A stretch of DNA of 64,000 bases from Paraphysomonas bandaiensis (taxonomy: Eukaryota; Protista; Chrysophyceae). The notes below the pieces were generated by a model that saw nothing but the letters and a program-made list of their open reading frames with translations, was not told the DNA's origin and did no database searches. Below, piece by piece: positions 1-64,000 of the stretch (its first letter is position 1; every line of letters begins with the position of its first letter). The position numbers were made by a program, and so were the translations under genes. Where the stretch lies: NCBI GenBank assembly GCA_965644295.1, contig CBFFRP010000132.1, positions 1 through 64,000 on the forward strand, written 5' to 3'.

Positions 1-1379
1 TGTCGCTCCAGATACTTCCGTACTGTCGTCGTATCTACCACTTCACCAAAACACTTAACTTCCGCCTTTTCTTCCGTCTCACACCCGGATGTCACATTGA
101 CCTCCATGTTTCCATAAGACCGCAAAAATGAGCCTCTGTTGTACGCATATTTCCAGAATGGCATCCGAGAGGTAAGGTTTCCAGTTATTACCAGTGGTCG
201 TTGTGGTGTGAAAAAGTTTATCATAAATTCTTCCACAGATAATGTCTCTCGACTTATATCGAAAGTTTTCACCTGACCCCACACCTTTGTTTGATGTTGA
301 AATTCACCAACAGGAAAAGGGCAAAAGTCAACCCAGCCGTTCCACTGCGCCAGTTCAGAGTCAGATATGCATGACTTTGGGACTGTTTCAGTTGGAAGCT
401 GCGGAGTGAGGATAGATGTTCGTGTCGCATTCTCGATGAACAACTTTATGACGGAGGCAACTCTCATTTGCGCAGGGGGTAGAAAGGACAGGTCCAATGC
501 AGTGCGATTATCGAGGTCTTTAACTTCAAGTAACCTTAATTTTATTTCGTCGGGAATCGCACTCGACTTGGCAATCATCCTGACAGCTATCCCGCCTATT
601 CCTCGAACGGCAACGTAATGCATAAATGTACGCCCGTGAGAATCTACGCTAAAAGGGTCCGCACCATTGTGTACCAATAACGCTACAAACTCACTATTAC
701 CTAACCAGGCAGCAACATGTAGTGCAGTCAACCCTTGGAGATCTCGCTCGTTAATATTGTATCCTTTAGTCGTTGCCAGCAAGTATACACCATCAAAAAA
801 ATTTTGCACCACTGCTGTATGTAAAGGCGGAGGGCTTCCGGTTGACCTCACCCATTCAGAAATGACAGTGAAATTAAACTTCTTTGGGTAAGACACTAGT
901 AAAGTTTGTAGCATGCCAGCATGACCTTCGTTCGGAGCTGAAAAAGCTCCAAGGCCGTAGTACAGCGCCGGAAAAAACACCGGAGCTCCTCGAACTCTGT
1001 CAATATAATGGTAATTTAAATTTGCACCTGCAATTATTAACGCATGGGCGGCTCTTAGATGAGTGTACGTCCCTCCGTTGATCGCAATGTGAATTGCAGG
1101 CGCAACTGGAAAATCAATGTGAGCTCTGCCAAACTTCAAATACTTTTCCCCAATTTCCTTTGATAGGACTGCATTCGGATTACCACCGTTAGATAGGCCA
1201 TCGCGTAATAGCTCAACATCTCCAAAATATGCACCCTTTATGACTTTGAAATCACCCTTGCTTCGCTTCCTCCTTTCATCTGCTTTAGTTTTCCCCAATA
1301 CGAATACATTATCATGCCAGTTAAACAGAAACGTACACAAGTAGCAAAGAAACAGAATGAGGTGAACGCTTCTAACCAT
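1..1379 (-). CDS. Ankyrin-repeat + JmjC-like protein, 5' part (truncated by window edge)
   Basis: Same sequence as 4059-5437; ATG at 1379. Confidence 0.85.
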   Translation of the reverse strand, partial: MVRSVHLILFLCYLCTFLFNWHDNVFVLGKTKADERRKRSKGDFKVIKGAYFGDVELLRDGLSNGGNPNAVLSKEIGEKYLKFGRAHIDFPVAPAIHIAINGGTYTHLRAAHALIIAGANLNYHYIDRVRGAPVFFPALYYGLGAFSAPNEGHAGMLQTLLVSYPKKFNFTVISEWVRSTGSPPPLHTAVVQNFFDGVYLLATTKGYNINERDLQGLTALHVAAWLGNSEFVALLVHNGADPFSVDSHGRTFMHYVAVRGIGGIAVRMIAKSSAIPDEIKLRLLEVKDLDNRTALDLSFLPPAQMRVASVIKLFIENATRTSILTPQLPTETVPKSCISDSELAQWNGWVDFCPFPVGEFQHQTKVWGQVKTFDISRETLSVEEFMINFFTPQRPLVITGNLTSRMPFWKYAYNRGSFLRSYGNMEVNVTSGCETEEKAEVKCFGEVVDTTTVRKYLER

Positions 1380-1529
1380 ACTGCACTGCCATTACATACG
1401 TACGAATATTGGCCTCAGAAACGTATTCGACAACATCACCTTCATGACTTCAGCTGTGGGGACTGTCGGCTCTCCACATCTCACTTCTAGACTACGACAT
1501 GACATGCATGTGGACATTTTCCTCGTCTC

Positions 1530-2501
1530 TTAGATTACTACTTGGGCATTTCTATCCATCAAGACTTTGACAAGAATATCACGACTCTCAGTCAGGAGCA
1601 GTATGTCAGAAAACTACTGGACAAATTCAATATGTCCAACAACTGTAAACCCATGTCAACACCTATGTTACTGTCTTTCAACTATGATTTACATGAATAC
1701 AATCATCTTTCAGAGTCAAATCAAAGTTATGTTCAGAATTTCCCCTACAAGGAGCTCATAGGTTCCCTGATGTATCTAGCTGTATGCACTCGACCGGATA
1801 TCGCCTATGCAGTCAATACTCTTGCCAGATTTTCTGATATGCCTAATCTAACTACCTGTAATGCTGCGTTACATGTTCTTAGGTATCTCAAAGGCACTGC
1901 TAAGCAAGGATTGATATATTCTGGATCCCACATAACATTGTCAGGATACTGCGATAGCGATTGGGCACGATGTCACCTCACTCGACGGTCCACTACAGCT
2001 TTTACATTCTTCATAGGTAGTTGTCTTATATCATGGCAATCTCGATTACAGACAACTGTGGCATTGTCATCTACTGAAGCTGAGTATATGGCTTTATCGT
2101 CAGCAGCTCAGGAAGCATTATGGCTACGCTCTTTATTATCAGAAATTGGTTTCAAACTTCCATTCGCAACAACTATTTGGTGCGATAATAAAGGTGCAGT
2201 CCAATTATGTCACAATCCTACTCATCATCGACGTACAAAACATATCGCGATTCGATATCACTTCATCCGTGAGCATATTGCCGAGAACATTTTGACTGTT
2301 GATCATATATCCACAAAGTCAATGTTAGCCGACATCCTTACGAAACCACTAGGAGCAAATAACTTCCGCACATTGCGAACTACATTGATGGGGGGAGCAG
2401 GGTTCGACATCCCATCCAGCAACAACAGAAAGCGATCAACAACCTCAGAGACACCTAAATCACAATTACCAAGCCACAAGCGACCTAGGTGGCTAGTTTG
2501 A
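1530..2501 (+). mobile_element. Ty1/Copia pol 3' fragment (end of RT + RNase H), 5'-truncated at the duplication junction
   Basis: LDYYLGI, PYKELIGSLMYLAVCTRPDIAYAV, GYCDSDWA, EAEYMA, WCDNKGA, RTKHIAIRYHFIRE, LADILTKPL. Confidence 0.95.
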
Positions 2502-2694
2502 GTTACACGGAGTTTTTACCATTTTTTTAAAAACTTTTATTCAATACATGATGCTGGACTAGAAGGATGGTCTCACAATATGGCATCTCTGCAGTTCGCT
2601 TATTATTGACTAGTGACTGCTACTCTGGTTTTTACTCTCAGTGTGCATAAGTTCATATTCTCTCTATTATCTACGGTTCACTGATTATTTCATT

Positions 2695-2968
2695 GAAGGG
2701 GCGTATTAGGATTCAGCTTAATACATGATTGTATCTGTGAGTTATAATGTTCAATGAAATACACCATGAACTGAATTAGAGAGAGTATCTGTCGAAGATA
2801 CGTGTTCGTCATCATAACGTCGTCATTATCAGTTACACTTCTAACTATTCCGTTGTGCATGATAGTACGTTCTATTTGTTATTCATAATTTTCACTCTAT
2901 CGTGTTCATTACTTACACTCTAATAATCACAACATTGTTTTACTATTATAAAGATCAATTCTTTATTA
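2695..2968 (+). mobile_element. Polypurine tract and 3' LTR of the Copia fragment (right end approximate)
   Basis: GAAGGGGCG (2695-2703) followed by TATTAG, the same PPT-TATT arrangement as the intact Copia at 24159-24171. A different dispersed repeat starts at about 2970. Confidence 0.6.
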
Positions 2969-3424
2969 AAAGCAGCTTTCGTTGCGCCAAATAATAGGAT
3001 ATGAGATTTAAGCACTGGTTAGTTAAATTGCTAAGCTAAAAGTTCCGACTCTTACACGCCTATTGCTAATAATCAGACATTCACTACTAGGTCTACGTGT
3101 GTACAATAGGGTTAACTTCTGTGAAGTGTCCAATTCTAATATTTCCGATCCAGGAGGTAGTATTAAACACGGCTTTATAACAGAGACTTACAAATGAAAA
3201 GAAAATATGAAGCAAAAGTACATGAGGTGTAAAGATATTATATATTCATATCATTCGCTCCGACAAGGAGTATGCAATATATTCTCTATTAGTAATAAAT
3301 CCGTCATCATTACCACATACATATATTTGAGTACACTTTATATAGATATCAACAACATTAAAAGAATGGTGCACCAAACATAGAGATGCAACCGAGAACA
3401 TCCATAACTCATGTAGGCATGCAC

Positions 3425-5437
3425 TTACATTCCATACATTCTTATCCCCGTAGGAACTTGTTCAAATACTGAAATATTTCCAGGAAGAGTACAGAACTGA
3501 GTAGATAAATCGATAACTTCACCACTGGAAAGGGTAAAGTGAGACCACCCATGTGGAACAAACATAACATCTCCAACGCGTTGAACAACTTCCACGGCAA
3601 GTCTTCGTTTTCGAAGTCTGGGAAATACGGTAGTTGCCCATTCATAGGGTGATATATCTCCATGCAACTTTTTATCATATGTGGCATTCAGGGCAGCTCC
3701 GGGCGAGAGCATATACCACCTTCTCTCCCTTCCAGCGAGAAGGACATTCCACATGGCAGAGTTCGATTGCAGCGGCGTACCTACTACCTTTCCGGAAGAC
3801 AGTCGCAACTGTACCGTCCCAACCAACGGAGCCGCGAAGCATATATTGAATAAATCAACTGAAGAGGAGATGCTGAAGTCATGTAAAACATCTTCAGCAA
3901 CAACAGAAACTGCAATGCTTTCTTGATAAGACAATTGGTCGCAACATTCCACACCGTATTTTCCACTAGACGACCCACGGAGATCTAGATCGTTATTTCC
4001 AATACCGCTGGATGTATGTGCTGAAGGATTGCTGCTCAAGCATTCTTCTACCTCCGCCTGTCGCTCCAGATACTTCCGTACTGTCGTCGTATCTACCACT
4101 TCACCAAAACACTTAACTTCCGCCTTTTCTTCCGTCTCACACCCGGATGTCACATTGACCTCCATGTTTCCATAAGACCGCAAAAATGAGCCTCTGTTGT
4201 ACGCATATTTCCAGAATGGCATCCGAGAGGTAAGGTTTCCAGTTATTACCAGTGGTCGTTGTGGTGTGAAAAAGTTTATCATAAATTCTTCCACAGATAA
4301 TGTCTCTCGACTTATATCGAAAGTTTTCACCTGACCCCACACCTTTGTTTGATGTTGAAATTCACCAACAGGAAAAGGGCAAAAGTCAACCCAGCCGTTC
4401 CACTGCGCCAGTTCAGAGTCAGATATGCATGACTTTGGGACTGTTTCAGTTGGAAGCTGCGGAGTGAGGATAGATGTTCGTGTCGCATTCTCGATGAACA
4501 ACTTTATGACGGAGGCAACTCTCATTTGCGCAGGGGGTAGAAAGGACAGGTCCAATGCAGTGCGATTATCGAGGTCTTTAACTTCAAGTAACCTTAATTT
4601 TATTTCGTCGGGAATCGCACTCGACTTGGCAATCATCCTGACAGCTATCCCGCCTATTCCTCGAACGGCAACGTAATGCATAAATGTACGCCCGTGAGAA
4701 TCTACGCTAAAAGGGTCCGCACCATTGTGTACCAATAACGCTACAAACTCACTATTACCTAACCAGGCAGCAACATGTAGTGCAGTCAACCCTTGGAGAT
4801 CTCGCTCGTTAATATTGTATCCTTTAGTCGTTGCCAGCAAGTATACACCATCAAAAAAATTTTGCACCACTGCTGTATGTAAAGGCGGAGGGCTTCCGGT
4901 TGACCTCACCCATTCAGAAATGACAGTGAAATTAAACTTCTTTGGGTAAGACACTAGTAAAGTTTGTAGCATGCCAGCATGACCTTCGTTCGGAGCTGAA
5001 AAAGCTCCAAGGCCGTAGTACAGCGCCGGAAAAAACACCGGAGCTCCTCGAACTCTGTCAATATAATGGTAATTTAAATTTGCACCTGCAATTATTAACG
5101 CATGGGCGGCTCTTAGATGAGTGTACGTCCCTCCGTTGATCGCAATGTGAATTGCAGGCGCAACTGGAAAATCAATGTGAGCTCTGCCAAACTTCAAATA
5201 CTTTTCCCCAATTTCCTTTGATAGGACTGCATTCGGATTACCACCGTTAGATAGGCCATCGCGTAATAGCTCAACATCTCCAAAATATGCACCCTTTATG
5301 ACTTTGAAATCACCCTTGCTCCGCTTCCTCCTTTCATCTGCTTTAGTTTTCCCCAATACGAATACATTATCATGCCAGTTAAACAGAAACGTACACAAGT
5401 AGCAAAGAAACAGAATGAGGTGAACGCTTCTAACCAT
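3425..5437 (-). CDS. 670-aa protein: hydrophobic N-terminus, ankyrin repeats, C-terminal JmjC/cupin (JMJD8-like) domain
   Basis: GLTALHVAAWLGNSEFVALLVHNGADP, GRTFMHY and RTALDL (ankyrin); EEFMINFFTPQRPLVITG, WNVLLAGRERRWYM and QRVGDVMFVPHGWSH (JmjC); intronless. Confidence 0.85.
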   Translation of the reverse strand: MVRSVHLILFLCYLCTFLFNWHDNVFVLGKTKADERRKRSKGDFKVIKGAYFGDVELLRDGLSNGGNPNAVLSKEIGEKYLKFGRAHIDFPVAPAIHIAINGGTYTHLRAAHALIIAGANLNYHYIDRVRGAPVFFPALYYGLGAFSAPNEGHAGMLQTLLVSYPKKFNFTVISEWVRSTGSPPPLHTAVVQNFFDGVYLLATTKGYNINERDLQGLTALHVAAWLGNSEFVALLVHNGADPFSVDSHGRTFMHYVAVRGIGGIAVRMIAKSSAIPDEIKLRLLEVKDLDNRTALDLSFLPPAQMRVASVIKLFIENATRTSILTPQLPTETVPKSCISDSELAQWNGWVDFCPFPVGEFQHQTKVWGQVKTFDISRETLSVEEFMINFFTPQRPLVITGNLTSRMPFWKYAYNRGSFLRSYGNMEVNVTSGCETEEKAEVKCFGEVVDTTTVRKYLERQAEVEECLSSNPSAHTSSGIGNNDLDLRGSSSGKYGVECCDQLSYQESIAVSVVAEDVLHDFSISSSVDLFNICFAAPLVGTVQLRLSSGKVVGTPLQSNSAMWNVLLAGRERRWYMLSPGAALNATYDKKLHGDISPYEWATTVFPRLRKRRLAVEVVQRVGDVMFVPHGWSHFTLSSGEVIDLSTQFCTLPGNISVFEQVPTGIRMYGM

Positions 5438-5587
5438 ACTGCACTGCCATTACATACGTACGAATATTGGCCTCAGAAACGTATTCGACAACATCACCTT
5501 CATGACTTCAGCTGTGGGGACTGTCGGCTCTCCACATCTCACTTCTAGACTACGACATGACATGCATGTGGACATTTTCCTCGTCTC

Positions 5588-6559
5588 TTAGATTACTACT
5601 TGGGCATTTCTATCCATCAAGACTTTGACAAGAATATCACGACTCTCAGTCAGGAGCAGTATGTCAGAAAACTACTGGACAAATTCAATATGTCCAACAA
5701 CTGTAAACCCATGTCAACACCTATGTTACTGTCTTTCAACTATGATTTACATGAATACAATCATCTTTCAGAGTCAAATCAAAGTTATGTTCAGAATTTC
5801 CCCTACAAGGAGCTCATAGGTTCCCTGATGTATCTAGCTGTATGCACTCGACCGGATATCGCCTATGCAGTCAATACTCTTGCCAGATTTTCTGATATGC
5901 CTAATCTAACTACCTGTAATGCTGCGTTACATGTTCTTAGGTATCTCAAAGGCACTGCTAAGCAAGGATTGATATATTCTGGATCCCACATAACATTGTC
6001 AGGATACTGCGATAGCGATTGGGCACGATGTCACCTCACTCGACGGTCCACTACAGCTTTTACATTCTTCATAGGTAATTGTCTTATATCATGGCAATCT
6101 CGATTACAGACAACTGTGGCATTGTCATCTACTGAAGCTGAGTATATGGCTTTATCGTCAGCAGCTCAGGAAGCATTATGGCTACGCTCTTTATTATCAG
6201 AAATTGGTTTCAAACTTCCATTCGCAACAACTATTTGGTGCGATAATAAAGGTGCAGTCCAATTATGTCACAATCCTACTCATCATCGACGTACAAAACA
6301 TATCGCGATTCGATATCACTTCATCCGTGAGCATATTGCCGAGAACATTTTGACTGTTGATCATATATCCACAAAGTCAATGTTAGCCGACATCCTTACG
6401 AAACCACTAGGAGCAAATAACTTCCGCACATTGCGAACTACATTGATGGGGGGAGCAGGGTTCGACATCCCATCCAGCAACAACAGAAAGCGATCAACAA
6501 CCTCAGAGACACCTAAATCACAATTACCAAGCCACAAGCGACCTAGGTGGCTAGTTTGA
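5588..6559 (+). mobile_element. Ty1/Copia pol 3' fragment, second copy
   Basis: As 1530-2501, with one S/N difference. Confidence 0.95.
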
Positions 6560-6752
6560 GTTACACGGAGTTTTTACCATTTTTTTAAAAACTTTTATTC
6601 AATACATGATGCTGGACTAGAAGGATGGTCTCACAATATGGCATCTCTGCAGTTCGCTTATTATTGACTAGTGACTGCTACTCTGGTTTTTACTCTCAGT
6701 GTGCATAAGTTCATATTCTCTCTATTATCTACGGTTCACTGATTATTTCATT

Positions 6753-7026
6753 GAAGGGGCGTATTAGGATTCAGCTTAATACATGATTGTATCTGTGAGT
6801 TATAATGTTCAATGAAATACACCATGAACTGAATTAGAGAGAGTATCTGTCGAAGATACGTGTTCGTCATCATAACGTCGTCATTATCAGTTACACTTCT
6901 AACTATTCCGTTGTGCATGATAGTACGTTCTATTTGTTATTCATAATTTTCACTCTATCGTGTTCATTACTTACACTCTAATAATCACAACATTGTTTTA
7001 CTATTATAAAGATCAATTCTTTATTA
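6753..7026 (+). mobile_element. PPT + 3' LTR of Copia fragment, second copy (approximate)
   Basis: Copy of 2695-2968 at +4058. Confidence 0.6.
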
Positions 7027-7482
7027 AAAGCAGCTTTCGTTGCGCCAAATAATAGGATATGAGATTTAAGCACTGGTTAGTTAAATTGCTAAGCTAAAAG
7101 TTCCGACTCTTACACGCCTATTGCTAATAATCAGACATTCACTACTAGGTCTACGTGTGTACAATAGGGTTAACTTCTGTGAAGTGTCCAATTCTAATAT
7201 TTCCGATCCAGGAGGTAGTATTAAACACGGCTTTATAACAGAGACTTACAAATGAAAAGAAAATATGAAGCAAAAGTACATGAGGTGTAAAGATATTATA
7301 TATTCATATCATTCGCTCCGACAAGGAGTATGCAATATATTCTCTATTAGTAATAAATCCGTCATCATTACCACATACATATATTTGAGTACACTTTATA
7401 TAGATATCAACAACATTAAAAGAATGGTGCACCAAACATAGAGATGCAACCGAGAACATCCATAACTCATGTAGGCATGCAC

Positions 7483-9495
7483 TTACATTCCATACATTCT
7501 TATCCCCGTAGGAACTTGTTCAAATACTGAAATATTTCCAGGAAGAGTACAGAACTGAGTAGATAAATCGATAACTTCACCACTGGAAAGGGTAAAGTGA
7601 GACCACCCATGTGGAACAAACATAACATCTCCAACGCGTTGAACAACTTCCACGGCAAGTCTTCGTTTTCGAAGTCTGGGAAATACGGTAGTTGCCCATT
7701 CATAGGGTGATATATCTCCATGCAACTTTTTATCATATGTGGCATTCAGGGCAGCTCCGGGCGAGAGCATATACCACCTTCTCTCCCTTCCAGCGAGAAG
7801 GACATTCCACATGGCAGAGTTCGATTGCAGCGGCGTACCTACTACCTTTCCGGAAGACAGTCGCAACTGTACCGTCCCAACCAACGGAGCCGCGAAGCAT
7901 ATATTGAATAAATCAACTGAAGAGGAGATGCTGAAGTCATGTAAAACATCTTCAGCAACAACAGAAACTGCAATGCTTTCTTGATAAGACAATTGGTCGC
8001 AACATTCCACACCGTATTTTCCACTAGACGACCCACGGAGATCTAGATCGTTATTTCCAATACCGCTGGATGTATGTGCTGAAGGATTGCTGCTCAAGCA
8101 TTCTTCTACCTCCGCCTGTCGCTCCAGATACTTCCGTACTGTCGTCGTATCTACCACTTCACCAAAACACTTAACTTCCGCCTTTTCTTCCGTCTCACAC
8201 CCGGATGTCACATTGACCTCCATGTTTCCATAAGACCGCAAAAATGAGCCTCTGTTGTACGCATATTTCCAGAATGGCATCCGAGAGGTAAGGTTTCCAG
8301 TTATTACCAGTGGTCGTTGTGGTGTGAAAAAGTTTATCATAAATTCTTCCACAGATAATGTCTCTCGACTTATATCGAAAGTTTTCACCTGACCCCACAC
8401 CTTTGTTTGATGTTGAAATTCACCAACAGGAAAAGGGCAAAAGTCAACCCAGCCGTTCCACTGCGCCAGTTCAGAGTCAGATATGCATGACTTTGGGACT
8501 GTTTCAGTTGGAAGCTGCGGAGTGAGGATAGATGTTCGTGTCGCATTCTCGATGAACAACTTTATGACGGAGGCAACTCTCATTTGCGCAGGGGGTAGAA
8601 AGGACAGGTCCAATGCAGTGCGATTATCGAGGTCTTTAACTTCAAGTAACCTTAATTTTATTTCGTCGGGAATCGCACTCGACTTGGCAATCATCCTGAC
8701 AGCTATCCCGCCTATTCCTCGAACGGCAACGTAATGCATAAATGTACGCCCGTGAGAATCTACGCTAAAAGGGTCCGCACCATTGTGTACCAATAACGCT
8801 ACAAACTCACTATTACCTAACCAGGCAGCAACATGTAGTGCAGTCAACCCTTGGAGATCTCGCTCGTTAATATTGTATCCTTTAGTCGTTGCCAGCAAGT
8901 ATACACCATCAAAAAAATTTTGCACCACTGCTGTATGTAAAGGCGGAGGGCTTCCGGTTGACCTCACCCATTCAGAAATGACAGTGAAATTAAACTTCTT
9001 TGGGTAAGACACTAGTAAAGTTTGTAGCATGCCAGCATGACCTTCGTTCGGAGCTGAAAAAGCTCCAAGGCCGTAGTACAGCGCCGGAAAAAACACCGGA
9101 GCTCCTCGAACTCTGTCAATATAATGGTAATTTAAATTTGCACCTGCAATTATTAACGCATGGGCGGCTCTTAGATGAGTGTACGTCCCTCCGTTGATCG
9201 CAATGTGAATTGCAGGCGCAACTGGAAAATCAATGTGAGCTCTGCCAAACTTCAAATACTTTTCCCCAATTTCCTTTGATAGGACTGCATTCGGATTACC
9301 ACCGTTAGATAGGCCATCGCGTAATAGCTCAACATCTCCAAAATATGCACCCTTTATGACTTTGAAATCACCCTTGCTCCGCTTCCTCCTTTCATCTGCT
9401 TTAGTTTTCCCCAATACGAATACATTATCATGCCAGTTAAACAGAAACGTACACAAGTAGCAAAGAAACAGAATGAGGTGAACGCTTCTAACCAT
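7483..9495 (-). CDS. Ankyrin + JmjC-like protein; copy retaining the native upstream region
   Basis: Identical translation to 3425-5437; divergent from actin across 374 bp. Confidence 0.85.
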   Translation of the reverse strand: MVRSVHLILFLCYLCTFLFNWHDNVFVLGKTKADERRKRSKGDFKVIKGAYFGDVELLRDGLSNGGNPNAVLSKEIGEKYLKFGRAHIDFPVAPAIHIAINGGTYTHLRAAHALIIAGANLNYHYIDRVRGAPVFFPALYYGLGAFSAPNEGHAGMLQTLLVSYPKKFNFTVISEWVRSTGSPPPLHTAVVQNFFDGVYLLATTKGYNINERDLQGLTALHVAAWLGNSEFVALLVHNGADPFSVDSHGRTFMHYVAVRGIGGIAVRMIAKSSAIPDEIKLRLLEVKDLDNRTALDLSFLPPAQMRVASVIKLFIENATRTSILTPQLPTETVPKSCISDSELAQWNGWVDFCPFPVGEFQHQTKVWGQVKTFDISRETLSVEEFMINFFTPQRPLVITGNLTSRMPFWKYAYNRGSFLRSYGNMEVNVTSGCETEEKAEVKCFGEVVDTTTVRKYLERQAEVEECLSSNPSAHTSSGIGNNDLDLRGSSSGKYGVECCDQLSYQESIAVSVVAEDVLHDFSISSSVDLFNICFAAPLVGTVQLRLSSGKVVGTPLQSNSAMWNVLLAGRERRWYMLSPGAALNATYDKKLHGDISPYEWATTVFPRLRKRRLAVEVVQRVGDVMFVPHGWSHFTLSSGEVIDLSTQFCTLPGNISVFEQVPTGIRMYGM

Positions 9496-9869
9496 ACTGC
9501 ACTGCCATTACATACGTACGAATATTGGCCTCAGAAACGTATTCGACAACATCACCTTCATGACTTCAGCTGTGGGGACTGTCGGCTCTCCACATCTCAC
9601 TTCTAGACTACGACATGACATGCATGTGGACATTTTCCTCGTCTCAACCTTCATTTCAAAATACATAGAATACAGTGCACGAGTAGTTTAACCAGAACAG
9701 TGCTCGTTCCATCTCGAAAAAATAAACTGAAGATGGTACCTCCTAAAGATACCGTATCTTGAAAAGACAACCAACTGTGATCACAAATCCTGTTAGGACT
9801 GTGAACAATATTTTGATATTATCACTTTTGGCATCGATATAGAAGTATCTGAATCCCTACTTTAATACA

Positions 9870-11000
9870 ATGGCAGACGACGACGTACAGGCTTTGGTGG
9901 TTGATAATGGGTCCGGCATGTGTAAGGCTGGTTTCGCTGGAGACGATGCCCCTCGTGCTGTGTTTCCTTCTATTGTGGGACGCCCCAAGCACCCTGGTAT
10001 CATGGTTGGCATGGATCAGAAGGATGCCTACGTGGGAGACGAGGCTCAGTCCAAGAGAGGTGTTCTTACCCTTAAGTATCCTATTGAGCACGGAATCGTG
10101 ACTAATTGGGACGATATGGAGAAGATCTGGCACCACACCTTCTACAACGAGCTCAGAGTCGCTCCTGAGGAACACCCCGTTCTTCTCACCGAGGCTCCTC
10201 TTAACCCCAAGGCTAACAGAGAGCGCATGACTCAGATCATGTTCGAGACATTCAACGTACCCGCCATGTATGTTAACATCCAGGCTGTTCTCTCCCTGTA
10301 TGCCTCTGGCCGTACTACCGGGTGTGTCCTTGACTCTGGTGATGGTGTATCCCACACCGTCCCCATTTACGAGGGCTATGCCTTGCCCCACGCTATTGTC
10401 CGTCTCGATCTTGCTGGCCGTGACCTCACTGACTACTTGATGAAGATTCTCACAGAGCGTGGATACTCTTTCACCACCACTGCCGAGAGAGAGATTGTCC
10501 GCGACATCAAGGAAAAGCTCACCTACGTCGCCCTCGACTTCGACCAGGAGATGAAGACCGCTGCCGAGTCATCTGCTCTCGAGAAGTCTTACGAGCTCCC
10601 TGATGGCAATGTCATTGTCATTGGTAACGAGAGATTCAGATGCCCGGAGGTTCTCTTCCAGCCCTCGCTTATTGGCAAGGAGGCCAGTGGTGTTCACGAC
10701 TGCACCTTCCAGACTGTCATGAAGTGTGATGTCGATATCCGCAGGGATCTATACGCCAATGTCGTCATGTCTGGCGGTACTACTATGTTCCCTGGCATTG
10801 CCGAGCGTATGACAAAGGAGCTCACTGCCCTTGCTCCTTCTACCATGAAGATCAAGGTTGTCGCTCCCCCAGAGCGCAAGTACAGTGTCTGGATTGGTGG
10901 ATCCATTCTCGCCTCTCTTTCTACTTTCCAGCAGATGTGGATCTCCAAGGCTGAGTATGACGAGTCTGGACCTTCCATTGTCCACCGTAAGTGCTTCTAA
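9870..11000 (+). CDS. ACT: Actin (376 aa, intronless, stramenopile-type)
   Basis: [39 protein letters not shown]...IVHRKCF. Confidence 0.99.
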
Positions 11001-12123
11001 GCTATATTTGTTGCCATTTGAATGCATGCAATCTGAACTGTTGTTGAGGCTTAAGTGCTTTCAACTGTCCAGTTTGCAATTTTTCACGTTGTTGAGGCTT
11101 AAGTGCTTCCATGTGCTCCTTGTTTGAGTTTGTAAAAACGAATAAATAGGGTAGGAAATTTTTTAGCATAGATTGAGATTGTTTTTAGAAAGTAAATAAC
11201 TCAGTTTTATGTCGACACTTTTTTATTATTTTTTGCTATAGTTATTCTAGAAATACTTTTAAAACAATCTCAACTACTGTGCAGTATCCATATGAACATT
11301 GTGTGAGTAATTGCTTAAGTTAGCCTTGCTTTCTTGAATATGATGTCTTTATAATTGACGGGGCATTTGAATTAATGGCACATCCCATTAAAGAAATGTA
11401 CAGGTACTTGACATGTGCTATATATAAAAAGAATTGAAAATATGCATATTTTACCTAGAAAACATTCATAAGTATATTATTTTCTCCCAAAGTTGAAAGG
11501 AGCTGCAGTACATAATACACATTACACAACTAAACGAAATAATTATACTATGTAATTACACCATATATTAAATATTAAACAGCTTACAGAGACTTCTTCA
11601 GAGTGAATTCGTAGGGCCACCGGGTCACCTTCCTTCGGGCTTCATGCTTGTTTTCTGACACTGAGCGAACAAGCTGATTCCTTGTTGAAAGATCTAAAGA
11701 CGTTTAAGAATGCCAGTTTTTGCTCTCATCCAAGAGTGATCACGAAAAACGTGCAGGAAGTGATTTTGTACAGGGTATTGTGGACAGTGCCGAGGTCACG
11801 AACAGAGCTCGACTTGGTACCTATGAGAATGAATATACCTATCATGAATAAATACTTCATAACATACATATAACACGTGGCACGTGGTGAGCACATATCT
11901 TACATATTATTACATATATCTAATACAATATAGTGACATATTGTTTAGATTTCACTTAGTTCTATATATTTAGCATATATCAAGTACCAGTACATTCCAT
12001 TAATGTGGGATGCCATTAATGATGGTAGTCTAATTCCCGGCAATTATAATGGCATTAATAAAAATGTCCCTAAAATTACAAATAGTTGACATTATTACCA
12101 TTAATGGCCCATAATGATTAATG

Positions 12124-12508
12124 AAGTCGGGGTAATACCAAAACCTGGTAAGATATGTATAAAACCTGGTGAAATTTTCGATGATGGTCGGAAAGGGTTA
12201 ACTATGCACAATAAGTTAACTATGAAGATATTATAATTTAACAGTCTGAAAAGTATTATTTATAATATATTTTACTACTTTCTTACATAATAATATTTCA
12301 GTTTTACAACTACAAAAGTCACCGACTACACAATTCATATATATGTATCATATTATACAGTGTAATCAATCTTTTCAGTCATAAGCATAAAAAGCTACTC
12401 GTTGTACGACACCCCACAACATACAAACTACAGTAAAATAATAATTCAATTCTTAGATATGAAACCTGGTGAAATCGCTTTACCAGGTTTTGCATATTAC
12501 CTCGACTC
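12124..12508. mobile_element. Degenerate non-autonomous TIR element
   Basis: AGTCGGGGTAATACCAAAACCTGGTAA versus TTACCAGGTTTTGCATATTACCTCGACT in inverted orientation. A related end lies at 34384-34424. Interior 12210-12420 recurs inverted at about 33760-33945. Confidence 0.5.
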
Positions 12509-12707
12509 TTATGGCCATTAATGTCATTACCATTAACGGATACCAGGCCCTGCTACAGCGTAGCAGCGGAACGTTAAACTCACTCAATAGTCAAGAATTA
12601 GAAATTTTAAATCAGTAACACTTACCATCCCTCAACTAAGTTTAGTGTTCTAGTAGTAGTAGTGAGTAGTTAGAACTAATGTAGCAAAAAGTAATTTAAC
12701 AAACTAG

Positions 12708-13150
12708 TGCTTAACTCTCATATCCTACGATATTTAACGCTACAAAAGCTGCTTATGCGTCACCACAAGCACCAAGGTGCAGCCATTTTTGCTCTATCAC
12801 TCAAAGTGATTGCAGTGAGCAAGCAGAACGTTGATATTTCTGAAATCTGCTGACTTCAGGTTTATTAAAGGCCTTGGCAAATAAACAGGCGTCCGGGAAT
12901 GGGCCCACCTCAAGGACATCCCCGATTTCCATTCGATAGCCGTATTGGGTATTTGGCTGCTTGCTGAAGTCAATCATCAGGGCTAGTTCACCTTAAAGAC
13001 TCAAAATCGTGAAGAGAGCAAATGTCAGGTACATCATCATTCTTTTTGCTCACTGCGTTTGCTTTGCGTGATATAGAGCAACAGTGGTTGCACTTTGGTG
13101 CTTGCTGTGACGTACAAGCAGCCTTCGTAGTAGGATATCAGAGTTAAGCA
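12708..13150. mobile_element. Fold-back/MITE-like element with about 140-bp imperfect inverted arms; dispersed family
   Basis: TGCTTAACTCTCATATCCTAC...CAAGCACCAAGGTGCAGCCA mirrored by TGGTTGCACTTTGGTGCTTG...GTAGGATATCAGAGTTAAGCA. Fragments also at about 2970-3090, 13574-13600, 14954-15130 and 63845-63985. Confidence 0.65.
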
Positions 13151-15315
13151 TTGACTCTTAAACGCCTATTGCTAATATACTAAGACATTCACTAGAACGC
13201 TTCCCATTTATTGTCGTTCACTAGATATTATAGTCCAACCTCGGAACCGCTGTGTTCCATGCCATATGAGCCATGTAGCCCGGTCTACACATGGTACTCG
13301 ATACAGCTCCCCACATCTCCCGACGCAATACACCACACCCATCATAGATAGGACCGACCCCACACCGAAACTACTCCGGCTTCTTCGAGCAACATCCACT
13401 CCTAGTATCATACCCCCTACTCGAATCCGACCCCAGCCCACAGGCTTGCACATCTACTCCGGAAACAACTGCTAAGGTTTAGCAGACATTCCGTAACCGA
13501 CCTACACTCCCACTTACATGTCATTTTCACTCCACTCCTCAAGTAACGTGCGGCACTAACTCCAATACAAGGGATGGTTGCACCAAGTGTGCTTGCAGCA
13601 ATGGATAAGTAGTCCCGAGACGGTTGAAGAATTTAGTAAATAGCGACTAATATTATTAAGTCCATAGCTACATATATTACACATTCTAGATACAACCATT
13701 CTCATGTAATAACCAGACATTTCTATATCTCAATAGTTCATATACTACTGTTAATCACTAGTGTATTCTTCATGTAGCGGTCGTACTTGAAATGCCTTAT
13801 TAGAGCTACAGCTTTTAGTTGTTCTCAAACAACAAAACTCAACACTCAACACTATTGATTATGATAACCCAAACCCTAACCTTAATTATCTATTATCCCC
13901 AATTTGTCTAGAAAAGAGATATTATACCCTTAATTTGGTGAAGCAAATGCGGATTAATCACTGTTCTGTATTCTATAGCGTGTGCTTGATTACTATTACC
14001 ATTAACTACTCTAGATGTGCTTGCATGTATATCAGTGCCGGTTAAAAATGAATTAGATTGCAATGTAAATATTGCAATTATATATTGTTGCCATGATGAA
14101 ACTGATTATCCACGTTCGACATATATATATATATTATATATATATCTAATATTATTCTTTTGATATTATATATATGATGTATTACAAAATATTGTACCTT
14201 AATATTTTTGCCCTGGCTTACTGAAACGACAATTTCTTATAGATCAAAACACAACATATTGCTCTTCTACAGCTAAAAGGTTTTATTATTGTTTCATATC
14301 CCTCCATCCCGCAGGTGGTAAGATACTGGACCGGAACCATCACAACAGCCCAACTTGAAACGGTCTTTGGAGACCATGTACACAACTCCCTGACGGCACA
14401 CAGTCTTCGACACCTAGAAATAGCGGTTATCGATCTACTTCAACCGCTTTATGCTGCAGCGAAGCTAATGTTACAGAATCGCGGCCGCCGTTACATCACT
14501 CTGCACAAAGGACTTCCTAGGTTGCCCCCGCGACAGCGTCAGAAACGGAGTCAGCCATGGAAACGTCCGAGAGTGCTACGATTGCTAGGGGTCCACAGAA
14601 GACCCGTGACTGCGCCACCTCCCGCCTCACACACGAATCCGACCTAATCAACAGACCTTATTACCATCCAGACCCCCCCAAAGACGCTGTCTCCGGTAAC
14701 TCTCTACTCCAGAGGTCCAAAAAGAGCACAGCATCAATGCCCACACATTCAACGCCTCATCCCACTGCTCTATCCAACTCACAGCCCACCCACCTAGAAC
14801 TCGCTACACTCAGGGGCTTAATACAAAACCCTGAGCCCCCTCCTAACCCAGTGGAGTCTCATCCCAAGGGGAGACCTCCAGATCACACGCGCCGGTGAGT
14901 CCCAGGACACACGATTATGGCGGGCCTTAGTTATAACACACACAAAGAACGGAAGTGGTTGCACCTTTGTGCTTGCGGCGACGCACAAGCAGCTTCTGTA
15001 GCGTTAAATAGTAGGATAAAAGAGTTTGTATTGATTAGTTACGGGTAGAGGTCTACATAGTATGTCTAGTATTCTTCTAGCCACTAATTAGTGCAGGTTT
15101 TCAACGTTTATTGCTAAATAATAAGACATTCAATATTCAATATGTTGTTTCATTGCAGTGCTAAACAAATTGATATATATTCATGTGTTGAAGATGCGTT
15201 TCTTAATCTAAAATAAAGCGCTAATGATTCGCCGTGGTCTACTCCTATCTACAGTAAAGAAATGTTACTTCGTTGAAAATTCAGTCAAATTCAATTTTAA
15301 TTTTAGTATGGAAAT

Positions 15316-16461
15316 TCATATATCCATCACTCGAACAACAAATAATGTTTTGTCGCTTATATCTAATTCCTCGATAGTTTTATCCTTCATATTATGTTGT
15401 AGTGTCAACATCGGATAGTATCTAATTACTTCAAAATTCTCAGACACACTATACTCCGTACTTTTGATGAATTGAAGAACATGACCTACTGTATCGCGCT
15501 TGAAAAAACGCCGCGAGAATACATACTTTTTGCTACTTCTTGAGGGCGTGCGGGAGACATCACCTGCTACATTCTCCTGAAGGCGAAACATAAGCGTTAT
15601 TATGTCGTCAGCATTCTCCTAATTATCACACAAGATGAGAAAACTTAACACCGAAGGAGCTAAAAACTTACAGGAGGTTCTGGAGCCAATTCGACTTCCA
15701 CTTTGCATACGGAATCATCACTCGCCTAATGTGTGCATGAGAACAAAACAAGCAAAATTCGTGATGCTAACTTTCTTCTCTCCCGCATCGATTGTATTAA
15801 CAACCGGTGTATTCGCAGAGTCACTACCTCCTGGGCGTAATTGAGCGGCACGATAGGAATCGACTAGCACTGCGTTCATGTAGGCAGCGTCTTGTTTCTC
15901 AATAAGTGCACGTCTTTCCTGATTGGACTCAAGAGCGTGTACTTGAACATTGTGGTGAATGGTAGATTCTTTTGGCTTTACAACAGGACCAGGAGAGGAG
16001 CGCCGAATAGAATTTGAGACACGTGGACTACTCTTTATACAAGCATCTGACGGACATAAATTCTCCTTACTTCCACTGCTTCGATATGTATGAGAATCAT
16101 CACAAGAATACTTGGAATCTACCCGACTACCTAGCTTCGCCCGTATGTTTCTAGAATTAGGAATTTTGAGTGCATAACGCTTAGTATTTAGCGCTCGAGT
16201 CTCGTCTGTTGCCTTTTCTTTAAAACTCGCTCGCGTTGTTCGTAAAGTCTCAATTTCATCAAAGAGACATTCCAACTCCGCTTTCTTACACTCACTGTTC
16301 CTTTCCAATGACGTCAGCACTTCTGATGTGCTACTTTTAATCTCGTATATACTAATCGCATAAGGAATGACAACAAACACAACATAGTACACTACAACAG
16401 CAATACCAAATGAATATAAAGCATAGAGCTGAAAGTCCCGATGAGAAGAAGAAGTTTCCAT
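15316..16461 (-). CDS. UBX-domain protein with N-terminal TM helix; exons 16461-15772, 15725-15672, 15618-15316
   Basis: GT-AG introns of 46 and 53 bp keep frame. TM YSFGIAVVVYYVVFVVIPY, coiled coil ERRALIEKQDAAY, LAPEPP before the domain, SRRFFKRDTVGHVLQFI, RYYP loop, TIEELDISDKTLFVV. Start codon uncertain. Confidence 0.8.
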
Positions 16462-16999
16462 AACGAGAAGGGATTGCTCAGCGCATTGATGTTTGAATAC
16501 CTGTATAATAACTAATCCAATAGCTACTTCCCACGACAAGCCTTCCCACACTGCAGTGGTATAATACTCTTCTACACATAAACTCTATATACAGCTGGCT
16601 CTCATCCAACTCAAAAACCCGTGATTTGAGTAGAAAAACCCTGTTTGTGATTTGTGTGATATACAGTACTCTGTATACACTGTATTCCTATTATGCTATT
16701 TTTCACATCTAAAAGCCAGTGTTTTTAGATTCTTGATCGTATTTCTATGCAGCAGTAGAAAAAAAGCACATTATTTCAGTTTCACCTGCACTTGCAATCC
16801 CTGTGACCATTAAAGATATTGCATGAGATATACATATTTTTTTCGCCACACTCCAATCAGATAAATGTCTACACCACATCTCCACATCACGTCATCGCCA
16901 CTCTCGCTGAATACCACATACATACCTCACAATCCCACCACACATACATTTTCCTGTCGATAACTCCCAGTGTTTTACATCTTTAAGTCGTTTATCAAA

Positions 17000-18537
17000 A
17001 TGAACACTGCTGGAAAATCATTCCTACGTAAAGTGAATGGCATCGCAAGGAGATCTTTCTCTGCGAAGGTAACACGCCCGCGCTGCGATACAAAGATACT
17101 TATCTTTTTTCTAGAGCTTGAAAGAAACTCTTCGCGATCAAATCCCCGCCAAGCAAGAGGCTCTTAAGAAGCTAAAGGCTGAATATGGAAGCAAATCTCT
17201 TGGCGAAGTGACTGTTGATCAGGTACGTAATTCCAGAGCAAACAAACAACTGCAATTGACTCGTGCCTCACGTCACAGTGCATTGGTGGTGGACGTGATG
17301 TGAAGTGCATGTACTACGAGACTTCGCTTCTTGATGCCCAAGAGGTTGGTGGTTTGATATTTTTGTTATTCCCGTTAACAAATGTTTGCAGGGTATCCGG
17401 TTCCGTGGATACAGCATTCCGGAACTGCAGCAGAAATTGCCAACCTTCAAAGGTCCTGCTGGTGATGGCGAACCTCTCCCTGAGGCTCTTCTCTGGCTTC
17501 TTTTGACTGCTGAGATCCCCACCGTTGAGCAGACCCGTGCTCTTACCGCGGAACTTAATGCCCGTGCCAAACTTCCCGCACATGTTGAACCCTTGATCCG
17601 CAACTTCCCCAAGGGCATGCACCCCATGACACAGTTCTCGATTGCTCTATCTGCCTGCCAAACTGACTCACAATTTGCCAAGGCTTATTCTGCGGGTGTG
17701 CACAAGTCGAAGTACTGGGAGACAACACTGGAGGACGTTTTGGATGTGGTGGCCAAGATGCCCGAGATCGCTGCACTAATCTATCGCTGCACCTTCAAGG
17801 ATGGTGTCGTCGCCAAGGACACTTCCGCAGACCTGGACTACTCCGGTAGATTTTGCCGTATGCTTGGCTACGATCAACCGGACTTTGATGAGCTCATGCG
17901 TCTCTACCTCACGATCCACACTGATCATGAAGGCGGCAATGCATCTGCACACACCACTCATCTAGTCGGCTCCACACTCTCTGACCCCTATCTTGCTTAC
18001 TCTGCGGGTCTCAATGCCCTTGCCGGCCCTCTTCACGGTCTCGCCAATCAGGAAGTGCTTTCTTGGATAATTGCCTTGAATGATAAATTCACTGCGGAAG
18101 GCAAAGCCGTGAACAACGAGACAATTACCCAGTTCGCGTGGGAAACACTGAACTCTGGTAAGGTAATCCCTGGGTACGGCCATGCGGTTCTCCGAAAAAC
18201 GGATCCTAGGTACACTTGCCAGCGTGAGTTCGCCCTCAAGTATATGCCTGACGATCCCCTGTTCAAGATTGTCTCCACCATCTATGAGGTGATGCCTGGC
18301 ATACTTACTGAGCATGGGAAGACCAAGAATCCCTACCCCAACGTAGACTCGCATAGTGGAGTCCTCCTTTGGCATTATGGATTCAAGGACTACAGTTATT
18401 ACACTGTCCTCTTTGGTGTGTCTCGCGGTATGGGAGCACTTTCTCAAGTCTTTTGGGACCGTGCTCTGGGAATGCCTCTCGAGAGACCAAAGTCTGTCAC
18501 TGCTGAGTACATCAAGGAATACTTCAAAGACAAGTAG
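17000..18537 (+). CDS. CS: Mitochondrial citrate synthase; exons 17000-17068, 17115-17222, 17279-17344, 17392-18537
   Basis: Arg/Ser-rich presequence; [63 protein letters not shown]; GT-AG introns of 46, 56 and 47 bp. Confidence 0.97.
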
Positions 18538-19005
18538 GTACCTCATCGTCTCCAGCCCACTTGCTTACGGGTAGTTGTTTCTTACGACTCTTCACTGCAC
18601 TTGCTGATTCAGTAACTGCGTTTTTGAATTATGTCACGAGAAGAGTTTTAGGAGTAGTCAGACATAAGTATATTTTTGCTGTCGATACAATATCATGGTT
18701 GTCAATTGACATTCCATGTTGTGTTGACGGCATACTAATAAGCACTTGGCTTGTATAAATCACATTTTTATTTGCAACTACTCTAAGACTGTACAATGTT
18801 GAGTAATTGAAAGCCGTAGTTATAAGGTTTAAATCAGGGCCAGGTATAAATATATTGTATATTATTGGATTGCAATTATTTATATTTGCTTGCAACAATT
18901 TATTATTTTTTAGCAAAATTTGGCCTCGCAATATATTGATCAAGTTTGTGTCTTTGAATATAGATCGATTCAGGGCCTGGAATCCGTTAATGGTAATATG
19001 GTAAT

Positions 19006-19298
19006 TATTAGAATATGGACTGTATCCTAGTATATTCAATGTGGTACTTGAAGACAATGTACGAGAATACAGTGAAGTATGGTGATGTGTAGATGCTGTT
19101 ATGATATTGAGAAAACTGAAATAGTTTGCTCTTTCAAGATATGTTTAGTAGCGAAAGGTCTACAGAAGTAGTGATTTATGCATGGCACAAAACGAGCTTG
19201 TGTTGTTTAACACAATTTGTGTAAACGATATTAATAAATCTATCTAGTCTAACAACTTAATCTCTCTTTGATCTAAGTAAAATGAGCATTTCCCAACA
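19006..19298 (+). repeat. Copia 5' LTR (293 bp, TATT...AACA)
   Basis: Identical by eye to the reassembled 3' LTR. Confidence 0.95.
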
Positions 19299-22200
19299 TG
19301 GTAGCGAGCGAGGAGGAGAGAAGGAGGATAGAGGAGTAGTTCCTCAGTTCAACGAGACTAACGTTGAACAATGGATTGAGGACTTCGAGACATTCCTTAT
19401 GAGGAAGGAACAAAGCGAGGTAGCGGTGGAACTGCCACCTAAGGAGAGCGACTTCGGGGAGCAGCCACTTACGTTGATGGAGGAGAAGGCGTACAGACAG
19501 GCTGTGAAGAGGTATTGGAAGGCGAACGCCATAGCTTATTCTTACTGCAGGGATGCGGTGCAGCATTCCCCGAAAGCGCTGCGTAAATTCCATCTTACTC
19601 ACAAAGCGTTCAAGGCAGAAGGGAGTGGTGTAAACAGGTTCAAAACACATGTAATGATTGATGAGTTGAAGAAGTGTTTTGCTGGAGGGAAGCAAAATAG
19701 GATCAGTGACCTCTTAACTCAATATGGTTCTTTCCGTATGCGTCCGGAGGAGACGGCGAAGGACTACGTACTACGGTTCGAACTACTGCTGAAGGAACTA
19801 CAGGAGCAGCAGCAGGATATCTCGGAGGTATCAAAAACAAGTCGACTACGAGAAGGCTTGCTCAATGAAGAGTATGCTCAACTGAGAGTTGGATTATACT
19901 TGATGGATGATGATGTTAATTATGTAACTGTATCACGTAAGATAGAAGGCTATGATGATACTATGGCTGGGAAGGAAGCGTTGGAGAAGAAGCGTAAAAG
20001 AGTGGAGGAGCTGAACCTGATAGACAGTAAGAAACGATATCGCAGAGAGAGGGATCATCGTAAGAAGAACAACGGTAAGAAGAAGCCGATGAAGAAGGAT
20101 ACAGAGATTACAGGGCAGCGACCTGGAAGTGCCGAATATACTGGGTGCAGAAATTGTAAGTCAAAGGAACATCTTGCCATCGATTGTCCAGCATCGAAAA
20201 AGAAGTACTCGCAAAGCAAGAGCAAGGCTGTGAGGTTTCAAGATGGAAGGAAACCAGACAAAAGACTACTTACAGTTGAAAACATCAGGCGTGGAGAGCC
20301 AGCGGATTTGTCTGACGAAGACGAAGCAAATATGATCGAGCAACAGGAAGAGTATCACTTGTCATGTAATGTGTATGAGACGAATATATGCAGTAGTGTG
20401 CATGAGGATATTCACTATACATACATTGATACCTGTTGTTCGTCATCAATGTTTTTGATAAATGATGTGAATATACTTGATAGACATATGCACACATCAA
20501 AGGTTATTAATGGTTCGAAAAAAGGGTCAGAGATATGCGTCACGAGTGTAGGTTCCCGTGGAGCATGGAAGAACATTGAGGTATCAAGTCAGATAAATCG
20601 GTGTCTTTGTTCTGGACGGAAGTTGAACGATATGGGATATCGATTTACTGTATGGTATGGTATACAGATATATGACAGAAATACGGATGAGCTGGTGTTG
20701 GAGGGACCTATGAAGAATGGAATGACTGCTGTGCCAACACAGCAGTTATTGGAGCTTCCAGACGTATCGACATCCAGTGATTCAGAAGTAAATCTCAGTG
20801 ACCGTACGGGTGAGGATGAACTGGAGCTGTTACATAGGAGAGCGGGTCATTTTAACAAGCATGCGTTGGTAGAAGCCCACAAAAGAATGCTAATTATTGG
20901 GACTGGACTGAAACGAAAACATCTCTCGAAACGTGTTTCCAAAGAACAGTGTCTATGTGATGTATGCGCCAGGGCGAAGATCACCAGAGTAAGTTTTCGG
21001 ACAAAGGATGAGGACTCCGTTCGTCCAAATTTCTCGGCCGATATAGCAGTATACTTAAATTGTCCAGCTCGAGGAGGGGAAATATATGTGCTCAAACTAA
21101 CACACCATGCCAGTCGGATGTTCTGGTCGGAAGGGCTTGTTCATAGGACTGGGTCATCGGTACTGCAGGTTTTCAAGAAGATTTTTGAAGGAGATGTGAA
21201 AAGGTACAAATTAGAAATGCATCATTACCATGCAGATGGAGCAGGGGAGCTAATATGTGATGAGCTGCGACAATATCTTAGGTCACAGGGTTGCTATCAA
21301 CATACGTGGAGCTCTACGGACTCTCCTGAGATGAACGCGATTGAGGAGCGGAAATTCAGGACCTGTGGTGAGATGACATTAGCGATGCTGATTCAGTCAG
21401 GATTGCCTTCACAGTTTTGGCTAGATGCCTACATGGCAGCCAGGTACATATTAATTCGATTGCCTACAAAGACAGCGAAGGGGTATATGTCCCCTCTTGA
21501 ATTTTTGACTGGTGAGGCTCCCAACCTGAAATATCTCAGAGTATGGGGGTGTCGTGCGTATGTCCTCACTACAAAGGCGGATCGACGGAAAGACTGGGAC
21601 GACAAGGCCCTTATCGGATATCTGATAGGATATTCAGATGAAAAGGTAGGATATGATGTATATCTACCTGCGACTGATAGGGTCGTCACGTCGGTACATG
21701 TATTAACTGATGAGTCCATACCGTCACGCTCGGAGAGCTATTTCGCTGAGATAGATGCTCTTCGAGTGAAGGAGGCCGAGAGACCGAAAATTGTGTCTGA
21801 CTATGCGGGCTTAGAAGGTACATATCATATTGATGATGAGGATGGTCTTCTCTACAAGACCACGAGAGTAGTAGAACGAAAGGGGGTAATAGTAGCCTAT
21901 CGATCTCTGGTAACTGCAGGTCGGAAGCATATCGAGCACCGGGTGCCGATTCACGTCGAGGACGTAGTGCGAATGACTGCAGAAACTCCCGGGAATACCG
22001 GATATATAGGAAAGGGGGACGCCCTGAGTACTATGCCAGCCAGGGTGCTGGACCAGGGAAGACCTGGAGGGTTACAGGAGAGTCCTGACCCAACCTGTCA
22101 GGAGACAGCTGTGAGGTTGCAGACCTCTGAAGACTATGAGTCTGGGGTTGTGAGCGGGGCTCCTCCCACAACGCACGATGTGCGTGCTCAGGATGAGCAA

Positions 22201-23994
22201 GGTACGGGTTCTTATATACCTCGTCGACCGATTGAACTAGATGGTGATGGTCGGGTCCGACGCAAACGGCTGCAGCGGAGACTGGCAAACGCGTCAGTTT
22301 TAGGAGAGATTAATATGGTTGAAGTACCGGATGCGCATAATATTGATCTTAACCATGCAGAGACAGAAGATATCAAGATACCAAATTCATATGCCGAGGC
22401 AGAGAGATCTCCACAGTATCAACAATGGAGAAAAGCTCGAATGGTGGAGAAGACATCATTGCTGAAAAGACGTGTCTTGAAGATCGTGAAAATTCCAAGC
22501 GGAGTGAAATTAGTTAGAGCGAAATATGTGCATACGGTGAAGCGAGACATACTAGGGAATATAGTAAAGTACAAGGCTCGGCTAGTGGCATTAGGAAATC
22601 TCCAAGAGAAGAAGGAGGAGGAGCCGTCCACTTTCGCTCCAGTGGTTAAGGGTATAACCATTAGACTAGTGTTAGCGATTGCGTTTATGTTACAGATGCA
22701 TGTGCATCAATTAGATGTATCATCCGCATTTTGCTATGCAGATCTGGAGGATGACGTGTATATGGCACCTCCACCAGATGAGGAATTACTAGCTGGATGG
22801 TGTTTTCAACTAATCAAGGCATTGTATGGACTGCGATCTTCACCGCGACAGTGGAATAAACATATTGACAAGTTTATTAAATCATTGCATTTTACTCCGT
22901 GTATTTTGGATACGTGTTTGTATATGCGATGGAGTAACGGAAAACTGCATTTATTATTGATATATGTTGATGATATCATAATTGCATCCGCTGATCTGAC
23001 TTACTTGGAAAGCGTAAAGCGTAGGTTCTGTGAAACATTCGAGATGCATGATCTGGGAGTGTGTAAGCGATTTCTGAACATCAGGATAACCAGAGGAGAA
23101 AATTGGTATATGTTAGATCAATCTGAGTATGCTAAGAATATTATCAAGAAATTCAGCTCAGTTATGGGAAAGAGTAGTAAGAATAAGGAGGCCCCACTAC
23201 CTACTAATGTTCAGGATCTGTTGGCAGAGGAACGTGAACTTACGGAGGAGCAGAAGCAGTGGGTTGACTCATTTCCGTATCGGCAAATTATTGGAGCAGT
23301 GTTGTATCTAGCAATGCATACTAGACCTGATCTGGCTTATGCAGTGGGGTTATTGTCTCGATTTAGTAGTTGTCCGACATATGCATCGTGCAAACTGGCG
23401 ATTCACTTATTGAAATATTTGCGTGGAACAATTGATGAGGGCATCAGATTCAGTGGGAGTGAGTTCGACTTACATGTGTTCAGTGATTCAGATTGGGCTG
23501 GTGATAGACTGACTCGGCGATCGACAACAGGATACATTGTGTTCTTATGTGCAGGCGCATTGGCCTGGCAGTCTAAACTACAGACCACAGTTGCAACTTC
23601 GAGCATGGAATCTGAATATATGGCGGAGTATGCGGCTATGCAAGAACTGGTGTGGCTTCGGGGGGTGTTCAAGGAGCTCGGGCTCTTAGTTGCGAAGCCG
23701 ACTCCATTCTTTATGGATAGCAAGAGTGCGAAAGATCTCTCCGAGAATCCTGTGTATCATAAGAGGTCGAAGCATATAGACATCAAGTATCACTGGGTGA
23801 GAGAGCATGTAAATGGAAAATTTCCTACGGCAAAGTTGATTCATGTGTCGACGGATGATATGGCGGCTGATATTTTCACGAAGGCATTGTCAACGAAACT
23901 TTTCAGTCGTCATGAGAAAACTATTACCGGGGTTAAGAGAAGTGTGTCAACCAGAGTTGAGGAGCAGCAGAAGAAGCGACCCCGAAGAGGTTAA
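19282..23994 (+). CDS. Copia gag-pol polyprotein, 1570 aa (Gag-PR-IN-RT-RH)
   Basis: CRNCKSKEHLAIDC knuckle; YIDTCCS; LLHRRAGH...CDVC; FSADI, HADGAGE, NAIEER (DDE); YKARLVA, QLDVSSAF, IYVDDII; FSDSDWAGD, ADIFTK. Confidence 0.97.
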   Translation: MSISQHGSERGGEKEDRGVVPQFNETNVEQWIEDFETFLMRKEQSEVAVELPPKESDFGEQPLTLMEEKAYRQAVKRYWKANAIAYSYCRDAVQHSPKALRKFHLTHKAFKAEGSGVNRFKTHVMIDELKKCFAGGKQNRISDLLTQYGSFRMRPEETAKDYVLRFELLLKELQEQQQDISEVSKTSRLREGLLNEEYAQLRVGLYLMDDDVNYVTVSRKIEGYDDTMAGKEALEKKRKRVEELNLIDSKKRYRRERDHRKKNNGKKKPMKKDTEITGQRPGSAEYTGCRNCKSKEHLAIDCPASKKKYSQSKSKAVRFQDGRKPDKRLLTVENIRRGEPADLSDEDEANMIEQQEEYHLSCNVYETNICSSVHEDIHYTYIDTCCSSSMFLINDVNILDRHMHTSKVINGSKKGSEICVTSVGSRGAWKNIEVSSQINRCLCSGRKLNDMGYRFTVWYGIQIYDRNTDELVLEGPMKNGMTAVPTQQLLELPDVSTSSDSEVNLSDRTGEDELELLHRRAGHFNKHALVEAHKRMLIIGTGLKRKHLSKRVSKEQCLCDVCARAKITRVSFRTKDEDSVRPNFSADIAVYLNCPARGGEIYVLKLTHHASRMFWSEGLVHRTGSSVLQVFKKIFEGDVKRYKLEMHHYHADGAGELICDELRQYLRSQGCYQHTWSSTDSPEMNAIEERKFRTCGEMTLAMLIQSGLPSQFWLDAYMAARYILIRLPTKTAKGYMSPLEFLTGEAPNLKYLRVWGCRAYVLTTKADRRKDWDDKALIGYLIGYSDEKVGYDVYLPATDRVVTSVHVLTDESIPSRSESYFAEIDALRVKEAERPKIVSDYAGLEGTYHIDDEDGLLYKTTRVVERKGVIVAYRSLVTAGRKHIEHRVPIHVEDVVRMTAETPGNTGYIGKGDALSTMPARVLDQGRPGGLQESPDPTCQETAVRLQTSEDYESGVVSGAPPTTHDVRAQDEQGTGSYIPRRPIELDGDGRVRRKRLQRRLANASVLGEINMVEVPDAHNIDLNHAETEDIKIPNSYAEAERSPQYQQWRKARMVEKTSLLKRRVLKIVKIPSGVKLVRAKYVHTVKRDILGNIVKYKARLVALGNLQEKKEEEPSTFAPVVKGITIRLVLAIAFMLQMHVHQLDVSSAFCYADLEDDVYMAPPPDEELLAGWCFQLIKALYGLRSSPRQWNKHIDKFIKSLHFTPCILDTCLYMRWSNGKLHLLLIYVDDIIIASADLTYLESVKRRFCETFEMHDLGVCKRFLNIRITRGENWYMLDQSEYAKNIIKKFSSVMGKSSKNKEAPLPTNVQDLLAEERELTEEQKQWVDSFPYRQIIGAVLYLAMHTRPDLAYAVGLLSRFSSCPTYASCKLAIHLLKYLRGTIDEGIRFSGSEFDLHVFSDSDWAGDRLTRRSTTGYIVFLCAGALAWQSKLQTTVATSSMESEYMAEYAAMQELVWLRGVFKELGLLVAKPTPFFMDSKSAKDLSENPVYHKRSKHIDIKYHWVREHVNGKFPTAKLIHVSTDDMAADIFTKALSTKLFSRHEKTITGVKRSVSTRVEEQQKKRPRRG
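19299..19310 (+). promoter_or_regulatory. Copia primer-binding site (possibly initiator tRNA-Met)
   Basis: TGGTAGCGAGCG directly after the LTR-terminal CA; TGG complements tRNA CCA. tRNA identity is an inference. Confidence 0.7.
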
Positions 23995-24330
23995 AGGTGT
24001 GTTTTAGTGGGTGAGAATCCCACATAACTATATATCTAGTTGACTGCTAGTTATATATGTATCTTGATAAGATTTCACATCTATTTTACCTATGAGACTA
24101 GTTTATAGCATGAAGATCACTGTACTCATTGTTGTTTCGTATCACTGCATTCTACATTGAGTGGGAGTATTAGAATATGGACTGTATCCTAGTATATTCA
24201 ATGTGGTACTTGAAGACAATGTACGAGAATACAGTGAAGTATGGTGATGTGTAGATGCTGTTATGATATTGAGAAAACTGAAATAGTTTGCTCTTTCAAG
24301 ATATGTTTAGTAGCGAAAGGTCTACAGAAG

Positions 24331-25342
24331 TGTGACCACGTGGCATTTCCTATGCCCTATCTACGTGGCTATAGTACCAGAACTACATGCATTGCCCATT
24401 CAGGACCCTATAATATTAGTTCAGGACCATACATCAAGAACATTATATCATTAGGACCCTATACCATGTCTAGGATGCATATTCTATGTTATACTCATTA
24501 AGATGGGTTAATGAGCTATGATGTACCTACACACTGAATCAACGTTCAGGTGTGATGTCCACTTTATCTACTGATGATGTACACTATGATCTGCTGATGG
24601 TGACTTCACGCAATGTGAAACCTGCCACAAATTTATAATAAAGTTATGTGGGTCAGTATTCCAGTGTAGCAGTTGCAGTGTATACTTCCATAGGAATACG
24701 TACTGGCCTTACCCATACTACCCTATAGGGGGGCAAGTACATATCACATCAAGGGTGAATGAATATTATATACTCGAGGTGCACGAGTGTTCATACCACT
24801 CAGTGGGGAATCAATTGTGACATGCAATACGTGGTATGCAGGGTTATATTTACGTATAACCTGGATATTAGGGGTTTTGGGTTCTTGAATGCTAAAATAC
24901 ACCAAAGTGGCGGTATACTGTTTTTGTATGGGTATTTAGGTAGAAAGTAAAACGTAGGATGTAGTGTACTATTAGTATGCGGTTATACGTTGCTCCTAGG
25001 TTGCTGTGTGTATTCAGTTTATAGAACAAACACGTTTCTGTGGGTGGTGATGACGTTGCAGGGTGTTGTGATGTTGTTGAGGAGTAGGAGTGGGTGTAAC
25101 ATGTATGCTATGTTGTTATGCACTTGTTTAGGCTTAACCGAAGTGCTTGGTGCCAACGATCTTGTTGCACTGGCGGTGTTCCTTGCGTGGTGATACTTGG
25201 CGGGTATCATTTACTGAGCATTAGGTTTTTCCTAGAGCAGTCAAAACATAATTAATTATACATTGTTTTCACACTTGCGTGTTTGTGTGCTATACCTGTA
25301 CTGCGAGCCGTGATTCTGGTTATCAAACCGGGTTACGTCACA
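24331..25342 (+). repeat. Gypsy 5' LTR (1012 bp, TGTGAC...GTCACA)
   Basis: Direct repeat of 31694-32710; three T(C/T)AGGACC motifs at about 24400-24463. Confidence 0.95.
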
Positions 25343-25726
25343 GTAAATATTTACTATTTGCTCGCACAAGAATTCTTGTGATTAATTCTTGATACACATC
25401 ATTTAGATAGACCTGTCTGTGTGCCTTGCTTGTGTGCGTTGTGCAGGGGTGTCTTGTGTCAGTGTGTTGAGTGGTGTCTTGGTGTCTTGGTGGATTCTTA
25501 CGCAGGTCTGTGGATTTGTCAGTTTCTTCCGGGGGACTTGGGACTGGATTTGAGTTATTTCATTGAGACCTGTGAGCGAATTTTAATTCCCTCCTTGTCG
25601 ATCGTCGTTAGTCTCTGAAACCAAGGGAGCTGCGTAACTCTGAGGTGAAAAATCTGCTGGTGTGCTTAAATATAATCACTGTGTGGGTATATAAACTGAG
25701 GAGTGTAACAGCAACTAAGGTGGAAG

Positions 25727-27535
25727 ATGCAAACTCCCGTTGGTAGGAGTAGCCCTAAGAGCCACTCTGGTTCTGAAGGCAGTGTTAAGGAGGATCTAGA
25801 GCCTTCAATGCTCGAAATCATTCTTGCACGTTTCGATGCCTTGGAAAGGAAATTCGATACGAGAATAGATGACCTTACGGTCAGAGTTACGCGACTTGAA
25901 GAGCGGGCCTCACGTAGAGGTACACCAGTCGGCTCTAGAGCGCAGAGCCCCACGATTTTAAGGGAAGATCAAAATATCCCAGGGGCAGATGAATCAGTTA
26001 CGAAAGGAACACCTACAGTTCCTGACACGTTGCCGAAACCGGTAAAGAAACGTGATACAAGGAGATACTCTACTCTGCATAATTTAGCGGAGCACTATCG
26101 TACTCCTTGGCGGGATGAGTCTGTAAGAGAACTGTTGGAGGAGGAAGATACTTCTACTGCTCAGTCAAGTGGCAATGCTGAGGAGGAAGGTGACCAGCAG
26201 ATCGCTTCTGAATTCCCTACTAGAACTCAAGCTTTGTTGGGAGGCAAGAAACCTGGGAAGCTGTTCAGGGAATTGAAAAGGAATGCCAACCTTCCAAATG
26301 TGCAACAGACTGTTGTAATGCGTGAGGAAAGAACTTGCAAAGTTCGTATCAATGAACTAAAGCTTTCTAAAGTGGCTAGAGCTGTCAAACAAATCTTGGA
26401 TTTTCAGGAAGAGGAACAGACCACTGTGCGTCTGCAAAAGGTCGTTTCTGGTGAACTAAGAGATCATCTAAGAGAAGTATATCATCTCGGTCATGCGGAG
26501 ATTTCAGAGATGGATTTGTCCGACTTACTGCGTGTAATAGCCAAGGAAACTCGGGTTTTTAATTGTGTGGGATTCTATGAGGAGCTACGAGATTCTCTTA
26601 GACACATAAAGATCATGGAGTGGAGGAAAGTGACAACTGTCACGTTCGAACAGTTTTACTTTCAGCAGTTGAAACTTATTGATTTGTTTCGAACCATGTT
26701 ATCCATTATGTTGGAGTTTAATAAGGATTGGTGTCCCAGAGTAGATGACAAAGAATATGGGCTCGTAAGACTATTCAAAAACTTGAACGATAGGGATTAT
26801 GTTCGTTATGTCTTTGGGTGCATGAATAAACTACAGTTTGACACGATGAACGAGTTCTTCGATGAATTTACGGCCATTTTAGTAGATCATTATCAGATTT
26901 GCTTAGCAGCTCGTCAGTTACCGTTTGAGGCTAACATTGAGGCTAAAAACAAACTTGATGAGTACAACAAACGGAAAAGGGATTTGTTTTCCAAGAATAA
27001 TGAGAAACATCCGTCTCCGATGCGGTCTACTTCTTACAAGGACTATGATCATCGGAATAACAGAGATTCACATGCTCTCACTCACATTGATGGATATGTT
27101 TCTGATGATTCGGATTTTGATCGAGGTCCGGAGCAGATAAATCTCGAATACCCTAGTTCTTCAGATGATGAAGAGGGTAACATTGATTTACGTCGTGGCT
27201 CAGCCAAGGACGTTACATCATCGCAGGATCTGGAACCTGATCCTACAGCAGTTGTTAATGAGCAAGAGGTTTCTTTTATGGCTTCTTCTCAGGATAAACC
27301 TGCTGGTGATACGAGTTCGAGAGTTGAGAAATTCGGTTGCCTGAGGCATATGTTGTATGGGAAATGCAACAAGCCACAGTGCAAATACAACCACAATTCT
27401 CAGTGCTTGAGAACCTCGGCTGTTGAGATGAGGGATAAGCTCAATGCTTTCCTGAAAGCTGAGGATGGTTCCACTGGTAGATCCAATCCAACTTCTATCT
27501 TGAGAAGGGATCGCTTCGGTGATTCCCGACCTTGA
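25727..27535 (+). CDS. Gag-like ORF1 (602 aa) with coiled coil and C-terminal CCCH finger
   Basis: Lies upstream of pol inside the LTRs; CLRHMLYGKCNKPQCKYNH. Confidence 0.85.
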   Translation: MQTPVGRSSPKSHSGSEGSVKEDLEPSMLEIILARFDALERKFDTRIDDLTVRVTRLEERASRRGTPVGSRAQSPTILREDQNIPGADESVTKGTPTVPDTLPKPVKKRDTRRYSTLHNLAEHYRTPWRDESVRELLEEEDTSTAQSSGNAEEEGDQQIASEFPTRTQALLGGKKPGKLFRELKRNANLPNVQQTVVMREERTCKVRINELKLSKVARAVKQILDFQEEEQTTVRLQKVVSGELRDHLREVYHLGHAEISEMDLSDLLRVIAKETRVFNCVGFYEELRDSLRHIKIMEWRKVTTVTFEQFYFQQLKLIDLFRTMLSIMLEFNKDWCPRVDDKEYGLVRLFKNLNDRDYVRYVFGCMNKLQFDTMNEFFDEFTAILVDHYQICLAARQLPFEANIEAKNKLDEYNKRKRDLFSKNNEKHPSPMRSTSYKDYDHRNNRDSHALTHIDGYVSDDSDFDRGPEQINLEYPSSSDDEEGNIDLRRGSAKDVTSSQDLEPDPTAVVNEQEVSFMASSQDKPAGDTSSRVEKFGCLRHMLYGKCNKPQCKYNHNSQCLRTSAVEMRDKLNAFLKAEDGSTGRSNPTSILRRDRFGDSRP

Positions 27536-30500
27536 TGGAAGGACCATTGCGTGCGGGGAGCGCAGGATGTCAGTGTAGTTAATGGGTGTGACGGGGATGA
27601 CGATTGTTGCTTACAATTTGAAGAGTCTACATTCACGGCGGCATTGTGTTCTGTGCAAACCGAGGGACAAGCTAAGCTGTATGCTTGCTTTCCTAGTACG
27701 CGAAAAATGACATCAGCACATACGGTAGCTAGGCTAATAATGAACAATAATATGAGAGAGAATTCGGAAAAATTGATCACCGTACTTTGCGATACGGGAG
27801 CGCTTTCAGCCAACTATGTGTCTAGGGGTCTGGTAGAGAGTTTAATGCCAGAGCTAAACCCCGAATTTTTATACGATGCGAATCATAGAGTAGTATTGGC
27901 GGATAGTACTACTATAAAAACAGTCACACAAGGAGTCAGACTCAATCTTTTGTTGGCTGACCCTTATGGAAAACAGTATCAGTTCAAAGGGGATTTCCTA
28001 ATTATTGACATGAAACATAATGATGTCATACTTGGATTGCCGGCACTTACTGGTACTTTGTATCCCTTTATGTGTGAATTGATGAGGCATGCTTTTGAAC
28101 AAACATCTTATGAGATAGAAAGTGATACAAAGAAGATTTCAACTCATGATTTGTCTCGTCTAGAGCATGGACAAATAGTGGAACCATGGTCTAAATCGAG
28201 TACTCAAATTGCACCGGAGGAAGAGGATTCCGAATTGCCGGTTCAATTTAAAGAAGCTTTGGTATTCTTAGGAAAGACTAGAGCGGAAGCTTTAATAGAC
28301 TATGAACAGTTGTTGGAGACCCATGTTAGTAGTGAGATGAAGGAACAAACAAATGTGATGCATCTCCTACGAACTAAAGCGGTTAAAGTCTTTGTACCAG
28401 ATGAGTGGTCTGGTGTAAAAGGTGTTGAACCTTTAAAAATTAAGTGGAAAGATACACTTCCGGATCGGATCAAACCCAAAGCGAGGCCTATTAACCCGAA
28501 GCTGTGGGAAGCATCAGAGAAAGAATTTCGTCGTCTGTGTGGGTATTTTTACCGGAAGAGTAGATCGCCATGGGCTTCTTGTCTTGTAGTAGCGCCCAAG
28601 GCTACACCTCCTTATATTCGATTTTGTGGGGATTACGTTAAGATAAATGATCACATGCATGTGGGAAACTACACTATTCCCAATGTCAAACATGAACTTG
28701 ACAAGATCATTAATTTTCCATATTATTTGGATATAGATCTTACAAATGCGTTTCATCAAATACCTTTAGATGAGGAAACTTCCGAGAAATTGTCCATTCA
28801 AACGCCATGGGGACAGTTTGCACCTAATTTCATGCCAGAGGGTATAGCTCCGGCTACTGGTGTTCTGCAAGAGGTTGTTCGGGAGATATTTGCCGATTTT
28901 TCAGACTGGGCTATCGTTATCTTTGATAATATGCTAATACTAGCCAACGATCCCCAGGATGCTTATGAAAAGTTGGAACGAGTTATTGACAGATGTCTGG
29001 AGAGAAACATAAAGTTGAAAATGGCTAAGAGCTGGCTTGGTTTTAAGAAAGTTAATTTTTTTGGATATGTGTGCAAACACAAATCGTATGAAGTGTGTCC
29101 GGATAAAAAGGAAGCCTTGGCAAACATACCCATGCCATCATCGACTAAACAAGCTAGATCTCTGCTAGGCAAGGGAGTTTTCTTTTCCAGCTTCACGCCA
29201 AAGTATTCTGACTTAGTAGGTCATTTAACGGACCTCACTAAGAAATCTTTCAATTGGAATAAATCTACTTGGCGTCACGATTATGAAGCTGAGTACAAAC
29301 GTTTCATAAAAGGTTTACAAGATGCGTGTGAGCTCTTCTACCCTGATTATGAGTTAGAGTGGATTTTACGGACTGATGCAAGTGAGCTAGGTATAGGTTC
29401 TGTACTACTACAACGGAAGGTATTACCGTCAGGAGAAGCTCAATTGCAACCTATTGCCTTTATCTCTAAAAAGTTTTCAGAGCAAGCAATGAAATGGGCT
29501 ACTATAGAGCAGGAGGGCTACGGTATCTACTATTCGGTTAAACAGCTAGCGTATTATTTAGTTGGAAAACAGTTTACTATAGAGACTGACCATAACAATT
29601 TGCTCTGGATGGAAGCGTCTGAGGTACCAAAAATTGTTAGATGGAGAATATTCTTGCAATCATTCAATTTCAAAATCCGACATATTTCGGGAGCACAGAA
29701 TTGGTTAGCAGACTGGTTATCCAGGGAACACCAACTGGCTTATCTGTCGGGCATGTTCTTGGATGATTCTATGTGGGATGATGCCTATTTTCTGGGAGAG
29801 GACTGTCAGGATTCTGAGTATTTCTCATTCCTAGGAAATTTTATGGACCCGTTGGATCTCAGTGACCAAGAACAACCTTCCATGAATATATCTCGTGAGG
29901 AATGCTTGCGTGAGGTACACAACTCTCGCGTGGGTCATCTTGGAGGGAAAGCTACTTGGATTCGTCTCAATAAACGTTTTCCAGGGCATGGAATACCATA
30001 TCAGGTGGTAGCAGAATATATATCCAACTGTCCAACTTGCGTGAAAACCCGGTTAGCCATGAAGGAAGCACTTATTCCCATAGTGCGCAACCTAAAACCA
30101 CCGGGGGCTCGCAGTGCTATTGGAATTGATGCAGTGGAGATTACTCCACATGGCAAGGACGGTTACACTCATATCAATGTGATAGTGAACCTCCACACAA
30201 AGCTCGTTTTTCTGGAACCAGTTAAAGGAGTAACGGCTTTGAATTTAGCGAATACTGTTTGGAAGTATTGGTCCTATTACGGCCACACTGACGTCGTGAT
30301 TTCAGACCAGGGTCCGGATTTAACTTCGGATCTATTCCAGCAGCTAACGGAATACATGGGAATGCGCCATACGTTTAGTATAGCCAACCGGCATGCGAAT
30401 GGCTCAGAACGTACCATAGGTGAGGTAGTTCGTCACCTACGAGCTCTAGTATATGATGCTAGCGAGCGTCAAGAGCGCAAGGATGTTTTTGAAGATCCTA

Positions 30501-31522
30501 GCTGGATCGCCAGTGTCCAACACATTCTTAACTCCGAAGTGTCATCTGAGACAGGATTCTCACCATTCGAGTTGACTTTCGGATCGGAGGATAAGCGTTA
30601 TTTTAACGTGGACACCGACTCTCTTTCTCAGGATGCGCATGCAAGACTTAAACGTTTTAATGATAACCTTCGTGAGCTCAGGGCAGCTTCGCACGCTTAT
30701 CAACAGCGTCTTGTGCAAGAGCGGGCTAGCCAAGGTATACCGGCCGACAAGCAGAACAGATATCAGCCGGGAGATCTTGTTTTGTTCGACAAGGGTGCTA
30801 AAGTACATCCTAAGATGTCTCACCGTTATATGGGTCCTTTCAAAGTCATATCTCAATATAAAAATGACATTGATTGCAGACATTTGGTGACAGGACAAGT
30901 TGTGAAAGTCGATGTGCGGGAGGTTAAACTTTTTGCGGGTGATCAAGACACAGCGTATAACATGGCTTGCAGAGACCATGAACAGCATGTGATTGACACG
31001 ATTCTATACTACAGAGGGGATAGAGACACCAGAACCTCTCTAGTTTTCACTGTGAAATTTCAGGATGGTGATGTTCGTGACATTCCATTCAGTAAGGATA
31101 TTTTTGACTCTATTCCATACGCCGACTTCTGTTCTAGGAAAAGATATTTGTATCATCTTATTTATCCTGTTAAAGAGGCAAAGGAATATATTACTAAAAT
31201 CCGTAAGCAGCCTATCACTAGTTTTCAACCAGGTGATGAGGCTTATGTTGACTTAAGAGTTTTCGGGGACTTGTGGTATGAAAGCCTGGAGTTACCGGAT
31301 TCTCATTTGATTACTTATGTTGCGCGTTTTGTCTTCACACATTGGTATCATAAAAGTTCCAAACGGATACTCTCAACTAAAAATGTGTTGACTAAACAAA
31401 CTTTCCGACTTGATAATTACCATATTCATTGTTTTGCCCATAAAGAATTTGATTCTTCTACAATGGTCTTGGTAGACGAGGAATTTGCCAGCAAATTTCC
31501 ACAAGTTAATCAGTCGGTATAA
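27536..31522 (+). CDS. Gypsy pol (PR, RT, RNase H, integrase, chromodomain-like tail), in frame with gag after one TGA
   Basis: LCDTGA; SPWAS, RFCGDY, DIDLTNAFHQIPL, VIFDNML; LRTDAS, EQEG, ETDH, ADWLSR; HNSRVGH...CPTC, IGID, ISDQG, NGSER; YMGPFKV. Confidence 0.95.
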   Translation, partial: WKDHCVRGAQDVSVVNGCDGDDDCCLQFEESTFTAALCSVQTEGQAKLYACFPSTRKMTSAHTVARLIMNNNMRENSEKLITVLCDTGALSANYVSRGLVESLMPELNPEFLYDANHRVVLADSTTIKTVTQGVRLNLLLADPYGKQYQFKGDFLIIDMKHNDVILGLPALTGTLYPFMCELMRHAFEQTSYEIESDTKKISTHDLSRLEHGQIVEPWSKSSTQIAPEEEDSELPVQFKEALVFLGKTRAEALIDYEQLLETHVSSEMKEQTNVMHLLRTKAVKVFVPDEWSGVKGVEPLKIKWKDTLPDRIKPKARPINPKLWEASEKEFRRLCGYFYRKSRSPWASCLVVAPKATPPYIRFCGDYVKINDHMHVGNYTIPNVKHELDKIINFPYYLDIDLTNAFHQIPLDEETSEKLSIQTPWGQFAPNFMPEGIAPATGVLQEVVREIFADFSDWAIVIFDNMLILANDPQDAYEKLERVIDRCLERNIKLKMAKSWLGFKKVNFFGYVCKHKSYEVCPDKKEALANIPMPSSTKQARSLLGKGVFFSSFTPKYSDLVGHLTDLTKKSFNWNKSTWRHDYEAEYKRFIKGLQDACELFYPDYELEWILRTDASELGIGSVLLQRKVLPSGEAQLQPIAFISKKFSEQAMKWATIEQEGYGIYYSVKQLAYYLVGKQFTIETDHNNLLWMEASEVPKIVRWRIFLQSFNFKIRHISGAQNWLADWLSREHQLAYLSGMFLDDSMWDDAYFLGEDCQDSEYFSFLGNFMDPLDLSDQEQPSMNISREECLREVHNSRVGHLGGKATWIRLNKRFPGHGIPYQVVAEYISNCPTCVKTRLAMKEALIPIVRNLKPPGARSAIGIDAVEITPHGKDGYTHINVIVNLHTKLVFLEPVKGVTALNLANTVWKYWSYYGHTDVVISDQGPDLTSDLFQQLTEYMGMRHTFSIANRHANGSERTIGEVVRHLRALVYDASERQERKDVFEDPSWIASVQHILNSEVSSETGFSPFELTFGSEDKRYFNVDTDSLSQDAHARLKRFNDNLRELRAASHAYQQRLVQERASQGIPADKQNRYQPGDLVLFDKGAKVHPKMSHRYMGPFKVISQYKNDIDCRHLVTGQVVKVDVREVKLFAGDQDTAYNMACRDHEQHVIDTILYYRGDRDTRTSLVFTVKFQDGDVRDIPFSKDIFDSIPYADFCSRKRYLYHLIYPVKEAKEYITKIRKQPITSFQPGDEAYVDLRVFGDLWYESLELPDSHLITYVARFVFTHWYHKSSKRILSTKNVLTKQTFRLDNYHIHCFAHKEFDSSTMVLVDEEFASKFPQVNQSV

Positions 31523-31693
31523 AGTGTTCCTACTCTACAATTTACGATGTGAAATTTTTCAGTATTCTCCGAATTACATCTATAATATGATAATAATACT
31601 CCATGGTGGTTCGTTTCGATGGCTATTTCAAACCTAGTCCCATTGACATGTGTGCGACCATGGATTTCTCACAAAAACGAGGGGGGGAGGCAG

Positions 31694-32710
31694 TGTGACC
31701 ACGTGGCATTTCCTATGCCCTATCTACGTGGCTATAGTACCAGAACTACATGCATTGCCCATTCAGGACCCTATAATATTAGTTCAGGACCATACATCAA
31801 GAACATTATATCATTAGGACCCTATACCATGTCTAGGATGCATATTCTATGTTATACTCATTAAGATGGGTTAATGAGCTATGATGTACCTACACACTGA
31901 ATCAACGTTCAGGTGTGATGTCCACTTTATCTACTGATGATGATGTACACTATGATCTGCTGATGGTGACTTCACGCAATGTGAAACCTGCCACAAATTT
32001 ATAATAAAGTTATGTGGGTCAGTATTCCAGTGTAGCAGTTGCAGTGTATACTTCCATAGGAATACGTACTGGCATTACCCATACTACCCTATAGGGGGGC
32101 AAGTACATATCACATCAAGGGTGAATGAATATTATATACTCGAGGTGCACGAGTGTTCATACCAGACTCAGTGGGGAATCAATTGTGACATGCAATACGT
32201 GGTATGCAGGGTTGTATTTACGTATAACCTGGATATTAGGGGTTTTGGGTTCTTGAATGCTAAAATACACCAAAGTGGCGGTATACTGTTTTTGTATGGG
32301 TATTTAGGTAGAAAGTAAAACGTAGGATGTAGTGTACTATTAGTATGCGGTTATACGTTGCTCCTAGGTTGCTGTGTGTATTCAGTTTATAGAACAAACA
32401 CGTTTCTGTGGGTGGTGATGACGTTGCAGGGTGTTGTGATGTTGTTGAGGAGTAGGAGTGGGTGTAACATGTATGCTATGATGTTATGCACTTGTTTAGG
32501 CTTAACCGAAGTGCTTGGTGCCAACGATCTTGTTGCACTGGCGGTGTTCCTTGCGTGGTGATACTTGGCGGGTATCATTTACTGAGCATTAGGTTTTTCC
32601 TAGAGCAGTCAAAACATAATTAATTATACATTGTTTTCACACTTGCGTGTTTGTGTGCTATACCTGTACTGCGAGCCGTGATTCTGGTTATCAAACCGGG
32701 TTACGTCATA
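31694..32710 (+). repeat. Gypsy 3' LTR (1017 bp, ends GTCATA)
   Basis: Differs from the 5' LTR by 4 substitutions and 2 small insertions as counted by eye. Confidence 0.95.
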
Positions 32711-33139
32711 GAAGTAGTGATTTATGCATGGCACAAAACGAGCTTGTGTTGTTTAACACAATTTGTGTAAACGATATTAATAAATCTATCTAGTCTAACA
32801 ACTTAATCTCTCTTTGATCTAAGTAAAATGAGCATTTCCCAACAGTAATGGCATTATAATTGTCGGGGCATTATTTTCATTAAGGCCATTATAATTGCCA
32901 GGAAGTAAGTGGTCTACCATTAATGAGCCATTAATGGCTACCAGGCCTTGGATTGATTAATCATAAGATACTCTTCATAATTTCATAACTCCTCTATTAT
33001 TATAATATCCAGCAATTCTGATAATAACCTGCTACGTCAAGTTATGACACAATTGGATGATTTACTAAGTTAACTGGATGTGTATTCACTCATTAATCAA
33101 GTTAAGATAAGAGAAGATTATAATAAATATAATAAACAA

Positions 33140-33640
33140 TATATCACGTTATCTCTACTACCACTCATTTCTAGTACGGTCCTATATCGTCACTATCTTC
33201 TTGTATGGTCAATATATATTCAGTTCTCATTACTTCTCATAATACAGTAAACCTCTACTGTATTCTCCAGTAACCGTCATCCGTCATAATTCCAATATCT
33301 TAGAATTACAGCTTTTAATTGCTTAAACAGCAAAATTCAGCACTCCCTCTCTATTCAAAGCTGTACATTGAATTGTCAAACCACGAGACATAACTGATGG
33401 GTAGAATTACAGCTTTTTATTGCTCCAACGACAAAACTCAACAATGCATATATATCAATCGCCCCCTAATTTAAATTGCGTCCGTTTCGAGTAGCGAGTA
33501 GTACACAGGTGTGGTTAACCGTATTATGAGAATTAATATCATGACGACAAGTATATAGTAGTAGTGAAACGGAATAATATAGTGACCATGCAAGTCAGTG
33601 ACGACGTGAGATCATACGAGAAATGAGTGGTAGTAGAGAT
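33140..33640. repeat. Degenerate inverted repeat (about 90-bp arms)
   Basis: ATCTCTACTACCACTCATTTCT near 33151 versus AGAAATGAGTGGTAGTAGAGAT near 33619. Confidence 0.6.
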
Positions 33641-34793
33641 TGGAGATAAAATGAAATTGATGAATGATTAGAGATATTAAATTTATTATAGTTTCTAATA
33701 TATAGCACATTACTAATGCGCTCTCTCATCTGAGAATGTTGTGACCGGAAAACGTCGACGTAGTAGTGGGGTATCGTACAAAGAATAGCTTTATATTATG
33801 CTTGACGGAATAGCTTGAACTGTATAATATATGTGTGTAGTCGGTGACTTTTATTGCTGTAAGACTGAAGTAATATGGAAGAAATTAGTAAAAAATATTA
33901 TAAATAATACTTTTCACACTGTTATTAACTTCATAGTTACTTTAGGGTTACCACCCGTTGTTGCTGAACTTCGGACTAGCAGAACTTCTCGTGATCTTTT
34001 AGTGAGAAAAAATAATGATGATCCCACTTGCTTATGATCCTCCACCTACTACTAATAATGTGCCCCCAACGGCTGTTGCCGCGTCGTCTCCGAGCATATA
34101 GAGGTACTGTATGCAGTAGTGGTGAAGATAGCTATATATGCGTATATGCAATGTATCCAAAATCAGGGTATTAGGTTTTGGAGCGTTGAAAGTTCAAGAG
34201 AGAGGCAAATGCAGCTTTATGAGAATACGATATTTTACAAAACACAAGTAGCAGGGCCAACTTGTAAAGCAATAAATACTGCTAATTACAACTATATTTG
34301 CAACTTTATCTTTATCTTTCACCTCTCCGCAGATACAAATTATACAGTACGTATAATAATAACTAACTCAGTACTTAGATATTAAACCTGGTGAAATCGA
34401 ATTACCAGGTTTTGGTATTACCTCTCTACTAGACTTTATTGATACCAATATTTCTATAATATAAGGGAGCAATTTCTTGAGCCTGCACTTCTATATATGT
34501 TAACTTCTGCTTTTTATATATAGGAAAGTCTGATTATTACATGAGAACTGTTGTGTACAGAAACTAGTTGCTTTTTATATATATTATAATAATATTATAG
34601 ATACATGTGATTATTTGATTAATAATAACACTTTGATTTTTTATTTATGATACTCAAGAAAACTCTTATTTTCTCTCACAAATAAAAAGCAACAACCTAC
34701 AAATAGCTATCCTAACCAAAAGATAATGTATGACGTGTATTGGTTGTGTGATGGGTATGTTGTAGTGGGTGTGATAGTGACCGCTCAGGTAGA

Positions 34794-35256
34794 TGTCGTC
34801 GTAGAAAACATAAGAATTATGTGGAATCGAATTCTAGCGACGAGGATGACTTAAATTCTAGCAATGAGGAGGAGCAGGAAGTCACAGAGAGCGAGCTGGA
34901 AAAATGTATCAGTGAAAGTTCCGATGAATTCAGCAGTTCTGATGGTGAGGATGAAATACAGTTCAAAGTAGGTGAGAAAGTGAGAAATATTCATGGGCTC
35001 AATGGTATAGTTACTGCAGTGAATGGAAAGTTATATGATGTTACCTATATTGATGGTCGTACTGATAGACTTAAAGTCATTGTATTTAAGACCACAAGTA
35101 GTTAGAAACAAAGTAGGTTCGAATAGGACAATGACTGCTGGCAGCTACACTTATGTTGCTCATGATGATCAATGGGTTGACCGTGGTAGTATAAGGGCAG
35201 ATAACGTGGTTGCTGGTAAGCGAAAACGTGCTTCTGTTACATCCTATAGGACTTAA
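34794..35256 (+). pseudogene. Decayed small gene: acidic stretch + SH3/Tudor-like segment + basic tail
   Basis: FKVGEKVRNIHGLNGIVTAVNGKLYDVTYIDG continues after an apparent frameshift into ...VAGKRKRAS; no clean start. Confidence 0.3.
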
Positions 35257-35581
35257 AATGTTAATAAAATTAATATTTTTTGTTGTCTCTAACCCTAACA
35301 CTACAAATAGAATAGCTTTTTAAACATTTCTGTTTATATACTGTAAATACTCCTAAATTTCCCAAAATATCGTAGAATTCCCACGTTTGCATAATGTTTA
35401 CTTAACTTAACAAGTGATAATGAGAATTACCCCTTGTTCATATCATTATTTATTTGATATTTGAGCACGGGAGGACATTGCCCCTATATAACGCGTGGTT
35501 AAATATAACTATACTCATATCGCCACAAATTGATCATAAGCACACACACAGGAAAAGCTCGGAGTAATGCACCCTACTTAG

Positions 35582-36199
35582 CAGGCTTGCGTAACAATTA
35601 ATTGGTTTTCAAAGTGATAAGTTCAATATTTATTATCGGTAAAAGTTGCCAATTTATTATATATAGAAACTTACGATGTCCGCGCTTTTGCAGTATTCAC
35701 CAAGTGACTTTCCAGAACTTTTGTAAGCGGCGACGTGCGCATCCCAATATATATGTCATCGACTTTCTCGACTGCCGCTGGATTATCCCCCTGCCCTTTT
35801 CCCTCGAGGGCATGAGCGCCTGGCGCTCTGCCTTTCCCAACTTCAATTGGGCCGATGCCAGGTAGGAAGAGCTGCGAATCAGATCTGCAAACTCTGCTGA
35901 GACTTTCGCACTAAAGTTAGCGGGGATATGGTCGAGAATCCTAGCCCAATCCCCTCCAGCTAGTTCTTGCAGCTCGTCGTGGATCCACTGCGAGTAAGCC
36001 TGGTCGGCGCTAGCCCGTTTGATTGCACCTATTTTGCTAACACCTAGAAATGTTGATGTTTTTTTGGGATGAGATTATAGGTCATAGAGTCATTCTAAAA
36101 TCAATCAATAGAACTAAATGCAAGTAATTGGATGCTTGATTAATAATTCCAATTACTATTGTTGGACACCGGTCACCAATTAACTGTTACGCAAGCCCG
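35582..36199. mobile_element. hAT-like non-autonomous element with an exon-like interior
   Basis: TIR CAGGCTTGCGTAACAATTAATTGGT / ACCAATTAACTGTTACGCAAGCCCG; CTACTTAG at 35574-35581 and 36203-36210. Confidence 0.7.
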
Positions 36200-36426
36200 C
36201 TACTACTTAGTGCGCGGACCAAGTGGAGTTACATCTATTCGAAGTAGACAAAAGCGATAATATATAGAAATATCACAACTATTCGTTCGTTATTACAAAC
36301 TCAATAAAGCACATGGAAACACTTAAGCCTCAACAAAGTGCTTGTTTCACCCGAAAATAACATATGGAAGCACTTAAGCCTCAACAATATGTTTAAAATC
36401 AATAATTTATTGGCAACAAATATAGC

Positions 36427-36886
36427 TTAGAAGCACTTACGGTGGACAATAGAAGGTCCAGACTCGTCATACTCAGCCTTGGAGATCCACATTTGCTGGA
36501 AAGTAGAAAGAGAGGCGAGAATGGATCCACCAATCCAGACACTGTACTTGCGCTCTGGGGGAGCGACAACCTTGATCTTCATGGTAGAAGGAGCAAGGGC
36601 AGTGAGCTCCTTTGTCATACGCTCGGCAATGCCAGGATACATAGTAGTACCGCCAGACATGACGACATTGGCGTATAGATCCCTGCGGATATCGACATCG
36701 CACTTCATGACAGTCTGGAAGGTGCAGTCGTGAACACCACTGGCCTCCTTGCCAATAAGCGAGGGCTGGAAGAGAACCTCCGGGCATCTGAATCTCTCGT
36801 TACCAATGACAATGACATTGCCATCAGGGAGCTCGTAAGACTTCTCGAGAGCAGATGACTCGGCAGCGGTCTTCATCTCCTGGTCG
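36427..36886 (-). pseudogene. ACT: 5'-truncated actin fragment (C-terminal ~150 codons) made by the tandem duplication
   Basis: Matches 38215-38674; breaks within FDQEMK. Confidence 0.93.
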
Positions 36887-37369
36887 GCTTTTTAAACATT
36901 TCTGTTTATATACTGTAAATACTCCTAAATTTCCCAAAATATCGTAGAATTCCCACGTTTGCATAATGTTTACTTAACTTAACAAGTGATAACGTGGTTG
37001 CTGGTAAGCGAAAACGTGCTTCTGTTACATCCTATAGGACTTAAAATGTTAATAAAATTAATATTTTTTGTTGTCTCTAACCCTAACACTACAAATAGAA
37101 TAGCTTTTTAAACATTTCTGTTTATATACTGTAAATACTCCTAAATTTCCCAAAATATCGTAGAATTCCCACGTTTGCATAATGTTTACTTAACTTAACA
37201 AGTGATAATGAGAATTACCCCTTGTTCATATCATTATTTATTTGATATTTGAGCACGGGAGGACATTGCCCCTATATAACGCGTGGTTAAATATAACTAT
37301 ACTCATATCGCCACAAATTGATCATGAGCACACACACAGGAAAAGCTCGGAGTAATGCACCCTACTTAG

Positions 37370-37987
37370 CAGGCTTGCGTAACAATTAATTGGTTTTCAA
37401 AGTGATAAGTTCAATATTTATTATCGGTAAAAGTTGCCAATTTATTATATATAGAAACTTACGATGTCCGCGCTTTTGCAGTATTCACCAAGTGACTTTC
37501 CAGAACTTTTGTAAGCGGCGACGTGCGCATCCCAATATATATGTCATCGACTTTCTCGACTGCCGCTGGATTATCCCCCTGCCCTTTTCCCTCGAGGGCA
37601 TGAGCGCCTGGCGCTCTGCCTTTCCCAACTTCAATTGGGCCGATGCCAGGTAGGAAGAGCTGCGAATCAGATCTGCAAACTCTGCTGAGACTTTCGCACT
37701 AAAGTTAGCGGGGATATGGTCGAGAATCCTAGCCCAATCCCCTCCAGCTAGTTCTTGCAGCTCGTCGTGGATCCACTGCGAGTAAGCCTGGTCGGCGCTA
37801 GCCCGTTTGATTGCACCTATTTTGCTAACACCTAGAAATGTTGATGTTTTTTTGGGATGAGATTATAGGTCATAGAGTCATTCTAAAATCAATCAATAGA
37901 ACTAAATGCAAGTAATTGGATGCTTGATTAATAATTCCAATTACTATTGTTGGACACCGGTCACCAATTAACTGTTACGCAAGCCCG
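37370..37987. mobile_element. Second copy of the hAT-like element at 35582-36199
   Basis: Part of the 1788-offset duplication. Confidence 0.7.
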
Positions 37988-38214
37988 CTACTACTTAGTG
38001 CGCGGACCAAGTGGAGTTACATCTATTCGAAGTAGACAAAAGCGATAATATATAGAAATATCACAACTATTCGTTCGTTATTACAAACTCAATAAAGCAC
38101 ATGGAAACACTTAAGCCTCAACAAAGTGCTTGTTTCACCCGAAAATAACATATGGAAGCACTTAAGCCTCAACAATATGTTTAAAATCAATAATTTATTG
38201 GCAACAAATATAGC

Positions 38215-39345
38215 TTAGAAGCACTTACGGTGGACAATAGAAGGTCCAGACTCGTCATACTCAGCCTTGGAGATCCACATTTGCTGGAAAGTAGAAAGAG
38301 AGGCGAGAATGGATCCACCAATCCAGACACTGTACTTGCGCTCTGGGGGAGCGACAACCTTGATCTTCATGGTAGAAGGAGCAAGGGCAGTGAGCTCCTT
38401 TGTCATACGCTCGGCAATGCCAGGATACATAGTAGTACCGCCAGACATGACGACATTGGCGTATAGATCCCTGCGGATATCGACATCGCACTTCATGACA
38501 GTCTGGAAGGTGCAGTCGTGAACACCACTGGCCTCCTTGCCAATAAGCGAGGGCTGGAAGAGAACCTCCGGGCATCTGAATCTCTCGTTACCAATGACAA
38601 TGACATTGCCATCAGGGAGCTCGTAAGACTTCTCGAGAGCAGATGACTCGGCAGCGGTCTTCATCTCCTGGTCGAAGTCGAGGGCGACGTAGGTGAGCTT
38701 TTCCTTGATGTCGCGGACAATCTCTCTCTCGGCAGTGGTGGTGAAAGAGTATCCACGCTCTGTGAGAATCTTCATCAAGTAGTCAGTGAGGTCACGGCCA
38801 GCAAGATCGAGACGGACAATAGCGTGGGGCAAGGCATAGCCCTCGTAAATGGGGACGGTGTGGGATACACCATCACCAGAGTCAAGGACACACCCGGTAG
38901 TACGGCCAGAGGCATACAGGGAGAGAACAGCCTGGATGTTAACATACATGGCGGGTACGTTGAATGTCTCGAACATGATCTGAGTCATGCGCTCTCTGTT
39001 AGCCTTGGGGTTAAGAGGAGCCTCGGTGAGAAGAACGGGGTGTTCCTCAGGAGCGACTCTGAGCTCGTTGTAGAAGGTGTGGTGCCAGATCTTCTCCATA
39101 TCGTCCCAATTAGTCACGATTCCGTGCTCAATAGGATACTTAAGGGTAAGAACACCTCTCTTGGACTGAGCCTCGTCTCCCACGTAGGCATCCTTCTGAT
39201 CCATGCCAACCATGATACCAGGGTGCTTGGGGCGTCCCACAATAGAAGGAAACACAGCACGAGGGGCATCGTCTCCAGCGAAACCAGCCTTACACATGCC
39301 GGACCCATTATCAACCACCAAAGCCTGTACGTCGTCGTCTGCCAT
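38215..39345 (-). CDS. ACT: Actin (376 aa), inverted paralogue
   Basis: Identical to 9870-11000 except TTMYPG versus TTMFPG. Confidence 0.99.
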
Positions 39346-39497
39346 TGTATTAAAGTAGGGATTCAGATACTTCTATATCGATGCCAAAAGTGATAATATC
39401 AAAATATTGTTCACAGTCCTAACAGGATTTGTGATCACAGTTGGTTGTCTTTTCAAGATACGGTATCTTTAGGAGGTACCATCTTCAGTTTATTTTT

Positions 39498-40076
39498 TAT
39501 GTATGTATGTATGTATGTATGTATGTATGTATGTATGTATGTATGTATGTATGTATGTATGTATGTATGTATGTATGTATGTATGTATGTATGTATGTAT
39601 GTATGTATGTATGTATGTATGTATGTATGTATGTATGTATGTATGTATGTATGTATGTATGTATGTATGTATGTATGTATGTATGTATGTATGTATGTAT
39701 GTATGTATGTATGTATGTATGTATGTATGTATGTATGTATGTATGTATGTATGTATGTATGTATGTATGTATGTATGTATGTATGTATGTATGTATGTAT
39801 GTATGCAGGTGGGTATGTATGTATGTATGTATGTATGTATGTATGTATGTATGTATGTATGTATGTATGTATGTATGTATGTATGTATGTATGTATGTAT
39901 GTATGTATGTATGTATGTATGTATGTATGTATGTATGTATGTATGTATGTATGTATGTATGTATGTATGTATGTATGTATGTATGTATGTATGTATGTAT
40001 GTATGTATGTATGTATGTATGTATGTATGTATGTATGTATGTATGTATGTATGTATGTATGTATGCAGGTGGGTAT
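39498..40076. repeat. (TATG)n microsatellite, about 570 bp, with GCAGGTGGG at 39805 and 40065
   Basis: Direct reading. Confidence 0.99.
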
Positions 40077-40203
40077 CTTTATAGTATATAGATATCTGAA
40101 ATAATAATGACACATGACTTCAGTAAATGGAGTGTATTCACTGTAGAAATTAGACATCACTCTATTTATTGATCGAGAGGCTTAATTCGTCATTCGATTC
40201 TCT

Positions 40204-42079
40204 ATGATAGTTTTAGTTTTCCTCGTTGCTCTGTTTTGTATTCAACTGACCTTCACCGTCAATGCTTCTGAACCTCCTCAAATTATAGTAGATCTGACAG
40301 TGTCTCCCTCTATTCAAACAACTATCGCAGCACAGGTACAACATACGTAACTATTAGTTATATTATATGTAATACCTGCGTCTACGCCAGACCTGTGCAG
40401 GGTTGCTCAATAGAGCGCGGTCGCCAACAAGTGTGTACACTCTAATGAACGAGCCCTATGATAGCCAGTGGTTGGAGGATATCCATAACATAACTGATCC
40501 CAAATTAAAGACGGTTGACGAATTGATCTCTATATGCTTTTCGACTACTTCTGTTGTGAAGGGATATATTCTGTATAACTATACAATACAACAAGCCTTG
40601 GTTCCTAACCTTATCACCCTCTCTGGTTTATTGGACGCCGTTTTGTTGGAGGACCATTTCGCAACTATGGATACTCCGCTTCTATATGATGCGAATGTGG
40701 AATGGGTAGGGTATACTGCGTTGGATGCTAGCCGGTACGTGTACGACAACTACGTTAATTTCACATCCACTTTGGCCTTCATGAACCCGGGATATGACAA
40801 CGCTGCTTACCCTCGCGACCCTCCTCTTACTGGAACTCTCCAGCCGGGCCTAATCGACTATATAACTAAAAATCGAATTTTCAACTTTTATTTAAATGAC
40901 GCATGCGTCAAAGGCACACCGGAGTATGAATTCATGCTGATGATGACAACGAATAATCCATGGCCAAGGCCTATTCCGGTATATGGGTATAATGATGCAT
41001 ATCCAATTGCGGGTGATATTTTTGAGGCAGAGACGGGTTGTACTGAGGCCCACAATATGGGTCAGATTGCATCTACTAATGTCAACAACTTGGCATTTTT
41101 CTCTCGACAGGAAACTACCACAACACCAATTCCTCAGAACCCAGTAGAGAAACAACAATTTAACAGCTCCAAGACTTACATAACGCTGGTTATAGGTAAG
41201 TTTATAACTTAGTAGCTAGTTATAACTTAAACTGAGATTATATATCTGACTTAGCGCTTGTATAAATGCTGTGAATGGACACGTGAAAGATATGGATCCA
41301 CTCCTCTTACACCTCTTCTATTTTGTATATTCAAAGGTGACGGAGATAACATCAGCTACCTCAAGACAAGTCGCAAATCGTGGATGCAGCAACGCATGTC
41401 GTACTGCTCTGCGGATCCGTCTTATCCTGGGTGTTTCCCTCTTGTTTGGAGTATTTCCCCACAAGCTGCTCACCTCGCACCAGATTGGTTAGAGTGGTAT
41501 TACAATGCTTCGTATGCTACTAGACATGATTTTTTTATGCTTCCTCCAAGTGGAGACTTGTACTCTTATCCATCCGAAATGCCGAGCGATGTACTGGAGT
41601 TTTATGTGTCCAATACGGAGCAGGATTGTACAGTTCTATCCACGAGTGCGACAGTAGAGTGGGAATGGTTCGGACATTGGAAAGTAGCTGTTGACTCCTA
41701 TTTCCCGCGGTATGCAGAGAATAATATTGTACGGGGCATATTTACAGTGAATGTTCCCTTTAATCTGCCAACCCCTACTATTTTCAATCCCGATGAGTAC
41801 TACCGTATTGTCTCTGAATCTGTCGTCGTATTTAAATCCCGTGAATGGAGAGGTACAGATAGTGGTGACACCCCTTTCAGTCATCATAATTTCTTAACTG
41901 TTGAACAAATGGCCTCAGAACTCAACCACCTTCCTTTGGGCACCGTAAGCTGGATATATATTACCAGTGATGGTGGGGGAAACCTGGACATGCTATACGA
42001 CCTCGTTCAGATTTTGGATGAGCATGTGATGATTGTAGACCATGAGACCCTAATCGATTTGGCTCTGCAAAGGGGATAA
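40204..42079 (+). CDS. Secreted GxGYxYP-family putative glycoside hydrolase; exons 40204-40335, 40391-41195, 41337-42079
   Basis: Signal peptide MIVLVFLVALFCIQLTFTVNA; introns of 55 and 141 bp give AAQ-TCAGLLNR and VIG-DGDN; PVYGYND, PLVWSISP, PPSGDLYSYPS resemble the GxGYxYP C-terminal domain. Confidence 0.7.
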
Positions 42080-42464
42080 AAACAATTCAGAAATTCTTGC
42101 ATGGGGTAGGCAGTTAAATGTGGTATAAATGCTATAATGATACCAACAGCCTACAGCCCCACTGAAACAATGTGTGTTATCAGCGCCATTGTTTTAAAGA
42201 ATATATCTTGCAACTATGCTTTGATACTATCGAAATTCACTTTATGCTGCCATCTTTGACCTAGTATGTTTACTACCGTCCGTGGTGATTAATAAACGCA
42301 AGAATTTTATGTCAAAGTAAACCTTGCTCTACTATAAATCTTAAACTTGCTTCATTGAACACAATGCACTTTTAAGAAAGAATTATAATGATTAATCAAA
42401 ACACTTCATAACATATTCATGTATTCATGCAACATGTTGTGAACATCTATTCTCAGCAGCTCAG

Positions 42465-43029
42465 CAGGGCTGCGTAGCAATGAATTGCAATTTAATTGCA
42501 ATTATTAGATATAGCACGGGCAATTATTGTCTAATTAAATTAGTTACTCATTACAAGCACGAATAGCATCTTCAACCGCACTTGGGCCTCTAATCGAAGA
42601 GGTGCCATATATTTGCGCAGATCATGTTGTTGGCCTCTTTCTACACAACTAGTAGTGGAGTAGTTAAATATGCTTCAAGCAGGTACTTAGTTGGTTTGGT
42701 AGTGCGTAGTCGCTTTTGTTATTGGTATGCTTGGTGTCTTCTCGTTAGTGAGTCGACACCATCATCTTCTAATTTCACTTTCTTGTTAGTTCTGTCCAAC
42801 AGAAAAAGTTTGAGCTGTGCTCTCTCAGTTTTCCAACTTCTAATTCTAATATATTATGTTATTATGCTATAATATAGTATAGTAAATAATTGTCAATTAA
42901 TTGCAATTTCATTGCGACCTTCCAGCGAGCAAAATTACAATTGCAATTATAACATAATAATATTATTTTCCTCACAACTTACTTTCAATTACAATTAATT
43001 ACAATTCAATTAATTGTTACGCAGCCCTG
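42465..43029. mobile_element. hAT-like non-autonomous element
   Basis: TIR CAGGGCTGCGTAGCAATGAATTG / CAATTAATTGTTACGCAGCCCTG; ATTCTCAG at 42449-42456 and 43030-43037; interior shared with 56933-57983. Confidence 0.75.
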
Positions 43030-44150
43030 ATTCTCAGAATCATCCGTTTATTATATAATTCGTTCACCAGCCACTTGTCACTCCTCTATATCGTACATAA
43101 TATTATAATATAGTCACACATCAGAAACTGAATTTACTTCCTCTGTACTATACTTACCCGTTACTTGATTTCACAGGTTGCACATTGTTAACTTACTTCA
43201 ATATTGCACCAAATATATATCACATTATACTGCAAAAAACTCAACACACAATGAAAATTTCAACTTTATTCTTGCATATATATTTTAGAGTTTAGAGTAA
43301 ACCTAATAATGAATCTCTGACAATAATTATTAAGGAATAACCAATTAAAATAAAGTCGATGTGATAGTTATAGAACTTAATACAGTGATTTTACCAGATT
43401 TCGTGAGTGGAAAGTAGATATATAATATTATGATATTATATTAAAACAAGTAAACATATCAGAGCTCTAAGCGTAATTATTATTATTAAATATTTTATTT
43501 AATTGCATGAGAATTAAATTTTTACACAAATAGAGGTAGAAATATTGTAGCAGTACAAGCGCCTTACCGGAAGACAACTACTTTCGCACTAGCCCGTATT
43601 GAACAAGTCGTTTGATCCTCCTACATAATTATTGGTAGTCGCATGTACTCATATATTACTTATATCATCGATCACCTTGTGACGATCACATCACCAGAAA
43701 TCTAGCATTGATGGCTTGATGACTGGTGTAAAAAGTTAATTCGTGGAAATTACTCGTTTTTGCTTATTTTTACAGAGTTTTATATAGTAGAGCGAAATTA
43801 ATGCATAGATGAATTTGTAACCAATAGAACTATGAGCCGGGGAATCGCGAGGCATTCTGAACTGTTAGGGTTGAAGTGTTTTGGCTTCGGTTGCTATTAA
43901 AATAAGTTGTTGGTTCATGTGGAAGGTTTCCCACTAAGGCATACCAAAAGGAGTTTTGTGATACGTAGTAGTAGTGCTGGATCTATTATAGATTTTCGTG
44001 GTGAGAGCAGAGGAGCATTATTGACCAGGGCTGCGTATCAATTAATTGAGTTTCAATTAATTGCAATTAGGGTTAGATTATTATTATTGAAAGTTGTAGC
44101 TGTGCTATATTAGCTCCGTATTGCCTATGAAACTTTATACTGTCTAAGCT

Positions 44151-45028
44151 TTATGACATAATATCTTTCTCTTTTGTTTTAACAAGCTGAACGACTTCTT
44201 CCACTTTGGCCTCAGTAACAGCATCAACCTGTTGATATTTAACGTGACTGAGAGCAATAATACGTGCTACACTTGCCTCTTTCATCAATACCCTGATTTC
44301 ATCTTCAGAGACCTTACCCTTAAGCTTTTTGATCTCATTCATTGTAGTCTTTCTGATCTGGCGAATCTCCTGTTTCACCTGATTGCAAACTTACTGAAAT
44401 CTCAATACAAAGCAACTCTGCATAATACCTTTTCGCCACTCTTTCCGACGAGCTTTATCATATCCGCCCTGGTCTCGGCACTTGGCTTTGGTACGGACAC
44501 GACTACAGCGGAACCCTCCACAGATGGCGTTAGACTCATGCCACAATCTCTCACTGCATTAGCAACTGGTTTGAGAAGTAAAGGGTCGTAAACGTGAATC
44601 GTTAGCGTATTTCCTCTAATAGACAGCTGGCCAGCCTCTGACATGTTAATGCTTCCACCATAAGCATTCACGGAAATATGACTAAACACATCAGATGTTA
44701 GCTTGCTACCACGGATTCGAGAAAATTCTTGAGACAAATACGATAATCTCCCATCCATTTTCTCAGCCGTGTCTTTTGATGAAGGTAGTGCAATCTCCTC
44801 ACCGTCATCGATGTTGTTCGGTTTTCTTTTTCCTCCTTTCGCCAGCACGGTAGTGGTTGAACGAAAACTTCGTGTGAGTACTCGAGTCGAATTCGGACTT
44901 TGCAAGTACATAGGTGGTCGAATGAACAAGGTCAAAAACCTTCGATATCTAGACACAGATCTCCAGTTAATGAAATCCAATGCACACAAAGCATGGCGAC
45001 TTGCGAAGCGCGAATTGCAAGACAGCAT
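44151..45028 (-). CDS. RRF: Organellar (likely mitochondrial) ribosome recycling factor; exons ~45028-44429, 44378-44277, 44228-44151
   Basis: EFSRIRG, ISVNAYG, LTIHVYDP, VSVPKPSAETRADMIK, KQEIRQIRK, VSEDE, KEKDIMS; 50-bp GT-AG and 48-bp GC-AG introns; start uncertain. Confidence 0.85.
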
Positions 45029-45157
45029 ATACACTAGTGTAATCGCAGAGAATAAATAACGCAGACAGATATAGGCGAAAAATCGAGACCACTCTATGTT
45101 ACTCTCCTATTCAACTCAACCATCACTACACCACATATCCGTAGGTGGGAAGTGTAT

Positions 45158-45168
45158 ATGTATGTATG

Positions 45169-45200
<32 letters not shown>

Positions 45201-45610
45201 TGTATGTATGTATGTATGTATGTATGTATGTATGTATGTATGTATGTATGTATGTATGTATGTATGTATGTATGTATGTATGTATGTATGTATGTATGTA
45301 TGTATGTATGTATGTATGTATGTATGTATGTATGTATGTATGTATGTATGTATGTATGTATGTATGTATGTATGTATGTATGTATGTATGTATGTATGTA
45401 TGTATGTATGTATGTATGTATGTATGTATGTATGTATGTATGTATGTATGTATGTATGTATGTATGTATGTATGTATGTATGTATGTATGTATGTATGTA
45501 TGTATGTATGTATGTATGTATGTATGTATGTATGTATGTATGTATGTATGTATGTATGTATGTATGTATGTATGTATGTATGTATGTATGTATGTATGTA
45601 TGTATGTATG
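45158..45610. repeat. (TATG)n microsatellite, about 450 bp
   Basis: Direct reading. Confidence 0.99.
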
Positions 45611-45720
45611 ATGCCGGTGGAATCGTTGCTCTGTCTATATCTTTACATCTCGTAACTATATTCTTATGCGAGTATATTTGTTTCGATACAGTCGTACATA
45701 GGTGTCGCTGAGGCGTTACT

Positions 45721-48700
45721 ATGGACCTAGGCTCAAAAGTTTGGGTCCATGTTGAGGGCGGATCTCTGAGCGCGGTGTGGCTGAGGGGCACTGTTGTTGG
45801 GTACAAAGAAGTGGGAAGTGATGTGAGCTTCAGAGTGCAGGTCGACAATGAGCCGATGAGGATTGATATTACATCTTCTAGATTGAAAGATTTCAGTGAT
45901 GAGTTCGAGCTGGTGAAGCTGCGGAATGATAGTGATGATAAGGACGACCTGGTCGACCTGGAACACTTGCATGAGCCCGCCATATTGAATTGCTTAAAAG
46001 AACGATTATTTGGCGATACCATTTATACAAACTGTGGCCCAGTATTAGTATCTATAAATCCTTATAAAAGCTTGCCGATATACGACCGAACCTTCATATC
46101 ACGCTATCGGACCGACTGTATTGCCTCTCAATTCAATCCCTCCATAAGGGTTACTCCACATATATACAGGGTGGCCGATTCTGCTTACCAGAGCATGATT
46201 CAGCATTTTTTGACGGACTATGCAGATCAGTGCGTTATTGTCAGTGGAGAATCTGGTGCGGTAAGGATATACTATTGTAGCTGCAACTTATAATGTGCCG
46301 CATATGCAGGGCAAAACTGAAGCAGCCAAATATATCATGCAGTATTTGGCCACAATCGCAGCATGGACACCATCTAGTAAGTTCTACGATGCAAATGAGA
46401 ATGGATTTGCCGCAGAGATCGGTATTCATCACTCCAATACAATATTGGAAAGTTTTGGGAATGCCCGTACTGTCAAGAATGATAATAGCTCGCGATTTGG
46501 CAAGTTTATTGAGATGCAGTTTTCAGCCTGCAGTAATCAGTACTTGATGAAAGGTGCAGTTGTATATACCTTTTTGCTTGAGAAAACAAGAGTGGCACGG
46601 CAGGGCGTCGGGGAACAAAACTATCATTGCTTTTACGAGTTTTTAAGTGGGAGTTCAGATTGCAGCAGGGAACTCCTCGGCCTGGAAGGCCGAGGTCCTG
46701 ACGATTTCGTTTACACTTCGCAGTCAGAATATGTGCGGAGAGACGATGTATCTGATGCGCTGCAGTATAGAGCCGTAGTTGAAGCCATGAGTGCATTGTC
46801 GATCCAAGAAGAGGAACGAGCGAACGTGTTCGCAGTTTTGGCAACCGTACTCCACCTTGGAAATCTATGTTTTTCACAAGAGAAGGATGTTTGTGCACTT
46901 TTGATGACCACAGAGTGCAAAGAGCATCTTGCATTTTGCTCAAGTTTGCTGGGTATAACGTCCAAAGATCTATTGTGTCTTCTCTGCGAGAAACGCATTG
47001 ATACACCTGAAGGTCCAGTTTGTAGAGGTTTGGATGTGGAAGAGGCCGAAAAAGAGCGTGATTTACTCGCCAAATCCATATACGAGGCACTTTTTGAGTA
47101 CCTTGTGACAAAAATAAATTATGCACTAGATAAAGACCCTGCCTCTATGAAGGGCGGTCGAATAGGTTGTATAAATATTCTGGACATTTTCGGTTTTGAG
47201 AGCGTTAAAAAGAATAGTCTCGAACAACTCTGCATCAACTACGCCAATGAACGGCTACACGACCACTTCAATACCTCCTTTTTCCGCAGACAACAGACTC
47301 AATACGAATTAGAAGAGATTAAATGGCAGTTCATAGCTTTTCCTGACAACAGTGATGTGCTTGATTTACTTGATAACAAGAGCTCGGGTATGCTTGCTCT
47401 GTGTGACGAACAGGTATTGCTCCACCAGGCTACTGACGCCTCTCTTGTGAGCAGGTTTTATGACATTTATAAAGAGCATCCATGTTTTGAGGCAGATTCT
47501 ATACCTGGGGACTCACGCATATTTGTAGTGCGACATTATGCTGGACGTGTTACATATGATTCCACGTCCTTCCTTGAAAAGAATAGAGACATGGTTCGGA
47601 ATGACATGTATGAGACATTACTTCACTCAGACTGCTCTTTTATACGAAATCTATGTACCTACTTAATAGACAACTCTTCATCGCACTACATTATCAATAA
47701 AGCTGAATCTAGTGTGCTGCCTTTTGAAGTGAAAAGAAGCAGATCTATCACTGAGGAGTGTTGTTGTGCAAACAGTGAAGTTGTTCCTGGTCTTATTGCT
47801 AGTGAAAATTCACCGTCTCGATTGGACTCCAGCCAGTTTGTAACCCCCTCTTTACGGCAGCCGTCTCTGCATAATTTATTCATCAATAGTCTTTGCTCCA
47901 AATTTAGACAAAAAATTGACACTCTCATACACAAAATGAGCTTGAACTCGCCTCATTTTGTGCGCTGCATCAAACCGAATGACGGAAGCAACTGTAGAAG
48001 ATTCGAAGAATTTCGGGTAATTCACCAGCTCAGATATAGTGGGATTCTTGAGAGCGCACGAGTTGCCAAGACTGGATATTTTATGAAATATCAATTTGAT
48101 GAGTTTATTAGGCAGTATGAGCCTATATTCCGCCACGAAGGCTGTATGAGTGGGAATAATATCACATCTGATAAGCGTGTGGTCTGCCTAAAGCTCTGTG
48201 AGCGCTTATCTCATTATATTGTGTCGAATCATTCCCTCCGCCCCTCTTTAGATATTGTGAGTCATAGCAGTGCATTGGGTGACGTGCAAGTTGGTCGAAG
48301 TAAAGTATTTTTGCGTCGTAACGCCTTCCTCACTCTTGAGAGTATCAAGTTACATCGTCGAGGAGAAGCAGCCATCGTTATCCAGTCCTTTTTCAAAATG
48401 TTTCTGTTACATAAGAAATGGAAGAGGATAAAATATGCTAGTACCAATATTCAACGCTTTCTGAGGTTTGTGTGTTTAATACAGTAAATTACATAAAACT
48501 ATTTTCAGGCATTTGTTGACAAGGAATGCTGTGTCACGTCGTGAGTACGACGCAGCGGTGACAATACAAAAAATATTACGAGGAGTCCGCATTCGATTGG
48601 GTGCTTTGAAGCAGACGCGGGCCGTACTGCTAATTCAATCTCTCGTTCGCCAGAAGTTTTCCATTCGGAAAAGGTTAATATCTATAGATATATATCTGAA

Positions 48701-50428
48701 CTTGCATTTATTTTGTATTCTAGACCTCAGTATTGTGAAGCACCAAGACATCTTAACGGTGCTCTCTCTTCAAGCGGGATCAATATTATGGAACGCCCAT
48801 CAGAAACAGTGATTCAGAGCTGCGGGGAGATGGGGAGTGAGTTGAATACACTAGTCTCGCAGCAGGAGTGCAGAATCGTAGAATTAGAATCCCTTCTAGA
48901 ACAGGCTTTATGCAGAGCGTCTAAATGTCTGGGGGTGTCATCAATAGAGGCTAGATTTCTCTTACTATCTTCTTCAGAAGCCGAATTTCAACAGGTTTTA
49001 TCAGCTAGAGGAAGCTCGGAGGTGTCTGGGGTGGACGATTCTTTTCCAAGTATATTGTCTTCTATTGTCCCTTCCTTTGATATTCCTGCGTACAAAAGGT
49101 CAAACGATGTAAAATTTGATGAGTATATCAAGGCTATGCATGCACTTCTTGAGGATGCTGTATTTAGAGGGGCGATCCATGATATGAAAGCTGTGCTGAT
49201 GGCTGCACCAAAGGCCGTCAATATTATCAATACTAGTGGCAAGACTGTATTACACTATGCTTGCGAGAAGCAGCTTGTGGATGTTGCGGAGTTACTAGTA
49301 CAGTACAATCCAGCCCTGGGTACTAGAACAACAGATGGACGATCTAGTCTTCATCTTGCCAATGATGCGCGAATCGTAAAAATTTTATGTGAAGAAGGGA
49401 TGGACTCTAACATACGCGATAGTACAGGGCAGACTCCATTGCATTTTTACACTCTTAATAAGCTCTACGAATGTATCTCGGTCATATTGACTTATGGGGG
49501 AGATCCTAATGTAGAAGACTGGCGGAATAGACGAACTCCGCTGCAATATGCAGCTAGTATGGGTGATTACCGCTTGCTATGTCTCCTTCTTTATTCTGTT
49601 GTGCCTGCGAAAGTAAATAAACCCGACTTTGACGGAAACTCGCTGTTGCACTTGGTTTGTATGTCGGGGGCTCCGAATAGTCAGATACAGAAATGTGTGA
49701 TGCTTCTTTTGGACCGTGGTGCGTCTCCCCGCTCTACGAATATGAGGGGAATAACTCCCTTGCATTTCCTCGTTGGGAATCTACACATCTGGCATGAGAG
49801 TGAGGAGAAAAGAGTGGAAGTAGTGCAGTTAGTGCAACTCTTGCTGAATATAAGTGTGGATGTCAATGCCAGAGACAGAGACGGTTGCACTGCGTTGGTA
49901 GTTGCCTGTGCTCATAGAAAGTTCGAGCTCTGCCAGCTGCTACTTCAAAATAATGCCGATATGAATCTCCCATGTGCTATGAATTCTTATCTCTTGCGTC
50001 GTGGAAATTCTAGTGAGGAAGAGAGTGTTGTTGATGGAATGGAATGCACTGCTAGTGATTTGTTTCCTCCTGGGCGTAAAAGAGCGGAAATATTTGCCTA
50101 CATCAGCGCTCCACAGACACCTATTCCTCACGATTCTAGACAGAGTTGTATGAACTGCGGGGTGAAGTTTTCAAGATCTAGTTTTTTTTCAAATTCAAAA
50201 ATTAACTGCCGAATGTGCGGCCGGCTTATTTGTTCTGCCTGTGTTTCGTCAATTGAGTTTCTTCTGGAAGACTTACCGAGCTTTTTGGTGTCTAGTATGT
50301 ATGATGACACTCTTTCACAGTTCAAGATGTGTATTGTTTGTGGTCCCATTATAATTGAGAATTTCCCACAAACAGCTGAGGCGATGCGAACACGCAGTAG
50401 TAGTGGAAGTACTTTTGTTCCTTGGTGA
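45721..50428 (+). CDS. Unconventional myosin (~1521 aa): motor, IQ motifs, ankyrin repeats, FYVE-like finger; exons 45721-46260, 46310-48465, 48509-48673, 48724-50428
   Basis: GESGA-GKT P-loop across intron 1, LESFGNARTVKNDNSSRFGK, LDIFGFE, HFVRCIKPN, IQ motifs, GQTPLHF/RTPLQYAA/GITPLHF, CMNC...CRMCGRLICSAC...CIVC; introns of 49, 43 and 50 bp keep frame. Confidence 0.93.
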
Positions 50429-51451
50429 TGAAAGAGTAAAATTTCACTACTTGTCATATAGCACTGAATGTTTTCAAATATATATATCTACAGAATATTG
50501 ATGCATGTAATCTAAGTAGGAGATCATATTCGATTAGGGTTAGGGTTAGTTGATTGTAAAGTGCGTTTACTATTCAGTTACTTAATATATACCACCCAAA
50601 GCGACAGTGTGGCCATAGTGTAGGCTTGCTGGTACACCACATATAACACCAAGATTTTGCGCTGATTTACATTATAGACATTACTCAGTAGACATTACTT
50701 CTATTACTAGTACCAGGGATAGGGAGCAATATATTGTATTGCGTATTGAACTACAACCAACTCCTACGTGCGTACTTGAAGTTTGGTAAAGCCAATCGCT
50801 AGTAGTTATCCTGTATTCTATGTAGCAATGAAATACAGAATATACATGACTACACTATAGGAGTAGCTATAACAAGTATACAAAGGAACTGAAAATATAG
50901 TAGCTGTTAAAGATACGATTTGTAGAACAGAATGTTAATGTTGGTGAATGACGTGGTTCCTAACTCACAGTGCTACAACATCATAATTTCGCTATATCTT
51001 CTATAATATCAATCAGTCAATATTGCACTAACTATATAAGCTTAAGTTAATATTGCAATACATTGTACAACATATTGATTGGTGTACCGGTCAAATATTC
51101 CATCGATATTGTTTCTGTTAAAGTAACTCACAATATTTTGCAATCAATATTATGATAGTCATATACAGAAAGATTCTTAACTGTATGGTGCAAAATATAC
51201 TAAATATCCGGAAAATAAAAGAAAAAAGCCTATTTTATATTTTTGATGTTATTTTCTATTTTTTATGTTCGCCAGCTCAAACAGTACTCTACACCTCTAC
51301 ACATGTACGTACAGTAATTCTCTTAGTATAATATATATATCCTATAGTGATAAGAAGAGACATCTGAACTCTGAACGATGAATGCATACTAAAGTGGGGA
51401 CATTTACCGCTGTTTTTGGAGTCCGGTTGACAAACAGGAGGATCAAGTCAA

Positions 51452-51643
51452 GTGAATCTTTATGAATGCCTGGACATTTTTGGTAGCTTATTGAGGGACT
51501 TCGGGGCAAAGTATCCACTATCTGCTTTAAAGGAACACAGTTCCATTGCTAATGATCCGAATTTTGAGAATGGAATTGCAAAAATCCAAGCAGGCGAAGA
51601 AATTGAATTGACAAGATCTGAGAAAGATGCTGTTAGAATATGA
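51452..51643 (+). pseudogene. Possible hAT-type transposase remnant
   Basis: SSIANDPNFENGIAKIQ...LTRSEKDAV resembles the C-terminal part of oomycete hAT-like transposases (from memory); AT-rich AATATTG-repeat flanks from about 50710. Confidence 0.35.
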
Positions 51644-51981
51644 CTAGTACATATACTACTTTCACTGACGTACAACAAACACCTATCATATCATTTACCG
51701 CATAATGCAGGATAAGCTCGTAGAAATGATTCTACAAATATAAATAGTTTATTGATGTGCAGCTATTTCTAAAATCATCGTTGACATGAGCAACATCGTT
51801 ATGTTCAATGGTAGTAATTTAAAATATGAGTAAATAAGCTACGAGTAAAATCCAAAGAGGATATATATACCCTGAAGCACATGACAAACATTGCAGGCAT
51901 AACTTAGGAAAAAGTATCTATCAGTAACGCACAGATAACTATTTATTTAATGTCTACACCGCAAACCGAAACACTAACTGT

Positions 51982-53247
51982 TCAACCGTGACACTGGTTG
52001 CCGCTGACCCTAGTCAAAAAGTGCATGTCTGCATAGCCCAATGCTTCAGAGATATGCTTTCGGTTTTCACCTTTGAAGTCGTACTCGTCATCACTCAGTG
52101 CGTCGCAGTTCGTACCAATACAGACGCCGTAGAAATGAGCCGGATAGAAGCCACCGGGGGTCAGAATGGGGTGACGAAACTGCGGTCTTAGAGCAGCTCC
52201 TGTGTCCCCGTATCGTTCATTCCACTCTGCCAACATCGCCAGGTGCTCTATCCATGTCTTTTCCCAGCTCTCGCCGTAAGACATCGTCAATTCCTCCTCC
52301 TCCGCAATATCACGTGTAGCTACATACGCAATGTTAAGTGGGGCATGATCTAGCTGCTCCAAATCATTGGGAGACCATTCCAACATGGACTTCTCATCCC
52401 CAACTCCACCGTCAGAGCTCTCCCACTCGTGCCATTTCACCTCTACGTTTGACGATACTCCTCCGTGGTTGATCATTGCCCCAAGGCCAGTGGGAAGCAG
52501 GGCCACGTCCGAGTTCTCAGAGCAAAGGCAGTAATTAAGCAGCACCGAGTGGTTAGTCGTCTTCTGAACTTCATGCTTCGGCAACACCAGGACAGGAGAT
52601 ATCGATACAACGTCGCCCTTCTTGTGTGCCCGTTTCGTGAATACACCTTTACCAGCCATGGGAATAGTAGACACTTTCACATATATGTCAGTCAGACAGT
52701 GTCCCGATTTCTCTAACTCAGCTATGCTGTATCGCTTATTGTGCAAATTTTTAGCTCGAATGAGTTTCTTTTGTCTCTCACGAAACCAGTCGTCCCCATA
52801 ATTGACAAAAATTTCTTCGCCTGTGGATATTTTTTTCGTGGAAACATACCTGAACGATGGGAACGTGGTGTGTGCGTTGAAATAAATACTACTGGAATCA
52901 GGAATGTTTTCATCTTCCCATTCATGCTCGACTGATTCTTTATCTAACGAATTGTACATCATTCCGGTCCCAAATGTAATGGCATCAAAACTATCGTCAT
53001 CAGTGGCATACACGAAATACTGAAGCTGATTAGACATGGCAAAATCGTTACTAATTAAAAGCGAAGGAGAAACTTCGACTTCGCTTCCACCTTTAAAACT
53101 ATTCCCCGCATATACGCCACGCCCAAATCCTGCAAGAGAGTTCATTAAGTAACGATCGCATCTAGCGCAGGCATACACCAGAACATCAACCAAAATTATA
53201 AATTTAAAGAGATTCGTCATGTGAGATAAGTCTCTGATGAGAGACAA
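51982..53247 (-). CDS. Tandem (double) SET-domain protein with signal-peptide-like N-terminus
   Basis: GRGVYAG...GMMYNS...GEEIFVNYG (SET1); GKGVFT...GAMINH...EEELTMSYG (SET2); hydrophobic LFKFIILVDVLVYACA. True start is probably MTNLFK. Confidence 0.85.
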   Translation of the reverse strand: MSLIRDLSHMTNLFKFIILVDVLVYACARCDRYLMNSLAGFGRGVYAGNSFKGGSEVEVSPSLLISNDFAMSNQLQYFVYATDDDSFDAITFGTGMMYNSLDKESVEHEWEDENIPDSSSIYFNAHTTFPSFRYVSTKKISTGEEIFVNYGDDWFRERQKKLIRAKNLHNKRYSIAELEKSGHCLTDIYVKVSTIPMAGKGVFTKRAHKKGDVVSISPVLVLPKHEVQKTTNHSVLLNYCLCSENSDVALLPTGLGAMINHGGVSSNVEVKWHEWESSDGGVGDEKSMLEWSPNDLEQLDHAPLNIAYVATRDIAEEEELTMSYGESWEKTWIEHLAMLAEWNERYGDTGAALRPQFRHPILTPGGFYPAHFYGVCIGTNCDALSDDEYDFKGENRKHISEALGYADMHFLTRVSGNQCHG

Positions 53248-54787
53248 GTCTATTGCATCGTTAGGGAAGCCATGACTAATATGATATTGTACGACATAGT
53301 CTTGAACACGTTAAACTATCAGCAACCACCTCTGACGTATGGGCAACAGCATCTTATTTTTCGGAAATAAATTGAAGCAAAATTATTCTATATTACTGCT
53401 ATGCAACTACGTCTGGAATACAGATAATTGTTGTCTCAATATTAGAGGCTTCTTGGAACAAAAACACACAAAGGATGCCGATATGGAGGATTTGCAGACG
53501 AGAGTGAATCTCTGCAGCATAAACCGTATACGGGGGTATACAGAGAGTATTCATTGTGCATTGCAGAGGTACGAACAAAGAACAAAATCAGTCGAATCTT
53601 TTTTTGTTTCCTTCAAGTTATGACCGAGTGGCCCCCTCTGAACGAGCGATGTGAGATCATGTCACTTGTCACTGGAAAACGCCGTCACATGCTCTTGCCA
53701 CTCTTTATGGTTTTTGAATGAGCGCTCTTCTCTGTCTAAACATCTCCAGAGCCAGCAACCTTCAACTTGGGCTTCGTTTAGCATGGAGAATTCTGACCTC
53801 GCATTGACTATCTTTCAAGTGGTTCACATTTAATTGCATGACGCTCGCCTGCACATTGTAAGTTGCACTTTTTTCCAGTCACTCACACCAAATACAAAGA
53901 GCGAATACAGAAGCTGTACAACATTTACTTCAGGCATCCCTCGTCCCGTCTGCTTCCTGCTGGAAAGATATTCTCTATTCCAACTATACCCTCGTTTTCT
54001 GAAATCATGGTCCTAAGGAATAGCATTTATTCATCTAATTAATCAAGTCACACTTGAAACTTATACGGCGATATATCTTCAGACTGAAAATGACCCTTTT
54101 GAACTTAACGGCAATGGAAGTTATCAACAAAAAATATTTGTAACTACATCGTGGTGGACCTATTATAGAAGGAGACACAATATTAGTAGTATCGTGTGAA
54201 GTTTAAGCGTGGTAATAAGTTTTATTGTGGCTTTGAATTGTCATGCATTTTCTACCATGTTTGTCTGTAAAAGCTAGGTGCTTGACTGGTAATCTAATTG
54301 CACTAATTGGTTCTGTATTAACTCAACAATCTCAATACATGTACCTTGCGTACAAGCGAATGTTATTTTTAGGGTGAAATTGAAAGTAGAAGCGTGTCAG
54401 CTACTCGTCGATATCAATAAATGTCCCATTGATTGTTTGAAATATCTTAAGTGAAGAACTTTTATTAAGTTGATTCTATTTGGTGGAGTGAAGCAGTGAA
54501 AAATAGCATAACCTCTGTCATGGAAGTTTGGCTATCAATGATGTTGTCGAAATCGACTGGAGTGTATTCACGCATGGTATACTATTCATATCCACAGTAT
54601 ATAATAGAATTATGTAAACAATTAACCATGGAGCCCAGTCTTACCCTAGCTAAACAATTTTAACCATAGCACGACACAAAATAACATTATCCTACTTTGA
54701 AACTTTATATTATAAAAGCTCAAGTCTTCACAACCTCTAGAGCTACATTTAAACAAGTTTTTCGACTTGAGGTCACGCTTAAAATAC

Positions 54788-56092
54788 TTAAGAACCAAAT
54801 TTTAGCTGCTTTGGTGTACTACTTCGACTTCGAATTTTATCCCTCATACTGCTAGCGTGGTATTTCGCACTTTCGAATCTCTCGCGAACTTCCGCGCTAT
54901 TTTCTAACCGGTGCTGCGCACGAATAATATGACACTCACCAACATTTCTCCCGATGCAGACAGACACGAAGCTCGCAGGGAAAAAACCAGCCTCAATAGA
55001 GTGCCGAAATCCCGATGACATATCGCCGCATTCTTCATCGTTCTCGGTACAGGAAGAATAATCGGTCCATGCTACCTCCCAGCTCTCGCCGTAAGACATC
55101 GTCAATTCCTCCTCCTCCGCAATATCACGTGTAGCTACATACGCAATGTTAAGTGGGGCATGATCTAGCTGCTCCAAATCATTGGGAGACCATTCCAACA
55201 TGGACTTCTCATCCCCAACTCCACCGTCAGAGCTCTCCCACTCGTGCCATTTCACCTCTACGTTTGACGATACTCCTCCGTGGTTGATCATTGCCCCAAG
55301 GCCAGTGGGAAGCAGGGCCACATCCGAGTTCTCAGAGCAAAGGCAGTAATTAAGCAGCACCGAGTGGTTAGTCGTCTTCTGAACTTCATGCTTCGGCAAC
55401 ACCAGGACAGGAGATATCGATACAACGTCGCCCTTCTTGTGTGCCCGTTTCGTGAATACACCTTTACCAGCCATGGGAATAGTAGACACTTTCACATATA
55501 TGTCAGTCAGACAGTGTCCCGACTTCTCAAGCTCTTGAATCGATTTTGAATTCAGACTCCTTGAAGTGTCGACCTCCACATCCATGTTGTCGATACTTTC
55601 ACTGCCGACGATGAGTTCTTCTCCCGCTCTGATAATCCGAGTTGCATCTATACGAGTAGTTTGCGAAGCAGACATATCATTCTCACTGTCAATAAAGTAT
55701 AGTTGTTCATCACTGTCGTAATTAAGGTCAACATTTCCCGGTCTAGAATCGTTGTAATAAATCTGCATTCCAGTGCCAAACACGATTAGAGAGTTTCCGA
55801 TTTCCTCAGCCTCAAAAACAGAGTGAAATAGCTGTGTGTTTAGAACTGATTTCGTAGTAATAGACAGCGTAGGCATTTTATCTATAACATCACCGCTTGA
55901 GTAATCTTTGCCCGCATATACACTCGTCACTTGGCCCGGGCGATGACCTTTAGCTAGATATAGCCCGCACTCGCGAGAAGCACTTGACCCAACACAAAAG
56001 ACGCCCGCCAGCAGCACACATATATATAACATGCTTCGAAACTTTATATGAATGTGTGCATTATTTCTAGATCCGCTCATCAGCTGCAGCAC
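54788..56092 (-). CDS. Tandem SET-domain protein paralogue; first SET degenerate
   Basis: MLYICVLLAGVFCVGSSA signal-like, CGLYLA, IRAGEELIV; second SET nearly identical to the neighbouring gene. Confidence 0.85.
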   Translation of the reverse strand: MLQLMSGSRNNAHIHIKFRSMLYICVLLAGVFCVGSSASRECGLYLAKGHRPGQVTSVYAGKDYSSGDVIDKMPTLSITTKSVLNTQLFHSVFEAEEIGNSLIVFGTGMQIYYNDSRPGNVDLNYDSDEQLYFIDSENDMSASQTTRIDATRIIRAGEELIVGSESIDNMDVEVDTSRSLNSKSIQELEKSGHCLTDIYVKVSTIPMAGKGVFTKRAHKKGDVVSISPVLVLPKHEVQKTTNHSVLLNYCLCSENSDVALLPTGLGAMINHGGVSSNVEVKWHEWESSDGGVGDEKSMLEWSPNDLEQLDHAPLNIAYVATRDIAEEEELTMSYGESWEVAWTDYSSCTENDEECGDMSSGFRHSIEAGFFPASFVSVCIGRNVGECHIIRAQHRLENSAEVRERFESAKYHASSMRDKIRSRSSTPKQLKFGS

Positions 56093-56932
56093 TCAGCCGT
56101 GATGTGATGCGTGATGTCCATGTTGTGATGGGGGTTAAAAAAACATCCACAACACGCACTGCACCTGAAATATATAGATGGGAAATACATCCATGTATTA
56201 CATAATACGGCAGTGAATGAGGTTATACTGTCCGAACTACGAGCTCGAGCGGCGGGGAATGTCCATGCCATGATGGACGATATGTGAATGATAAACTAAC
56301 TGGAGTATTCGGGCCTCAATCAACGCATGAGTCTCTGTGTGCTGCTGTAGCTGAGCCACTTGTCCACACGTTCATTGCAGGATATGATGTGGACTTCATA
56401 TGTTGTGGATAGACAGTCACTGGAAAGACTCACGCAATGCTTGGCCCGCCAAATTCTATGGCTAGTGCTACAGCAAGCATGCCCTTAGATTCAAAGACTA
56501 CTCTTACCGGTGATGCCATTATTCGAGGCGAGCATGATATTTTATTGAGTTATGAGTTTCGCAGACCAAACAGTTTGCGACCTATTAAATGATAAAGCGC
56601 CGTGCTTTGTTGATGATAAACATCACCTACATGTACATAAATCTAAAGGGAGCTACTAAACGACCCATTTTATCTGCCGCCGATATGGTACTCATGACAT
56701 CTGCAGTTGAACTAGACTATCGACAGGAACGCGTATGAATGATACATTAGTCGATCTCCCTGTGTTGCTGTGTTTACCTTATCTGTCTCGAATCTCAATG
56801 GCGAAGTGTAGCTCCCTGTTATCAGAGTAATATGCTAGTCATCTATTTAACGGTGAGTGTAGTTTCGTGAGAGTAGAGCCCAGTGTTTTGACCTCATGGG
56901 AAGCGGTCTTATACAATAAATGCAACAGGAAA

Positions 56933-57983
56933 CAGGGCTGAGTAACAATTAATTGCAATTATTAGTTACAGCTCGCGCAATTACAGTAACAATTTAATTG
57001 GAAATTATTGTCTAATTAGCTTAGTTACTCATTACAACTGTACTTGCAGTCCACAGAAGTCTATTAACGCGCAAGAATATATAAGGGCCTCCAATCGATG
57101 AGGTGCCATCTTTGCGCAGATAACTCATTTTGATTATTGATCTACTGGAAAGCCTTTCTACACAACTAGTAGTGGAGTAAACGTGCTTCAAGTAGCGGTA
57201 GTTAATCGGTTAAATCGTGTCTTCTCGTCAGTGAGTCGACACCATCAGAATACGGTTGAGCTGCGCCTTCTCAGGTCGAGTGAGGGTGTTCTCCAATATG
57301 CTTTGGACTTTTACAACAGCATTTTTGAAAAGGTCTGATTCGCACATCACTAAGATCGGCCTGTTCGGCGCCATCTTTCTGGAGAATCATCGAAACTTTT
57401 TAGAACTCTCTTAAATCCCCTGTCAAGTGCTCTACTTTAGCATGATGCTTTTTGTGTTACTGCATTTGAGATTAATTTGTTGACCTCGTTGTCAAAATTG
57501 CACCTTCTCAGATATTGGTAAGAATATGATTGTGAAACTACTTTTATTATAAATATCTAAGTTTTATTGAGCATTACATGTAATTATACGCTATGGATCG
57601 AGCTGAACTTAGTCTCTTGTAGCTCAAGGTCAAGAGGAAAGAAACGTAATCGACCTTACAAAGAAAAACAGTACCTTTCAAAACGTTGAAAAGAAATATT
57701 ATGCAATGATGAGAGGCCAACCTTCACATCATTTTATTAACCGTTATAAGGGTGATGGCCATGAAAAGGGTAATAAATGGCTATCGTCCTCACTGTTTTA
57801 CAAGTTCTAATTATAATATGTCCTATTAGGGTTAGAGTTAAATACGAAATAGTAATTAATTAATTGCAACCTTTCAGCGAGCAATTAAATTGTAATTATT
57901 ACGTATATTTCATGTTGTGCAATTTAATTGCAACACACACCGCTAATATATATTATTCAATAAAATTGTTATGCAACCCTCTG
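56933..57983. mobile_element. hAT-like element of the same family as 42465-43029 (longer, degenerate)
   Basis: CAGGGCTGAGTAACAATTAATTG left end; shared interior TTTCTACACAACTAGTAGTGGAGTA and GTGAGTCGACACCATC; ATTGTTATGCAACCCT right end. Confidence 0.7.
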
Positions 57984-58263
57984 ATAGTTTCATTAAATAT
58001 AAGATAGTATATATGAATAATTTTGGTTCATCGAAATAACTTTAAGAATTTTATAGGAGAGTTAGAACACCACATTAAATATATAATATAATGCTGCATG
58101 TGATTTATTATTGAAGTAGTGACACCCAGCCCTTTCAGGGTTTGGGCCATGTCGTGCTTATCAGGATTGTGTGCTTCATCTCATACACTCATAATTCGAG
58201 TTAGTTGCACAAGCAGGGATTACGCATGTTTTATATAAATGTGATGATGATGCTACTACTTGA

Positions 58264-59440
58264 TACGTATATAACACGGATAATAGGTATATATATTATA
58301 CAGGCAGTAAATAATTATTTTTACCTGAATTGGGTTCAACAGAACGCTCATATTAGCACCAGGAAACATTCAACTTCAACAATCAGTTCAACAAAAACTC
58401 TATTCTATCTTAATTCTGACATTGGCAGTTACTTGAATATGATTCATTATATTACTACACAATTTTAGGGACCAGAATCATCTATACTATTAAATCCATC
58501 CGTATAGACTTTTAGCATCTGATAATGGAAAGAAGATGCCTCGTGCAACTACAATTTTTTACAATTACCCTGACACTTATGTACAAGTTTAAATACCTTG
58601 CAGTTGCCATTCCCTTAGTATCCTTCTGTGGTAGTAGTATATTTCTTGCAGATATTATTGAATTTTAAGGATTTATTGTTCGTTTTAATTATTCTAGAAT
58701 TTTTATGTTATACCATAAACTTGAAACGATACTTTATTTACTTAATGTTAACCAGGGAATACCTATTCCCTCTTAACAGCAAGCAAGCTACATATAGCTA
58801 TACATTCTAGACATTGGTTTTCAACATTATGAGGAGAACTAAGAACTAAGGGAGAGTATCGTCCTTCGTCCAAATTTAAAACTCGGGCTTTTGACCCTTA
58901 GTTCAAAATTCTGAGCGGGCGATGTAGCCTTTTTATTATCAGTATTTCAATATTATAACTATACTTAACAAAAAACAATGAACATAAAGCACTTTATCAT
59001 AATTGTACGCTTTTAGAAATGATAACTTGATAATATTATGATGTAGTAGTCTTTTGGCCAGGTGACCCTCATTAATTGCCAAAACCCTTTTGCTAAATGT
59101 ATCTCTCCTGTACAATTAGATGATTTACAAACACATCAAAAAGTAATAATATATCGACCAATAGCCCAATGTGTTGTTAGTGGGAAACTTTAATCCGAAC
59201 TTGGAGTGTTTATTAATCTGCTCCTGAAAGTTGACTCACCATTGAAGTTTCCCTAAAATTGTGTGTATTCAAGTAACTGCCAATGTCGTAATTAAGATAG
59301 AATAGAGTTTTTGTTGAACTGAATGTTGAGTTGAATGTATATTTTCCCGGTGCTAATATGAGCGTTCTGTTGAACCCAATTCAGGTAAAAATATAATTAT
59401 TTACAGCCTGCATATACCTATTATCCGTATTATATACGTA
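58264..59440. mobile_element. Non-coding element with about 175-bp terminal inverted repeats (possible TA target site)
   Basis: 58264-58440 is the reverse complement of 59266-59440, e.g. TTACCTGAATTGGGTTCAACAGAACGCTCATATTAGCACC; ends TA-CGTATATAA...TTATATACG-TA. Confidence 0.8.
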
Positions 59441-59598
59441 CCAATTACTGAACCGAACACACGTTGCAGCTCCTATACGTGTGTTTTCAAGGATCTAAAT
59501 GCAGACGGATACAAATATTGAAGTTATGTAATAATATGAACTTAGTCGTCCATCCAGTAGACATAATGAATCATATTAGTATGAGTAACATAGTTACT

Positions 59599-60399
59599 TT
59601 ACCATTCATCATCTGATACAAAATCACCTCCATGACCTTCTACTGTAGTAAAAAAACCATCATCGCTTTTTTCATCCACTTCTGTATCTGGAGCTTGATA
59701 TGTAAGCCCCAGGGCTCTACTAGTACTAACTACACGCCTAACTAACGGCTCCAACGAGTGCACAACTTCCGGAAACACTGCATCAAAGAGCGAATTGATT
59801 ACTTCCACCCGTCGTGTGTTGACTGGCTCAAGGGAAGAATACAAATCTATATCTGAGGTAGTGTCACCTTCCCCACTTCCACTATTATCTATTACAATAG
59901 TTTCTTCGAGTATTCCATTTTGCACGAACACTTCGTCTTCAACAGCAACACAAGGAAAGGGTTGAGAAATCTGGCGACCGGTAACTCGGAGATCTGCGTT
60001 GTCAGTAATACTCGGCTCACAGGATTCCCTTAGTCCAGAAGCATCACAGCTAACAGCTGGAGTACGAAAGAAAATACAACCTTCCTCCGTGCCATCTTTG
60101 TCGCTGATGTCTTGAATGCGCTCCCCTATTATTCCCAGGTACGGAAACTGGCGTTGCCATGAAAACAACTCATCATCCATCACCTCCTCGTTGTGTGCAT
60201 CATATCCGCGAGAGAACTCACGAATTTCTTTAGGATAAGGACAGCCTCTCTGTTTCTCTTCAAAGGCAGAGAATAGTCGAGTCTCCAGATCCACCAGCAT
60301 GAGCTGCGTGCGCTCTGTTTCTCTCTCCGCTAATCGTGCTATGGATTCTTCGAAATCCATTTCAATAAAGCCGGAGCAATGGTTCAAACTAAATGACAT
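59599..60399 (-). CDS. Acidic 266-aa protein, FAM149/DUF3719-like (possibly ciliary)
   Basis: ELFSWQRQFPYLGIIGERI, EVFVQNGILEETIVID and EVINSLFDAVF recall FAM149 blocks; family call from memory. Confidence 0.55.
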   Translation of the reverse strand: MSFSLNHCSGFIEMDFEESIARLAERETERTQLMLVDLETRLFSAFEEKQRGCPYPKEIREFSRGYDAHNEEVMDDELFSWQRQFPYLGIIGERIQDISDKDGTEEGCIFFRTPAVSCDASGLRESCEPSITDNADLRVTGRQISQPFPCVAVEDEVFVQNGILEETIVIDNSGSGEGDTTSDIDLYSSLEPVNTRRVEVINSLFDAVFPEVVHSLEPLVRRVVSTSRALGLTYQAPDTEVDEKSDDGFFTTVEGHGGDFVSDDEW

Positions 60400-60738
60400 T
60401 CATTTATGTAATTCAACCAAGAAGTCACTTACTACACCTTCGTACCTACCTGCATACCTACCTGCCTACATACATACATACAACGTACTACGATCGTAGT
60501 TACGGTATTTCCACAAAGAACCAAATATTTCATCAAGTGAACCATGCTGTATGTGGACGTATCCCTCCCATATACATGTATATCGGGCCGGTATCCATGT
60601 GGAGATGTAATCTGGATATATAAACATGCATTCCATCCATATCGACATTACCTGACATATATGTAATGACTCCTGCGCGTTAGTTGTGTACAGTGTAGAT
60701 TGCAGCCGTCAATCACGTCTGTTCAGCTGTATCTGTCG

Positions 60739-63462
60739 ATGCAGGACAGTGTCCCCAGCTCTCAGCAGAAGCACTCGCTCGTGACGGTTGTCGCCTGTCG
60801 ATTCAGTTTTACTTTTGCAGTGGGGGTTTTACTGATAACAATATCTGCGCTAGTTTATCAGAACATATATACGGACGTGTGGTTACGTGAACTGGAGAGA
60901 GAGCTCATCGAAATAGAGGAAGATGGATTCAGCGCCGAAGTAAATGTTGTCGCTGCGAATATTGCTTTGCAGTACGCTAGTTCTGTAGCTGACATAAACG
61001 CAACTCACTACTATGCCGAACAAGTGTTTAATGGGAAGCTGCCCATTCGGAAATACTATCCTAATTTCTATGGCGTTAACGATTCATCGTGCCCCTACAT
61101 TGATCCCAATGTAAGTGAGCTCAATGAATACAGTGTTTGGTATAGCAACCGAAGTTGTGATGAATCTGATAACATGTACCTTCAAAACTCATCGATTTTA
61201 GATAACGTTCATCGTGTAATAAAAGGTGCGAACCCGTATTACATTGAGTCATACTTAGGAACTGTGGATGGCATGTTTCGATCATTTCCTCACCGCAACT
61301 TGGAAAACCTGGCGACCCTTTCTTACACCTGCGCGGGTACAGATGAGTGGGTACGTGGATTTGACCCTCGCTGTGCGTCATGGTATTGGAACTCTGTGCA
61401 GGACCCGACAGAAGTGTTCTTCTATGGTCCTCTGGAAAGTAATATTGTGAAGAGTTTGACAGTAGTGCTCTCTCGTGCCGTACATCGAAACACAACCATT
61501 ATTGGCGCTGTAGCTTGGAATGTTGATCTCAGCATCGTAACGAATGGAATAAATGATGTTGGTGGAAAGAGTGTGGGATACAACTATGTGATAGATTCCG
61601 ATGGCTTGGTTGTTCTCTATAACGGGGATGTATCTCCATGTGGTCGTTGTCACATAACTGAAGCAGAATTTGGTACGAAAGTGACGAAAGAAAGCATGGC
61701 ATTTGATGAAATATCAATTGATGTGGTACTTGGAAATGAAGGCTCGTCATCGTTTAGAAAAAATAACAAGAAATTTCATATGCACTTTGCACCTGTCGAA
61801 GGTTCGAGATACCGCTATGTGTCAATAATTCCGGATGCCGTTGTTGTGGAAAGCACGGATGTACTGGTTAAAGACATCACAAATTTACTATTTTTTGGTA
61901 CATTGCTAACTCTGCTCATAGCAGTCGTAGTTATTGCTATAGGGGGTATGTCTGCGATATACCTTGCTGCCGTAGTCGTGAAGCCTATCAATGATTTCAA
62001 CGATTTCTCCATTGATGTGGGTCCCGGAAAACTAGATATTGAACTTGGAAATGTTGAAGGGCACAGCCATTCTGATATTGTGCAAGTAGGAAGACGATTC
62101 CGGTCGTTTATTGAAGCGATGACTTTCTCGAATAAAGAGTTCTATGCACACAACATTGAGAGCGCATATGAGAGTATCCTCCGTGTTGAAGCAGTTATGA
62201 GGGAAATTAACAACCCACGAGGACTCAGTGTGGTACTAAGCAACAAGGCTAACATATTACTGCGGTATTATGAGCTCCGTGATCATTTATCTCTTGCGAA
62301 AAAATGCTTTGATATTGCGATACTGGAAGGTCATCGAGCAATTGAGACTTGTACAACGGAGGAAGATGAGAGGTACTGCACAATTACCCTGGCGGGACGC
62401 TATGGAAATTTAGGTGCCTACTATATGGACACCAGGGAGTACGATAATAGTATCGCGGCTTATGAAATGGCCATAATGCTGCACGGGAAAGCCGCGGATA
62501 AGATCGGAGAAATACGCGCACGTGGGAATCTCGGAAAGGCCTATTTGGACATGGGCCGCCTTAATGAGGCTGATGAAATCTTCAGAGAAGCGTTTGATTG
62601 TGCTGTGCATAGTTTTGCCTCTCTCGGCACAGATCGTGCCCGAGAAGTTCTACAGTACGCTTCAATGAATATGGGAATACTGCTATGTTGTACTGAGGAG
62701 TATGAGGAAGCCAGAAAATTTTTCACTTATTCCTTGGAACTGTCCAAGACTATACACAGACTAATTAAATTGAAGTGTTTGAAAGAGCTGAGTGAGGTGT
62801 ACATGCATTTATCACATCCAGATGCCGAAGAAATGGGTAACTCAATTTCTCAAGATTTGACGCAATATGATGCTGTGCGCAAGCGCCACTTTCATTTTCT
62901 TGTTGATGTTTCAAGTCGAATGACAAACGAAACGATGGCATTTTATCACGACAAGTTATTCTATATCATAACGAATTTGTGTACGATGAAGGATTACGTA
63001 TCCGCAACAGTTTATAATAACAACACCCGAAGAATAGTATCTAAAGAAGTTGTTGGAAGGCATAGATCGAATCTACTGCAAAGAATTACTCGCGAAACTT
63101 ATAACTTCCGTGGGACAGCCTCATTTTATGATGCGCTTGAACGATCGATTGTAAGTATTCGAAAGGATTCAATCGGAAGTGGAGATCAGTGGATCATAGC
63201 TTTATCAAATGCTAGAGACAACTCTTCGGTCAAAGATTTCGAAAATTTACCGTCCATTATTCAAAGGTGTAAAATTAATATTGTCATGATTACAGACAAG
63301 GTATTTTGGAATTTGGAGAGAGTTGACAGGTTGTTAAGTGCATGTCGATTTGGCCTACGAATATCGCAAGAAGGAGGTGAAATAAGTGATATTAAACGTG
63401 CTTTTGAAGCTGCTGATTCAAGTCTTGTCACCGTGAGTCATACGACCATGGAAACACTGTAA
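60739..63462 (+). CDS. Membrane receptor: TM - dCache-like sensor - TM - HAMP - TPR repeats - VWA-like domain
   Basis: TM FTFAVGVLLITISALVY; YLGTVDGMFRSFP and FDPRCASWY (Cache); second TM followed by VVKPI (HAMP); GNLGAYYMD, GNLGKAYLDMGRLNEA (TPR); HFLVDVS, FYDAL, WIIALS (VWA). Confidence 0.8.
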   Translation: MQDSVPSSQQKHSLVTVVACRFSFTFAVGVLLITISALVYQNIYTDVWLRELERELIEIEEDGFSAEVNVVAANIALQYASSVADINATHYYAEQVFNGKLPIRKYYPNFYGVNDSSCPYIDPNVSELNEYSVWYSNRSCDESDNMYLQNSSILDNVHRVIKGANPYYIESYLGTVDGMFRSFPHRNLENLATLSYTCAGTDEWVRGFDPRCASWYWNSVQDPTEVFFYGPLESNIVKSLTVVLSRAVHRNTTIIGAVAWNVDLSIVTNGINDVGGKSVGYNYVIDSDGLVVLYNGDVSPCGRCHITEAEFGTKVTKESMAFDEISIDVVLGNEGSSSFRKNNKKFHMHFAPVEGSRYRYVSIIPDAVVVESTDVLVKDITNLLFFGTLLTLLIAVVVIAIGGMSAIYLAAVVVKPINDFNDFSIDVGPGKLDIELGNVEGHSHSDIVQVGRRFRSFIEAMTFSNKEFYAHNIESAYESILRVEAVMREINNPRGLSVVLSNKANILLRYYELRDHLSLAKKCFDIAILEGHRAIETCTTEEDERYCTITLAGRYGNLGAYYMDTREYDNSIAAYEMAIMLHGKAADKIGEIRARGNLGKAYLDMGRLNEADEIFREAFDCAVHSFASLGTDRAREVLQYASMNMGILLCCTEEYEEARKFFTYSLELSKTIHRLIKLKCLKELSEVYMHLSHPDAEEMGNSISQDLTQYDAVRKRHFHFLVDVSSRMTNETMAFYHDKLFYIITNLCTMKDYVSATVYNNNTRRIVSKEVVGRHRSNLLQRITRETYNFRGTASFYDALERSIVSIRKDSIGSGDQWIIALSNARDNSSVKDFENLPSIIQRCKINIVMITDKVFWNLERVDRLLSACRFGLRISQEGGEISDIKRAFEAADSSLVTVSHTTMETL

Positions 63463-63844
63463 TTCACCCTTATATCTGTATATATATATATATATATATG
63501 GGTTTTTGTCAAAATTAGTGTTGTTTTATGAATACTTATCTTTGTGTAATGAACACGACCTAGCAGCCCACAATTAATTTATTTATCTTTTAATTTATTA
63601 CGAGTTACAATGAATTCTTATTTATACGTTAGCTAGCAATGTAACGCCTGTGCATCGTTCACTTGAAGAAAGTTGTTTCATTTGCTTGTGATAGAGCTTC
63701 AATGCGCAACAAGCCAGAGAACCTGCAGAATACAATAAAATACTCATTCGTTTAATTATGATGCGACTGATATATGGAAATATTATTCAACCAAGTCAAT
63801 TTGGTGGAAAAAACTAGTCAATTCAATAAATGACTCAACCTAGT

Positions 63845-63985
63845 CAAGCACCAATGCAACCACTTCTGCTCTATCACTCAAAGTAAACACAGTGAGCAAG
63901 CAGAATGTTGATATACCTGACTTCAAAATTTTGAGTCCTAAGGTGAGTCCTATGCTTGACTTCAGAAGGCAGCCCAATACCCCGG
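63845..63985. repeat. Member of the 12708-13150 dispersed repeat family
   Basis: TGCTCTATCACTCAAAGT...CAGTGAGCAAGCAGAA.GTTGATAT shared with 12790-12838. Confidence 0.7.
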
Positions 63986-64000
63986 ATACCTCTTTTAGGT

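Follow-up and report, generated by a model that had tools for sequence, protein, structure and literature searches.

A Ty3/gypsy clade whose reverse transcriptase carries asparagine in place of the third catalytic aspartate

We describe a complete Ty3/gypsy LTR retrotransposon (24331-32710) of Paraphysomonas bandaiensis in which motif C of the reverse transcriptase (RT) reads IFDN. The element lies within the 64,000-nt stretch of DNA analysed here, which we refer to as the window. The motif (ATC TTT GAT AAT, window 28919-28930, within WAIVIFDNMLIL) sits in a stop-free pol frame at 27536-31522, and the canonical arrangement, in which motif C is (Y/F)xDD and the site has three aspartates, is absent from this RT. 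Comparative sequence data make it probable that IFDN is a fixed signature of a large and diverse Ty3/gypsy clade, and that the RT is a working polymerase with two essential aspartates plus an asparagine, its active site having been rebuilt around that asparagine. We regard it as very likely that the RT is an active polymerase. By contrast with that confidence, our more specific proposal, that the third carboxylate has been relocated, with Asp134 and Glu170 as the particular case, is tentative, the balance being somewhat against it. Residue numbers (Asp134, Asp136, Glu170, Asp199 and Asn200) are counted from window position 28331.

Both the codons and a gap-free alignment of IFDN with the YxDD of the Ty3, CaMV and MMLV RTs place the motif where the first-pass annotation of this sequence had put it. 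That annotation had also reported an intact first catalytic aspartate in DIDLTNAF and an altered motif B, MPEGIAPATG, and we find both (aspartate codon at 28736-28738; motif B starting at 28832). Sequencing error can be ruled out as the source of IFDN: a contig from an independent run (X1), covering 27922-30258, has 10 differences from the window but zero at IFDN; a contig from an RNA library (X16 record 7, 28702-29004) has 0 differences, motif included; and a further locus (L004), with 98.8% identity to the window, has the identical four motif codons. The features of the element and of the copia element around it are collected in Table 1.

Table 1. Features of the IFDN element and its surroundings (window positions)
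Feature	Position	Strand	Basis or remarks
Intact copia element	19006..32844	+	canonical YVDD at 22963; TSD GTAAT
Target-site duplication (TSD) GAAG	left 24327..24330, right 32711-32714	+	5-nt AGAAG equally possible
5' LTR, TGTGAC...GTCACA	24331..25342	+	
Expected primer-binding position, two perfect palindromes	25342..25380	+	14 nt 25342-25355, 16 nt 25365-25380; sequence
Putative gag ORF, 602 aa	25727..27535	+	position; weak CCCH-finger match, E 0.04
pol ORF, 1328 codons, protease - RT - RNase H - integrase	27536..31522	+	no stop or frameshift
Aspartic protease DTG motif	27791..27799	+	LCDTGA at 27785 (DTG at pol residue 86); weak profile alignment to Ty3 protease
RT core (fingers + palm)	28427..29110	+	Pfam RVT_1 E 4.5e-11
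RT motif A DxD	28730..28738	+	extra clade-specific Asp 28730-28732, two residues before catalytic Asp 28736-28738; homologue counts
RT motif A aromatic Phe	28751..28753	+	homologue counts
RT motif B MPEGIAPATG	28832..28861	+	Glu 28838-28840; alignment and homologue counts
RT motif C, IFDN instead of YxDD	28919..28930	+	Asp 28925-28927, Asn 28928-28930; alignment and homologue counts
RNase H	29345..29725	+	D 29375, E 29513, D 29588, D 29711; Pfam RT_RNaseH E 4e-25
Integrase zinc finger and core	29894..30409	+	D 30128, D 30305, E 30407; Pfam Integrase_H2C2 and rve
Polypurine tract (PPT) ahead of 3' LTR	31679..31690	+	sequence
3' LTR, TGTGAC...GTCATA	31694..32710	+	

The IFDN element is a member of Ty3/gypsy (Metaviridae): it has the domain order of that group, a Ty3-type RT, and LTRs together with a TSD and a PPT. 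Over 1013 aligned bases, 4 mismatches separate its two LTRs, as do two indels (3 and 2 nt). Pfam matches place RT, RNase H and integrase at pol residues 383-511, 604-710 and 787-951, respectively; no Pfam match was found for the protease region. The catalytic residues of RNase H are conserved in 303/304, 289/293, 288/288 and 280/281 of the aligned homologues, and those of integrase in 247/247, 240/241 and 237/238. Between the second integrase D (residue 924) and the E (residue 958) there are 33 residues, a spacing that does not fit the DD(45-53)E given for BEL/Pao integrases in PMC554778 and that rules out membership of that group. Ty1/copia membership is likewise ruled out, because RNase H precedes the integrase and the RT is matched by RVT_1, not RVT_2. 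In the integrase tail (window 30800-31519) we found no Pfam match, Chromo included; a C-terminal chromodomain is present in the clade members P0541 (E 8e-7) and P0554 (E 4e-9). Ty3 of S. cerevisiae (PDB 4ol8, 7q5b) is the top PDB sequence match (E 5e-93 with a profile, ~25% identity) and shares with the IFDN element the order protease, RT, RNase H, integrase, as well as LTRs, PPT and a short TSD. It differs in having YLDD as motif C, T two residues before the catalytic aspartate of motif A, and MPFG in motif B, where the IFDN element has IFDN, D and MPEG.

Two further features set the elements examined here apart from Ty3, namely the junction of gag and pol, which is either an in-frame TGA or a fusion, and the lack of a visible tRNA primer site. 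In the window, the TGA at 27533-27535 closes the gag ORF and pol continues in the same frame. In-frame gag-pol TGA codons also occur at L001:2022-2024, L017:3005-3007 and L018:3312-3314, where the next base is C (T in the window), and gag and pol form one fused ORF in L002, L003 and L007. We infer that the TGA is passed by read-through. Gypsy primer-binding sites are of the tRNA type, or self-priming in Tf1-like members. We looked after the 5' LTR for a tRNA-type site with a TGG start and found none; a similar AATATTT(A/C)CTAT stretch follows both the 5' LTR of the window and, in L002, the putative end of the LTR (L002:1891-1910). Self-priming of the Tf1 type gained no support: in both the window and L002, the longest stretch after the LTR that is complementary to the LTR itself measures 8 nt, which is about what chance would give. 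The window contains no tRNA genes.

To establish how widely the motif occurs, we drew on three homologue searches. The first, of which we examined the best 120 of 499 matches, returned xxDN in 120/120. The second covered the best 150 of 30,290 sequences that represent clusters at 50% (302 of them with E no higher than 1e-30); 147 of these 150 have xxDN, and the remaining three read AFEN, IMDG and YLDD. The third used the deepest-branching member, P0320, as query, and the best 120 of its 340 matches held 85 further proteins, 84 with xxDN and one with IFGN. Among the 343 pooled homologues listed, xxDN is found in 339, ruling out both a private mutation and a chance origin of IFDN; the motif C Asn is present in 341/343, as is the first motif C Asp. 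The sole DD among the 343 belongs to the YLDD protein, P0289, an arthropod polyprotein at ~30% identity that falls outside the clade, so that DD is found in 0/342 of the clade members listed. At position 1 of the motif these 342 members have I, L, M, V, A, Q or C and never Tyr or Phe, while position 2 is Phe in 323/343 of the homologues listed. The AFEN (P0295), IFGN (P0496) and IMDG (P0332) proteins are nested within the clade and look like cases of decay or secondary change. The clade is diverse: grouped at 50% identity it makes up more than 140 clusters, and 337 near-complete Asn-bearing RT cores have a median pairwise identity of 51% and a minimum of 32%.

No DD-type sister group was found among the listed matches, those of the P0320-based search included; viral-contig searches with P0289 and P0541 as queries found nothing, and a search of the ESM Atlas returned generic gypsy RT clusters only. 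Because our queries carry DN, the ranking is biased, by a few bits against scores of ~200 bits or more. A DD sister group could be present among the weaker matches, below those listed.

Two acidic residues elsewhere in the active site are nearly fixed alongside the asparagine. Asp134, two residues upstream of the catalytic aspartate of motif A, is D in 332, N in 5, E in 5 and K in 1 of the 343 homologues, the K being that of the outgroup P0289 only; the equivalent residue is T in Ty3, S in CaMV and V in MMLV. Glu170 of motif B is present in 341/343, in place of F in Ty3 and CaMV (MPFG and VPFG) and Q in MMLV (LPQG), and it co-varies with motif C. The catalytic Asp136 itself is invariant (343/343). 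The aromatic residue of motif A (F in 318 and Y in 25 of the 343) occupies what we take, by comparison with HIV-1 Y115, to be the steric-gate position that discriminates dNTPs from rNTPs, and its retention is consistent with a DNA polymerase. The basic fingers residues K90 and R97 align with the conserved K and R of Ty3. The five homologues with N at position 134 suggest that negative charge there is dispensable in some members, which counts against Asp134 being a necessary compensation.

We next consider how the asparagine has been maintained. A FastTree tree of the 343 RT cores and the window RT, with only P0289 as an RT from outside, holds ~122 substitutions per site inside the clade. By parsimony, Asn200 changed once on this tree (to Gly), Asp199 twice, Asp136 never, Glu170 once and Asp134 10 times, against 70 changes at the median site; there are zero events of Asn200 to Asp. 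D/N exchange does occur at other conserved RT sites, as indicated by position 101, where D is replaced by N in 14 sequences of the 343-homologue set, and by position 134. We conclude that Asn200 is constrained like the catalytic aspartates. Moreover, 18 DNA copies of the motif divide equally between the two Asn codons, 9 with AAT and 9 with AAC (6 and 9 after merging near-duplicates; L016, which has no motif, was left out of the count). The inference of the first-pass annotation that IFDN is an evolved site, and not a lone GAT-to-AAT lesion, therefore stands: both Asn codons are in use, motif B co-varies, and xFDD, which it had named as the form that most close relatives of a private mutant would carry, is found in 0/342 of the listed clade members. 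What that annotation had overlooked is the near-fixed extra aspartate of motif A and a published natural YVDN motif in nematode BEL/Pao elements, to which we return below.

Several comparisons among sequences indicate that the RT is under purifying selection. Between the window and L004 the RT core has 4 synonymous and 0 replacement changes; between the window and L001, dN is 0.15 and dS is saturated, as it is in 4/5 pairs, for which no dN/dS ratio is given. In four sequencing runs, 17/19 variants in pol are synonymous and 8/13 in gag, among 40 variants listed out of a set in which 143 more exist. In four of five multi-copy clusters RT varies less than any other part of pol, the exception being cluster P0002, with 3/235 variable sites in RT versus 0/205 in thumb and RNase H. 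Overall, conservation of the RT equals that of RNase H (0.72 vs 0.70).

The motif is also present in transcripts. A transcriptome-derived protein of 1271 aa from the cultured host (P0654) has 99.2% identity to the window pol, carries IFDN and has no difference in the RT core. The metatranscriptome contigs give patchy coverage, filling 13 to 22 of 30 bins, and DNA may be included among them. These transcript data bear on the idea that Asn is converted to Asp after transcription or translation, by A-to-I editing or deamidation, such that the enzyme is canonical after all. A single A-to-G change would indeed turn AAT into GAT, but X16 record 7, which comes from an RNA library, has 0 differences at the motif and P0654 reads IFDN. 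Edited genomic RNA would, moreover, return as DD elements, and 0/342 were seen. Deamidation is favoured by a Gly after the Asn, and in the alignment rows listed the residue after the Asn is bulky and hydrophobic, not Gly. We consider such recoding scarcely credible.

The genomic context of the IFDN element bears on whether its RT is functional. The element is inserted in the 3' LTR of the copia element. With the insert taken out, the two 293-nt LTRs of that copia element are identical, with 0 differences, which indicates that the IFDN element was inserted after a recent event. An empty-site joint, 24325-32710, occurs in four runs; we rejected it as an insertion polymorphism, since the copia 5' LTR has the identical sequence and the joint is uninformative. 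The copia element has LTRs that start with TA, not TG, a TGG-type primer site and a single ORF of 1570 aa. In favour of a working RT in the IFDN element are the intact RNase H and integrase residues, the near-identical LTRs, the TSD, the nesting and the transcript with IFDN; against it is the fact that a single D-to-N change in yeast Ty1 or Ty3 abolishes transposition (PMC2148107 and PMC5371799). A dead polymerase site is conceivable, with the RT fold retained as scaffolding, either for RNase H or for assembling particles, and the cDNA being made in trans by a canonical copia RT or a DD-type gypsy RT. In its favour, an intact copia RT with YVDD is encoded at the same locus, and no tRNA primer site was seen. 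However, the most constrained sites of the RT are both essential aspartates, the steric-gate aromatic, K90 and R97, residues that would not be expected to persist in a dead site across a clade with so low a median identity, and all other enzymes of the element are intact. We therefore judge a dead site very improbable, and retain the reading that the RT is a polymerase.

In an AlphaFold2 model of the protein (pLDDT 85.4, pTM 0.63) the predicted RT fold is ordinary; residues 131-136 form the strand that bears motif A, and residues 194-205 the hairpin of motif C. Its structural matches include Ty3 RT (Z 24.8, rmsd 5.8, 389 aligned), CaMV (Z 24.7) and XMRV (Z 24.3), which are tied for the top place, and an MMLV fragment (Z 22.9, rmsd 2.5, 233 aligned). 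From the alternation of side chains along the motif A strand, together with the geometry of HIV-1 RT, in which we assume that V108 lies near D186 and that Q151 is at the dNTP pocket, we infer that Asp134 faces the active site, on the same side as the catalytic aspartate and near Asn200.

Asparagine at this position has precedents, both engineered and natural. In Ty3, D151N and D213N abolish polymerase activity, whereas D214N is active with lower processivity; all three are lethal for transposition (PMC5371799). Ty1 D211N has a 223-fold lower kpol, prefers Mn and does not transpose, and second-site suppressors in RNase H bring transposition back to 5-10% (PMC2148107). The statement in the first-pass annotation that such second-Asp-to-Asn mutants keep some polymerase activity, and that the Ty1 mutant fails to transpose, is thus correct. 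Ty1 D211N is the same substitution with activity retained, but it is a laboratory mutant of a copia-type element and is dead for transposition. Taken together, the Ty3 D214N and Ty1 D211N data suggest that the third aspartate is the one that can be lost, given compensation.

Natural enzymes with Asn are known from two other systems. Nematode BEL/Pao elements (Cer7-Cer12; Belpaoviridae) have a lineage-wide YVDN motif in intact elements (PMC554778, citing Bowen and McDonald, and PMC9094657); according to PMC554778, the biochemical function of these enzymes remains to be demonstrated. They resemble the clade in having Asn at the third aspartate, but they keep the Tyr, and since they belong to a different superfamily in animal hosts, the DN of the clade and the YVDN of BEL/Pao are probably of independent origin. 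VP1, which serves birnaviruses as RNA-dependent RNA polymerase, has an ADN motif whose Asn, at the equivalent position of motif C, coordinates an ion; changing ADN to GDD raises activity, and a role in growth control has been proposed (PMC3394715). VP1 shares the natural Asn, but it is not an RT: it is an RNA polymerase with a permuted palm, unrelated in sequence. In the literature we searched, which largely left aside subscription papers and repeat databases, we found no account of the IFDN gypsy clade or of its signature. Thus, natural D-to-N change was already known, and what is apparently undescribed is a large gypsy radiation that lacks the Tyr and in which the Asn is fixed together with two acidic residues.

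These precedents lend some weight to a simpler account, in which the RT is active but slower, or favours Mn, like Ty1 D211N, the Asn being kept for self-restraint and Asp134 and Glu170 being unrelated clade markers. The Ty1 and birnavirus data are in line with this account, and so is the tolerance of the extra motif A aspartate for N. On the other hand, zero reversions over the depth of the tree are hard to reconcile with restraint alone, because copies that had reverted to a faster enzyme ought then to spread, and the yeast single mutants do not transpose. We consider this account unlikely, though it is the strongest of the alternatives that we weighed.

Our preferred reading, a working polymerase rebuilt around the asparagine, suggests the following mechanism. 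The catalytic aspartate of motif A and the first aspartate of motif C would bind metals, as in Ty3. The Asn may help to place the primer-activating metal or the pyrophosphate, like the Asn of the birnavirus ADN motif. The extra motif A aspartate, near the Asn, would supply the lost charge or orient the Asn, which would explain the absence of one-step reversion to Asp. The motif B Glu, along with the shift of the aromatic residue from position 1 to position 2 of motif C, may re-tune the dNTP and primer pocket. Asp at position 200 would by now be disfavoured and the compensation fixed, Asp134 and Glu170 being the candidates for it. In its boldest form, the proposal is that in a whole protist gypsy radiation the third catalytic carboxylate has left motif C and now resides in motif A (DxD...DN plus the motif B Glu), that the move is now irreversible, and that it may be accompanied by a non-tRNA primer; in this form we hold it to be possible but rather doubtful.

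Other members of the clade and other parts of the window yielded observations of a different kind. In a sub-branch with IFDN, P0309 and P0321 are polyproteins of 2600-2700 aa with an Exo_endo_phos (AP-endonuclease-like) domain after the integrase; P0309 additionally has a SET domain, and P0462, from the same cluster, is annotated 'exodeoxyribonuclease III'. Such cargo is unusual for a gypsy pol. The clade loci L004-L015, L017 and L018 are small contigs in bacterial genome bins and in IMG/VR, one of them in a bin labelled as a giant virus, and they are probably mis-binned eukaryote DNA. The window itself has near-perfect tandem duplications at 1-9645 (a 4058-nt unit, 99.96%) and 35200-38674 (a 1687-nt match, 99.94%), which are either very recent or assembly artefacts. 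It also has two inverted actin loci with 97% identity (9717-11149 and 38067-39498), a 920-aa protein with a Cache-like domain and TPR repeats (60700-63462), and a citrate synthase whose nearest named matches are from the chrysophytes Spumella (84%), Mallomonas (83%) and Ochromonas (81%), which makes the host look like a chrysophyte.

What the third RT aspartate contributes is a question of long standing; retroviral RTs become inactive when this residue is changed. In the clade described here, hundreds of RTs carry the Asn naturally, in elements that appear to be mobile, and two residues are candidates for compensating it, so that a mutant cycle of modest size could address the question. The enzymes of the clade might differ in how they use metals, in fidelity or in pyrophosphorolysis, and enzyme engineers would find this of interest. 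There are also consequences for annotation, in that filters requiring YxDD would score the elements of this clade as dead, and its small contigs are probably mis-binned into bacterial and viral collections. If our proposal is true, evolution would have rewired two-metal catalysis in the DxD...DN site.
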